Of a stretch of DNA of 64,000 nucleotides, positions 1 through 64,000 are shown piece after piece. Below the pieces are notes generated by a model, which worked only from the letters and a program-made list of their open reading frames with translations, did not search any database and had not been told where the DNA came from. This DNA is from Paecilomyces variotii (taxonomy: Eukaryota): NCBI GenBank assembly GCA_004022145.1, contig RCNU01000006.1, one strand, 5' to 3'. Position 1 is the stretch's first letter. Every line of letters begins with the position of its first letter. The position numbers were made by a program, and so were the translations under genes.

Positions 1-305
1 CCGTGTCATCAGACTTGCGTCCTGCTGATATGGCAGTGCTGCAAGAGAAACGGCATAAAGGACATAAATATGCTCCAAATCAAAAGTCTAATAAAGTATA
101 GAAGGAAATGCAATTGTATATGGAAAATCAAACCAACCCAATAAATATCATGGGCCCCTGGGTATCTCTAAAATGTGCCGCCCACACCCGTTTCCTCCGG
201 TAAACGCCATGGCCAATGTCCGGAAAGGATTGTAGATCAGAAAATGGGTATCATATGCAGGAATATGGTTCCCTGCCGGTGAATGAGACTAATATAGAAT
301 GCTCA

Positions 306-3300
306 TCACTTGAACAAGCTTCTATATTCCCTCATGCGTTGTTCTTGAACCTCCTTTTTGTCTATCTTGCCCCGATTCATGCTCATATCCGCCAGCTGCT
401 GTTTTCTCTTTGCCAGCTCGGCGATCTTCTCTTCGATACTATCCTTCATGAGAAACTGGACGGTGGTCACTTCGCGCGTCTGGCCAAGTCGGTGTACACG
501 ATCCACAGCTTGAGCAACAGCAGCTGGATTGTACTGTGGTTCCATGATGTATACCTTCGAAGCCGAAGTCAGATTCAGACCAACGCCACCAGCACCGATG
601 GTTGCTAGCAAAACAGTGATACGATCGTCATCTCTGAAGGTGTTGAGAGCTTTGTTGCGTGCCGCCAGAGACATTGTACCATCCAGGCGAGTGTATCCAG
701 TTATGCCGTTGTCGTTCAAAGCAATCTCAATCAAGTCTAGATGCGAAGTCCACGCAGAGAAAATAACGCTTTTTATAGGACGCTCGTTCTCTCCGAGCGT
801 CTTATTCTCTTCCACCGTATCGAGCAGATGCGAAATTAAAGCCTTCGTTTTTGTATGCGGACCCTCGTATTCACCAAGACTCTTGGCATGCTTGCGACTC
901 TGCTTCGCCTGCGCCTGTGTCTCCCAGTATTCCTGGAATCCGAGGGGCGTGATAGTGGAATACGCAGAAAGGATCCAGCCCTCGCAAACTGGACACCGGA
1001 TTTGGTTGACGGAAGAGGAATCAGACTGGCCATGGAGGAATTCCTCCCACGAGGAGAAACAGTCCGTGCAGACGACGTCGAAGCAAGGAAGCACCACTGC
1101 TATAGGTGCCGTCTTGTCAATAGCACCTGTCTCGGTGTATTTCTCTTCCAGATGTTTCCCGCAGCTCGCACATATGTCTGCTGATGAGTCTTGCATCAGA
1201 GCGAACATCTCGTAAGCCTTTCTATCCATTGCAGCGGGAGGGTCATTGGTCCCTTCTTCCAAATCGATAGCATCATGGGCACTCAATCCTTTGATCCTCT
1301 CGCGGTCCTCCTTATCAAGCAGCTCCTTTCCATGGGCACTGACCTGACGCAGGATCATCATTGCCTTCAGCACGTGGTGATACATGCGCCCGCCCATCTT
1401 CGTCTTGCTCTCGCCGGCAATAACGTTCATCATCACGTTGGACTCCCTCTTGAAAAAATCATGGAGTTCTTTCTCCTTGTCAGAGAATGTTAGAGTAACG
1501 ATCTTATCGTGCCTAGGTGGAATGTCAATCTTGTCCTTCACCCGACGAAGAGTAAATGAGTCCACAAGCACGCGCAGACTGGCTAACACGTTCGCATCCC
1601 CAGACTTGAATTTGCTTAGAATAGCAGCAGAGAAGGTGCTCCTATCATCATAAGGAAAGAGACGAAGGAACTTAGTGACTGATACGAGATCCTCCAGTCT
1701 GTTCTGAATAGGCGTTCCAGTAACGGACCAACGACGCTCGGCGTTCAATCGAAGTATAGCTTGTGTCTGCGCAGCGTTTTGCTCACGGATCGTGTGTGCC
1801 TCATCGAGAACAATGCGGAACATATTCATCTTAGTCAGTGGACTCACCCCTCTCCTAGAACCCCTCCGAGAAAGCTCGCTGAGAACAATGCTGTAAGTTG
1901 TAATGACAAGATCATACTTGGCAAGTTCCTCGACATCAGTGGTCCTCGAAGGCCCATGAAAGACGTAATATGAAATCGCGCCTTCTGTAAGATGCTCCTT
2001 TATTTGGGCTACCCAGTTGTTGACAGCACTCAGAGGAGAGACCAGAAGCGTTGTGCGAGTATTGCGAATACCTGGTGAGCCGCGCACGAGATCCGCACTG
2101 GGTATCATTTGTTCCCAATTACGGGATTCTGGGAGTGTCGCTATCACTAGCGATAGGATACTCAGTGTCTTTCCCAGACCCATCATGTCAGCAAGAAGAC
2201 CCCCCAATGTCTGCGGTGGTTCCTCGCTAAGGATCATCCCACTGATTATTTCGCGGTACCGTTTGACGCCGTTCCCCCGATATTCCAACCTCCACAGAGA
2301 GTTGTTGTCTTCTTCATTTGGCCCGAACCTGCGGGGCTTCTCCTTCTCAGTCATATACCATAAGGCCTGTTTCTGGTGGCGAAGAAGAGGAGTTGCAATT
2401 AGGGGCGACGGCTCCATCTCCGGTATGTTGTCTGCACTTTTGAGCTGATCGAACATCTTCATAACGGCGTTATTTACTTCCTCTGCTGTGCGGACTTCGT
2501 AGCTGACGCCCGGGCGGCCGCGCGCAGTTGTCGGCGTATGGGAGATCTGAGCACGTCTCCTTTCTGCGTGGGGGTTGAAAACAGGGACACCTTGTTCCAC
2601 CAAACTAGGAGTCCCCAGCCATACATTGTGCTGGCCAAGGTGCCTGCCAACTAGTTCCGCGTTCCTTCTGAGGCCATAGAGATTGATCGACACCCGGTAA
2701 AGGGCTGAGCATTGCTGCCACGGCCATTCATCTGGGGACCTCTTCCGAACATCCAGACGCGCGGAGATATCCACCTTCAATGCAGGAGTATCTAATAGAG
2801 GCACAATGGCCGCAGCCGTCTTGGCATCGACTGCGCCGAAAACATGGTTGTAAGGGTCAGAAACTTCTATCCGATTTCCCATACTAGGTTGGTGGTGAAT
2901 GCTCAGTTTTATAGAGGGCCAATCATGGAGTGAATCACCAAAGATACTCTTCGCACTAGGTTTAGGAACCATATGTGCTTGGATCATGGCACTCTCGATT
3001 TTGCCATAACAGACCCTCTGATTGCTGAGATCATTTGACCCGGTGACCTCCAAGTCATCATCCGCAGCTTGAGCGGGAGCAAAATCTATACGAGTAATCG
3101 TCAGACAATGAAACACGAAAATCAGTGCGATGGATAACGTCTTTGATGACTTACCCAGCGTCAGATCCACCACATTGGGCGTCACTGCAGTAGACGTATC
3201 CGACGTTCCTTTGTCCTCTTTCATCCACTCCCCGAGACCAACATTCCCCGACATTGAGAAATCCGATTTCTTATTTGCCACAGGCTTCTCCTCCCGTTCT

Positions 3301-3890
3301 TTCAGGACTTTTACGCGCTTCTGGGGTTGATCTGCGCGTCTCTCCACGCCGTACATATCCTCGATCAAGTTTCTATGACCTGTAGCCAGGTTATTTTCCA
3401 CTTGATCAAAGTTCCGTTTCCCGTCGCTATCATCTCCACTCTGATTCTGCTCAGCAGTTGTAAACTGGAACTGCATCTCAGGCTTGACCTGCGCCGGCTT
3501 CGTCGCAAGAAGGTTAGACTCGGTGGCGCTCTTCAAGGGATTCGAATTCGATCGCGCTCTCGGCCGTGATTTTGCGTTGCCTCTTGGATTGAGAAGTTGG
3601 TGCGCAGTAGAAGCCGTCCCCGCCGGCGCTGCGGGGTTAGCGGACGAACTCGTATCCTGTTGGGTTTTGCCTTCCAAGAGTAAGTCAGACTGTTTTATTC
3701 CTTGGGTGGGAGTCTTCTGGTGGGAGAATGGGTTGCAAGATAAGAGAGCTGCAGGAGGCTCGCTGCTCGCTCTCATAGTGTCCACGCCACGGGTTAAAGG
3801 TATTGAAGGAAATTCTGCGTTGTTACCATTTGCGATCTGTTGTTTCCTGTATGCTCGTGGGTCAAGGAGCATAGCCGCGCGAGACGCCAT
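306..3890 (-). CDS. SNF2-family (Rad5/Rad16-like) ATP-dependent helicase with RING-like finger
   Basis: GGLLADMMGLGKT (Walker A), VLDEAH (DEAH box), TGTPIQN, Cys cluster CASC...C...CTDC...CPVC between the helicase lobes, C-terminal helicase motifs (GGVGLNLT, QAVDRVHRLGQ). Likely 69-nt in-frame intron at 3086-3154 (GTAAGT...CTGAC...TAG). Confidence 0.93.
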   Translation of the reverse strand: MASRAAMLLDPRAYRKQQIANGNNAEFPSIPLTRGVDTMRASSEPPAALLSCNPFSHQKTPTQGIKQSDLLLEGKTQQDTSSSANPAAPAGTASTAHQLLNPRGNAKSRPRARSNSNPLKSATESNLLATKPAQVKPEMQFQFTTAEQNQSGDDSDGKRNFDQVENNLATGHRNLIEDMYGVERRADQPQKRVKVLKEREEKPVANKKSDFSMSGNVGLGEWMKEDKGTSDTSTAVTPNVVDLTLGKSSKTLSIALIFVFHCLTITRIDFAPAQAADDDLEVTGSNDLSNQRVCYGKIESAMIQAHMVPKPSAKSIFGDSLHDWPSIKLSIHHQPSMGNRIEVSDPYNHVFGAVDAKTAAAIVPLLDTPALKVDISARLDVRKRSPDEWPWQQCSALYRVSINLYGLRRNAELVGRHLGQHNVWLGTPSLVEQGVPVFNPHAERRRAQISHTPTTARGRPGVSYEVRTAEEVNNAVMKMFDQLKSADNIPEMEPSPLIATPLLRHQKQALWYMTEKEKPRRFGPNEEDNNSLWRLEYRGNGVKRYREIISGMILSEEPPQTLGGLLADMMGLGKTLSILSLVIATLPESRNWEQMIPSADLVRGSPGIRNTRTTLLVSPLSAVNNWVAQIKEHLTEGAISYYVFHGPSRTTDVEELAKYDLVITTYSIVLSELSRRGSRRGVSPLTKMNMFRIVLDEAHTIREQNAAQTQAILRLNAERRWSVTGTPIQNRLEDLVSVTKFLRLFPYDDRSTFSAAILSKFKSGDANVLASLRVLVDSFTLRRVKDKIDIPPRHDKIVTLTFSDKEKELHDFFKRESNVMMNVIAGESKTKMGGRMYHHVLKAMMILRQVSAHGKELLDKEDRERIKGLSAHDAIDLEEGTNDPPAAMDRKAYEMFALMQDSSADICASCGKHLEEKYTETGAIDKTAPIAVVLPCFDVVCTDCFSSWEEFLHGQSDSSSVNQIRCPVCEGWILSAYSTITPLGFQEYWETQAQAKQSRKHAKSLGEYEGPHTKTKALISHLLDTVEENKTLGENERPIKSVIFSAWTSHLDLIEIALNDNGITGYTRLDGTMSLAARNKALNTFRDDDRITVLLATIGAGGVGLNLTSASKVYIMEPQYNPAAVAQAVDRVHRLGQTREVTTVQFLMKDSIEEKIAELAKRKQQLADMSMNRGKIDKKEVQEQRMREYRSLFK

Positions 3891-4478
3891 GGCTCAAAAG
3901 ATGCTAGAAGACAGTAATCACAGAGGCGACCACTCTGATAGATATGGAGGAAGAGTTGCAAGTCGCGACCTCGAGAGGACGCGCGATTTTAATTGTATGG
4001 TTAGACGAGGAACGGTCCTCGAGGATACAGTGAGGAGACCTTCAAACGAGACGAAGGGTCCCAACGAGTCGACGGAAAGTAGACTGGGCCTGCCAGCTGC
4101 AGCGACTGGAGTTGACAATGAAAGCGCACTGAGGCAGCGTTGAGATCAAAGCAGCCCACCAGCGCCTCACATCGTGTCGGGGAAAAACGAGCAATGGAGC
4201 GCGGAGATCCGATGGAGTTGGAGAGAAGCCGCCATGACGCATCGCCGATCAGATAACCGATAAGGGCACGTGACCGCATCCAACCTATGCTGCTCTTAAG
4301 ATACCCAAGAGGATGGGGCAACAAGTTGGAGCAATTAAGATATTTAGTGAATGACCAACTGGAATCGTCAAGCTGCATTTCGATATTTGGACTATCATCT
4401 CTGCCATTTCCATTTGATACATTCTGATACCTAAATATAGTCTAACTGAAGGCTCAGTTTGTATCATACCGTACTCAT

Positions 4479-5323
4479 CTATCGAGCTAGAAATCCACCA
4501 TCAATTGGGAGGCAGACGCCTGTGACATAAGAGGCAGCATCTGAAGCCAACCACAATAATCCCTGGGCAACTTCTTGTGTTTCGCCGAACCGCCCCAGGA
4601 GGCTAACCACAGATGCGATTTGCTGATGTGTTGCGCCAACAATCTTCAGTGACTCGGCTGACATCTGAGTCTAGACGCGATCTATTTGTTAGGACAGCGC
4701 TACACCAAGTGAGACAAAAGACCTACATGGATTGCTCCAGGCGCAACAAGATTGACCCTGATTCCGTGATGAGCACCTTCCATCGCAGCGTGTTTAGTCA
4801 GGCCAACCAAGGCATGCTTTGTTGCCGTGTATGCTGGCATCTTAGGCTGTGGTCGAAATGCATTAATAGAGGCAATGTTGATAATCGACGCATTATTTGT
4901 CTTCTGCTTGATCATCTGCTGCATTTCATATTTGCAGCAGAGTGCTGTTCCCGTGAGGTTGATGTCAACAACTCGCCGCCAGTAATCTTCGTCGAACTCG
5001 AAAAGAGATGTACGGTCTGGAGTAATTGCCGCGTTGTTGATTGCAACATCTAGCTTGCCAAACTTTTGCACGGTCTGTTGGACGGCACGCTGCACCTCAG
5101 CGGACTTTGAGATATCTGTATGCACAAAATAGGCTTCGGCAGATTCGATATCCTTTGCTATCTCTTGCAACGCAGAGACCGTAGTTTGCCCTTCAATATC
5201 ATTGATGTCTGCGATGACAACTTTGGCGCCGGCTTGTGCGAATAGTTCAGCTGTCGCACGACCAATACCTTGAGCGGCACCTGTTATGAGAGCACATTTG
5301 TTGTGTAGCATGTGCGAAGCCAT
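4479..5323 (-). CDS. Classical short-chain dehydrogenase/reductase (SDR)
   Basis: TGAAQGIG Rossmann motif, NNAA motif, catalytic YTATK (YxxxK), C-terminal [14 protein letters not shown]. Intron 4671-4726 (GTAGGT...CTAAC...TAG) joins ORFs 4700..5323 and 4479..4664 as GAIH|TQMSAE. Confidence 0.92.
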
Positions 5324-6768
5324 AGTGCTGGCGATATTGACGGTGTGAATGGGACGAAAAGGTCTACCTAATGAGATATTCCGCTTAGAAATCTAGGTCT
5401 AGCAAAGATATATCAGAGTGGAGAAGCGAAACCAACATATAGCACTTGATATTGGTTTCTGATAACCATCAATGGTGGATGGTGCTCACAGTCCCAGCTG
5501 TCTTATTACTGGAACCTGACGTGCGACGTCATAGAACGATCGAGATCCTTCACGGCATAGATAGTTATCCATATTGCCGTCTCTATCTGGCCGATTGACT
5601 GGATACTGCGACTCGCTCAATTTAGATCATAGCAGGGACAGCTGGACTCGGTATCTCTTCCCCATGACAAGGATGATCATCCTAACAGGAAAAAGATAAT
5701 TGGCTGATTTTCAACCGTATTAAGATTGCAAACAAGTAAGCAGTCTGTGAAACTAAGCAGGCACAATTGCGAATCAAAGTTATTGTTCCCATTGCGACTA
5801 ACCCTGAAGTTGGCTCGCTACTGGTGCTCGTAGATCTACTAATCCACGAGCTATAGTCCTAGAGAATGGTAGCGTCTACGGTTGCATGTAAGCTGGCGAG
5901 GTGTTTCCGCTTCGATTATTAACAGTGCAGTGCCAAAAGTTTAGTTCGATCCAATCCAATCGTGCAACTCTGAGTGTGAGTATGTAGTCACAGGCTAACT
6001 AATGGATGCTCTAGCTAACATGGCGGACGGTTTCTCCGGTTTTTGCCAGGTTTTATATGACCGTGACACCCAACTACTTAGCGAGCTCCCTTTTGAGGGA
6101 TCATATGTTGTATATTTTATCAAGTACGAGAGAAGCTAAGCGATTTTTGAATCTTCTTCAGGCTACTAGGATTGGTTGTATTTTGATGGCTTTCTGCCAC
6201 TCGACCAAAAAGGAGAACTCCTAGTTGGCGAGACTCTACCTGGACCTCTAACATATTTCACACAACGCTGACACTTGTTCTGTCCTTATGTCGACCGTGG
6301 ATAAGATTTTCCCCTTTATAGCACATAAGTACTGATGTTTAGATTGTAGGATTCTTCTTGCTTGGAAAACTAAAATGAACTGGGCCAGTTATTTTTCGCT
6401 AATAAATACCTATACTGAACAAATAGCTGTACGCAGGTTCGTAGATCGCCAGAAGAGTGTAGAACTGACTTCCGTTTAGTGTTATTTGCCTTTAGCCATC
6501 AGTAGCAGTCACCGGCCATAGGATCCTCTCGAAGTATTATTGGCAAGGGTAGAACTACATATTCCAGGGGTCTCTCGAAACATTGTCAGATGAGATACTT
6601 AGTGCTTATTTCTCTACTAACATGTGTGGCAGCTAATCAAGATCCGCCAAAAAAAAAGGCCTTATCGTTAAGAGCGTTATCTTCCGCGCTCAAAATATAT
6701 CACATTGTATACGGACAAGATGGCATTCATAGTTTTCCTCGCGCCTCTCAGTATACGAGGATCCGGGA

Positions 6769-8512
6769 TCACTCCCTCCGTCGAAGGTCATATCTATGAC
6801 GGGTCACACGTTGCACGTCCAAATAACGAAACAAATGGGTGAATCCCCACCTGCTATACTTCACTCCACTCTCACTCTTTTGGGTGTTTCCCCAGTCAGC
6901 TATTGAATGTACTGCTAATGCAGTGGCAACCCCACGATTTCCAATGTGGACGTTGGCTTTCCCTGTCCGGCACAGCCAGCTTACGGGCCACCCCCCATCT
7001 CTTTCCTGCAGGTTCAACAGTTTCATCTTGTCCATCTCTGAGGACTTTTCGATTGCAAGCATTCTGCAGGCGATGATTCGCATCGATAATTCAATAGCGT
7101 TACCTTCCGTGTTGCAGCGCTCTTTCAAACGGTCAGTCAACAAACTCTGCGTAGACCGCTGAATTTCCGTATCTGGATTCTCCCACAGTAAACGAGACAG
7201 ATAGAAGAGAAAAACATCAGGCGATGAATAATATCTTGTTCCATCGAGATAGGCACGGTGAAGTAGGGTCCCGTATATCCAATCTTTTGTTGGCAACAAA
7301 ACTTTGTCCTCGCCGTGACCATAACGATAAAAAAACCGGAGAACGTTGACGCAGACAGCTGGGTCGGTTCGAGGCCTAGAACTATCAAAGTATGTCTGCC
7401 GTAGATGATTAGAATAGATTAAGGGCAATTTCTTTTCTTCAAGGTCAGCTTGAAAATACCATGAAGATTCCATCAGAAGTGGTGAAGTCAAGAATCTCAG
7501 ACATAACAGCTTGTGCTGCTGGAGGATTTCTTGGTAAAACTACTAACGCAAGACACGTTGTGTCCAGATCATCAGGGTAATGGCCAGAAATAAGATTCTG
7601 GCTTCCTGTTGACGATGCTTAGCCCTCTTGAAACGTGACGGCATGACGCTAGTCGATATGGATTCCATATACCTATGAAGTAATTCCATGTCTTTTCGTG
7701 CCATTCAAGGTCAAGCATATCACTATCATTGATATCAGTATCTTTGCTAGTAGCTTCACGGGTCGAAGCATGAATACGTACAGTACTCCCGTTGCCTCGT
7801 ATATCAAAAGCTGTGAAAAGTTATCGCGAATCTCCATTCCATTGCTGGTTACTGAATGTAGACGCTTCGAGTTCGATGTGAGAAACGACAGTCCTCTCTT
7901 CTCCGGGTCCGACAAGAGATTTAGCAGCGCCTGATCCAGAGAACTTAAGCTATCAAAGATGATTCCATGTATTCCAAGGGACCGAGCGGCCAGGATATTC
8001 TCTGTTTTGTTGTCAATTAGAACCGCTCGCGAGGGATCGACTCGAGTCTTTTGAAGTAGGTATTTGTATGACTTCAATTCCGGTTTGCACGCCCCCATTG
8101 CACAAGAGACGAATATGTCGTCGAAAACATCACATGCAAAGCCCCGTACATTCTGGAGATAGCCCCAGTCAACAACAGAAACATTAGACATGATGTAGAT
8201 GTGAGAAATTCCCGGATATTGCTTTTTAAGTGATTTGACAAAATTATAGACGTCCATGTTCAGCGAAATCGTCTGTCGAGCTTTGTCAAAGATCTCAGCA
8301 ACCTCTGTAGGGGTGATCGCAAATCGAGATGCAATTTGTCTGTAGCATTCCACTTCTTGGACCAGGCCACATATGTATTGTCGCCAGATTTCGGTCGACT
8401 GAACCTCCTTCAATAAGTGAATGGAAAGGTCAGATTGACCCACTTTTGGAGACCAGTTGAAGATCACATCCCCCAGATCAAATATGAGTGACCAATTCCC
8501 GGTATCGTTCAT
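6769..8512 (-). CDS. HAD-like class II terpene cyclase (AstC/DrtB/AncC-type drimenyl-diphosphate/drimenol synthase-like), 4 exons, ~517 aa
   Basis: Manually spliced exons 8512-7782, 7722-7673, 7605-7460, 7395-6769 keep frame. N-terminal HAD domain (LIFDLGDV, CKP, IDNKTEN). C-terminal domain has DNFSQLLIYE, TWNYF, YPDDLDTT (DxDTT protonation motif, 7556-7573), RTDPAVCVNVL, RAYLDGTRYY and QW-like QERDGGW. Confidence 0.88.
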
Positions 8513-9375
8513 CTTAATGACGAAGGATAGGATGTCTAGATAACAAAGCCAAGATGCAAAAGTTTATTCAAGTATGAAGGGATTATCGTTATTCAGAGAG
8601 GTGTGAAAAAGCATCTTAATATACGTACTACGCGACGTTATTCCAGTAAGAACTATTATCTCCATCAACAGGGAGATAAACCTGAATTTTGGACTAGCCA
8701 GTACTTCTGATCACTTGGACGTTCTTACAAATGGTGTACCATGCATGCAATGTCAGATTTAAGTAGAAACTATCGATCAGTTGTCCCATACGCTTGCCTA
8801 CCTCCAGGGCTATGGGCATGGCTCATGGTGGTGTCCTGACCGTGGGATGCACTAATGAACATTATCACACACCACCATTTATTTCCGAGTATTATTACCC
8901 AGGTTCTATGTTATACGATGCATCTGCACAGTAAGATTACCAATCTCACAGCTTTCTAATGGACATTGGCGCACTCTTCTATGCTCGGTGACGACTTTTC
9001 GATTATCTCATAGAGATAGGATGCACCTGTGTATTCATCCGGTAAGACATTAATGACCAGACGAGCTCACCTGGCATAATCTAGATTGGAATCTAAGTTT
9101 TTTTGTTGGAAGAGGGGGGTTACATTGCAGACTCCTCAGTTTCAAAGAATTGTATCTCCTATTTGAAGGAACAGCTAACTGCGCAACGTAAATTTACTTT
9201 TATATTGTTCACATACCCTAACTGAGTTACATATATTCTATTGAAGTGGCCTATTTTCGCCAAAAAAAGTTGTCTGTTATCAAGGAAGATGTATCAGCTC
9301 GAAAAGCTCACCGATCCAGGTGAACGTTTGCCTCTTACCTTCTGCTATGACTACCTCTCACTATTGTCGTCACCT

Positions 9376-10657
9376 ATGGTCCCTAGCACCTGGGACTTTG
9401 AAAATCCCTGCAAGGACTGGGAGAGATCTCTAGAGTATCAGAAAAATTCATTTGTCCTACACCCACAAGCGGCTAATTTACCATTTCATTCGGGTCTTCC
9501 CGCGCGAGCCAATCGTTTCCTTGGATCCGTGATCGAATATAGCGAGATATTATTGGGAACTTTTGCAGAAGATCAGGATCTCCAGAAGGTTCGACTCCTC
9601 AATGGGATGTCACTAGCAGATGTTGCATGTCGGCAGCTGCAAAAGCCACCAATGGAAAGATTCATCGTACCAGCAACACAACTCTTCCCTTATGCAAATC
9701 AAGAGAGGTTGAAATTGATTGCAGCGTCAACGCTATTAATTGTATTACTTGACGGTGAGTCACACTTAGCAAGCTGAAGAACGTGAAAACGCAGGGGAAA
9801 TAACCGAGCTTACGATACTATAATAGATGCTCAACAAGAGATCAAAACGGATATGGTAAGGTTTCCCGCTGGACTTTGGGACTGTTTGTTCACTGATACT
9901 TATTCGGTCATTTTCTATCAGCTCGAACATGCCCTGGAAGATTTCAGCAAGCGGCTGGCAAATAGGCCTGTGGAAAATTCCTCGCGGTCAAGTCGATTTC
10001 AGAATTTCATCGACGAGTTTACCCGAGACGTACTCTCAGCAGACGCTATCACGGATACTGGAGGACACGATGTCATCGAGACAATGTGCAAGTGGATCAC
10101 ACATGAACAGTATAAAGAACAGTTTGGCTCTGTAACAGAATATATGGAATACAGGTGGCACGATTCAGCTTTCCTGTATGAGATATATGTTGTTGCTTAA
10201 TGTTTATCTATGGATGCTGACCTCGCACAGATGGACATGCGCCTGTGTCAAATTTTCAATAGCATCCAATGTCGATCTTAGTGACCCGAAGTTAGCGACA
10301 TTTATGCGAGAAGCAGGGAACCATCTCTCATTGGTAAACGACTTGGCATCTTTTGAGAAGGAGGTACGAGAATTCGAATCAGGAAAGGCCTCTTCAGTGA
10401 TCAATGTCGTGGACGTGCTCCAACGTGAAAACAAAATCGATGCATTGGAAGCAAAGCGAAGAGCATATTCGATGCAACTTGAGTCAGAGAGTCTCATAAA
10501 GGAAGAACTGGAGCGCTTGAAATCGCAGGGGTCATTATCCCTGGAGCAATGGCTATTTGTTGATGCGGTTATAGCGATGCTTGGTGGAAATGTCTTTTTC
10601 TGCATGACTACATCCCGATATGGTGGAGAATCATCACGAATCGGTGGTTATGATTAG
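9376..10657 (+). CDS. Class I (Mg2+/ionisation-dependent) terpene synthase, 4 exons, ~362 aa
   Basis: Exons 9376-9754, 9827-9855, 9922-10175, 10231-10657 keep frame. Asp-rich LLDDAQQE spans intron 1; YRWHDS effector-Arg region; NSE motif NDLASFEKE; C-terminal TSRY. Alternative in-frame ATG at 9289. Confidence 0.85.
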
Positions 10658-11115
10658 ATCTGATCTTATATGCAGGGAAGGACCAGCTTTTACCCTTCTA
10701 GGAAATATGGTGCGCAACGGCTGGACATCTAGCAGAGATCTAGATATCGTATGATACGGGTAATCTAATTCGAAGATCTTCACCCTTCAGCAGTGGCATA
10801 GAAGTAAAATCGAAGTAGGTCCGTAGAGTTACGTGAGGAGGATGCCGGAAGTTACAGTAAGACGGTGGCTAAACTGGCACTTTGAAATTTATGTAAGTTG
10901 GTTTATCTGCTATCGTGTCTCTTAAGCCATGAAAACATGTGTATGAGTTGTTGGAAATGATGGTTCTACCGGGACATAGCCGCTTTGGCGTCTCTAACAG
11001 GAGTGTATAACACCATTCAGATACATACAGGCCGGGTATTATTCGTAATCTGAGATATTTACACCGAAGTGAAACAAATCATTACTTGGACTCGTAAAGA
11101 TAAGTAAAAGCGATC

Positions 11116-12951
11116 TCAAGACGTGACTAGCACCCGGACACCCTTGCTTTCTTTCTTGGGGAACGGAAGGAATAACTCATGTGCAAGCGTGACATCTTCT
11201 CGCGTCGTCTCGAATAGCTTGAAGTTAATGTTGCGGAAGACCTTAGCCATGACGATAAGCATTTCAGCTCGTGCGAGACTATAATCACATGTTAGTAGGT
11301 GCTCCAGGTGGTGTCTGTATGAGAAGGCATTACTTCATTCCAATGCACTGTCGCGATCCTTTAGTGAAGGCGACTAGATACTTTTCGAGGTGCTTGCGCT
11401 GTTCAGGATCCAACCACCGCTCAGGGACGAAGCTGTATGAGTCAGGGAAGATTTTCTCGTTATGGTGCATGAAGACACTGGTCATTCCCACTGGGGTCTG
11501 GAGTCTTGTTAATCCATATACAAAGTATCTTCCTATCGAAGGAAACTTACTCCAGCTGGAATCGACCATTCTTTATACTGAAGAGTACGGTCGGGGGCAA
11601 TTCTTGCTAAGCGTGTGGAAACTCCATATGAGAGTCTAGAAGAGCAGGTTAGCATGGGATGGTAGCTGCGTGCAAAAACTACATATACATACCTGAGTCC
11701 TTCAAGCATAACCGACGTCTGATACAAATTACAATTAGCTTAGGAATGGTCTCAGTCGATCACAGAGGCTAGAAACTCACCAGATAGGGCATCTTTTCAA
11801 GGTCCACCAGCGAAGCGGTGTGCTCAGGGTCAAGACGATCTAACTCTTCTCTCAATTTCTGCAACTTTTCCGGATTCTCAAGCAGATAGTATGTGGTCCA
11901 ACTCAGCATTTTAGCGACCGTTTCGCCGCCAGCACCTATCACGACTTGGATTTCTTGCGCTAGACGTTCAGCACTTTTCTCCTCTGGGGGTAAGTTGCTC
12001 TCGAGGACGTCGTGGAAGAAAGTAGGGTGCGCATATTTCTTTTTCTCCTCTTCGTCCCCCTGGGATGCAATAATAGAATCGATGAGCACTCCGCAGCGAC
12101 GCTGGAACTTGAACATCAGCCCCATTCCTGGATCGAGTCGAGCGACTATATCTTCGGGGAAGGCTTTCAGCAAAGATAGCAGCCATGGAAAAGGCTTGAA
12201 GAATGCACTGCTCTTCGCGATTCCACTCAGAGTTTCACTCCACTGTGGAACGAAATCAGGGGCATCCAGATAATGAAAGCCAGCTCCCATTGTATAGTCG
12301 GATATGACGTCGGTCGCCAGACAGCTATAAGCGTGCTGGGCATTGATGGCGACGCCTGTATTCTCATACTCTTTCAAGCGATCGCAGAGTTTATCCGCTA
12401 GGGCCTGGATTTCCGGTTCCAACTGACGGACCCGCGACATTGAGAAATACGGGTTCATATTCGACCTCAATAGACGATGATGCGAATGGTCTAGGATAGC
12501 GATTGCCGCCTTCGGATTGCCGAACATGTTCGCATAGAACTTATACTTGTTGCGGGGGCTGTCGCGTGAATAGAGGACTTCATAGAAGTCCGGATCGTCT
12601 ACATGGAGCTCCCAGGGACTGATACGCACAATCGGTCCTATCATACGATTCCATCGTCAGTATTCGAATTCATGAAACTTTCTCTTCTCGGCAGTGATTG
12701 TTGCACGGACCATATTTTTTGTGCATCCGGGCAATTTCGAATGTATACTTTCCATGCAGGATAGCATCGTAATAGAACTCATACCATGCCGTCATGGCAG
12801 CCAGTTTTGGCCCCGGAAACTTCGCTAATGGCGAGAACCATAGTCGATAGACAGCCAGCCCGACGGCATACAGTGTGTATGCAATGACTGCTGTCCAGAT
12901 AGGATGCGAGAGCAGTGGCTGAAACGCCTCCATGGTGTCCGGGACGGACAT
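11116..12951 (-). CDS. Cytochrome P450 (trichodiene-oxygenase/CYP58-like group), 6 exons
   Basis: N-terminal TM helix followed by [17 protein letters not shown]-helix AGGET, EGLR (ExxR), PERW, heme motif [10 protein letters not shown]. Exons 12951-12711, 12637-11781, 11718-11693, 11635-11551, 11497-11334, 11278-11116. Start could be ATG 12933. Confidence 0.93.
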
Positions 12952-13573
12952 CGAATCTCGGTAGATCAGTATATCACACGGATGACAACCATCAATTGAC
13001 GGTTGAGGAATGTTATGCACGGAAAAGCGAGGATATGAATGGCAAAGCAGTGGGTTCTTGTCGGGATCTATCACATCAAACTAAATACTTTCTAGGTTAG
13101 ATAGGCACGGCCCGTGGCGCTTCTAGTAGAGCACTATAAGCCAACTGCAGTAAGTATAAGGCCCAATCCTACTCACAAGCCCGGGAACATAGCCCGAGAA
13201 GCCGGACAAGGAGGTGCTTCGATCGAAGGAACACCATGCTGTGCACTATCGATTGGTTATCTTTCAATTATGGTTTGCTGGTTTCGGGGAGATGTTGCCG
13301 CGGGTGGGCGTAGTTTAGATCATGAAAAGGGTCCCCGACAGTCAATCAGCCGTTAGGATGTCCAGATTTCTCGTGGGGAACACGAGGTTACCGCGCCGTT
13401 CAAACCCCCCATACGGAATGGTATCCATGGTGGCTGAAGCTAATTATTATCTGTTATGATTCGACAGCGGACCCTACATAAGCGCACAGATATCCTCCTC
13501 CTCGTGGCGGCTGAACTGAAGGATCTTGGGTTGACTGTCAGTTAACGACCGTCGGCTTTACCGGCCAACAAAG

Positions 13574-15253
13574 ATGTCCCAAACGCAGGATATTGATGCT
13601 GAAAGAGCTGCAAGCTTCCACCCACAGAATCCCATTGTTCCCGAAGTGAGTGTCAGTTTCAGACCCACCGCGTCGTGACGTTATATACTAAGGAGTGATG
13701 CAGGACGAGTCGGCACTTTATGATGACTCCGAAGACTTCATATCGTAAGCCATAGCCGGGTTCTACAGACGGATGAATTAGAGCTAATGGTATTCGATTT
13801 ATCAGTGACGGAGGAAGCACCACGGATTCATTGACCTCGAGCGTGTTCAGTTACCAGTAAGTGTCAATCTAAACCTCCTTCACTTCCACTGCCGCAGCGT
13901 TGAAAGGGGTCAGATCTTTTGACACTAGAGTGTTGACAATGACTATAGATACGAGGTCAGTAGGCAATGATAATATAGTACCAGAGTTGACGAATTGACA
14001 CGCAATGGTTTCAGAATGGACGTCGATACCACGCATACAGGCAAGGAGAATACGTGATTGTATGTCACCATTAGCATCAGCATCTCGATGTTCCTGAGCA
14101 TCAAATACTAATTCTAAACTCAATACAGCCAAATGACGAAAAGGAACAAGAGCGTCTCAACCTGGTATGTGGACTTGTCCCGAGGAAGACACCAACGTAG
14201 CTTTCTAAACGCCAGAAAGCATCATCACATCTTCAGCATGGTTCTTGGCGGCGCGTTGTACCGCGCCCCTATACCCAAACACGTGGGCAATATTCTAGAT
14301 CTAGGGACCGGGACAGGAGCTTGGGCGATAGATATAGCAGAGTATGAGTGCCACTTCTGAAAAACTGCGAAACGCAACAACTAACGCTGAAATAAAGTGA
14401 ACATCCCCAAGCCGTCGTTACTGGTATGGCACTATCCACTTACCCTCTCGACACCCTTACGAGTTGCGATCTGAAACTTTATAAAACCAGGAACCGATCT
14501 GAGTCCCATCCAACCTTCGTGGTATGTAATACCAAAATAAAGAAACAACCGGAAACCGCCGTTCAAACTATCTTGTCACAGGGTCCCACCAAACTGCCGC
14601 TTCATAATCGACGATTTCGAACTCGAGTGGAACTTCTCGCAACCGTTCGATTTCATTCACGCGCGGAGCATCGAAGGGTCAGTGAAAGATTATCAGAGAC
14701 TTTTCCGCCAAGCATACGAGAATCTGAAACCGGGTGGATGGTTCGAAGTTGCGGACGCCACAGTGGGAGTTTTCTGCGATGACGAGAGTATTGAACGAGC
14801 GCCAAACTTGCTCGAATGGCGCGATCGACTCATCGAAGCGAGTGGGAAGTTCGGGAAACAAATGGGCGTGTCGCCCAGATATAAGCATTGGATGATCAAT
14901 GCTGGGTTCACTGAGGTTACGGAGGAAGTTTATAAGGTGAGTTTCTATCTACCCATAATCATTCCACTCTCCGCTCTGGCAACAATAACTCATATAACCC
15001 TCCCCCCTCCGTGCATCAGGTCCCATACTCCCCCTGGCCAAAGGATCCCAAATTGAAAGAACTCGGCCGATATCAGCAAGTCCTGATGCTAGAAGCTCTC
15101 GAAGCTTATTCGTTTGCCCTGTTCACAAGAGTGCTGGGCTGGACGAGTGCCCAGATACAGCTTTTGCTGGTCGGGGTGAGAAGAGAGCTATTGGATCGTC
15201 GATTTCACGGATATTCAAAACTCTATTTCGTGTATGGGAAGAAGCCGGAATGA
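13574..15253 (+). CDS. LaeA-like class I SAM-dependent methyltransferase, ~11 exons
   Basis: Spliced product gives SVFSYQYENGRRYHAYRQGEYVIPNDEKEQERLNL, ILDLGTGTGAWAID (SAM motif I), GTDLSPIQP, VPPNCRFIIDD, FDFIHAR, NLKPGGWFE, WPKDPKLKELG, VYGKKP. About ten GT-AG introns read by eye. Confidence 0.9.
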
Positions 15254-15277
15254 CTACCGATTGACTGATACCCGATG

Positions 15278-15280
<3 letters not shown>

Positions 15281-15314
<34 letters not shown>
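15281..15314. repeat. (AT)n microsatellite
   Basis: Run of ~17 AT units just downstream of the methyltransferase stop codon. Confidence 0.95.
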
Positions 15315-15320
<6 letters not shown>

Positions 15321-16393
15321 CTTCGCCATATTTATGATTGCATGTGGGGTTGGAACAGGGGTTTTATTAAACGAGGGGAAATATACAAAATCTAGAGCAT
15401 AGAAAAGGAAAATCGTAATACTGAATACAAGATCTGATTTAGCAGTAACTCTATTTGATATGAAGTTATAAGCATAACGATGATTCTATAACTCCCAAAC
15501 ATGAACGGAAATTGATCACAAATAAGCATGTTCTGTCGTGCTTAGTTCATTATAAATCCAACTAGTCGAGTCCAAATCGACATCCTGACGAGATATAATG
15601 CATCGGTTTATGCACGCTAAGTGGCATACCTAGATAAGTCTGACTCTGTACGAACTGCAGAAGTGGGGCTTAGTATGGGTTAGAAGCGACTTGACTTATT
15701 ATGAGAGCTTGATTCCTGTTGATAGATCTTCGTGGTCTTGATACATGCCAACGATATACGAAAGATGAGTTGCTCAACAAGATATTACGCAGTATCGAAA
15801 CTAGACGTATATATATGTATGTATATCCAGTGTTTTTGAGCGGTTGGCGTATTCAGGAACTGGCTGCTGTGGTCGTGAAGAGTAGGTAAAGGAGAGGCCG
15901 ACGGTCATGAGTCTGCTTCCTCAGTTCAGAGCGAGTGAGATGATACTAACCTTAGAGCTGCCTGCTAGCCTCACGATTCGTGACGATGAACTGCAATCGA
16001 TGGGTACGATGCGACTGACTCAAGGCTTATAGGAACAATTTATCCCCTATTGTAAGTCACGATCTGATACAAAAAAAGAAAGTCAAAGTATGGATATGTT
16101 CGCAATGCATTAGTTCTCATAATATATTACATGGTTCAGAATATGCCCTTCTCCCAATTAGATATGAAAAGTAACCGGACATCTATATACAACATCTAGG
16201 TGAAGAAGGAAACATTTTTCCCAACCGGTTTGTATCGTAAAACTCAAAGTCAAAAGGATGATAGTAGAGAACCAGCAGCAAACTCCACATGCTCCAGGCT
16301 TTTCATGCCCTGCAGGGACTGCCTGTCACCAATGACTCGCTAAAACATAAAATGGGAAAAAAGATAGGGAGGAGGCTCTGAAAGAGTCCGAGT

Positions 16394-18816
16394 CTAGCAC
16401 CAGGTGAAAACCGGGTTCTTGCTCTTCACGGCTTCCAGACGCTCAACAATCACTTTGCGCTGGTTACCTTCCATCCCTTCAGCGGCTGCATATCCGAGGT
16501 CGCCCTCGAGATCATCTCCGTTGAACGTGTAGCCGTTGCTGCTACGTTGTGAAAAAGAGCCCTGTTTCACGTGGCCATGAGAGGTTCGTCGCTTATGGCC
16601 TGGATCGGCATGGCCGTTGGTAGGCGCTCCCCAGCTCCGGGCCAGGTTTCGTTCACCAACCGTACGGTCAAAACTGTCGTATCCGGCTTCGCTCGAAGGA
16701 CTCATATAACCCTCGTCGATTCGTCGGAGGTCACCGGATTGTCGGTTGCGAGAGAGTTCGAATCGGTTGGGATTTGGGAGCTCGCTAGACGGAGACCCGA
16801 GACCCAACAGATCCTGATTCGAACCTGGAGGGGGTGACATCGCAGCACTGATGTCCATCTCTTCTTCTTCTTCATCTTGATAATTTCTTGCTTTGCGCAT
16901 CTGCATATCTGTCGACGGGCCGCGAAGGGGGATAGCCACGGGGACATCCACCAAGTCGTCCCAGACACAGACTCTCGTTCTCCGCGTGAGCTCCAGAGGT
17001 CCATGGTCAGGCTGTTTGAGTGTCTCCACCACATTCCATGCTTGACCCTTCATCACTGCAATCTGTCGCGCAAACATGCTCTCTTTGAAGTCATCGTCCT
17101 GCGCAAATACGCGCCGCAGCGCCGTCTGTGTGCCGCTCCACCACGCCGTCGATGTAAGAAGTGGGAGGAAATGATCTCTCGTCTTCTGAGAGAATGGTTG
17201 ACCGATAAGGGAAACCGGAAGGAACAGCCAACCGAAGGGGAAACTTCGCCACTGCCAGAGAATTCTTGTTAGCTGCAGTCATAATAAGTTTTGACAGAAA
17301 GTGGTTTACTTACAGCATCAGGGTGTTTCCACGGCCACGACAGGCTGTTGTCAATAGCCCCAACCTTAATCGTAGCCGTAGCTTGCTGGGCCCGTGTGCT
17401 CAACGGTGTCCCTGTCCTGCTTATGGCTTGCATACCTTCCTGTCGTCGATAGGGATAAGGAGATGTGGGAGTTAGCTCCGAGTTGGTGGGAACGAGTCGA
17501 GCGGGCGGCGTCTGGTCATCGTCCTCATCGTCATTCGTGGCGCCATTGGTCTTGGGAGGCTCTGCAACGATGGAGACTTCTTCATTTTTCCAGTCGACCT
17601 TGATCATCCAGTTATCCAGACCTCGATCAGTGTTTCGCATGATGTAGTCCAAGATCACCAATTTCTCAAGCTCTTCTCGGAAAGCCTGCTTCAAAGTCTC
17701 AGTCCAGTGGAACTTTCGCTGAGGAATCTCATCGCGAGGAGATGAAGCGGCTGAAGGCCCGCTCTCCTCGTCGTCTTCGTCGTCGGACTGTATCCCAGAA
17801 GGTCGACAAGCCTCGTTCCACGGGCGTTTCTTCCTCTTTGGCGCATCCTCGGCGCGGAAGCCTGAATTCACCTGGTCAGGCCAGGGATGTTCGCGTAGGA
17901 AGACGTTTGCATCTTTGAAACCTTTCAAAAAGACCTGGAAACTCCCGACTTTGGCAGGAAGCGATTTCTTGCCTCTCCAGGCCTTTCTTCGGTCCCAGAA
18001 ATCATAGTAGAATGATTTGGAGGAGAGCCACACAATATCGGTGTAAGGAACGAGGTTTGTGCGTAAACGAGCGTCGAGAACGTATGCGGCCGCCTCTGAA
18101 ACGTAGGACAGATTGGGAATCAAACAAGCGCGACCAAAGAAGCAAGGAAACAGGTTCCGATGTATCCATTTGGTCCACTTTGGATTGCGCGATGCGTAGG
18201 GCTCCTCATCCTTGGGCTTGAAGACGCCCACGACCTTGCCTTCGCTGTTGCGTGCAAAATAACTGCCTGAACTGCCCTGAGAGATCATCTTCGGATGCAC
18301 GCCCAGTTCGATGGCGTTGCGGACACTCTCCACAACCGTCTCGAACTCCTGACGAGCCCTCCGCTGTTCACGCTCGAAGTCATCCGACTCCAGCTGTTCT
18401 GCCGTGACGGGTCTCACCCCTTCCGGTGCCTGGAAGACGGAGTGGTGGATCTCAAGCTTCTCCTCATCCGACGTCTTGCCCCGAACCTTGTGGATTTTGA
18501 ACTTGGACGCAATCTCCTCCGCCCATCTTTCGAGGCGCGCATTGATCGCTTTGATGTCGACTCCTGAATTGCTGCGTACTCGACGCTGGTGGTAGCCTGC
18601 GTGTTGGCGGCGATATTCGGGGGGCGACGAGGGGCCCGATGCGTGCATCTGGGCACGGGACGAAACAGGAGCATATCGTGGAGCAGAACTGGATATTGGT
18701 GCCGGTACGTCGTAAAGGTCATCTTCATCGAAGTCATCATCGAAATCATGGCCTCGCTCTTCCTCCGCCTGAGCAAGACGGGCGTAGCCCGAGGTGGCCG
18801 GGCGCTGTTTAGACAT
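16394..18816 (-). CDS. LSB6: Phosphatidylinositol 4-kinase type II (Lsb6-like)
   Basis: ISQGSSGSYF, VFKPKDEEPY, GRACLIPNLSYVSEAAA, LDYIMRNTDRGLDNWMI, AIDNSLSWPWKHPD|AWRSFPFGW, MKGQAWN, PVFTWC. Intron 17252-17313. Confidence 0.93.
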
Positions 18817-20070
18817 AATGGTTACGGAAGAGGAAAAGGCAAGGCCGTCCCATCGAAAAGGGAGAAGGGGGCAAAATTAAAATAGAAGATAGATGGGAAT
18901 AGAACAGATAGTTAGTCAGTTAGTAGTAGCGAAGGACTCGACGTTCACGGCATTGCGGAGTAGTGGAAATTAGGAAGAGGAAAAGGCTAAGAGCCGGCAG
19001 GACAACACAATAATAATATTAGTGTCCTTTGCCCCTTGGGAGATGAAATCTGGAGACTCTTCGGGGCGTTGAAGCTTGTCTGGGACTCTGCACCAGCCAC
19101 ACCCAGGAGAATCTCACTTGGCCACCACACTCACAGCGAAAAGGACATCTATGGGAATTACTTGATGCTCAAGCCACAAGGATCTTTGAGCACCGTTTGG
19201 TTCAGCTTCTTCCGTCCTACAGAGACAGCCATGATGATTGCTTCTCCACCCGCGGAATCCACCTGAAAAGCTGCTAGCAATGGATCTTACCCCTTATTTC
19301 TTAACCTGTGCTTCCAGAATGCCCCTTAGTCTAGGCTGATGCCTCTCGTCGAATGGCTTTGGGTTCGAAAGACTGAGTTATTCATCTATCTGGCTCTCGA
19401 TCTCCCTAGCAGATAGACTACGCTCTCATGCTTTCAAGTTTCATCTCAACAATGAGCTTATCCTCAGGGTCCTCCAGAGCGGCAAGACGAAACACGATGT
19501 CTGTTTCATTCTGGACACGCGTGTCCAAAAAGTCCCACCAAGCAGCGGGACAACATCTTTAGTCCCCGTGCGGCCACGTCCAAGGGATGAGCGTTGCTGG
19601 CCTGAGAGGTCGCTATCGGCACCGATAAGCGGAGGCTGACATGATAACCAGAGAGGGAAAAAAAATTATACATATATCATAACTATCGTGAGGACAAAGA
19701 TGGGAGAAACCCTACTCTCGTCTCTGTGCCAATAATGGAGTCTCTGGCCGCTCCATGCAACAGAACAGGTCAGACTGTACGACGAGATCCAAGAGGAATT
19801 CTGGCTGGACGGCAGCAGCATACCGCCAAGTAGGCTGGTTAGGATCAGATTTTGACACGTTATCAACGTCCATGCTGTGGCACGATGTTGGCTGGTTGTG
19901 CCTTGGAAGTTGGAGCTGTTATGCATCGACTGATATGGCCCGGCACGCAGCTTGTTAACCGCGAGGACTACATATCCTAACGTGTACATACTGCTATTTC
20001 TAGTAGTATACGTACTCCGTTATTAGTTACTATTATGACTAGCTACATAGTACACGCCTTGTTGTTGTAC

Positions 20071-20619
20071 TGATAAGACGCCAATCTGACGATTGTCATT
20101 ATTGGCCGTCTCCTGGAGAGCCACTACTGCGTGTGGCTCGGCTTATCCGGCTCCAGGAGATGAATTTTTAGAAATGATCCTCTATCAGGAAGCATGTTCA
20201 ATAAAGGGGCACGCAGGGATGTAATGATAACTGCCCCGGATTCTCCTACTAGCCGCGTCCTGGTAAAGCGTGCCGGGCAGAAATCTCCAGCATGCACAGC
20301 ATTGCGGTCCCCGAACGACGCGATAACCAGTCATTTGTAGCGAAGGCGAACCGGCCAAGCAGCCGATTATCAATAACAGCCTAGAGCAGACGTTGCGCCC
20401 CCGGCCATGGCGTATCGTGGCGGTCGAGTGATCGAATCTGATGGTTCTCAGCGGGCTGGAAGTTCCTGAACTCTCCGCCGACGATCGCGCCCACTGTCGA
20501 ATCGATACCGATAGTCAGTCACCGTCATCCACCGTCGCGCTGCTTCTTCTCCTGTCTTGCTTTCTGAGGCTTCTGCTTTTTTTTTTTTTTTTTAGTTCCC
20601 AACTCCAACCTGGTGATAA
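20071..20619. promoter_or_regulatory. Cluster of HGATAR (GATA-factor) sites upstream of areB
   Basis: HGATAR on either strand at 20071, 20182, 20225, 20321, 20367, 20509, 20614. Confidence 0.5.
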
Positions 20620-21016
20620 ACAACTCTCCCAACTTCCCTGCTCCCGACGTGTATCTGTGCAAGATTTCCCTGTGCAGTTTCCAACAGCAGTCGCTCCTTG
20701 TTCTCTCTGGCTTTCTCTCTCAATTTTCTCCCCAATTGAGACCACCTTCCTTTGGACGGACCACCATCCGATCTGCGTGACAGTGTACGATAATATACTG
20801 TATTCTTATCCCTGTAGTACCAAGGGATCTAATCTTTAATCCATCTTCCGGCGCTGACCAGGCCCGTCTCCCGCCCAATACGCAATCTTGGATCTTACGA
20901 CGGCTAGGTTGCTACGAGTCTCGAAGCAGGTTCATTCTTCCTCCACTCCCACCTCTCTAGTCGACCATCGAGACCTCCGAGGCCTCGATATAATCACCTT
21001 CACCACGGCTTCTACA

Positions 21017-23057
21017 GTGGCTCCTCTTATTTTCCGGGCGTCGCCCATCGACCCGACCTTGCATCCGCCGTCGTCGTCGCCCGCCCAATCTCGCGATCTG
21101 TCTGCGTACAGCACCAAGCCCGCATCGATTGACGAACGTTCGTCGCCTCGTGCCTCGACCGCGGCAGCTGCTGGAATCTCGCGCCCTTCTTCTACCTCTC
21201 CGTCGTCGAACGCGTTACAACCAGGTGAGGACAACAGCAGCAGCTTTGGCAGTGGCAGTGGGAGTGACCTCAATACTCCGTATCATCTGTCCATCTCTCC
21301 ATCGCTTCCGGGGCTGTCAGCACTGGCATCCGTTGCCTCTGCTCCGACTTCCCAGCTACGGTACGTATCAGGCTCCATTTTTGGTCCTTTTCCCCCGGAA
21401 ATAGACGTCAATATACGCATCAGTCTTATAGCGCGCCCTAGAGCCCTCTCCCGGGCTCTCGTGCGTCTAGAAGGGTGACCAAAGAGTTAGATGAAAAAAC
21501 AAGAAAAGAAAAGAAAAGAAACAGACTCGAGAGAGCGTGATGATTATCGATCTACTACTCTAGCGTGTGCAAGATCGGACGAGCTGACCTGATCTACGTG
21601 TACCTCCAGAGCCTCGAGCCATGTCAACGCGAACCTGAGCAGCAGCAGCAACATGACCTACGCAACCTCGTCGCCTGCAGCAACAACGGGCGGACAGGGC
21701 AACACTCCGGTAAGATCTCTTTCTTTCTTTCTGTCTGTCTGTCTGTCTTATCTGTTCCCCTGGGCTCTCTGCGACGCTGTGTTGGGCTCTCGTTATCAGC
21801 CGGGGGTCCTGGCGTCGACGCGGTCTTGGCGCCGGCTGCCCCCCTTCGCACCCGCGAACGGCGTGCACCACCCGCTTTTCGTTTCCTTATCGCGCCAGAC
21901 CATCAAATCTCTCCAGATCTTATCAACACCGCACATCCACCGGTTGCCCTACTATCAGTCCCCCTGCACCTCTCCCTTCTCGACGCCCACCCTCTTCTCA
22001 TCCTCTTCTCTGTTTTCCACGACATGGCGACCACATTGACTGACCAGAAGCGACCGCAATTACAGCCCGTCTGCCAGAATTGCGGCACATCGACCACGCC
22101 TCTCTGGCGTCGGGACGAACTCGGTTCGGTTCTGTGCAATGCCTGTGGTCTCTTTCTCAAACTCCATGGAAGGCCCCGTCCGATAAGCCTGAAGACCGAT
22201 GTGATCAAGAGTCGCAACCGAGTCAAGACGGCCGGTCAGGGACCCAAGCGCAAGGTGAGTTGCGGCCCGAAAAGAGTTTTTTTCCTGCCTCCATTTTCCG
22301 ACCCTACCGTCGCACACATGCTGATATCGCGTTGCATGTCCAGTCTGCTGGAGGTCTCGATGCGAACGGCCTGAATGCTTCAAGATCGGAGGCTGGCACG
22401 CCTCCCTTGGGGTCGCATGGCTACCGTCGCGCCTCGCGAAAGACGTCACCCGGCCCTTCGGATCGTTCCAATTCTCCCGTGTCACGGACCAACACACCTG
22501 GGATCCCTTCCCTGCAACATCATAACTCCAACATTGCTCCGCAACACATGTTCGATAGTGTTACTCTGGGAGAAAATGGGTTCCACCAATCGAACACCCT
22601 GCCGGCCCTGCAGCTGAGGCAGCCGTCTCCAGGCTCAACCTCTTCTGTCGTCGACCGCCATATGGAAGCACCACAGACGTATGAGAGTCTCCTTGCTGCC
22701 AACACGTCGCTAAAGACGCGCGTGAGCGAGTTGGAGGTCATCAACGAGCTCTTCCGTGGTCGCGTCGCGGAACTCGAACAGAGTGATGCGACGGCGCGGC
22801 GGTCAGAGATGATCGTGCGCGACTCTGAAGTGCGCCTCCGACAATCGTTGGAAGATGCGCAGCGACGGGAAGATGACCTCAAGCGCCGTATAAGCGAACT
22901 GGAACACCAGTTGCATGAGCGTGCCAGTTTCATGGCCGCTCCAAACAGTTACAGCACTAGCAATGGCTCTGGTGAGCCGATGACCAAGAAGATCAGACTG
23001 TCAGATGTAGTGGACTACCCTTCTGCTTCCCCAACCAGGTCTCCGAAGACTGTGTAG
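21017..23057 (+). CDS. areB: GATA transcription factor AreB (Dal80/Gzf3/Asd4-like) with C-terminal leucine zipper; multiple isoforms
   Basis: [50 protein letters not shown] zinc finger; coiled coil [23 protein letters not shown]. Exons 21017-21360, 21610-21709, 22066-22254, 22344-23057. Candidate starts GTG 21017, ATG 21653, ATG 22024. Confidence 0.9.
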
Positions 23058-24789
23058 CTCCTTTTCAGAGGATGATTGATCGACTTGACTGGGTATCAAG
23101 TCCTCATCCTTACGACAACGAAACACATCCTTTTTCTGTCTCACTTCGTCTGATCTTTTGATACCCCTTACGACTCTTGCCGCTGGCTGGAAACAAAGTT
23201 TACTTAATAGCTTATGCTTCTCTTACCTCACTATTCCTCAATCTTTATTTTCGTTCGGTCTTCTCTGTTTCTCTGGACCTCTCCACGTGCGGGTTCTCTG
23301 AATCACGCGTGTCTTCCACCGTATTGAGCTATGGACCATCACACGAGCGAAAGATAAGGAAACGAAAAAGAAAAAAAAGCGAATCGATCGAGGAAGAAAC
23401 AAAAAAGGGGTGAAAGTTTCATCGTGTGTCATTTCTGTTATTGTCTTGGATTGCTTAACAATCTCTTGTTAAGTCGGTGCCGGAAACCTTGGGGACCGTG
23501 GAATATATAGAAGGATATGGGAGGCAGGGGTTGTTACGGGCATTGGACGAATTGGTAATCTTACTTCTTTTCTTCTTGGCCCCTCGATCGGGCATTGAGT
23601 CCCTTTTTTTATTACGACTTTGCAGCTCCTCGCGGGGCTTTTGGCAAAAAAAGAAAACTTTTTTTTCATCCTCATCTCACGACCTTAAAAGCCGAAAACA
23701 CAAAATACCAATTAACACTTATCACCTTTACCGCAATCAAACAAAAATCATATTGTACCTTCTTCTAACATGTTAATAGGTAGAATCTACCGAATCTACC
23801 GACTTCTTCTACATCAAATTATATATTATTATCTTTTGTCTATCTTCTCTACTACCCCATCAATTTAGCTATATCGACCCCATCCCCTTAGTTACTCTCC
23901 TCTTATGCTAAAATAGCTGCTCCTCCCACTGCCACTGCTGACCCTATAGTTATAAATGTAATATTACTTCATGAATCTGCCTGTATAACAAGGAGCAAAA
24001 ACACAAATAGACTCTAGAACATTATCTGAAGGAAGAAAACGTGTAGATTTCACTTCGTATTATCCTCCTCCGCCCCCCTTCCGCAGAGAACATAACAAGG
24101 TTATTGTTATCCACTGCTGTGGATTTTGACTAGGATTTGTTGATGTACAGATTAGACACAAGGACGAAAGAGCGAGTACTATGTATGCATTACGCCAACT
24201 CGAACTACAAAAAAAAAGGAGAAGAAAGAAAAGAAAAGAAAAAAACCCGAAAAGGGACCAGATTCTATGACCTAAAGCAAGCAAGCTAGTTCGGGTTGTG
24301 TATCCCGCTGATACGAAGCGACGCAAAACCGAGAACGGCACAAAAGGCTAGGTAGAAAGATAAGGGAAAGAAAGGATGACGATGGCTATAAGGAAATGCA
24401 GCGCCATGATAGATATTGATTGGAAGGACCAGCCCCAAAAAAAGATGGTTTTGATGTGGTTTTTTGTCCGAGGACTTGGGTTTCTCTCTCTCTTTTATTT
24501 TGTATTGACTCTCGAGGGGTTAATGAGAGGGAATGAATGAGTACGAGGATAATGATGTGATAATGATGAGGAGGTGCATGCGGTGAGGTGAGAGCTATAC
24601 AGGCTCTGTTCTGAAATAACCGTACGGTAGTTTATGTTAGGGGTGGTAAAGATAGCAATCATGAGATGTAAGGAAATTTCCGCCCGGATAATGTATGATT
24701 CGATTTATGGGATGGGTGCGGAGGATAAGGGTGAGGCCTAGAATCATAGCCGTTGGCACTGCCGACTATTGATGGCTCCTGCGACGAGC

Positions 24790-26813
24790 TCAAGCAATAC
24801 GGTCATGGCTGGGCTTTGCAAGGCGTGCTCCGTGCACACGCCTCTCCTGCCAGATACTCCAAAGGGTGACTCCGATTCCGGCAAGGCCAGAGAAGAAGGT
24901 CGTGTAGTATGCGGCTTTGTAGCAGCTCAGACCTTCGCGACAGTCGCGCTCGCCATCGGGAGAGACTACCGAGTGGCGGTCATAAATGGCACCATAGAGG
25001 AGGTTGAAGATGTTGCCGCTGAAAACAGGAGCAAGCGTCATGATCCCCCAGTTCTGAGTAAGGCCATTGATACCGAAGGTATGTGCGACGAGGGATGGAT
25101 AAACGCCGAAGAGAAAGCCGTACGCCAATCCCGTAGCCCCGGAGATGAGGACCAGCTCATGGGGTTCGGAGATTGATGAGCCAGCCAATTGCGTCACGGT
25201 GAAGAGAACTGCGGAGAAGAAGAGGCACCAGAAGCGAGACATGTTCAACTTCTTCACCAGTAGGTCAGAACCGATGCCTGGAGTTTATATATGTTAGTAC
25301 AGAGGGGGTTATAACTTCGCGTTTTGCAGAGCTTGCTTACCGCTAAGGAGACGCCCAAGGAAACTACAGATAGATAACACAGACACGTGCATGACCTGTC
25401 GTTGCATGATAAACTTGGAGTCGACGCTATCATCGTAGTACTTCCACAGAGCCCTGACCTACACGGATATTAGTATTATGAGATATACTCCACTGATATA
25501 CTCCGGACTATCTGCTTACGCTGTTGCCAATGTTGCTAATAACGATCAGTTAGAAATGCTGCATCAAGGTTACGGACAGAGGTGGAACATACTTGATAGT
25601 CATTAGCCCAATACCGGACAGAAGACCCATAATAAGGAACAATTGCCAGAATTCAACTTTGGGAAGCAAAGCAAGACCTCTGACGTCTGGATGCGGCGTG
25701 TCAAATTCAGGACCAGATGTCAGTACTTCCTCCTCGTCCAACTCATTTTCTGGATGTGACGCAAGCTTGGAAACTAGGGACGAGGTCTCTTCCGTCTCTG
25801 CGTTTTGAGCAAGGCCCAGAACGGATGATCTTGACTGAGATCGGGCGCGACCCGAAGTCGATGGTTCAAAAGCGGAACTCTGCATACCTGCTTCAGCCGG
25901 CGCATCATAAAGTACTCGGCTCTCGGTCGACTTGGTTCGACGCAATGGTCTCGCCTCGGGCTCGTGGCTTGGTAGTGAGGAATAAGAGCCCGGGATCGGG
26001 TATATGCGGATAAAGAAGGACGAAAGAAGGATCATCAAGGAGGTTCCAAGGGCCAAAAGGAGCAGGAACCGGCCCGTATCATCCTTGAAAGTAATAGTCG
26101 ACACCGTGGACCAGAAAAATGCGCTGAGCCCAAAAGCCGACAGAGGAAAAGCGGTGGCCGTTCCACGATGATCGGGAAAGTTAGAGGCAACTGGACTGCA
26201 TGAGTACTCTGCGCGCCTTACTTGTGTCCCTGAACTCACCTGTCTTTATGGCCGCTGAGAAACCGGAACAACTGCCGAGGCCGGTAAGGAAGGCAAAGAT
26301 GAGCAGTAGAGGCATTGCGATGGACCCTTGGCCCTTTTCGTACGCTACTCGCAGTTGCGATCTTAGCACAGTTCCTCAAACCACCACGTGCGGGTATACT
26401 GACCTACGTGGAGCGGGTAGTATCCGACTCCAACTGCCAATGCCCCCAAGAAGATGGCAAGACGCGGGCCTCTACCGTCAATCATGACACCCAATGGCAC
26501 ACCAGATGCGTACATTCCCAGATTTCCAGCAGCGCCCTGAGCACAGGTATTGTATTAGCTGTCACGTTCGTGAAGGATATCAGGCGTCGAAATGCTCACA
26601 ATAAGATTGCTTTGCGTCGAAGATAGCTTCATTCGGGATGCGAATTGGGGCGCCCATGCTGAATATGCATACTGATGAATGTAAGTGACCGTCCTGCATC
26701 ACGATGTTATATAGGTACGCTGATTCCCATACATTTGTTCCACATGCCAGAGCAACCAGAGTTCCAGCTACCACGGAGATAATTCTCTTGTTTTTATGCG
26801 TTGAACCAGCCAT
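24790..26813 (-). CDS. MCH1: MCH1-like (nodulin-like) MFS transporter
   Basis: GTLVALACGTN, NFPDHRGTATAFPLSAFGLSAFF, FWQLFLIMGLLSGIGLMTI, GLAYGFLFGVYPSLVAHTFG, NWGIMTLAP; multiple TM segments; several introns (not all boundaries resolved). Confidence 0.85.
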
Positions 26814-27258
26814 AATGAATTGAACTGGTGCTGCTGCACCTTCCACCTTGTGTTTTCCCAGTGATCATAAAGCAACGCTGTCCAATTTCAATAATCTAGC
26901 CAGGACGCGCGTATCAAACAGTATCGGCTCCACCGATACCTCTGGCCCGGAGTGATGCTGCGGATGCGGATACGGAGCGGGATTAGGTTGGGATATGGAA
27001 AGTATGGAATCGAAAAACACAATCGAAGGAAGGACAACAATGTAAGATGATAGGAATCAAGAGAAAGGACAGCACTGAGTGACCAGAAAGCAGATCATCC
27101 CCAGGCGGCGTTATCTCCGACGACGTCGACATCCCGTCTGGGCAGGCTTATCTAAGCGTCTCGGTGATATCACGGGATGCTGGAAGCTGGAACGTTCGCC
27201 TTCTCCTCTTCGTATCAAACAACAAACACAGCGTAAGTCGTCCGAGAGACGTTCCAAG

Positions 27259-28860
27259 ATGGGCGCTTTACTATCTCTTCCGTTTATGGCGCTTCCCGGC
27301 GTCGGCACGGTAGGTTTTTCTCTCCATCGTTACAATCCAGCAGTTACTGACCTCGCGCGCATCCAATAGCTGCTCGGTTTCGGAGCTTCGTGCTGCGGCG
27401 CTGCGACCTGCTCAGCAGTATGCAGTTCATGCGGGAAGTTCCAGAGCAGGTATGTTCTATCCTATAGCCAGATACAGTATGACTACGCTAACGTCTAGCT
27501 AGTATGGCGACGAGAATCGCCTATGCGTTCATCCTCCTCGTCAACTCTATCCTGTCATGGATCATGCTCACACCTTGGGCGTTGAAGAAACTGCAGCATA
27601 TGACCCTTGATTATATGGAGATTAGATGTGATGGTAAAGAGTGCTATGGTTGGGTGGCTGTTCATCGGATCAACTTCGCTCTGGGGCTGTTTCATCTCAT
27701 CATGGCGCTCTTGCTTCTCGGTGTCCGGACATCTAGAGATAGCCGAGCAGCCCTACAGAACGGATACTGGGGCCCGAAAGTGATCGTCTGGATCGGATTT
27801 CTGGTCATGTCGTTCTTCATTCCCGAATCTTTCTTCTTCGTCTACGGCAACTACATCGCTTTCATCTGCGCGATGCTCTTCCTGCTGCTTGGTCTCGTCC
27901 TCCTCGTGGATCTCGCGCACAGCTGGGCGGAGATGTGCCTGGAGAATATCGAAGACAACGAGTCCAGGGTTTGGCGTGGCCTGCTGATTGGATCGACCCT
28001 TGGCATGTATATCGCATCCATCGCCATGACGGTCCTGATGTACGTCTTTTTTGCATCGAGTGGATGCTCGATGAACCAGGCAGCGATCACGGTAAGTCCC
28101 CAGCGAAAGTGCTATCACAGAGTTCACAAACTAATTGCAGCAGGTCAACCTTATTGTTTTCCTGATTATTTCCGTGGTTTCCATTCAGCCTGTTGTCCAG
28201 GAATACAATCCGCGAGCCGGGTTGGCGCAGGCGGCCATGGTCACGGTTTACTGCACCTATCTCACTATGTCAGCAGTTTCAATGGAGCCTGATGACCGAC
28301 ACTGCAACCCACTCATTCGTGCTCGGGGAACGAGGACTGCAACTATTGTCCTTGGTGCGATTGTCACCATGGCGACAATCGCTTACACTACCACGCGCGC
28401 GGCCACTCAAGGCATTGCTCTCGGATCCAAAGGTGGTCACAGCTACACTCGTGTCGGTACTGACGATAACGAGCATGGGCTAGTGACTCAGCAGCCCGTT
28501 TCGCGACGTGAGATGAGAGCCGAAGCTCTTCGTGCCGCTGTTGAGAGTGGTAGTCTGCCTGCCAGTGCTCTAGATGACGACGATGACGAGTCTGACGACG
28601 GCTACGATTCCAGAGATGACGAAAGAGGATCAACCCAGTACAACTACTCTCTCTTCCATGTCATTTTCTTCCTTGCGACCACCTGGGTTGCCACTCTCCT
28701 TACCCAGAACCTGGACCCGGAGGCGAACGATGACTTCGCCCCAGTTGGTCGGACTTACTGGGCCAGCTGGGTCAAAATTATCAGTGCCTGGGTCTGCTAT
28801 GCGATTTACTTGTGGACATTGATTGCACCTGTCTTAATGCCCGACCGTTTCGGTTACTAA
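27259..28860 (+). CDS. TMS1: Serine incorporator (SERINC) family membrane protein Tms1
   Basis: MGALLSLP, SCCGAATCSAVCSSCGKFQS, VHRINFALGLFH, QNGYWGPK, LLVDLAHSWAE, YNYSLFHVIFFLAT, WTLIAPVLMPDRF; three introns. Confidence 0.93.
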
Positions 28861-29167
28861 TGCCTCTTGCGCGGGTTTGGATCAAATTGTCTTTGTTTTA
28901 TGGAGTCATGTGTGTATGTATACCAACTAGCCTGCGACGGATCATTGCATCATCAGGATACCACTCGTTAACTACTGCTTGCAATCGAATATGAGGAGTT
29001 CTATCATTAAATATATGTTTTTTTTGGGATAGGTAATATCATCGACCTAAGTAGATCAAAACTCTAGGCTTTTGTAGCTGAGCATGCTCGCCGGAGAGGT
29101 ATGCAGTTCAGACCGGCACGAGCCATCCAAAGCGGGTAAATTGGATTACACACTTAAGGCGCGAGAC

Positions 29168-29173
29168 ACGCGT
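29168..29173. promoter_or_regulatory. MCB box (ACGCGT) upstream of PMS1
   Basis: ACGCGT 45 nt before the PMS1 ATG, with extra CGCG cores nearby; MBF control of mismatch-repair genes is established in yeasts. Confidence 0.5.
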
Positions 29174-29217
29174 TTGCGCCGACGATCCACCACGACATCC
29201 AGCGCGATGGAACGAAT

Positions 29218-32200
29218 ATGGCCACTATCAAGGCCATCGAAGCCCGTTCGGTAGGGTTCACTCGCGCAGTCATCTCTCAGGTCCTCATCTAACACCATGT
29301 GAAATTACAGATCCATCAAATCCAATCTGGTCAAGTAATAGTCGACCTCTGTTCCGTTGTCAAGGAGCTTGTTGAGAACAGCCTAGATGCAGGCGCAACA
29401 TCTGTGGGTACGATATGGAATCGCTTAAATCATTCAGTCTCTCGATGAAGTGATAACTAACGATGATCCTTTCCCCGGTCACAGAGGTTCGTTTCAAGAA
29501 CAACGGTCTCGACCTGATCGAGGTACAGGATAATGGAAGCGGAATTTCGCCCAACAACTACGAAAATGTCGGTACGTACTGGGACTTCCATTTCGAAGGG
29601 CGCGCTTTTAGGTGCTGGTTTATTGATTGGAGTTACTAGCTCTCAAACACTACACTTCGAAGCTGTCGAGCTACGATGACCTGTCCTCCCTCCAGACATT
29701 CGGGTTCCGGGGCGAAGCGCTATCGTCACTGTGTGCACTCTCCGATTTCCACATCGTCACTGCCCAGGCAGATGAAGCACCAAAGGCGAAACGCCTCGAT
29801 TTTGAGTTTTCGGGGAAGTTGAAGAAGACACAGGTCGTTGCGGGGCAGAAGGGCACCACAGTGTCGGTGGAGAATCTATTTCAGAAGCTACCTGTACGGC
29901 GACGGGAGCTGGAGAAGAATATCAAGCGAGAATATGGAAAGGTTCTGGGATTGCTGCACGCATATGCGTGTATCAGCACTGGGGTGCGATTCTCTGTCAA
30001 GAATACGGTGGGCAAGAATAAAAACGTTGTAGTTTTCACCACCAAGGCGAACCCGACCACGAAGGAAAACATCGCCAATGTTTATGGCGCAAAAACTCTC
30101 TTGGCTCTGATTCCGCTGGAGCTTGAGCTCGAGTTTGAGCCCTCCGCAGCAGGAAGACGGAAAGCTGGACAGGACGTCAACAAGATCCTTGTCCGCGGAC
30201 ATATCTCACGCCCAGTCTTTGGGGAAGGCAGACAGACACCGGATCGGCAGATGTTCTTCGTCAATTCTCGGCCATGCGGACTGCCCCAGATAGCAAAGGC
30301 ATTCAACGAAGTCTACAAATCGTTCAATGTCTCCCAATCGCCGTTCATATTTGCCGACTTTCGAATGGACACGAATGCCTACGACGTGAATGTGTCTCCT
30401 GACAAACGGACGATCTTGCTGCACGATTCAGGAGCTCTTATTGAAGCGCTGAAAGAGTCTCTGGTACGCTTGTTCGAAGAAGCTGACCAGACCGTTCCTC
30501 AGGCACGGTTCCAAACTGCAAAGCAGGTAGCACTAGATCAACATCTCCATGTTGGGACTCAAGGCAGTAGAGACCCTACAGGATCGTCGGAGGCAGAAGC
30601 TCCTCTCAATGAGGAGTCGACTGATGTTTCCTCAGAGGACGACCAGACAAGGCATGATAGAGCAAAGGCTAAGATGAAGAGCTTCCTGGGTGCTTTAGCA
30701 GACCGCCGTGTGAGCGTGCCGGAGCAAGTCCCAGCCGATTCACCGTCGCGTGAGGCTGTCAAGGCTACACAGGAGACAATGCATGAGCATTCTATTTCTC
30801 TAGAACCGCAAGATGAGGAGGAGGAGATCCCATCTACCGGCACAGGCACTGAGGGCAATGAAACCCAGCAGAACGTTCCACGGGCAACCAACGAACTGTT
30901 TGTGGAGGACGGACCTCCCTCGGGTCCCCCATCGCCAAACGAACAGCATATTCCGGCACTTCGAGCGAGCTCTCAACAGGAGACGCCAAATGTGATCCAG
31001 AATGCATTCGATCGAATGCGGCGTCGGCGGCAACCTGCTGAGATTGCTACTATCACCGTGGGCGACAAGACAGTCACCTCTGTTATCGGCAGCGGTATAC
31101 CTAGAAAGAGATATCTGGAGGCCACTGGTTCTCCATCAGGTGCCTCTGCTTCAAGGACTAAACGGCGGGTTCATACTCCGTCGCGGCCGAATATATTCAG
31201 CCAAAGTCTGAAGGCCTTCGCTGCACCTGGCACACAGGTTGGACCATCATCGGATGGTGAGGAGGAGGAAGAGGAGGAGGATGTAGAAGACATCCAGGAA
31301 GAGGAAGAAGAGGAATATGAAGAAGAGGAACAAGAGGGAGGAGCGGAAGATACTAGATCATCTCCTGAACCAGATCGGTCCATTCCTGATGAAACCGAAG
31401 AGCAAGCGGAACAAACACAGTTGGATGAATCTGCTGTTGATGAAGCTGAAATAGAAATCGGCGGTGTGTCCGCTGAATCAGATGAGGACTATGTCGATGA
31501 AAAGGAAAAGAAAGCGCAGGACGAAGCGCGGGTCCAGGATCTCATTCGCGAAGCCGAAGAAAACGCGGCCTTGCCTTCACAAAGCAACATCAACCGTGCC
31601 GACAAATTGACCAAGGGCCTCACGCGGAGAGACTCCACCGTCCATCTCATGGGTATGATCAATTGTTCAATCTCGAGGATTGAATCTCAAATAAATGCCA
31701 TCCGGCAAAGCCTCAAAGCATATACCTCGACCACTCTGTCGTCCGTCGAAGACCAAGAAACGCCACGCACTGCTGAAGAACGGCTGTCACTAACGGTGTC
31801 GAAAGATGACTTTGCTCAAATGCGCATCGCCGGCCAATTTAACCTTGGCTTTATCCTCGCGACACGTTCCTCTGTGGCTAGCCCGTCTAAAGATGAGCTC
31901 TTCATTATCGACCAGCATGCCTCCGACGAGAAGTATAACTTTGAGCGACTCCAGGCAGAGACGGTCGTACAAAACCAGCGTCTTGTCCGTCCGAAGACGC
32001 TTGATCTTACTGCGGTCGAAGAAGAAATCATCATCGAGAACCAGAGGGCTCTGGAGAAGAACGGGTTCATAATCGAGGTCGACGACAGTGGCGATGAGCC
32101 AATCGGCCGTCGTTGCAAGCTCGTCTCCTTGCCCCTCAGCAAAGAAGTTGTCTTTGATGTCCACGACTTGGAAGAACTGCTAGTGCTGCTCTCTGAAACT

Positions 32201-32542
32201 CCCGCGTCTGATATCTACACTCCACGTCCCAGCAAAGTGCGGAAGATGTTTGCGATGCGCGCCTGTCGGTCAAGTATCATGATTGGAAAACCACTCACGC
32301 CCAAGCAGATGGAGAAGGTCGTCCAGCACATGGGCACGATCGACAAGCCGTGGAACTGTCCCCACGGACGACCAACCATGCGACATCTGATGACTTTAGG
32401 CCAGTGGAATGAGTGGGATGAGAACAGAGCTGATGAGGACGATGACCGGGAGAGCGATGATCTTGATGTATGGAAGAGGTATTTCGAAGAGCACGGAGAA
32501 CAGGAGGATATCGAAGAGGAGCGGGAAGACGAAGAACTGTGA
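29218..32542 (+). CDS. PMS1: DNA mismatch repair MutL homologue Pms1
   Basis: [59 protein letters not shown] (GHKL ATPase), DVNVSPDKR, endonuclease motif [30 protein letters not shown]. Three 5' introns. Confidence 0.96.
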
Positions 32543-33003
32543 TAGATACGATGTGATATTATGGATTGGATACTGTGACTTGGGGCACAAAATTTGGGAC
32601 AGGATTGGATTTATGGTGTCTCGCCATTTTTGGATAGTACAGTACAAATAATCATGAAGCAAGCCATTCTTGGTTGTCGTTGTTTCTGAATAGCTGTATC
32701 TTTTATACGTCAGGCTGTAAATAGTCTCATTTCCATATGGTTGGCTACTCTACTGATTTCCTGTTCACCTGCTCGAGTGCCTATATTTCGAGGACTTTGA
32801 AACAAATCATAAATAAGGCGTGGTGAACACAAAAGACTTTACCTAGTAGCCAATGCCTTAGCAGCCAGTATATAGACGTTGGCTTGAAGGGGGAACAGCT
32901 CATATATCCCGAACAAGGTACGAAAAGAAAGCCAAAAAAAGAGGAATATAATCCCACCCAAACATCATCATGAAACCCTTCATCTTGTTCGGCTTTTCCC
33001 CAT

Positions 33004-33621
33004 CTACCACCACCTCCATCTGCCCTGCTTGGCCGACGGTTCTTCCTGCGGCTTCGCATTATCACTCATCACAACATCCCCATCATCTTCATTCTCAACA
33101 TGAGTACCCCTCTCATGACCCTCCTCACGCTCTTCTCCATCCTCACCAACCACCATCCTCGCCTTTCCCTTCCCTTTCCCTTTCCCCTTCCCCTTCTTGC
33201 TTGAATAAACCCCATCTCCATAACTACCATTCTCCCCTCCATCATCATCATCATACCTCCCTCCTCCCCCCTCCTCTTCTTCCACCAACCTCAACGTCTC
33301 CTCCACAACCAACAAATCCCTCTCAATCAACTCCGCCCAATTCTGCACGTCCCCAATCTCCTTCAGTCCCTCGCGCGCCTGATCAGCCACTTTCTGCCAC
33401 TGATCATTCTGCTTTGCCAGATTCGCTGTCGCGCGCTGGAGTTCGTTTTCCTGCTTCGTCAGCGCCGCGGCGTTCGAGTGGAGGGTTGCGGCGCGAGAGC
33501 GTAGTTCGGCGTCGAGGTTCGATCCGACGCTGTTGAGAGAGGCGGTGAATGCGGTGCGGGCTTCGGCGGTGCGTTGTGCGGGGGATGGTTGCGGGTTGTC
33601 GGGGAGGGGTTGAGGGGGCAT
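33004..33621 (-). CDS. BLOC-1/BORC subunit 1 (BLOS1, GCN5L1 domain) homologue
   Basis: Coiled coil ending in LKEIGDVQNWAELIERDL, the GCN5L1 signature. Start taken at ATG 33621 (MPPQP); the longer ORF-track N-terminus is a non-ATG extension. Confidence 0.82.
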   Translation of the reverse strand: MPPQPLPDNPQPSPAQRTAEARTAFTASLNSVGSNLDAELRSRAATLHSNAAALTKQENELQRATANLAKQNDQWQKVADQAREGLKEIGDVQNWAELIERDLLVVEETLRLVEEEEGGGGRYDDDDGGENGSYGDGVYSSKKGKGKGKGKGKARMVVGEDGEEREEGHERGTHVENEDDGDVVMSDNAKPQEEPSAKQGRWRWW

Positions 33622-34896
33622 TTTGCTGTAGAACAGTGATTGGGTTGGCCCTTTTTTCTTGTTTGAGGCGTGGATGTTTTGTGATGTTTCCTTTGGAGAT
33701 TGTGTGGGATGGGATGAAGTTGGATGGGAATTCGATTCGATCCGGATATGTTTATATATATAGGTTCGGGAATTCGTAATTTGAGATGCGTGTTGAGATG
33801 TATTGAGCCGATGTAAATAAGTAGATAAGTAATGGGTAATGTATATGTATAGGTAAAGGAATATAAATCTCAATTTCGCGTTATCATTTCCGATCGTCTC
33901 CGAATATAAAAACCTAGAATAAACAATTATATATCAACAGGTAGGTAAGTATCATCAAGTATCAATATACCATTAAAATTCAAAGCCTCTGCTCAGAGAG
34001 ATAGATAGATATAAACGTTATCTAGCATAACTGCACAAGCATAGCATGGAACGAGGGGTTATTATCGCCTTTTTATATCGATAAGGATAACTAGCTAGCG
34101 CTAGTTAAGACTAAGAAACAAATCAAGATATTCTGGACATTGGGTCAACTACTTATATTGGATGGACCTGTGTATGAAAGGTGGGGAGGGGGGAAGGGAG
34201 AAATGAGAGGGTGTCTGCCATGCATAGTTAGCTAAACTACTGTACCATATGGTACAGTACTTAGAGTGCAAGCATCTTCTTCCCTTCTCTTCCCCGCCCA
34301 TCCCATGTGACATGCGCTAGAGCTTTAGACACATCTGCGTAGTGGGAAGAGGAGGCAAATGAGAGGTCGCTAGACTAGTTGGAAATTGGAAGGGACTTGA
34401 ATGCAGTCTATTCTCTATAGGTTTTCTGTGGAGGTTTACCGCTAAGAGTGAGTGATCTTCAGGTGTGACATGACACTCGCATTAGTATGCTAGTCATTGG
34501 AGTATCTGACTACAAATTCTTCGACTGCTTTTTGCAAATCTGTTTAACCTATACGGTCAAAGAGGATCATTGATGCACGCTAGATATATTTCGAAGTCTG
34601 AGTCAACCTAATAATAACACAAGGTCTCCCGCTCCTCCCGTCAAACGCCAATTATCCAGGATGATCAGAACATGCACGCCGAGAATACGTGCGTGACATG
34701 AGAAATGCGATTAAACTTTGTGTTAGAAAAAGAAAGCGATATCATCAATCGACACATAACAGGACAGATGCTCGCTCTTGTACAGCGTCAATAGAACCAT
34801 TTCCGAAACGAAAAGAACGCATGAAATAAAAGTTAGACATTATGTGGAAAACTGCGCATGGGATTGACCATGCATTGTTTCTCGTCCATGGCAATC

Positions 34897-37800
34897 TCAC
34901 ATATTGGCAAGTTCATGATCAATCTGGCGATCTAGGAATGCCTTTCGCTCGCCAGTCAACTCGGTCTGGAGTCGTTGTTCGACAAGTGCGCGCACTGCAG
35001 AAGAACACTGTTAGCACCCAATATATTATACTATTGACGATCACCGATCGTAGCACGTACCTTGCTTCTTGGTCACACTGTCCAAATCAACCTCGGCCAA
35101 GCAGTTCTGGATGGCCTCGGTGATGGTAGCGTCGTCGGGTCCAGCACCTGGTCCACCTCGGAAATCAGGAACCGTGCTGACAGGCCTGGAATTGAAACCG
35201 GCAGTAAGAGGGCTCCGTGAACCCTGTCTTAGCAGATTCTCGGAGCTCTGCATCATTCCCATGCTATATCGGCTGGTATTCATGGGATTATCCTGGTAAT
35301 GGCTCAGGTTGCCCATGGACATTTGCCGCGAGTGGTTACCTCCCATTTGCGGGTGGTCGGTATACCTCGTAAAGCTGGAGAGGTGTGAGCTGCGGTTACC
35401 CGCAACGTTACCGGCGAATGGCGCAGGGGAATGCGGCGGCATATAAGGACCCGCCTGCCGACCATGACCGCCAAAACCGGTCAGGATGGTGGACGCTGGT
35501 TTGACCGAGGAGTACGTGGACTGCATATCGTCCAGCTCCATAGCCACATCATCAGTGTATCCGCCGTTGATGAACTTCTCCTGGCTCATGTCCGGGTTTC
35601 CGCGACGGCCTGGGAGGCCATTGGCAAGAGCATAGTCGTCCCATCGTTGCAAAGGAATGCTTCTGGGATCGAACACCTCATCCTCGACAGCGACCACACG
35701 CTTGTCTCCCTTCTCACCGATGACGACACGGGTGTTACCCCAACTGAAGTCGTCCTGTTTCCAGAATGAGTAGAGAGGCAGGATAACACTGTAAACCGGG
35801 TACGCGCAAAGATAGATAATCATCCAACCGACGTGCTGCCACTGTCGTTTGATAATGAAGATAACAGCTTGCAAACCGTAGACACAGGCAAGAAGGATGA
35901 TCGTAATCAAAGGGAACTGGCCCTGGTGGGTAGCGGCCAGAACAATCATATAGATCAGGTAGGCGCAGGTTGCCGGGAGGATAATAGTTCCCAGGAGATC
36001 GACGAGCACGACAAAACGCATACTAAAGCAGCAGAAACCACACAGATCCTTCAGCACAGCCAACTCGACCAGGTTGTGGACTGTCGAGTTGATCCACCGA
36101 CGTCTCTGGGAAAGCAAGACACTCCATGTTTCAGGTGCTGCAGTACTGGCGAAGGCATCCGGAATGAACTTGTACGACATGGAAGGGAAATGCTTGGTCA
36201 TGAGTGTAGTCAAATAACGATCTTCACCCAAGGACAGAAGATTCTTCTTGTGAAGGGTGTCGACGTCGTTATCGGAATACTCCTTAACAATCTGATCCGA
36301 AATGATCAGCGGACGGCCTTTATCCGCAGTTCGAAGACGGTACATGCAGAAACTGCTCTAGGGTCAGCCACCAGCTCAAACAGTCTGAAAAGGAAAGAAG
36401 TAGAAACTTACCATCCGGGAAGACAAGTGACACTGCCGAAAAGGGACTCGAATGCTTTGGTCAGGTGGTGCGAAATATAGTATTCGTACACCTGAATCAT
36501 GGTCCACCAACTCCGCTCTTCGTTTTGCAAACTGGTCTCACCGCAGATACCTGCAATCTTGGTATTATTGGCGCACGCTGCAACAAGCCGGTTGAGAGCA
36601 TCTTCTTTGACACTAGTATCCGCATCCACCATGAGAAGGAATTCATAGAGTTCAGGGTCGACACCAATGATGTTGTTGATCTGATGGAAGATTTCCAGCT
36701 CGAGAGGTGACATGGGGGCGCGATGATGGACCCGGTTAAGGAAGTTGAGTAGTAGAATCTGAGAGTCACGTTTGCCTCGGTTTCCAGGCTTCGACTTGGT
36801 CTGTTCCGACTCCTTTCCAACCTTGACGATCACAATGTACGGCACAACATTACCTTCGAATTCATAGAGACCGGAGTAGACCTTTCCATAGTTTAGCTGA
36901 TCGCTGCCCTGGCCAACGGATTTGAATGGTAAAGCGGGAGGATCAATTTTCGGGTCCACCCCGAGAATGTCGAGAACAATCTTAGGAGTTGGACGGTCGT
37001 TACCGGCACCAACAATCATTCCGTCACAAATGACACAGATCAACTTCCGCTTGTTGTCGTACTGAAGCGCCGTCAAAGAATCGAGACCTTTACGGAGTGC
37101 GTCTTCTCCTTCCGTGTATGCCGGGACTTGGCAAATAACGAACTTGTCTTGGGGAGCGGGCCGGCGCTTCGAGCCCAGCTGCAGTGCAGCAAGGAATTTG
37201 ATCAAAATGACGGAGCAGATGAGAATAGTGAAGGCCAACAGGATATAGTTATTGACCTGACACCTTGGTGAGTCTCTAAAATCGACCTCGCCAACGTAAA
37301 ACACATTGTTAAGACAGTTGAGAGCATTCTCGAATTGAACCGAATCCTGCCACTTGTCGGAGATATCCTGGCCCGGATTATTTTTGAAGAGGTCGGTGAC
37401 CCCCGAAGGAAGGAAGTCGTAGGTGTCCAGGTTGTCCATCATTTTCAGCGTATAGAAGTAATTGGTCAGGTCGTATATCTTCTTATTGAGTATGACCCAG
37501 TATCGCTCATCCGTATTGGCTTGAGACTGAACAGTGTTCTTGGTCCAGACCAGCTCTCCCTTGTAGTATTCCTTGATCTTTGGAAGAAACACATCTTCAT
37601 ACCAGGTGATTTTGTGTAAGGCAGTGTCCGGGTTGGGCTGATTGAGAGGACCACAGTCATGGAGAGCTTGAGAATACAGAACCGCGTTCGTGTTGTTGTT
37701 CTGCATTGTGATGGATTGACTCGTGACGAAAGGCTGACAGGCCCTGGTAAGCGGAGGAGGAAAGTAGGCGTCCAGGTTCTCGCCAGCGAACGGCTGCATG

Positions 37801-40442
37801 TTCGTCGAAGTTGTCTCGATAGCAGTATCACTGTGCTGAAGCCTCCAGAATTTGCTGATATCATACACTTTTCCATGGATGCTAACCCAAAAGTCGTTGT
37901 CACCCGTGTGATAGCCTACTTCTTTGCTGTTCCAGACCTTGTCTTTATTGGGACAAATGAGGTTGCCAAACGCAATGATGTAGAACAAGACAATGAAGTT
38001 GAACAGCAAGATGAGGAATACGAGAACGACCTTTTCTCGCCACGCCATACGAACATCCGGACGTTTCATGCGGCCCACGTAGCGAAGAACGAAGGATGGA
38101 ATCCAGAAGGTCATGGCCCAGACAAAGCCACTCCAGATCCGTCGTACTGGGGTAATTTGTTTCTTCTCGATATGTTTCGGATCGCCGAATTCTGGATCAA
38201 GTTCGCCCGTATAGCGACCGACGTCGCCATCGTAAAGCACATCATCGTACTTCTTTTGGTCTCCCTTGGTGCCCAGACCGTAGTCACCCCCTTGGGTATG
38301 GATTGAATGAGGCACGGTGGGAGCTATCGATCGTGATCCCCCGGCGATACTCTGTGGCTGTAGAAGGTTATCTCGGCTACCTTGCATGCCTATCGGTTCC
38401 ACCGGAGGAAAGAATCCGGAGGCATTGGGATTGGGAGCATTAGAGGAGTAGCCGCTCGCGAAGGGATCTGCCATCATGAAGGGGTTACCCTCGGGTTCGT
38501 CGGCCTTGAGATCGAGCATCGTCTCGGCTTCCCACCACGGGGTCTCTCGCATCCATATCCTTTCATGACCCAGTACCACCTCACCGTTGCTCCATCCCCT
38601 CTCCACGATCCAATTCTCGACTCCATCCCTACCTTCCATGCATCCCAGAGGCATGTAACGATTATAGAACTCGTCAATATCAAAGTCTGCGGTGAAGTCG
38701 AGGTTCTTGTGCCGGCGATTGGCCCATTCTGGGAGCCTCCATTCACGGAGTTGCCGGGATACAGTACCCGCGGACCACGCAGATGTTATCGATGGCAGAG
38801 AAGTCAAGCTCGCGGGGGCGTCATCTGTCGGATGAAGAGCAAGATGGTACCAAACTCTGCTGCTACCCAGGGTAGTAGCAAGGTCGAAACGACCTCGTTT
38901 GCCCAGAGTAATCCCTTCATTCTCCACAGGGAACAAGACCTGTTGCAGGAAAGCACCTGTCTCGATTTCGGCAGCCACCTTTTCCAGTACATTCTGCCTT
39001 TTATCATTCGCACGCTCTCTGTCACGGCTGGTAAGATTGTTCGTGATACCCAGATCAGGTCCAACTGCAGCCACTGCATTTCTCATTTCATTGAGGACAG
39101 ACTGGCCGGCAGGTATGATGTCAAGACCGTCTTCTTTCATCTCTGCATTGATCCCTAGGCTATCATCGAAGATGCCCCTCATAGCGACCGCTTTGCCTAG
39201 AGCAGGATCTGGGATGTCGACGATGGTGATGCCGACAGTATCGGCACTATCATCGTCTGAGAATGGGCTCCTGGCCCCTTGCCCACCTTGACTGGACCCA
39301 TTTTCCTGCGCATTCTGCAGTTCGCTCGCAATGGCTTCATTTGCCTTGCTGATGATCCAATCGACTAATGCTTCGTAGATTCCAGCAATCAAGACTTCCC
39401 TCTCGTCTGTGGAGCACTTCTCCATGAGAACCTCAGGTTCGATATCCAGAAGGGCCCCGACATCCTCACAGGTCTCTTCGAGTTCTTCCTGGTCAACCAT
39501 GAAACCGACCGCGTTGCCCAACTTCAGCAGACCGGCCAGGACAGAGAGCAAACCTCTCAGAGAGGCACCCTTGATACCGATAGCTTTCAGGGACGCTCTG
39601 AGGTCCTCTGCAGACGCTGCATCATCCGCTGTGGGCACATAGGATGGAGCATCATAAGTGTTGGACCTGTTGAGCAGAGCGTATGCGGAGGGATCCTTCA
39701 AGCTGAGGAACTCTCTCTCTGCTGGGGTGGACGCCGATGTGACGAGGTAGTAGAAGACATCGAAGGCACGGAATCCAGACTGCGCAGGTATGTTCAGGAG
39801 GCCTTCTGTCGTGTCGATACCAGAGGTTGCTAGGGCGAGAGATAGACCAGTCACCGCTCCTCGAAGGGTAAATGTGTAGGACACTGCGAGAGACGAGTGA
39901 CGGCCGTAGGACGGGTTAAATGGAGTTACCGTATACAGGAACGGACGAAGGGCAGACAGAGCCGTAAATGCGATCGGGGGAGTCGATAGCGGGAGGGAAG
40001 AGAGAAATGGCACCAACAAGGAAGGTGTCGAATGATGCATGGAGCTGTTTTCCTGTCAGCGTGTGCTCTGCGCCTCTTTCTGCATCTTGGTCTGTGGAAG
40101 CCAAATTCATCGTGACGCTTACCATAGAACGACACAGCCATCTTCTGCTCGTCGTCTGGCATGTTCCCATGCCTTTGTTGCCAGCTCTGGGTCGACCACA
40201 CCTCCCGTCGAGCCATCAGGACCGGTCTGAGAAGCGGTTAACCATGTATTTACCACCACACTGGACCCCGAATCTAGCTGGTACGGTCGCCCGGTAGCGT
40301 AGAAAGTGTGAAGTGTATTCAGCAAGGTGGTCGTGGACACCTGCGCTCCTTGCTGCGCCGCGGAGCGCAGTCCAGGAGCTGGAGCTGGAGGAGGGGCCGA
40401 GGAGTTCGAGTATATCGAGTAGCGAGTGGACATGCCGGCCAT
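34897..40442 (-). CDS. csmB: Class VII chitin synthase with degenerate myosin motor-like domain (CsmB type)
   Basis: Truncated myosin-like N-terminus with no recognisable P-loop; cytochrome-b5-like region; [44 protein letters not shown] tail [16 protein letters not shown]. Confidence 0.93.
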
Positions 40443-42806
40443 TTTGATCTATTCAGCTAGTGATGTGAAAGAAAAACAGTCTCTCTGCAGCGATGCCGCG
40501 ATATAGCCGCCAAATCGGGGCAGTTGAACGAGCGTGATGGGACGTGTGCCGTCAAAACATCTGCCGTCGAGGGTTGCTGTACAGCCGACAGCAATGGCGG
40601 CGCAAGAGACAAAGCGACCAACGAACCGATATTCAACCTTTCTGGCCTGATCACGAAATCAAGGACCTGTCCACATCAACAAGATGTTAGTGAGCCTCAG
40701 ATTAAAGAGTGTCTTATTATTCATGTACCCTGTGTGACCTCGAGCGTGGAACGAAAGAAGCGGGAAAACGAAGGTAACTAGAACGAACGGTGAGAGTGCA
40801 AGAATCGCTGCGTCAAACTGACAGCGCAAAAAACAAAACACACACACGTCCTGCAACGACGTCGTTCTGGAGAAGAAGATCGTACGGCAAAAGATCGAAG
40901 CTGGCCGGGTCGTCTGGATTGTTGATCTAGAGTAGGATAGTTTAGTTAATTACCCCGTTCTGGCAGCGTATCGAAAGATTACCGGGTGCTTTGTAATTCT
41001 GGAGCATGGGCATGGGCGCACTATTAATTACAAGATCGACCGCGTACAGTACATACATGTACAGACGTAGTGAGTTAGTTCGTTACGGCTACTTAGTTTA
41101 GCAACCTCCTAACCCTTCACGGTGGATTGCAGTGCGATCCGGGCGATGAGCTAGCGGGATCGTCTGCCTGTCTCCGACTCGAGCAGATCCCAGCGTCCAG
41201 ACATGTCCAATCAGTATGCCGACAATCTCAGACACTCTACCACACGAGGGAGGGCAGTCGAAATGCCAGCGTTATTTGGAGACCACACAAATAACGAGAA
41301 TAATCCCCTGCCAATATCTGGCTCAACTAACGAATGATAGCCAAAACGTGTAACGATCCGTACGGAGAGAGGTGTGCCTGGAGAGCCAGGCAGCCAATCA
41401 ACAACAGGCGGATCCCCGGCGCATCTGAGACGCCGTCGCTATATTTGGCTGTCTTTTGTTGCGCTTAGCTGTCTAGACTCCCAGAGTGCCAATAATCCTG
41501 GAGAGTACTCTTCTAGAGGATTACTCCAAGCATTTCTCTGCGCTGCTGCCATCTTCCATCGTGCTGATGTCTCCTATTTCTGACCCACACCCTGAATTTG
41601 ATATCTGGATCTGATGGAGTGGATTGGCTTTAAGCCTTTAACAGACGTCAATAATTCTCGCGTCGAGCAGGTTCCGTCGCGTCCCACAGTTGACCCGGTA
41701 ACTAAATACTCTAGAGTAGAGATCTGTCAGAACCGCGGGAAAAGACATGCTCAGGGAACAACCAACGAGAGCTTCACTGCGTTGGCAACTCTGCTTCCAC
41801 CGCCTTCCGTCTTCTTCCTAGTGTGCTGATGTGATCACTGATCACCGACGGCAATCCTCAGGGTCTCAACCTTCTTGCGAAGTTACCACGGTTTCTCAGT
41901 CCCGATCCACCTCTCCTGAACATGACCGTCTGCAACTCTGCCAGTGTTGGTTGATTCGATGCTTCGACCTGCCCTCCTGAGAGCCGTGTGTTCTTGACGG
42001 TATCCGCCCAGATCAGAGCGTCTCCATAATTGGTATTGCCCCTCATCCCATACGGGATCCGTCAATAATAATAATAGTATACTCGAACCGCCGGGAAGCT
42101 GGAATATGATCTCATCATCCTCTTCAGATGTGGTTGGTACTCTCGACCAGATATGTTCATAGTGTGCTTTCTATCCTCACCATCCCAGTTCCAGTTCACC
42201 ACGACAGAGCACACTTCTCTCGATCCGCTTAGTCAGGAGAACAGGAGAGGCGCCACCAATAACTAAGTAAAGAACCGAGAGTGACAGTCACACCCATACG
42301 GCCAGAACTTCAGAGAAGCGATTACCGCGGGCTTATCCGATGGCAACCATCATGAGACCTGAATAATACATAATGGCATGGGCGATGAATATGTGCGGCG
42401 CTGATGATACCTCTAGAAGGCACTAGTGTCGGAAGACCGATGGGGCATTGGACTGGTCTCAAACCGGAGGGCGAACGGCTAGAAGCCTTCTTGACGGCTT
42501 GTTCTTGTTGGCAGCATGGAGCCCGGACGGCGACTAGACTACTGCGATCTGGTCTCTGCCGGACGCTCGATGGGGCTAACAAGGTCTTGTCGAGCTAGAT
42601 CGCCTGAGTTAGCCACTCTCTAGTATCCCAGAATAGGAACCACTTTCTCCAGACGATATCGCGAGCATCGCGACTGGTTGTGAGAGAGTTAGTTGGTCTT
42701 GTTGCTTGTGTATGCGTATCAATACCAAATTTACGCGGGCGGTGTTTGGGCCCTTCCCTGCCACCCCGCCCAAACACCCAGTCACCCACATCCCAGCATT
42801 CTGTAG

Positions 42807-42830
42807 CGTATCGTATCGTATCGTATCATA
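42807..42830. repeat. (CGTAT)n pentanucleotide repeat in the csmB-csmA intergenic region
   Basis: cgtatcgtatcgtatcgtatcata visible directly. Confidence 0.85.
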
Positions 42831-43444
42831 ACCGTACAGTGACCCCAGACGTCCCAGTCCAGCGGTTTCGACAAAGCAAAACACTCGGCCGGTCGAAGGC
42901 TTGCGAAACAACATTCCACGGCCCTTGCCTTGGGATACCCTTTGTGCTTGATTCTTCGTGTGTTTTTTTTTTTCTTTGCTTCCTCGGTCCTCTCCGTTCG
43001 TTGTCCATGTCGACGTAATCTCCCCCTTCAGGATATTCGATCACTTCAGATCTCCTGAAGGCGTGGACGGCCACATTCGCTTTGTGCTGGACCCAGGACC
43101 GATGAATGCTCGTGCTTGACAAAATATCATCCCACATTCGCTATCCCCCCAAACGCTTAGACAGACTCCGGTAGGGGGCCTGTCGATTGTGTGACACCTC
43201 CATACCTATCGATCTGCAACATTCCCGGCTAAACTATCGCGGATTCCTCAGAACCACGTTTGTGAGGCAGCCAGCGTCTGGGCGTGTTTCTCCGGGTATC
43301 ATCGGTTGCAGCGTCTGGACGATACGAAGCGTGTGAATCGAGAATCCGGTCGCCTGCGAGAACTTCTCTGTGAAGCGACCGACAGAAGCAGATACACACC
43401 TCCAAGTTGTCGGCCGCAGTGTCGAGACGGCGACACCGGCAAAG

Positions 43445-46400
43445 ATGGCTACACATTCGTTTTCCGGGAGCGCACCCTCCCACGCTCAGTCGTCGTTACC
43501 ATCATTGCCCGCACATTTGCAATCAGATACGCATTTGACGGCCCATCTTGCTAGCAGGTATTTCAATCTTGGTTCTGTGGTCATCTTGAACAACGATGCT
43601 GATACTTGCGGCACAGGTTCCATGTTTCTCTGCCTACAGCCCGGCTATCGTCACAAGCTCTAATATGTCTCAACACTTACACATCCTCTGCCAAAGGCCC
43701 CGATGGGGGGAAGGAGGGGAGTGCGATGGGTGAAGCAGAGGACCTGGCCAGGCGGGCATGGACCAGGTTAGGTGCGCGTGGAGAGAACCAAGCCATTGTA
43801 TTCCTGTGAGTCTCAATCGACGAGAATACAAGACACTTCACAAACAGACAAAGCTGACGGTGATCGTGTAGGGGCGAATCAGGCGCTGGAAAGACCACTA
43901 TCCGGTCGCATTTGCTGTCATCGTTTCTCTCGTTTTCCTCCACGCCGCTGTCGACGAAGCTTTCCCTTGCTGCTTTCGTCTTCGACTCGTTGACGACGAC
44001 CAAGACGGTCACGACTCCGACCGCGTCGAAAGCCGGTCTTTTTTTCGAACTGCAGTACGATGGTTCGTCGTCGGTGAATCCGACCCTGATCGGTGGTAAG
44101 ATTATCGATCACCGGTTGGAACGCAGCCGCATTGCAGCAGTTCCCACGGGAGAGCGCAGCTTCCATGTGTTGTATTATTTGCTAGCTGGTACCAGTGCTG
44201 CAGAAAAGGCTCATCTGGGATTTGATAACTCGATCAATATCACCTCTGGTGGTACGGGCAATCTGTCGTCAGGAACAGTGAAGCACAAGAGATGGCGCTA
44301 TCTGGGTCACCCTACCCAACTCAAAGTTGGAATCAACGACGCAGAAGGCTTCCAGCACTTCAAGACGGCATTGAGAAAGCTCGAATTTCCTCGAAGCGAT
44401 ATTGCGGAAATCTGCCAGATCCTCGCCAGTATCCTTCATCTCGGACAGCTCGAGTTCACGACCGGCCAAGCCACAACGACAGCGGCAGAAGAAAGCGGCG
44501 GATACTCCCACGAAGGAGGAGAAACAGTAACTGTCGTGAAAAACAAAAATGCTCTCGAAATCGTGGCGGCATTCTTGGGTCTTAGTATGTACGATCTCGA
44601 GACCAGTCTCGGATATAAGACGAAGACGATCCACCGGGAACGCGTCACCATCATGCTAGACCCCCAGGGCGCGCGAGCAAACGCTGACGAACTCGCTCGT
44701 ACTCTGTACTCTCTTCTTGTCGCCTACGTGATCGAGAACGTCAACCAGAGAATCTGTGCGGCTGAAGACAGCGTTGCTAACACCGTATCCATCGTCGATT
44801 TCCCCGGATTCGCCCAGGTATCCTCTACCGGCTCCACCTTGGACCAGCTTCTAAGCAACGCCGCTGCCGAATGTCTCTACAACTACTGTCTTCAGAGTTT
44901 CTTTGATCGCAAGGCCGATGCGTTGGAGCGGGAGGAGGTCAGTGTGGCCGCAACAAGCTACTTCGACAACACCGACGCGGTGCGGGGACTCCTTAAATCT
45001 GGAAATGGCCTTCTCAGTATCCTGGATGACCAGACACGACGTGGCAGAACCGACGCTCAGTTCCTGGAAAGTCTGCGGAAGCGTTTTGAGAATAAGAACC
45101 CCGCCATCGTCGTTGAGTCCGCTACGGCGGTTCTGCCCGGAAGCAACTTTGTCAGTCCCAATGCTGCCGCTGCATTCACGGTGAAGCACTTTGCAGGAGA
45201 GGTCGATTACCCTGTGGAAGGCCTAGTAGAGGCTAATGGAGACATCGTCCCCGGTGACCTCATGAACTTGATCAACTCTACCAAGAGTGATTTCGTCCGT
45301 TCTCTGTTTGGGCAGGAGGCCTTGCAGACGATCACCCACCCTAAAGAGAAGACCGCCATCATGCAGGCGCAGGTGAGCTCCAAGCCGCAAAGAATGCCTA
45401 GTCTGGCGAGGCGCAAAGACAGTCCTCCAAGATTGTCGTCAATGGGCACGAGAATCAGCGAAGAGGCCGAAGATAGCAGCCACGCAGGTAGCATGACCAA
45501 GACTGGGGCCGGTAGGAGGAAAGGCACAATGCTTTCTCCCAAGCAGGGTGCAGCAGGCCAATTCCTAGCTTCACTTGATATTATCAACAAGTCCCTCAGC
45601 GCACCCAATGTCAATCCCTATTTCGTCTTCTGCTTGAAGCCCAACGATCGCAGGATTGCCAACCAGTTCGACAGCAAATGTGTTCGCGCTCAGGTGCAGA
45701 CATTCGGAATCGCAGAGATCAGCCAACGGTTGCGCAATGCAGACTTTAGTGTGTTCCTGCCATTTGCTGAATTCTTAGGTCTCGCTGAAGTGGACACTGT
45801 TGTTGTAGGAAGTGACAGGGAGAAAGCGGAGGCTGTCTTGTCGGAGAGGAAATGGCCCGGCAACGAAGCAAGGGTAGGCAGCACTGGCGTTTTCTTGAGT
45901 GAAAGATGCTGGGCGGACCTTGCCAAAGTGGGTGAGCGTGTCGTGCCCGTCTATTCCGCCGATGGATTGGATGACGGGGATGCCGTATATCCAGGACACG
46001 GTCCTTACGGCGACTCTAAGGTCCGGCTGCTCAACCCCGTCGAACACTCTCCAGGTGCTTATATTTACGGGGACGAGACCAAACAAGGCTACTTCGGTAG
46101 TCGCGAACTCGATGGCCGCTCGGATGCGGGAGCATCAGCCTTCAACCACGACATGTTCCAGAATCTCGAGACCCGAGAGCAAATGGCCGAGAAGAGTAAT
46201 GAACGTAACATGGAAGAAGTTGAAGATGTCCACGTCTCCGGCAGCCGTAAGCGATGGCTGGCTATCGTCTACCTTCTGACATTTTGGATCCCAGATTTTA
46301 TGATCCGGTTTGTGGGTCGAATGAAACGCAAGGATATTCGAACTGCATGGCGTGAAAAACTCGCCATCAACATGATTATCTGGTTTAGTTGTGGCTTGGC

Positions 46401-49201
46401 GATTTTCATTATCGTCTGGTTCCCTGGCCTGGTCTGTCCAACCCAGCATGTCTACTCGACATCTGAACTGGCTTCACATAACGGAAAGAAAGGCCAGAGC
46501 TCTTATGTGGCCATTCGGGGTCTTGTCTTTGACTTGGGAGAGTTCATGCCTTCACATTATCCAAGCATCGTTCCGCAGTCTGCCCTGAAGAAGTACGCGG
46601 GTACTGATGCAACCGCGCTTTTCCCGGTCCAGGTCTCTGCTCTTTGCCAGGGCACGACTGGTTCGGTCGACCCTACTGTCCTTCTTGACTATTCTCCGAC
46701 CAATGTCACTGATTCTGGAACTGCCGTCAGTAGTACTGACGCAAATGCGCAATACCACGATTTCCGCTATTTCACTAACGACTCGCGACCTGACTGGTAT
46801 ATTGAGCAGATGATGATGCTACGCGCCAATTACCAGAAAGGTTACATAGGCTACAGTGCTCAGTACATGAAGACCCTTGCCGACAAGTCAACCTACATTG
46901 CCAGCATCAATGGCGATGTCTTTGACTTCACCAGTTACGTTGCGGGAGGACGCAGGACACAGGCACCTATTGGAAAGTCAGTGCCCAAAAACGTTAATAC
47001 TGACTTCATGGAGCCTACCGTTGTCCAGTTGTTCCAGGAACGAGCAGGACAGGATATAACGAAGTACTGGCAGAATCTGGACCTGGATCCCGAGTTGAGA
47101 GATCGGATGTGGCGCTGTATGAATAACTTATTCTTTGTCGGGCACGTCGATACTCGAAACTCGCCTAGGTGTCAATTCGCTCAATACTTCCTTCTCGCCA
47201 TCTCGATCACGCTTTGCTCGGTTATCACATTCAAATTCTTTGCGGCATTGCAGTTTGGTAGGAAGAATACTCCGGAACACCTGGACAAGTTCGTTATCTG
47301 TCAGGTACCTGCCTATACTGAGGACGAGGAGTCTCTCCGCCGTGCTATCGACTCTATGGCTAGGATGAAGTACGATGACAAACGAAAGCTGTTGTGTATT
47401 ATCTGTGACGGTATGATCATTGGTCAGGGCAACGACCGCCCAACCCCGAGGATCGTCCTTGATATTCTGGGTGTTCCGGACAATGTGGACCCTGAGCCTC
47501 TAAGCTTCGAGAGTTTGGGTGAAGGCTTGAAACAGCACAACATGGCCAAGGTTTACTCGGGTCTTTATGAAGTGCAGGGTCATATTGTCCCTTTCCTGGT
47601 GGTCGTGAAGGTCGGAAAGCCTTCTGAAGTCTCCCGCCCCGGTAATCGCGGTAAACGTGATTCCCAGATGGTGTTGATGCGCTTCTTGAACCGTGTCCAC
47701 TATAACCTGCCAATGAGTCCCATGGAGCTCGAGATGCACCACCAGATAAGGAATATTATCGGTGTGAATCCCACTTTCTACGAGTTTATCCTACAAGTCG
47801 ACGCCGATACCGTGGTTGCTCCGGACGCCGCCACGAGATTTGTGTCTTCATTCATCAGCGATACCCGTCTCATCGGTCTCTGTGGTGAAACGGCCCTGAG
47901 CAACGCCAAGTCCTCGATTGTGACAATGATCCAAGTCTACGAATACTATATCTCTCACAATTTGACAAAAGCCTTCGAGAGTCTCTTCGGATCAGTCACT
48001 TGTCTTCCAGGATGTTTCAGTATGTACCGGATTCGTACTGCGGAAACAGCAAAACCTTTATTCGTTAGCAAGGAGATTGTGCAAGCATACTCGGAAATCC
48101 GTGTCGACACGTTGCACATGAAGAATCTGCTGCACTTGGGTGAGGATCGATATCTGACCACGTTATTGATGAAGCATCACCCGACATTCAAGACAAAGTT
48201 CATCTCCAGTGCTCAGGCTTGGACTATCGCGCCCGATAGCTGGACGGTCTTCCTATCCCAACGTCGCAGATGGATCAACTCCACTGTCCACAACCTTGTT
48301 GAGCTGATTCCTCTTCAACAGCTGTGCGGTTTCTGCTGTTTCAGTATGAGATTCATCGTCTTCGTCGACCTTCTCAGTACGGTGATTATGCCGGTTACTG
48401 TTGCTTATATTATTTACCTCATTGTCTGGATTGCCAAGGATCCCAGTAGTATTCCGTTCACTGCCTTCATCCTTCTGGGTGCCATCTATGGTCTGCAAGG
48501 TATCATCTTTATCCTGCGACGCAAGTGGGAAATGGTTGGATGGATGATCGTCTACATTTTTGCAATGCCTGTGTTCTCACTGGCCCTTCCCCTGTATGCC
48601 TTCTGGCATATGGACGACTTCTCTTGGGGTAACACTCGTGTCGTCACGGGAGAGAAGGGCCGCAAGGTTGTCCTCTCCGACGAGGGCAAGTTCGATCCTG
48701 CTTCTATTCCAAAGAAGAAATGGGAGGAATACCAGGCGGAACTATGGGAGGCCCAGACGTCTCGGGACGACCGCTCAGAGGTCTCCGGCTTCTCCTATGG
48801 TACCAAGTCATACCACCCCGCGCAATCCGAATACGGATTCCCTGGATCTCGGCCCATGTCTCAAATGGATCTCCCGCGCTTCGGTTCCCGCATGTCCTTG
48901 GCTGCTTCTGAGATGATGGGCCGCAGGGACATGGAGATGGAGGATCTCGCTGGTCTGCCAAGCGATGATGCCGTCCTCGCCGAGATCCGTGAGATTCTGA
49001 GGACGGCAGACCTGATGACCGTTACGAAGAAGAGTATCAAACAGGAGCTAGAGAGGCGCTTCGGTGTCAACCTGGATGCAAAGAGACCGTACATCAATTC
49101 TGGTAAGTTGCCTTTTCCCCTTCATTGCGTCACGCTCAATATAAATACTAACCGGGGTCCTCTCCGCAGCTACCGAAGCCATCTTATCCGGCCAGCTCTA
49201 A
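43445..49201 (+). CDS. csmA: Class V chitin synthase with myosin motor-like domain (CsmA/ChsE type)
   Basis: [25 protein letters not shown]-loop GESGAGKT across intron 2, [44 protein letters not shown] tail ([16 protein letters not shown]...|[10 protein letters not shown]). Confidence 0.96.
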
Positions 49202-50957
49202 GTCTCTCCCGGGCAGTTCACCACCTGCCAACCTTCAGTATGACCAAGTACTTAATGCCATGAAGCAGAACTCGGAGCATTTATCATGCACTCCTCTTCT
49301 GTGGATATCATATAAAGGGAATTTCTGTTCACAACTCATGAAAGCATCACTTCTCATGTGTCGTTCTTATTATCGGGGTTTGGGCAACATATCTCTTGAG
49401 CGTTTGTAATTTCTTTTCTTTTCTAATATTTCTTGCGCTTTTTCTTTTCCATACTGTTTGCCGGAAGGGTGGGGTATATGCTATTTTCCTTTTTGATAAA
49501 TGGAATGCTCCAAGAACGTCGAACTCTCAACTTGGTTTTCATGTACGGGGACTCATCTGTCATATTTTCTTGCAAGCGTGTTTGAAAATCGTTCCTAAAT
49601 CACATGCCGTATCATAACTATCACGTACGCATAATTAGTATCCATGTCCCCCCTCTCTCTCTGTGATTCAAGGACAATAGTTAGATATGTATGTACAAGT
49701 CTATGTGTTAATCTATTTATCAAATAGTCTAATATAATATAATCCTAACTCTTGAAATATAGCATAGCAGTGTAACTAACTCTGAGCTTGATTTGTCGTA
49801 GGCAGATCCTTGATCAAAAGTGTTGGAAGTTACTTAACTCGAGATCTTTGCATCTGTGATCAAAAGGGGCTCCATAACCCAACATTATAATCCTTTGTGC
49901 ATAGAGCAAATCAATCTTACAGACGCAGTGAATGCAGATACATTACTGGAACAGTAGGCGTAACTTGAACTGAAGTAGAGTAGAGTACACGGGAAAATCA
50001 GCCAGTTAGTTGTCCTATGCTGTCTGGCAATAATGTATGGAAGTGCAGTAAATCTGGAGGGGAAGGGGCTCTAGCACCGGCATTAAGTATATTTCTAAAG
50101 CTCCAAGTCATCGCCCGCTCTGCCACTTTGTTACTAACTAGTTCATCGATATGGCCTGGCACTACGGCTTCAGAAAGGAATAACGAAAGAGAATTCGAAC
50201 GCAGGATACCTCTATCACTTATATTGCTTCTCCGTTTTTTTCGTCTCATCTAGGGTCTTGTTTTCCTTCGCGTGTCGCTTTTCGTCACCAGATAAAAGAG
50301 GCGGCAGTAGACTTCACAGCAGAAAAGACTAGAGCCAATTGAATCAAGCACGGGCAGGAAAACTCAACTCTCTTTATACCCTTCAAATCACCTTCAATCT
50401 TTCTCGCTCTCTGGGTACTCGTAAATGTGGGGATATATGGTAAAATATGGCCAGAAAACATAACATCAATGGAGCGGGAACAGATAAAAAAGGCCAATCT
50501 GGAACGCCGAGATGTATAATCGGAGACAGAAAGCAAGCAAGCAAGCAAGAGAGGAATACACGTTTTCGAACAGAACAGACCCGAAACTAGACACGCAGAA
50601 AAGGGATATCAAACATCATTGCCTTGGTATCATACCCTGCGGATTTCAATGTAAACCAACAATCTTCACCTGACCCCACGCAATCAGCACAACTGATCCT
50701 TGTCACACAACCTTGCACACCGTTCTCAGCACAGAGTAGAGGATAAACGTCTCGCATAACAAATCGGGATATAAAACGCCTGATAATCTGCCAGAATTTT
50801 GAGAGGAACCGGCCGGAGCGCCAGTCCCCTCTCCTCATTGCGTCTTACGTCGTATCTCTTTTGCTTGCTTCCCGTGGTATCAAAAATGAGAAATAAAAAC
50901 ACGACCGCTGAAAAAGGATCCTTGGGGTATATTGCTGCAAATTGATATTTTTTCGAT

Positions 50958-53900
50958 TTAACGAGGTGGCCCAATAGGAGCCGGGTATCCAGAAGTAGAA
51001 TTGGAAGTACTAGGACGACCACTATCAAAAGAAGCGCGGGGGTCATGTTTGGGAGTTATGTCCCCCGGCGCGGTACCGAATGGAAATTTGGTATCAAAGC
51101 GGGCAGGCCAGCCATTGCTGCCACTGTGGCTGTGGGAGCTCCCTACATGGTGGATATCTTCTTCGGGGAGGTTAACCCCGGAATCGTTCCATGGGTTGCG
51201 ATAGCCGCTATCGCGAGATTCCATGGAGACGAGAGACGCCTTCGAGGCGTTGCTGGAGGCATGCTTGAAAAAAGACCCAGGAGACCCTGAGTGGTTCTTG
51301 CGGCCGATGAACGAGGAGAAAGAAGAGATACTGCCAGGCTTGCGCAGGCGTTCAAAGATCGAGCCGCGTTCGCTGACATCATCCGCGAAGCTGGGTCGAG
51401 TGGGAGAGTCAGTCATAAGAGGGGCGGGCGCGTGCTGCAACAGCTTGGAGTCAAAGAAGGGCAGTGATTCCTCGAAAGAGTCAGACTTGGGACGGGGAAT
51501 GGCTCCCTTGACCGTTGTGGCGTCCAGTCCGTGCGGCACAAGCCGTGAGATCAGGAAGTCGATGGCATCCTTCAGTCCACCAGCATTGTTCCGAGTGTAT
51601 CCAAGGACCAGGCGATCCTCGGGAACGGATGTCGGAGACACACCCTCCTCGCTGGACGCTGGGAGATCGCCGCTGGTATCGACGGCGACATCCACTTCGT
51701 ACTGACTCTTGAGCTTACCACGAACATCACTGACGAAGTCGGCGGACTTGAAGAATTGGCGGAGCTCAGCAGAACTCTGGAAGGAAAGCTCATGACTCTC
51801 CGGCACCATTCCCAGGAAGGCATCAACCGCCTGGGGAACTTGGTACTCAGGACCAGAGATCGTAACGATGTCACTGGCAAGTTCAGTACTAGGGAAGTCG
51901 ATCTTGCAGTTCCATTTCTTCTCCAGTTCCTCGATCTCAGACATGCGAGCAAGGAGCTCACGATGATAGAGCCGGTTAATGACGACAGTCTCAGACACAT
52001 ACTCGGCATCCTACAAGGTCAGTTAGCATGGTTCCCGGCAAGTATATAGTGCGAATTATCACTTACAACTTTCTCGACCATGTCCATGATCTCCTGTTTC
52101 ACGAGATCCAGACTCTGTGCGTTTCTCGCCGGGGTCCGACAGATGACATTGTCGACTTTGATGTCGTCATCTTCTTTACCGACACCGCCACGATCCATAG
52201 CATTGGAGAACTTGACGAAGACGGAGTACTTCTTCATGATGCGCTGAATGTGCTGACCGCCGATACCGATAATTCGCTTGTGGTACTGGTCAGGCACATG
52301 GAAAGAAATGGACGCTGGCATCTCCTGCTCGACAAGGTCGAGACCATTCTTGGTAGCCTCATACTGGGTACCGCACACGTCGATGTAGAAGTTGTACTCA
52401 TTGAATCCGTCAAAGATGATTTGCACGTTGCCTATTTAGATTGTCAGTCACTGCCAGCGTCGGTCATAAATATTCGTAGGATGACCTACTCTGTCCCATG
52501 ATCTTGTTGATCTTGCCGTTCTTCTTTCCGCTGACAAACTCCTTGTGCTCGTTTGCCAACTCGATCTTGACTCGCATCTGATACGGGCTCCGCTTGACGA
52601 ACGGGATCTGGTGGATTACCATCATAGCCGCCTTGACCGCATCATCGGACCCGTTGATGGTGAAAGTCAGATTGTCGAAGCTGACATCGGCTCCGGAGTT
52701 CGTGCAGATATCGGAAAGCATGATCCGGACATCAGCAGGGGACGGAGCACGCATGCCACCGTGAACGGGGTCGGGCATAATGATCCACCAGGACGCGCTG
52801 TAGAACTGGCCGGCCTGCATAATACGTTAGTATACGGGGTCTCGACGGTCAGCTATGTTTTCGTCTACATACCAAGGCCATGATCTCCCGAACAGTGCGC
52901 TCGACATGCAAGACCTCAGTGCCTTGGATACGGACGAGGCCTCGTTGGCTTCCCAGCTGAGGGAAGAGGACATACGATCCATTCATCTCCATCACTTTGC
53001 GAACCTTGTCGAGGCGGTCAAGCAGGATCTGGTCGATCTTGCTCGAGGAGACCATAACGTCTTTGACGTAGATCTTGACGCCCATGATCAATTCTCGCAG
53101 CTTCTGCTTGGCTCGTGCAATGTTCTCCTGGCTCTCGCCCGTGATGTAGACTTCGTCTTCACTCCTTCGGTTGGCTCCTGGAGGCGTGTAGCCGAAGATG
53201 CGAGGGAATGGCGGCGGGAAGTAGATGGCGGTGTTGGTGGCGGCCTCGATGAGCTTGATATTCTTGCGAGTACGACCACAGACGAGGGTATGCATGGTCA
53301 GCTCGAGCTTCATCGCATCCACGTGACGTTTCAGCTAGATAAAAGTTAGCAACACCGCGTTCGAACCTGTTGTCACTGAACAGCACATACAATCTGGTCA
53401 ATCATGATCAGCAAGCGAGTCTTCGCGTGCTCCGAGCTTTCCATGTCTCCATAGATTGCAACACGGAAACGGTTCTCGAGACCGCTATCCGTCGTGTAAC
53501 CATACGAGGAGACGATTGCGCTGTCCGCATCCAGCAGTTTTGGACTCAACAGGAAGATATCGGCGCCAGTGTAGGCGGCAAGAGTATCCAAGTGTTCCAG
53601 CACGCTCGTCCGGATACCTTTCGTAGAGGCATCCATGATCAGATGCATGTCTACATCAACGGTAGCACATCGCTTTGTTCAATGCATGTCAGTCTCGCAA
53701 GATCTTCCAACTTAGGCCGGAGGGGAACCGTCCACGGAGGCAATCATCGCACATACCAACGAGATCGGGGTCTCATTCAAGATCTTGGCCCTCATCTTAT
53801 ATACCGTATCCCTATCGCCGGTGATGCAGACGTTGGTGACCAGGCCGCACGGCCTTCGCTGCAGCGTCGAAACCGTCTTGGGTTCTGAAGAGGTGACCGT

Positions 53901-54284
53901 GGCCTCGAGGCGGCCTCCACTGCTCTCACTGATCTGTCGACATAGCCTCCGTAATGCATCCACGTTGCTCGCGTGGACAGGCAACTGGTGTATCGGGGTC
54001 CCTTCCGGAGTCCCCTCGGGAAACGTCCAGCGCTGCAACGCACCGGGACTGGCGTGTATCACGTCCTCCACATCTGGACCGGCGAGACTGGAGGAGAAGG
54101 GCACGTTGAAGGAGAGGTTCACGGTCGGGTCGACTCCCGTGGGAGGCGTCATGGGAGGAGCGCCATGCGGTCGTCGTAGTGACTGGGCAGACATGTCTGT
54201 GTGCGGCCTCGACATCCCAAAGGCAGGCGTCATCCGCTCCCAACCATGCCGGGCCTGGCCCGTGAAATTGGAGATTTTGTGCAT
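50958..54284 (-). CDS. Multi-KH-domain RNA-binding protein (Mug60/YLL032C-like)
   Basis: Degenerate and canonical KH GxxG loops (LVCGRTRKNIK, FVSGKKNGKINKIM, IIGIGGQHIQRIM) across ORFs 53712..54284, 53373..53648, 52849..53322, 52464..52820, 52019..52426, 50958..51998, linked by GT-AG introns. Confidence 0.85.
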
Positions 54285-57200
54285 GATGCGCGAGCGGGAA
54301 GATTTTCTCTATTCCCCTTCAGCACAACCAGGGGAAGAGAGACGTTCGGAGGGGGAACGGGGAAGAAAGAGAAAAGAAAAGCAGGAGGAGAAGGAGGGGA
54401 GAGAAGGGCAGCCCTCCGGAGGAAGCGTGGTGAGTTGGAGGATCGAATGGTGATCGGTAACAGCCGTTTTCGACAGGGATGGTTTGGAATGGTCAGGACA
54501 GGTGCAAATGGCGGGCGTCAGTGGTCGAGTCAGTGGCAGGCGTGGCAGGTCGGGTGCGCTAGAAGTGCCAGCGGTGTCTAGGCGCAGGACCGGGAACCGT
54601 CTGGAGGTGAGGGAGAGAATTCGGCCAGCCTCGATGAGGTATCTTTGCTTTGGCTTTGCACGGACAGTAGTTACCAGTGAACAGGCACAGCCCAACGTCG
54701 GGTGGGAAAGGTGAGTCGTCGAAGGGAGCAGATTTTGGTCTGCTCTCTGGACAAGGCGTGGAGACCGTGGCCTGGTCTGTTCTGTTCTGATTTCCGCCGT
54801 CGTGAAACTTCAGCCAGGGAGGGTTCACGGTTTGGCTGGCGCGAGGATCAAGCGTGGCCGTGTCGTCAGTGCAGCGGGAGGGTGGAGGCAGTTGGTCTGT
54901 GTGATCGATTCTGCTCTGGAAGAGTCTGGGAAAGTCTGCTGTTGGACGTCGCGGCTAGGCCTTTTGGCGCAATGATGGAGCCTTTTCCTGGTGGATCGAC
55001 AGGCGAAGGTTGGTAGGATTGGCCTGATAGAGCGAGCGAGCTAAGTTGCTTAGAAGAATGCGGGACGCATTGTCTGTTCTTCGTCCAGCGCAGCAGAGAG
55101 ACGAGAATGATGATCAATGCGATGCACGAACGGGAGGAGCAGCTCAGCCCGTGCTATACCATAGAGGAGCAGACAAAACAGAGACGGGGAAAAACTGATG
55201 AGAGATGGACAATGGGATGGACAATGGGGAGATGAGATGATGGATCCGATGGATAAGTTAGTCTAGATAGTCTCTCTCTTCCTCTCGTTGTTTCTTCTCT
55301 TTTCCTCTCCAGCAAGAGCCGTCATGCGCTAAGCCCGATGCGGCGTAAGAAGCGAGGGTCACGTGGGGCACACATTCTCTCCATCCATCGATCCATCGGA
55401 CGATCTGCTCGTCGGCGTGATTGATTCGCGTACGGAAGCTTCAGAAACGAGTTAGTCGGGCTCTACGGCGACGCTACGCTCCAACTTGCTGGGCTGAGGC
55501 CTCACGAGCCATGACTCTGCTCGTCGGGTCCCGGCCCAGCCGGCTCGCGGCGGGTTGGACGAGACGAGCAGACAACGCTGGTCTGGAATCGCTGCGCCGG
55601 GACGCTGACCCCGATGGGCTGGATGGGAGCAAAAGGCTGGACAGTTGAAGATGTCATTACTGGAATCGCTTATCTCGACCCATCCCTCCTGCAGTGGATG
55701 AAAAAAGCATTTCCCCAGACGATCACGGTATCACATACCACCCGTCTACGCTCCCATGCAGATACACTCATTCTCCCCAACAAGACGAACAGGGTGTAGG
55801 AACGGACCGGAAGGATATTGTGCGGGAAACATATCTCCTATCCACAATGTCTCTGTCCCGACTCCCCACTGCGAGTTTAGTTCAGACCGGCTTGTTCTCT
55901 GGGAATACAGGTTTTGCCCTCAGCCCTGGAAGAATAGAAATCAATCCGATTTGGCGTCCGGGACGGCAGACAGACGAGAACGCTTTCGCCCCTCTGACTG
56001 GCCAACCCGTTATGTCATGACTGTCGAGGACACATTATTGTCTGTACCTTAATCCGGTTCCCCGCCCCGGTATCTCCAGAGTTCGGACACTAGAGAATGA
56101 ACCCCAGAAGAACGGCCGCAGGGACTCGGAAGAGCAGAGCCGTCTGCCTGTTTGGCTTGAGTACGTGGCCTGCCGCTGCTGTCCGTCCCAATCAGAGTAT
56201 TTGTCCGTTCGAATCGCTTCGCTACTCATCCCATATCTTCCAGCCAGATACAGAGACAAGTGGATCCGCCAGGCAGCCTTCCTGGGAACATTATATGGTA
56301 GAGCATGGCGTTGCCTTGGATCGGTGATATTTATTATTGTTATTGTCCGTTCTGTGACTACGATCTCCGTTCATCGTCCGATCGTAGTGGGCCAGAAGTT
56401 GAAACGGACTCCTGCCGTGAGACCGGGATACTTAGTGAGACTGCACAGCCTCCCTAATCTGATCCAAGACCTGTCAGGCTTGAGTAGCGACATTCTTGAT
56501 TCGCTCTAGGTTTGCACCCCCTGCTTACCTGATTGCCTTTAGAGTCTCTCTCTTGCTGTGACCTTGAGTGGACTGTGATAACTGAAGACGTTTCCAAAGT
56601 ATGATAATCATCCGATTAAACTGCCTTCGACACCAGGTTCATTGATTGGTCGTGATGAACCTTGGAAGTTTCAACACCAATAAACATCACGAAGTGTCGA
56701 CGTCATTAGACCCAGACTTTGGACAGGACTCATGAGCTCCCATTCCTCGGGACTAGCCCTCGACGGTGGGTCAGAGCAGCTGCGCTGGAATTAACCTCCG
56801 GATCTCACAATTGCTTGGTACAATGGTTGGGTCTTTGTCGAGCAAGGCAAGACCATACTAGGATGAGCCAGAATCAGATCCCCTGCAGCGCCTCAATTGG
56901 GCAATGAAAAGAACAAAATCTCGCTTTGACGGTCGCCAGGGTAATCGAGACGTAGGCATTGGCAAGTCGACATAGTCGAAGGAACGAGAATGCCGTCGTC
57001 GATTGCATTTCTACCACAGCCAATGCGGATCCACGCGCATTGTTACAGTTCTCAGGCTACTACTGCAAGTGCAGCAAGTGCTCCCAGAAATGGGGGGAAG
57101 TACCTCTATGATGCGAATTCTTCTGCTTACCACAAATGTGAAGGCTTCGAAGATCACGTCGCTCAATTCTTCGATAAATGAACCCTGTTTCTTGAGAAAA

Positions 57201-59780
57201 GAAAGTGCGCAGACGAGCGAGAACTATCATGTACTAATTATCCTTTTCTTTGAGCTGCATCGCCCCTAGAGTACTTCAAGATCCTGTCATGGAATGGGTG
57301 AGGCTTTTCGACTAGAGGACTATTCCACACGCTACCACTTCAAATCTCACATACCTGACCTGACCTTGCTTGATAGCTGGTCACACGGAAAGCTACAAAA
57401 TGTACCACGATCGATCTATACGCGTCTAGAGGGCTCTGATCCACAAGACGCTCATTTTCCTCGATGGGTGACATTACTGTTCGTATTCGAGGCAAAGTTG
57501 TATTCCGGAAATCTAGTGGTCTGTTTCAAGATTTTATCCTACTCGGTCCCTATATCGTTCTAACAGTAGGACGCATGTCTGCTAGTATAGTCGAACAAAA
57601 ATCGTGAGACTAAGACGAAATAAGACCGCTCCCTCACCGCTGCATTACTCCAGGCAAATATCTCGATTGTACATACATAGACGGGTGATGCACCTAGCAT
57701 GTATACAGCGTATCTCCTCCGTGTACCTGATTAACAGAGACAATATAGAAAATAAAGAACATGCAATGGCAATAGTCATTCTCAAAACTTATATCCCGTA
57801 GATTCTGAATCTAGTATTAAACCAGACCAGAAGAGTAAATAATAACGTACAGAGAGAAGACACTAGAGCCGTCTTTGGCGTCAGAGCAAATAATTTCGAG
57901 TGCTTACTATTCACATAGCTGCAGTAGTTTGGGATTAGACGCTGATATCACGAGTAAATTATTCCAATAGTGTAATAATTTCGATATCCAGATAATGGTA
58001 TCGCGAGAATTTACTTTATATCGTCTTCGTATAATAATATAATAGTACGTGTGTAGGAGTTTACGATGTCTATTATAGGGATTTGTATATCTTCGGCGGG
58101 TTTATTTCTCCGATATACATTGCCGATGGCTCGAATTATTGTCTCGGATTTATCACTATAACTCCATTACTTACCTTTTTTTTACTAGTTATTACTCGCG
58201 CACTGTCTGCTTAGGAAATACTAGCCATAGCTAACTATTGTATCAGTTTAGCTGGTATCTTATCTCAGCCAGCGGAATGCAGTATGCTAAACGGAGTATA
58301 ACCCAATATATACAAGAGTAAGGCAACGATAACGAGGAGCTGCACAGTCCATCTGAATAGTGAAATAACACATTGCCCATAACCATATAAACTCCTCAAA
58401 CACAATCGCATCTATCGAACTACAAAGACACGCAAGAGAACGAACCTATCCTGGGCGTAGTATCACAAGTTTCCAGCTCCCCACCAGCCCGATAGAAAAG
58501 AATAGTCCTCGACAAAACTTATTGGCAGGTTATTGAAGTCTCCTCTCCCGGCCAAGAAACTACTGTCAATTAGGAGTTAGGATTAACTGCGCGTTAACCA
58601 ACAGCTAAGTAAGATCTTAGTTGGGAGAAAATGATCTCATCCTTGGCAAAAGGACCTATGATCGGATATATAGATAGTCGGCTAATGAACAAAAGTATAA
58701 CAGACGATTAAGAAGGATATCTTAGGGGTTATAGTTTTTCTATCTGGTATATGTCTAGCAGTTCCTTTTATGATAGCATATAGCTGCATAATGGTTCAAA
58801 TGGTACGCAAAAAGTCCATTTGGTTACTTACTCCCACGTGACCGCAACGCTAGGAATAAGTAACTTGAGCGGAACATATAAATCTCTCAACTTCCTCCGA
58901 TTTCTTCTGAGAAAAAAACATTTTACCCCCCACCTTTTAACTGTTCATGACCCCAAAATGGTGTTATAAACAAACTCCTATCTCCCGAGACTTATCACCG
59001 TGACCAGACAACACGAAAATATGATGCTATTTTCTGCATTATTCGTCGCAAAGGGAATATAAATTTCCACGAGCGCGCGTCATTATGATAGCGATCGAAG
59101 AGAATACTTATATGAATTATGCATCAAACGCGGTAATTAATCGCATAGGCATATCACACTTTTTCATTGTGCATATAGCATATCTCTCTTTTCTATGCAT
59201 CATCACCCTGAATGCTTTGAAAGGCCTTATCTGTCGACATCAGATTGGAGCAGAAAGCGGAACAATCCCATATTCATATCCCTCTCCCCCAAACAGAAAG
59301 ACAACACCTCGCCAATGACGAACAATCATAAGATTCGGAAGAATACTCCATGACAGAGAAAACTCCTGAATTATTGTAGTGGTATTTCCGAGGCGAGAGG
59401 AAATCATACTATACCAGAGCACTACACAATACAGTTATCAGTTTATGTATGTATCATCGAAAGAAATGAGAAGTGGTTTATTTGAGGTAATTGTATTGGT
59501 CCCTGGATTGTGTAATAGTACATGGAACTACGGTAGTGGGCGGATAATTCAGAGATTAGAGTGTTTGGGTTCTTATAGAAGGAGATCCTATATTCAAGCC
59601 AAGGTATGATAGTCGTAACTCGTTTTTGACATAACAGTATTCTGTCCCGCACATATTCATCAATTATGGAGTATGGAAATGCGCCCTGATGTGCTCAAGC
59701 CATTTTCAACAAAGTAAAAGGTACTGTACAAATGATAATCATACATCCCGAGTAAGATAATTAAGTGGCGATGCTTCGCC

Positions 59781-62348
59781 TCAATAGCGCTCGGGACCTC
59801 TATGGTGGATGACATCGCGGGTCCCATCATGAATCATACGGCCCGACTCATCATCGTCGTAGTACCGCTCTTCTCTCATAGGGCGCATGGTAGTGTAGAT
59901 AGGTGCCTGCGCATATTCCCTGGCCTTCCGGGGTTCTTCGTCTACGTAGACGCTGACATCGCGGCCTACCGGACGGACGCTCTGGACGCGCGGTATACCA
60001 TCCCGCGGATCCTCGTAACGAGTCGGTGGTGGCCGCACGCTAGACATTCTTACTATTCTCTCACCGGGTATCTCCCGTTCGTTAAGGTAGGCCGTCCTCC
60101 GCGGAGGGTAGTCAACGACTTGCACACTGCCGCTGCGGAAGACAGGCTCCCTCTCTTCGAGCTGAGGAGCATACGCCCGACGGTCACCTACCACCTCGCG
60201 AGGATAGTCGGCGACCCTGCGATAGGTGGCAGGCGGATGCATCTCCTGAATATATCTCCGATCACCATAGGGATCATCGATAATTGAAGTAGCCCGCACA
60301 CTCGAACGGCGTGCGGGAACTTGCTCGTTATAGGCATCGGCCCTAGCTATTCTGCCTGGATGAGGTGGGGGCGGCATTTCCTTAACTTTAGGCGCAGGTA
60401 AAGTCTCATAGTACTGGTTACCGTATTCGTCTACCACAATCCGCCGCTGGGGAGGCGCTATAATTCGCGGTTCTTCATCAGGGTACACTTCGCGGAATCG
60501 TGGAGAAGGCGGTAGTTCATCGGCCGGAATATAGTGCCTGCCGTAGCCTTGGACAGGCTCATCGTAATACCGGACTCTCTCCTGAAGAGGACGCTCAACA
60601 ACGGCATAAGATGCAGCACGCATCGAACGAGGGTTGGCTGGCTCCACATAGTCGCGAGAGAGCTCGGGTTGGCGGACATGGTGCAAGCTTGCTACTCTTC
60701 GCAGATCTTGGTCATCGCGCATTGGTCTTCTAGAACCCAATCTGGAGACGGTACGCGCGATGCTCGGTTCAATGTGGGCATCTTGCTCGTAAGCGCGTCT
60801 GTACCGGTCGACTTCGTAGACAGGCTCCCTTGCAGACACCTCTCGTCGATCCAGGGTCGGGGTATATCGGGGAGATGCGAGATCAACATAAACTTGCTCC
60901 TGCGGCTGACGAGCTCTGCTATATGCAGGACGTACATCGGCAAAGGGAGGAGGGGATACCGGCTCTTCTTTGATGTATGGCACCGGGGACACATCAGCTG
61001 GTCTTCGTGACGCAGCTGACCGCACCTGTTCTCTTGGTTCCTGCACACGCCTACGTTTACGAGGCATCAATTGCTGAGCACCGCCGTCCGGACTAGTACG
61101 TGCTGAATCGTGGCCTGTTGGAACGCGCTCCAAATGATCCTGACGAGGCGCCCTCGCCTGCTGAATAGGCATCTTAGCCATGGCCAGAGGAGATACCCGC
61201 GATGGTTGTGGAGCTGCGGGCGACATTATATGATTTCTGACGATTCTCACCCCGTTCGTAGGAGATGGCGACTGACGACCATGGTAGCCTCGATTGGACA
61301 CCTGCCGTCTGGCGTATGGCTCCGGCCTGTAATACTCACGGCTGTCGACCCTCTCTACCAGAGGTACATCGGGACCAGGAGGTGAATACTCGGGTTCTTC
61401 GGGAATATCAATCGGTTCTCGAGCGGGATCATACTCGTCGGAGACGGCGCGCAATGGAGCATTATCTGGCTGCCTTTGAGGGGGAAAATGCTTGTCAGCA
61501 ACGGTGTAAGGATTGGCTTGCGGAATCATCTCCACGTCACGAGGGCTAGTAATCTCAAACCGTCGTGATTCATCTGACCGATTGTCTATCTGAGCGTTAG
61601 CAGCCAGCTCTTCCCTGCCGACGCGACGGCTTCGTGGCTCCGATACAGGTGACGGCTGCGACGGCTCGCCATGCTGGGGAGAATCAGGAGCTCTACTAGA
61701 GTAGAAGGAATTGTCGTCATAGGAATCGCTTGGTGCGGTCTGGCCATTAGTCCCATGGACATCAGCTGGTGCAGCAACTGGCTTAACAATCTCAAGAGCT
61801 TTGCTCAATACGTCTGAGACGTCAAAATCGGGCTTTCCCTCTTGGACAGAAGCCTTCTGTCTTGCCTCGACTCTTCTCTGCTCCAGTTGCTCACGTAGAA
61901 CCCTTTCCACCCTCTGTCGCTGCAGCTGCATTTCCGCTCTCACCAGATCATCAGACTTGGTCAGAAAGATAGGATCAATTTCAGAAGCAGGCTTTGGAAC
62001 AATACGTGATGGGGTCGCTGTCGAAGAAGCAGCAGCGGAGCCATTCAACGGTGTCGTGGCCTGTATGTTTGCAGGACGTGAACTGGGTGGAAAGGGGAGC
62101 TCTGCTTTGGACTGAGCTGTTGTTGATGGCTCTACCGCGGTTACCTGTGGCTGCGTAACTGGGGGAGTCTGTGGGTTGCGGGGGTTCACTTTGCGAACAA
62201 ACTGCTGGGGAACCTTTAATCTGGGGTGAGTGCCTGAGAAGATCTCGTCACTTATTCTCAGGATCTTTTCATATTCCTGCACTTCGTTGAGCTGTGGCAA
62301 CGCGTCTGAGGCGCGCACAGAGACAGAAGGACCAGCATGAGCGGCCAT
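59781..62348 (-). CDS. Uncharacterised Arg/Pro-rich, largely disordered protein (855 aa)
   Basis: Long uninterrupted ORF with coding-like composition; ordered-looking N-terminal blocks (EYEKILRISDEIFSGTHPRLKVP; IDPIFLTKSDDLVRAEMQLQRQRVER); basic PRKRRR cluster. Confidence 0.8.
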   Translation of the reverse strand: MAAHAGPSVSVRASDALPQLNEVQEYEKILRISDEIFSGTHPRLKVPQQFVRKVNPRNPQTPPVTQPQVTAVEPSTTAQSKAELPFPPSSRPANIQATTPLNGSAAASSTATPSRIVPKPASEIDPIFLTKSDDLVRAEMQLQRQRVERVLREQLEQRRVEARQKASVQEGKPDFDVSDVLSKALEIVKPVAAPADVHGTNGQTAPSDSYDDNSFYSSRAPDSPQHGEPSQPSPVSEPRSRRVGREELAANAQIDNRSDESRRFEITSPRDVEMIPQANPYTVADKHFPPQRQPDNAPLRAVSDEYDPAREPIDIPEEPEYSPPGPDVPLVERVDSREYYRPEPYARRQVSNRGYHGRQSPSPTNGVRIVRNHIMSPAAPQPSRVSPLAMAKMPIQQARAPRQDHLERVPTGHDSARTSPDGGAQQLMPRKRRRVQEPREQVRSAASRRPADVSPVPYIKEEPVSPPPFADVRPAYSRARQPQEQVYVDLASPRYTPTLDRREVSAREPVYEVDRYRRAYEQDAHIEPSIARTVSRLGSRRPMRDDQDLRRVASLHHVRQPELSRDYVEPANPRSMRAASYAVVERPLQERVRYYDEPVQGYGRHYIPADELPPSPRFREVYPDEEPRIIAPPQRRIVVDEYGNQYYETLPAPKVKEMPPPPHPGRIARADAYNEQVPARRSSVRATSIIDDPYGDRRYIQEMHPPATYRRVADYPREVVGDRRAYAPQLEEREPVFRSGSVQVVDYPPRRTAYLNEREIPGERIVRMSSVRPPPTRYEDPRDGIPRVQSVRPVGRDVSVYVDEEPRKAREYAQAPIYTTMRPMREERYYDDDESGRMIHDGTRDVIHHRGPERY

Positions 62349-62713
62349 TACTGCAGGATCAGATGCAAGTCAGTGCTTAGCCTAGTAATCTTTCAGTGAT
62401 CGATGGCTGTCAATCTGTCATAGTGCGACAGATGAAGTGCAAACCAGAGACTGCTCCTTGTATCCTGATCGGAAGAGAATCGGAAACTTTTGGCGTTGAA
62501 GTGCCAGCAGTTGTTTCGCTTCGTTCCGCTTCGGCGCTAAACTCAGCCGGGCAATGACGCGATCGGCCCAGTTCATGGGGAGCTTTGCACGCCATTATTT
62601 AACTAACGGAGGACGCGGGGTTGGCGATGGATGACTCCAACATACGCTGGCTGTTTCCATGGATATAAATTGTTCAGGCTTTGACCCGGTGCCTTTATCC
62701 TTCGGTTACATTG

Positions 62714-63790
62714 ATGAAACCTGTCTCTCTTTTGCGCCTGTGCCCATCTCTGCCGCCAATTGCCAGACGAGCTCCTAGATTCCCAAATACATTTGTCCGC
62801 CGCATCGCAATGGCGTCTACAAACAGCGTCGCCGTTGATTCTAGGCCTGTCTTCTTTTTCGACATTGATAATTGTGTATGTGAGGCAATGTACACACTTC
62901 CTTGTATTATTTCTGTTGCATGCTCTCGCATACTAACTGCGGCTTCATCCAGCTGTACTCGAGAAGTAATTCGACCCGATAATGACATGCGCTGATATAC
63001 GCTGACAATGCTATTACAGAATGCAACATCCATGATCTGATGCAGGAACTGATTGGTAAGTTGTGGCATCCAGCCCAATTAAAGGGTCATGCAATACCAT
63101 CTGACACAGCATTCAATCTCTAGACAAGTTCTTCATTGCACATTTGCCTATCAGCGCACAGGATGCCGTGATGCTCCATCAGAAGTACTACAAAGAATAT
63201 GGTCTGGCGATAGAAGGCCTTACTAAACACCACAAGATCGACCCTCTCGAATTCAACAAGGAGGTGGATGACGCGCTCCCTCTAGATGACATCCTCAAGC
63301 CGGACCCGAAGCTACGGAAACTGCTCGAGGACATGGACAAGTCGAAAGTGAAGATGTGGCTTTTGACAAACGCATATGTCAACCATGCAAAGAGAGTAGT
63401 CAAGTTGCTGGGGGTTGAAGACCTCTTTGAGGGAGTCACGTATTGTGATTATGGAAGCCAACCACTGATCTGTAAACCGAATCAGAAGATGTATGAAAAG
63501 GCGGAGCAGGATGCGGGTGCTCCTAGTACTGAACAGTGCTACTTTGTTGGTGCGTATTTCGTCAGATCCGTTCTTATCTGCGAGGGAAATGCTAATGGCG
63601 ACCGGTAGATGACTCCGCTTTGAACTGCGAGCATTCGCAGGCCAGAGGATGGACGACGGTTCACCTCGTCGAGCCGGGTTTCGCTCTGCCGGAGGTTCCG
63701 CCGTCGAAGTACACAGTAAGGAGTCTAGAGGAACTTCGGGGCTTGTTTCCTCAGTTTTTCAAATCCAACGACGAGAAATCTACATCGTAA
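62714..63790 (+). CDS. SDT1: HAD-family pyrimidine 5'-nucleotidase (Sdt1/Phm8-like)
   Basis: FFFDIDNC|LYSR|KCNIHDLM, YYKEYGLAIEGL, VDDALPLD, WLLTNAY, CKP, CYFV|DDSALN. Four introns. ATG 62714 or downstream in-frame ATG 62810; stop TAA 63788-63790. Confidence 0.9.
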
Positions 63791-64000
63791 CAGAGAGCGG
63801 GAGACACTAGAATACCCGGAGATTGGTGCTTTTCTAGAATGCATGTACATAGATATCCCTAGATATAGATGGGACGTAATAGACAACAGCACACGAGGAA
63901 TGAATAGGAAAGAAAATCAGCAGTGAATTTCGACGATCAAAGCGTATACGAGCTCCATGAAGGGAGCACTGTCGGCCTCCGAGGGAATCTCGTTTCTGCT

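Follow-up and report, generated by a model that had tools for sequence, protein, structure and literature searches.

Our analysis identifies a five-gene terpene island at positions 4479-15253 of a 64,000-nucleotide stretch of Paecilomyces variotii DNA (contig RCNU01000006.1; this whole stretch is the window referred to below) as a real, compact and probably lineage-specific terpenoid cluster of this fungus. The island encodes two terpene cyclases of different classes, and the reading that we favor, by a modest degree, is that these represent parallel entry enzymes acting on FPP, not consecutive steps. This reading is backed by the kinship of the class I synthase with AaTPS, by the P450 found in the neighborhood of related synthases, by the spliced transcripts of the P450 and the methyltransferase, and by the housekeeping genes that flank the island on both sides. 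The features are as follows, in window coordinates.

306-3893: SNF2 helicase, upstream housekeeping flank
4479..5323 (-): SDR, 262 aa; exons 5323-4727 and 4670-4479; Pfam adh_short, 6.8e-54
6769..8512 (-): HAD-like class II terpene cyclase (HAD-cyclase), 517 aa; exons 8512-7782, 7722-7673, 7605-7460 and 7395-6769
6961..6972 (-): C451-R-T453-G of the HAD-cyclase, replacing the family Y-x-Y-G (AstC Y446-H447-Y448-A449)
7556..7570 (-): class II general-acid motif D273-L-D275-T-T, residues 273-277; both Asp in 64/65 homologues
7997..8014 (-): HAD motif IV, D167-N168-K-T-E-N; Mg-binding second Asp changed to Asn
8465..8479 (-): HAD motif I, D12-L-G-D-V; nucleophile Asp kept, D in 59/65 homologues
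8513..9288: divergent intergenic region between both cyclase start codons, 776 bp
9289..10657 (+): class I terpene synthase, 391 aa; exons 9289-9754, 9827-9855, 9922-10175 and 10231-10657
11116..12951 (-): cytochrome P450, 511 aa, six exons; Pfam p450, 8.5e-24 and 8.6e-12
12952..13573: divergent promoter region of P450 and methyltransferase; RNA contigs end at 13009 and 13248
13574..15253 (+): LaeA-like (Methyltransf_23) methyltransferase, 339 aa, 11 exons; Pfam, 3.5e-11
Downstream flank, in order: PI 3-/4-kinase-domain gene, GATA factor, Serinc, MutL, chitin synthases

The five genes run in the order SDR (-), HAD-cyclase (-), class I synthase (+), P450 (-) and methyltransferase (+), and this order, the strands and the housekeeping flanks are all as an earlier note on this DNA had described them. 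The head-to-head arrangement of the cyclases that it reported also stands, but the gap of ~0.86 kb does not, as the start codons at 8512 and 9289 lie 776 bp apart. The outer edges are exact, with the SDR stop ending at 4479 and the methyltransferase stop at 15253. The earlier note had seen no GGPP synthase, phosphatase, transporter or transcription factor, in agreement with our scan of the island ORFs, which revealed no phosphatase, prenyltransferase, transporter or transcription factor. No sixth gene is visible: the interval 3900-16400 has 79 further ORFs of 50 aa or more, all without a Pfam match at E <= 1e-3. Scanning the island for tRNAs and Rfam families gave no matches. The one other HAD ORF is an SSM1-type nucleotidase at 63105-63608, 48 kb off. 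Across the upstream regions 5381-6100, 8513-9288 and 12952-13573, the sharing of 8- to 11-mers never rose above that in 200 shuffles, and no word of these lengths was common to all three. The adjacency of the two cyclases is retained in a second P. variotii strain (locus tags DTO195F2_3782 and DTO195F2_3783). The earlier note did not recognize the gene combination from characterized clusters, and our literature search likewise found no paper on this cluster.

The proposal that the class II enzyme is a HAD-like DxDTT cyclase proved firm, as structure matches and the DLDTT motif place it in the AstC/AsDMS family, which also takes in AacA, DrtB and AncC. Its best solved relatives are AstC (8.7e-32 for the HAD part, 7.7e-29 for the cyclase part) and AsDMS (6.2e-12 and 3e-33, respectively), and both the N-terminal HAD Rossmann domain and the C-terminal class II beta domain are present, even though the Pfam HAD Hydrolase match (1.4e-4, 22.7 bits) falls under the 26.4-bit cut-off. 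Identity to its best database relatives is about 40-42%. The gene model was built by homology, with no spliced RNA contig seen; its 517-codon frame is open over four exons, the introns of 59, 67 and 64 nt all have GT..AG ends, and it aligns without gaps to P0036 at all three junctions. In the alignment, the acid-orienting residues equivalent to AstC N324 and Y361 are conserved; AstC numbering was cross-checked against residues given in PMC13244436 (K314, R316 and Y446-K451).

Judged from its sequence, this enzyme is intact yet strongly diverged. In the HAD phosphatase site D12, S109, K143 and D167 are retained while position 168 is Asn, where D is found in 59/65 homologues and N in none, though AstC also has D-N. 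The equivalent of this position in AsDMS, D186, binds Mg (PMC12232559), and the site is probably weakened in the P. variotii enzyme. The nearest relative beyond P. variotii, P0243 (59% identity), retains D-D in motif IV, and thus the D168N change is recent. In the cyclase half, the aromatic pair that frames the A and B rings (AstC Y446 and Y448) is absent, with Cys and Thr in its place; position 451 is Y in 64/65 homologues, and position 453 is Y in 54/65 and F in 5/65. The residue between them is Arg, as in AacA and 8/65 homologues, whereas K occurs in 44/65, Q in 9/65 and His in AstC. Mutation Y448A abolishes AstC activity (PMC13244436, partial text). R142C and W127C are further substitutions. 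Overall, the enzyme deviates at 29 of 130 columns that are at least 90% conserved among 65 homologues, compared with 5-10 in other ascomycete members, a count inflated for an ascomycete protein by a comparison set made up mostly of basidiomycetes. Its terminal branch is the longest in the tree (1.73 against a median of 0.17). These changes would fit diphosphate release, an altered product, or decay.

The class I synthase is identical, with zero mismatches, to the P. variotii protein P0229; Pfam Terpene_syn_C_2 matches the window synthase at 2.3e-7 and P0229 at 2.6e-14. Among solved structures it is closest to AaTPS (6lcc), with an E value of 2.6e-63 over residues 43-387; the second best, PDB 8ii9, for which the literature search found no paper that mentions it, follows at 2.5e-20. 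Identity to AaTPS is about 36% (matches counted in the alignment), which is insufficient to fix the substrate. AaTPS itself accepts FPP alone, to the exclusion of GPP and GGPP, and forms 7-epi-alpha-selinene (PMC7414894, partial text). All invariant family columns are retained, including N286, S290 and E294 of the NSE triad (NDLASFEKE, residues 286-294), and so is the nearly invariant R379-Y380 pair. The Asp-rich motif is DDAQQE (residues 155-160), with Q159 at the fifth position, which is E in 13/15 other aligned family members; E160 comes directly after it.

The remaining enzymes are of familiar types. The SDR carries TGxxxGxG at residue 14 and YxxxK at residue 165; its intron (4671-4726) is predicted from GT..AG ends and a single open frame and is absent from the 15 listed RNA joints, and its locus is covered by a 904-nt RNA contig from run X1. 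The heme motif of the P450 (10 protein letters, not shown) lies at residue 447, RNA contigs from runs X1 and X5 show all five of its introns spliced out, and the transcript spans at least 10876-13009. For the methyltransferase, spliced contigs in X1 and X5 give a start at 13574 and 10 introns, replacing the start near 14118 proposed earlier; the mRNA extends over ~13248-15447, with a loose poly(A) end at 15447, and includes a 7-nt micro-exon (13949-13955). The SDR, P450 and methyltransferase are thus all assembled in run X1, the latter two in spliced form. Runs X2 and X3 hold only unspliced, DNA-like contigs, and a run X5 contig over the synthase (9854-10160) leaves intron 2 unspliced. The two cyclases have thin or no RNA contig cover, an absence that carries no weight. 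As the RNA runs consist of contigs, depth cannot rank the genes.

Homologues of the synthase were located in 62 metagenome loci (584,724 bases, all of them metagenome contigs). No HAD-cyclase occurs in these loci at E <= 1e-5 with four queries, or at E <= 1e-3 when the window protein is the query. The loci collapse to 39 sequence-distinct groups, and 13 of the 20 groups in L001-L035 have a flank of 3 kb or more on one side; the HAD-cyclase/synthase pairing appears in none of the 13, and the adjacency was seen only within P. variotii. In five of the same 13 (L003/4, the L007 group, L020/21, L024 and L026), a near-full-length homologue of the window P450 (260-400 bits, 32-40% identity) stands 0.7-3.1 kb from the synthase, and thus synthase and P450 form a conserved module; the remaining P450s in these loci reach 47-140 bits. 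Named matches listed for the HAD-cyclase are mostly basidiomycetes, plus Penicillium odoratum and Geoglossum. Those listed for the synthase are Neofusicoccum, Zymoseptoria, Botrytis, Aspergillus heteromorphus, Bipolaris, lichens and P. lecythidis. Among the matches listed, which are incomplete for both enzymes, the two sets overlap only in P. variotii, a weak indication. Fusion proteins were considered as a functional link and set aside: P0085 (1335 aa), which bears Scm3 and Myb domains, is a chimera produced by annotation, and P0191 and P0204 are prenyltransferase-cyclase fusions that are uninformative on this point.

In the parallel reading, the first part of the island comprises the class I sesquiterpene synthase, of the AaTPS family, and the P450, a companion of such synthases in other fungi too. 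The synthase would most likely ionize and cyclize FPP on its own, the P450 would then oxidize the resulting hydrocarbon, and the oxidized product may be esterified or methylated by the methyltransferase, whose gene diverges from that of the P450. The second part comprises the strongly diverged AstC-family cyclase and the adjoining SDR. If active, this cyclase would protonate FPP through D275 of the DLDTT motif to give a bicyclic phosphate ester of drimane or altered type. We infer the substrates, the products and the order of the steps, and both halves may feed one end product.

The earlier note instead envisioned a relay, which we consider improbable, in which the HAD-cyclase makes an unhydrolyzed bicyclic C15 diphosphate and the synthase ionizes it to a rearranged or olefinic drimane that is then oxidized and methylated. 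On chemical grounds such a relay would need an allylic diphosphate, that is, the drim-8-en-11-yl isomer made by AstC and not drimenyl or albicanyl diphosphate. The short head-to-head spacing of the start codons, retained in DTO195F2, invites a functional link and speaks against the parallel reading, as do the unusual DDAQQ of the synthase, which is off the family consensus, and the lack of an AstI/AstK or DriI/DriL type phosphatase in the island. With the HAD Mg ligand lost, the synthase or a housekeeping phosphatase would be the only evident candidates to act next on a diphosphate product, and AstC, which shares the D-N of motif IV, releases a diphosphate without phosphatase activity (PMC13244436, partial text); the recent origin of this change, with P0243 still D-D, also favors the relay. 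The D-N pair, the island without a separate phosphatase and the shared promoter region of the cyclases are, however, compatible with the relay and not evidence for it. Against it stand the FPP-only selectivity of AaTPS, the characterized member of the synthase family (PMC7414894, partial text), the P450 as the recurrent partner of the synthase, and the lack of any HAD-cyclase in the 62 loci and 13 flanked groups, so that the co-conservation as neighbors expected of a relay pair is not seen there. In addition, the HAD-cyclase retains the nucleophile Asp where AstC has Glu, so that some phosphatase activity may remain, its Arg between the replaced tyrosines resembles AacA and not AstC, and no precedent for the relay was found in the published literature. 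A bolder version, to which we give still less credence, holds that the remodeled HAD-cyclase releases an allylic bicyclic diphosphate, of the drim-8-en-11-yl type or derived from a larger prenyl substrate in a widened pocket, and that the AaTPS-like synthase was recruited to ionize it.

The same divergence raises the prospect, unlikely in our view though less so than the relay, of a HAD-cyclase that is inactive or in decay, a relic beside a working cluster of synthase, P450 and methyltransferase to which the SDR may also belong. The 29 altered columns, the long terminal branch, the loss of the positions of Y446 and Y448, the second of which is essential in AstC, and the changes R142C, W127C and D168N all point in this direction. 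So do a search with the C-terminal exon, which had no full-length P. variotii protein among its matches, and the sole annotated model, DTO195F2_3782, which is 244 aa long and lacks 31 residues spanning HAD motifs III-IV. Decay sits poorly, however, with an open frame across four exons with intact splice sites and gap-free junctions, with retention of DLDTT and of the N324 and Y361 equivalents, with a HAD exon that is identical at 198/212 positions in another strain outside the gap, and with a deviation count inflated by the mostly basidiomycete comparison set.

If the parallel reading holds, the island is a small sesquiterpene cluster of an ordinary kind, accompanied by another cyclase that is unusual; it would be useful for genome mining and unsurprising. 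The HAD-cyclase nevertheless represents a natural experiment on residues that recent structures of AstC and AsDMS single out as decisive, namely the phosphatase Mg ligand and the Y446/Y448 pair, and its product and phosphorylation state would test the structural models of both. The relay, if true, would carry the logic of CPS/KS over to C15 scaffolds and to cyclases of a non-canonical family. In its bolder version it would be without precedent both as a class II to class I relay at the sesquiterpene level and in pairing a HAD-beta cyclase with a class I synthase.

Comparison with known systems places the island beside several of them. AstC (astellolide cluster, Aspergillus oryzae; PDB 22tz/22ty) and AacA have in common with the window cyclase the N-terminal HAD fold, the C-terminal class II beta domain and DxDT(T). 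AstC is alike in the N324 and Y361 equivalents, in R316 (also Arg), in K314 (conservatively replaced by Arg) and in the motif IV D-N (PMC13244436, partial text), and differs in its Glu at the nucleophile position, which is Asp here, and in Y446/Y448, which are Cys/Thr here; the AstI/AstK-type phosphatases, acyltransferase and NRPS-like gene of the astellolide cluster are all absent near the window cyclase. AsDMS, a bacterial drimenol synthase (PDB 9m7d/9mhs), is the best match to the cyclase half and has an identical motif I, FDLGDV, but carries D185-D186 in place of D-N and fully dephosphorylates its product (PMC12232559). AaTPS (Alternaria alternata, PDB 6lcc) is likewise a stand-alone enzyme of the class I alpha fold, and the two share a long N-terminal extension and a nearly identical NSE triad (NDLASYDKE in AaTPS), while its Asp-rich motif is DDSWE against DDAQQ(E) here and its F244 and Y272 are, as read off the alignment, Trp here; the passages searched in PMC7414894 make no mention of a gene cluster. 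The CPS/KS labdane relays similarly encode class II and class I terpene enzymes together, but their class II enzymes are of beta-gamma architecture whereas a HAD-beta fusion is found here, the substrate here would be C15, and the examined loci show no co-conservation; after bicyclization of FPP, only one double-bond isomer would keep an allylic diphosphate. The dri cluster of Aspergillus ustus and the drt cluster also combine a HAD-like cyclase with P450(s) and dehydrogenase(s); in dri, the scaffold alcohol needs DriA, DriI and DriL, and P450/dehydrogenase pairs are many (PMC13564434, partial text), whereas the P. variotii island has a single P450 and a single SDR, lacks further scaffold genes and carries a class I synthase as well.

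Stop-to-stop open reading frames combined with Pfam and solved-structure searches, with gene models refined by homology and RNA contigs, bear out the five-gene terpenoid island proposed for 4479-15253. Although the earlier note described the island correctly, its gap of ~0.86 kb between the cyclases does not hold, as the two start codons lie 776 bp apart, and the methyltransferase, placed there with a start near 14118, begins at 13574 in our model.

Genes of the terpenoid island
5323-4479, minus strand: SDR, one intron, 262 aa
8512-6769, minus strand: HAD-like class II cyclase (HAD-cyclase), four exons, 517 aa
9289-10657, plus strand: class I terpene synthase (synthase), four exons, 391 aa
12951-11116, minus strand: P450, six exons, 511 aa
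13574-15253, plus strand: LaeA-like methyltransferase, eleven exons, 339 aa

The housekeeping flanks were also recovered, with Pfam-typed neighbours on both sides (an SNF2 helicase, a PI 3-/4-kinase-domain gene (Pfam PI3_PI4_kinase), a GATA factor, Serinc, MutL and chitin synthases with myosin motors). In 3900-16400, another 79 ORFs reach 50 aa or more, all without a Pfam match. G+C is 0.43-0.45 across 6-12 kb versus 0.49-0.52 in the flanks. The chitin synthases, at 36408-40055 (minus strand) and 43864-49263 (plus strand), stand head to head, carry cytochrome b5 matches and match Pfam Myosin_head at 2.3e-10 and 4.8e-69, respectively; the pair is ordinary housekeeping context outside the island. 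A HAD-fold ORF at 63105-63608 was considered as a cluster phosphatase and rejected, being instead an SSM1-type nucleotidase (PDB 3onn, 8.6e-46). Between the SDR and HAD-cyclase, 6185-6255 stands out by very high summed contig depth in each of the four assembled RNA runs (1346 in run X1), with numerous contigs whose loose ends differ on either side; in this it resembles a short element that is repeated or widely shared, and scans for tRNAs and Rfam families found no match in it.

The synthase aligns without a mismatch to P0229, a database protein of Paecilomyces variotii (Byssochlamys spectabilis), which assigns the window to this species, and by far its closest solved relative is AaTPS of Alternaria alternata (6lcc; 2.6e-63 versus 2.5e-20 for the next). 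AaTPS is described as a stand-alone enzyme with FPP as its sole substrate, 7-epi-alpha-selinene as its product, and the motifs DDSWE and NDLASYDKE (PMC7414894). A HMMER search with the synthase returned 249 representatives when cut at E <= 1e-3, 30 of them passing E <= 1e-30; identity reaches 38% in the best full-length match. All invariant columns of a 16-member alignment are retained, the NSE triad and the RY pair among them; the Asp-rich motif reads DDAQQ(E), where the fifth position is E in 13 of the 15 other members. The synthase of one P. variotii strain (P0232) differs from that of the window at 39 of 391 positions versus 0-16 for each of six other full-length cluster members, which points to a deep split inside the species label.

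Co-conservation of the two cyclases was tested on metagenome contigs scanned with the synthase alignment. The scan yielded 62 loci that total 584,724 bases, often with 10 kb per side, in 39 sequence-distinct groups; loci L001-L035 make up 20 groups (L001-L037, 22), and 13 of the 20 extend for 3 kb or more on one side. In 5 of these 13 flanked groups the synthase has, at a distance of 0.7-3.1 kb, a homologue of the window P450 that is close to full length and scores 260-400 bits at 32-40% identity, versus 47-140 bits for all other P450s in the loci. The same high-scoring type occurs in three groups with distant synthase-like matches only (L041, L055/56 and L059). By tblastn, HAD-cyclase was found in none of the 62 loci, either at E <= 1e-5 with the window protein and three homologues or at E <= 1e-3 with the window protein alone, and no methyltransferase homologue was found in them. 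Pfam typing of 76 long ORFs from nine loci gave P450s, SDRs, oxidoreductases and a Zn-cluster factor, with no HAD domain among them. The co-occurrence of the two cyclases that the earlier note proposed to look for is thus seen in 0 of 62 loci. Their adjacency was seen only within P. variotii, where the annotation of strain DTO195F2 has it too (locus tags 3782 and 3783). Since the P450 recurs and HAD-cyclase is missing from these loci, the conserved unit is synthase plus P450, and among the loci examined HAD-cyclase joins this unit in P. variotii only.

Contigs of runs X1 and X5 splice all five introns of the P450 and all ten of the methyltransferase, the latter packed within 1.7 kb and including a 7-nt micro-exon (13949-13955) that shows up in both runs as 5 surplus letters at a joint; an X1 contig covers the SDR. 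The contig ends of the P450 (13009) and the methyltransferase (13248) are ~240 bp apart, and the two genes therefore share a short divergent promoter. Neither cyclase is covered by a spliced contig, and the contig data are uninformative both ways on cyclase transcription. Runs X2 and X3 are labelled metatranscriptomic, yet over 3500-17500 they give only unspliced contigs in which introns and intergenic DNA are read straight through (one, of 4475 nt, over 11615-16081), from a source strain with about 2-3% differences from the window; these contigs resemble carried-over DNA in RNA libraries. Just past the methyltransferase stop and ahead of a poly(A) site near 15447, 15272-15327 is flagged as repeat, and the minus-strand ORF 15123-15485 across it contains a stretch in which I and Y alternate, consistent with a TA-type microsatellite.

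The HAD half of HAD-cyclase matches the solved fungal enzyme AstC (22tz, 8.7e-32), and its cyclase half, with DLDTT at residues 273-277, matches bacterial AsDMS (3e-33) and AstC (7.7e-29). The spliced model aligns without gaps over all three junctions to the database homologue P0036 (199/496 identical; 199/476 to P0005). In an alignment with 65 homologues, 130 columns are conserved in 90% or more of them; HAD-cyclase deviates at 29 of these columns, other ascomycete members at only 5-10, and its terminal branch is the longest in the tree (1.73 versus a median of 0.17), with weak support as sister of a Penicillium odoratum protein. By these sequence measures HAD-cyclase is a strong outlier of its family, in a comparison set of mostly basidiomycetes that exaggerates this status. 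The annotated model from strain DTO195F2 (P0242, DTO195F2_3782) has only 244 aa; 31 residues across HAD motifs III-IV are absent from it, through either faulty annotation or a lesion. Outside the gap, 198 of 212 residues are identical to the window protein.

The best-supported picture, which we hold with modest confidence, is a composite island with two parallel entry enzymes. The AaTPS-type synthase would act on FPP, followed by its ancestral P450 partner, with the methyltransferase co-transcribed divergently from the P450, while the diverged HAD-cyclase and the SDR would provide a second, independent and possibly altered entry point. That HAD-cyclase is instead decaying seems unlikely, given its intact 517-codon frame; with this open frame and the equivalents of the acid-orienting AstC residues N324 and Y361 kept, the enzyme is intact in frame and acid motif. 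The relay of the earlier note, in which the HAD-cyclase product is passed to the class I synthase, would agree with the loss of a Mg ligand from HAD-cyclase, the lack of a phosphatase gene in the island and the promoter region common to both cyclases. However, it has no comparative support and on chemical grounds would require the allylic drim-8-en-11-yl isomer, and we judge it distinctly improbable. Literature searches found neither a published HAD-cyclase to class I relay nor a description of this cluster.

Compared with the solved enzymes, the pocket and the phosphatase site of HAD-cyclase are both altered, as judged from the alignments. The A and B rings are framed in AstC by Y446 and Y448, and the Y448A variant is inactive (PMC13244436); the equivalents of these two tyrosines are C451 and T453, at positions that hold Y in 64/65 and Y or F in 59/65 homologues, respectively. 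HAD motif IV reads D167-N168; at position 168, 59 of 65 homologues have D and not one has N. The AsDMS equivalent of this position, D186, binds the catalytic Mg (PMC12232559), and P0243, at 59% identity the nearest relative from another species, keeps D-D. AstC likewise has D-N at motif IV, and is described as releasing drim-8-en-11-yl diphosphate and as having no phosphatase activity (PMC13244436). The two differ at the nucleophile, where the window HAD-cyclase keeps Asp12 whereas AstC has Glu13.
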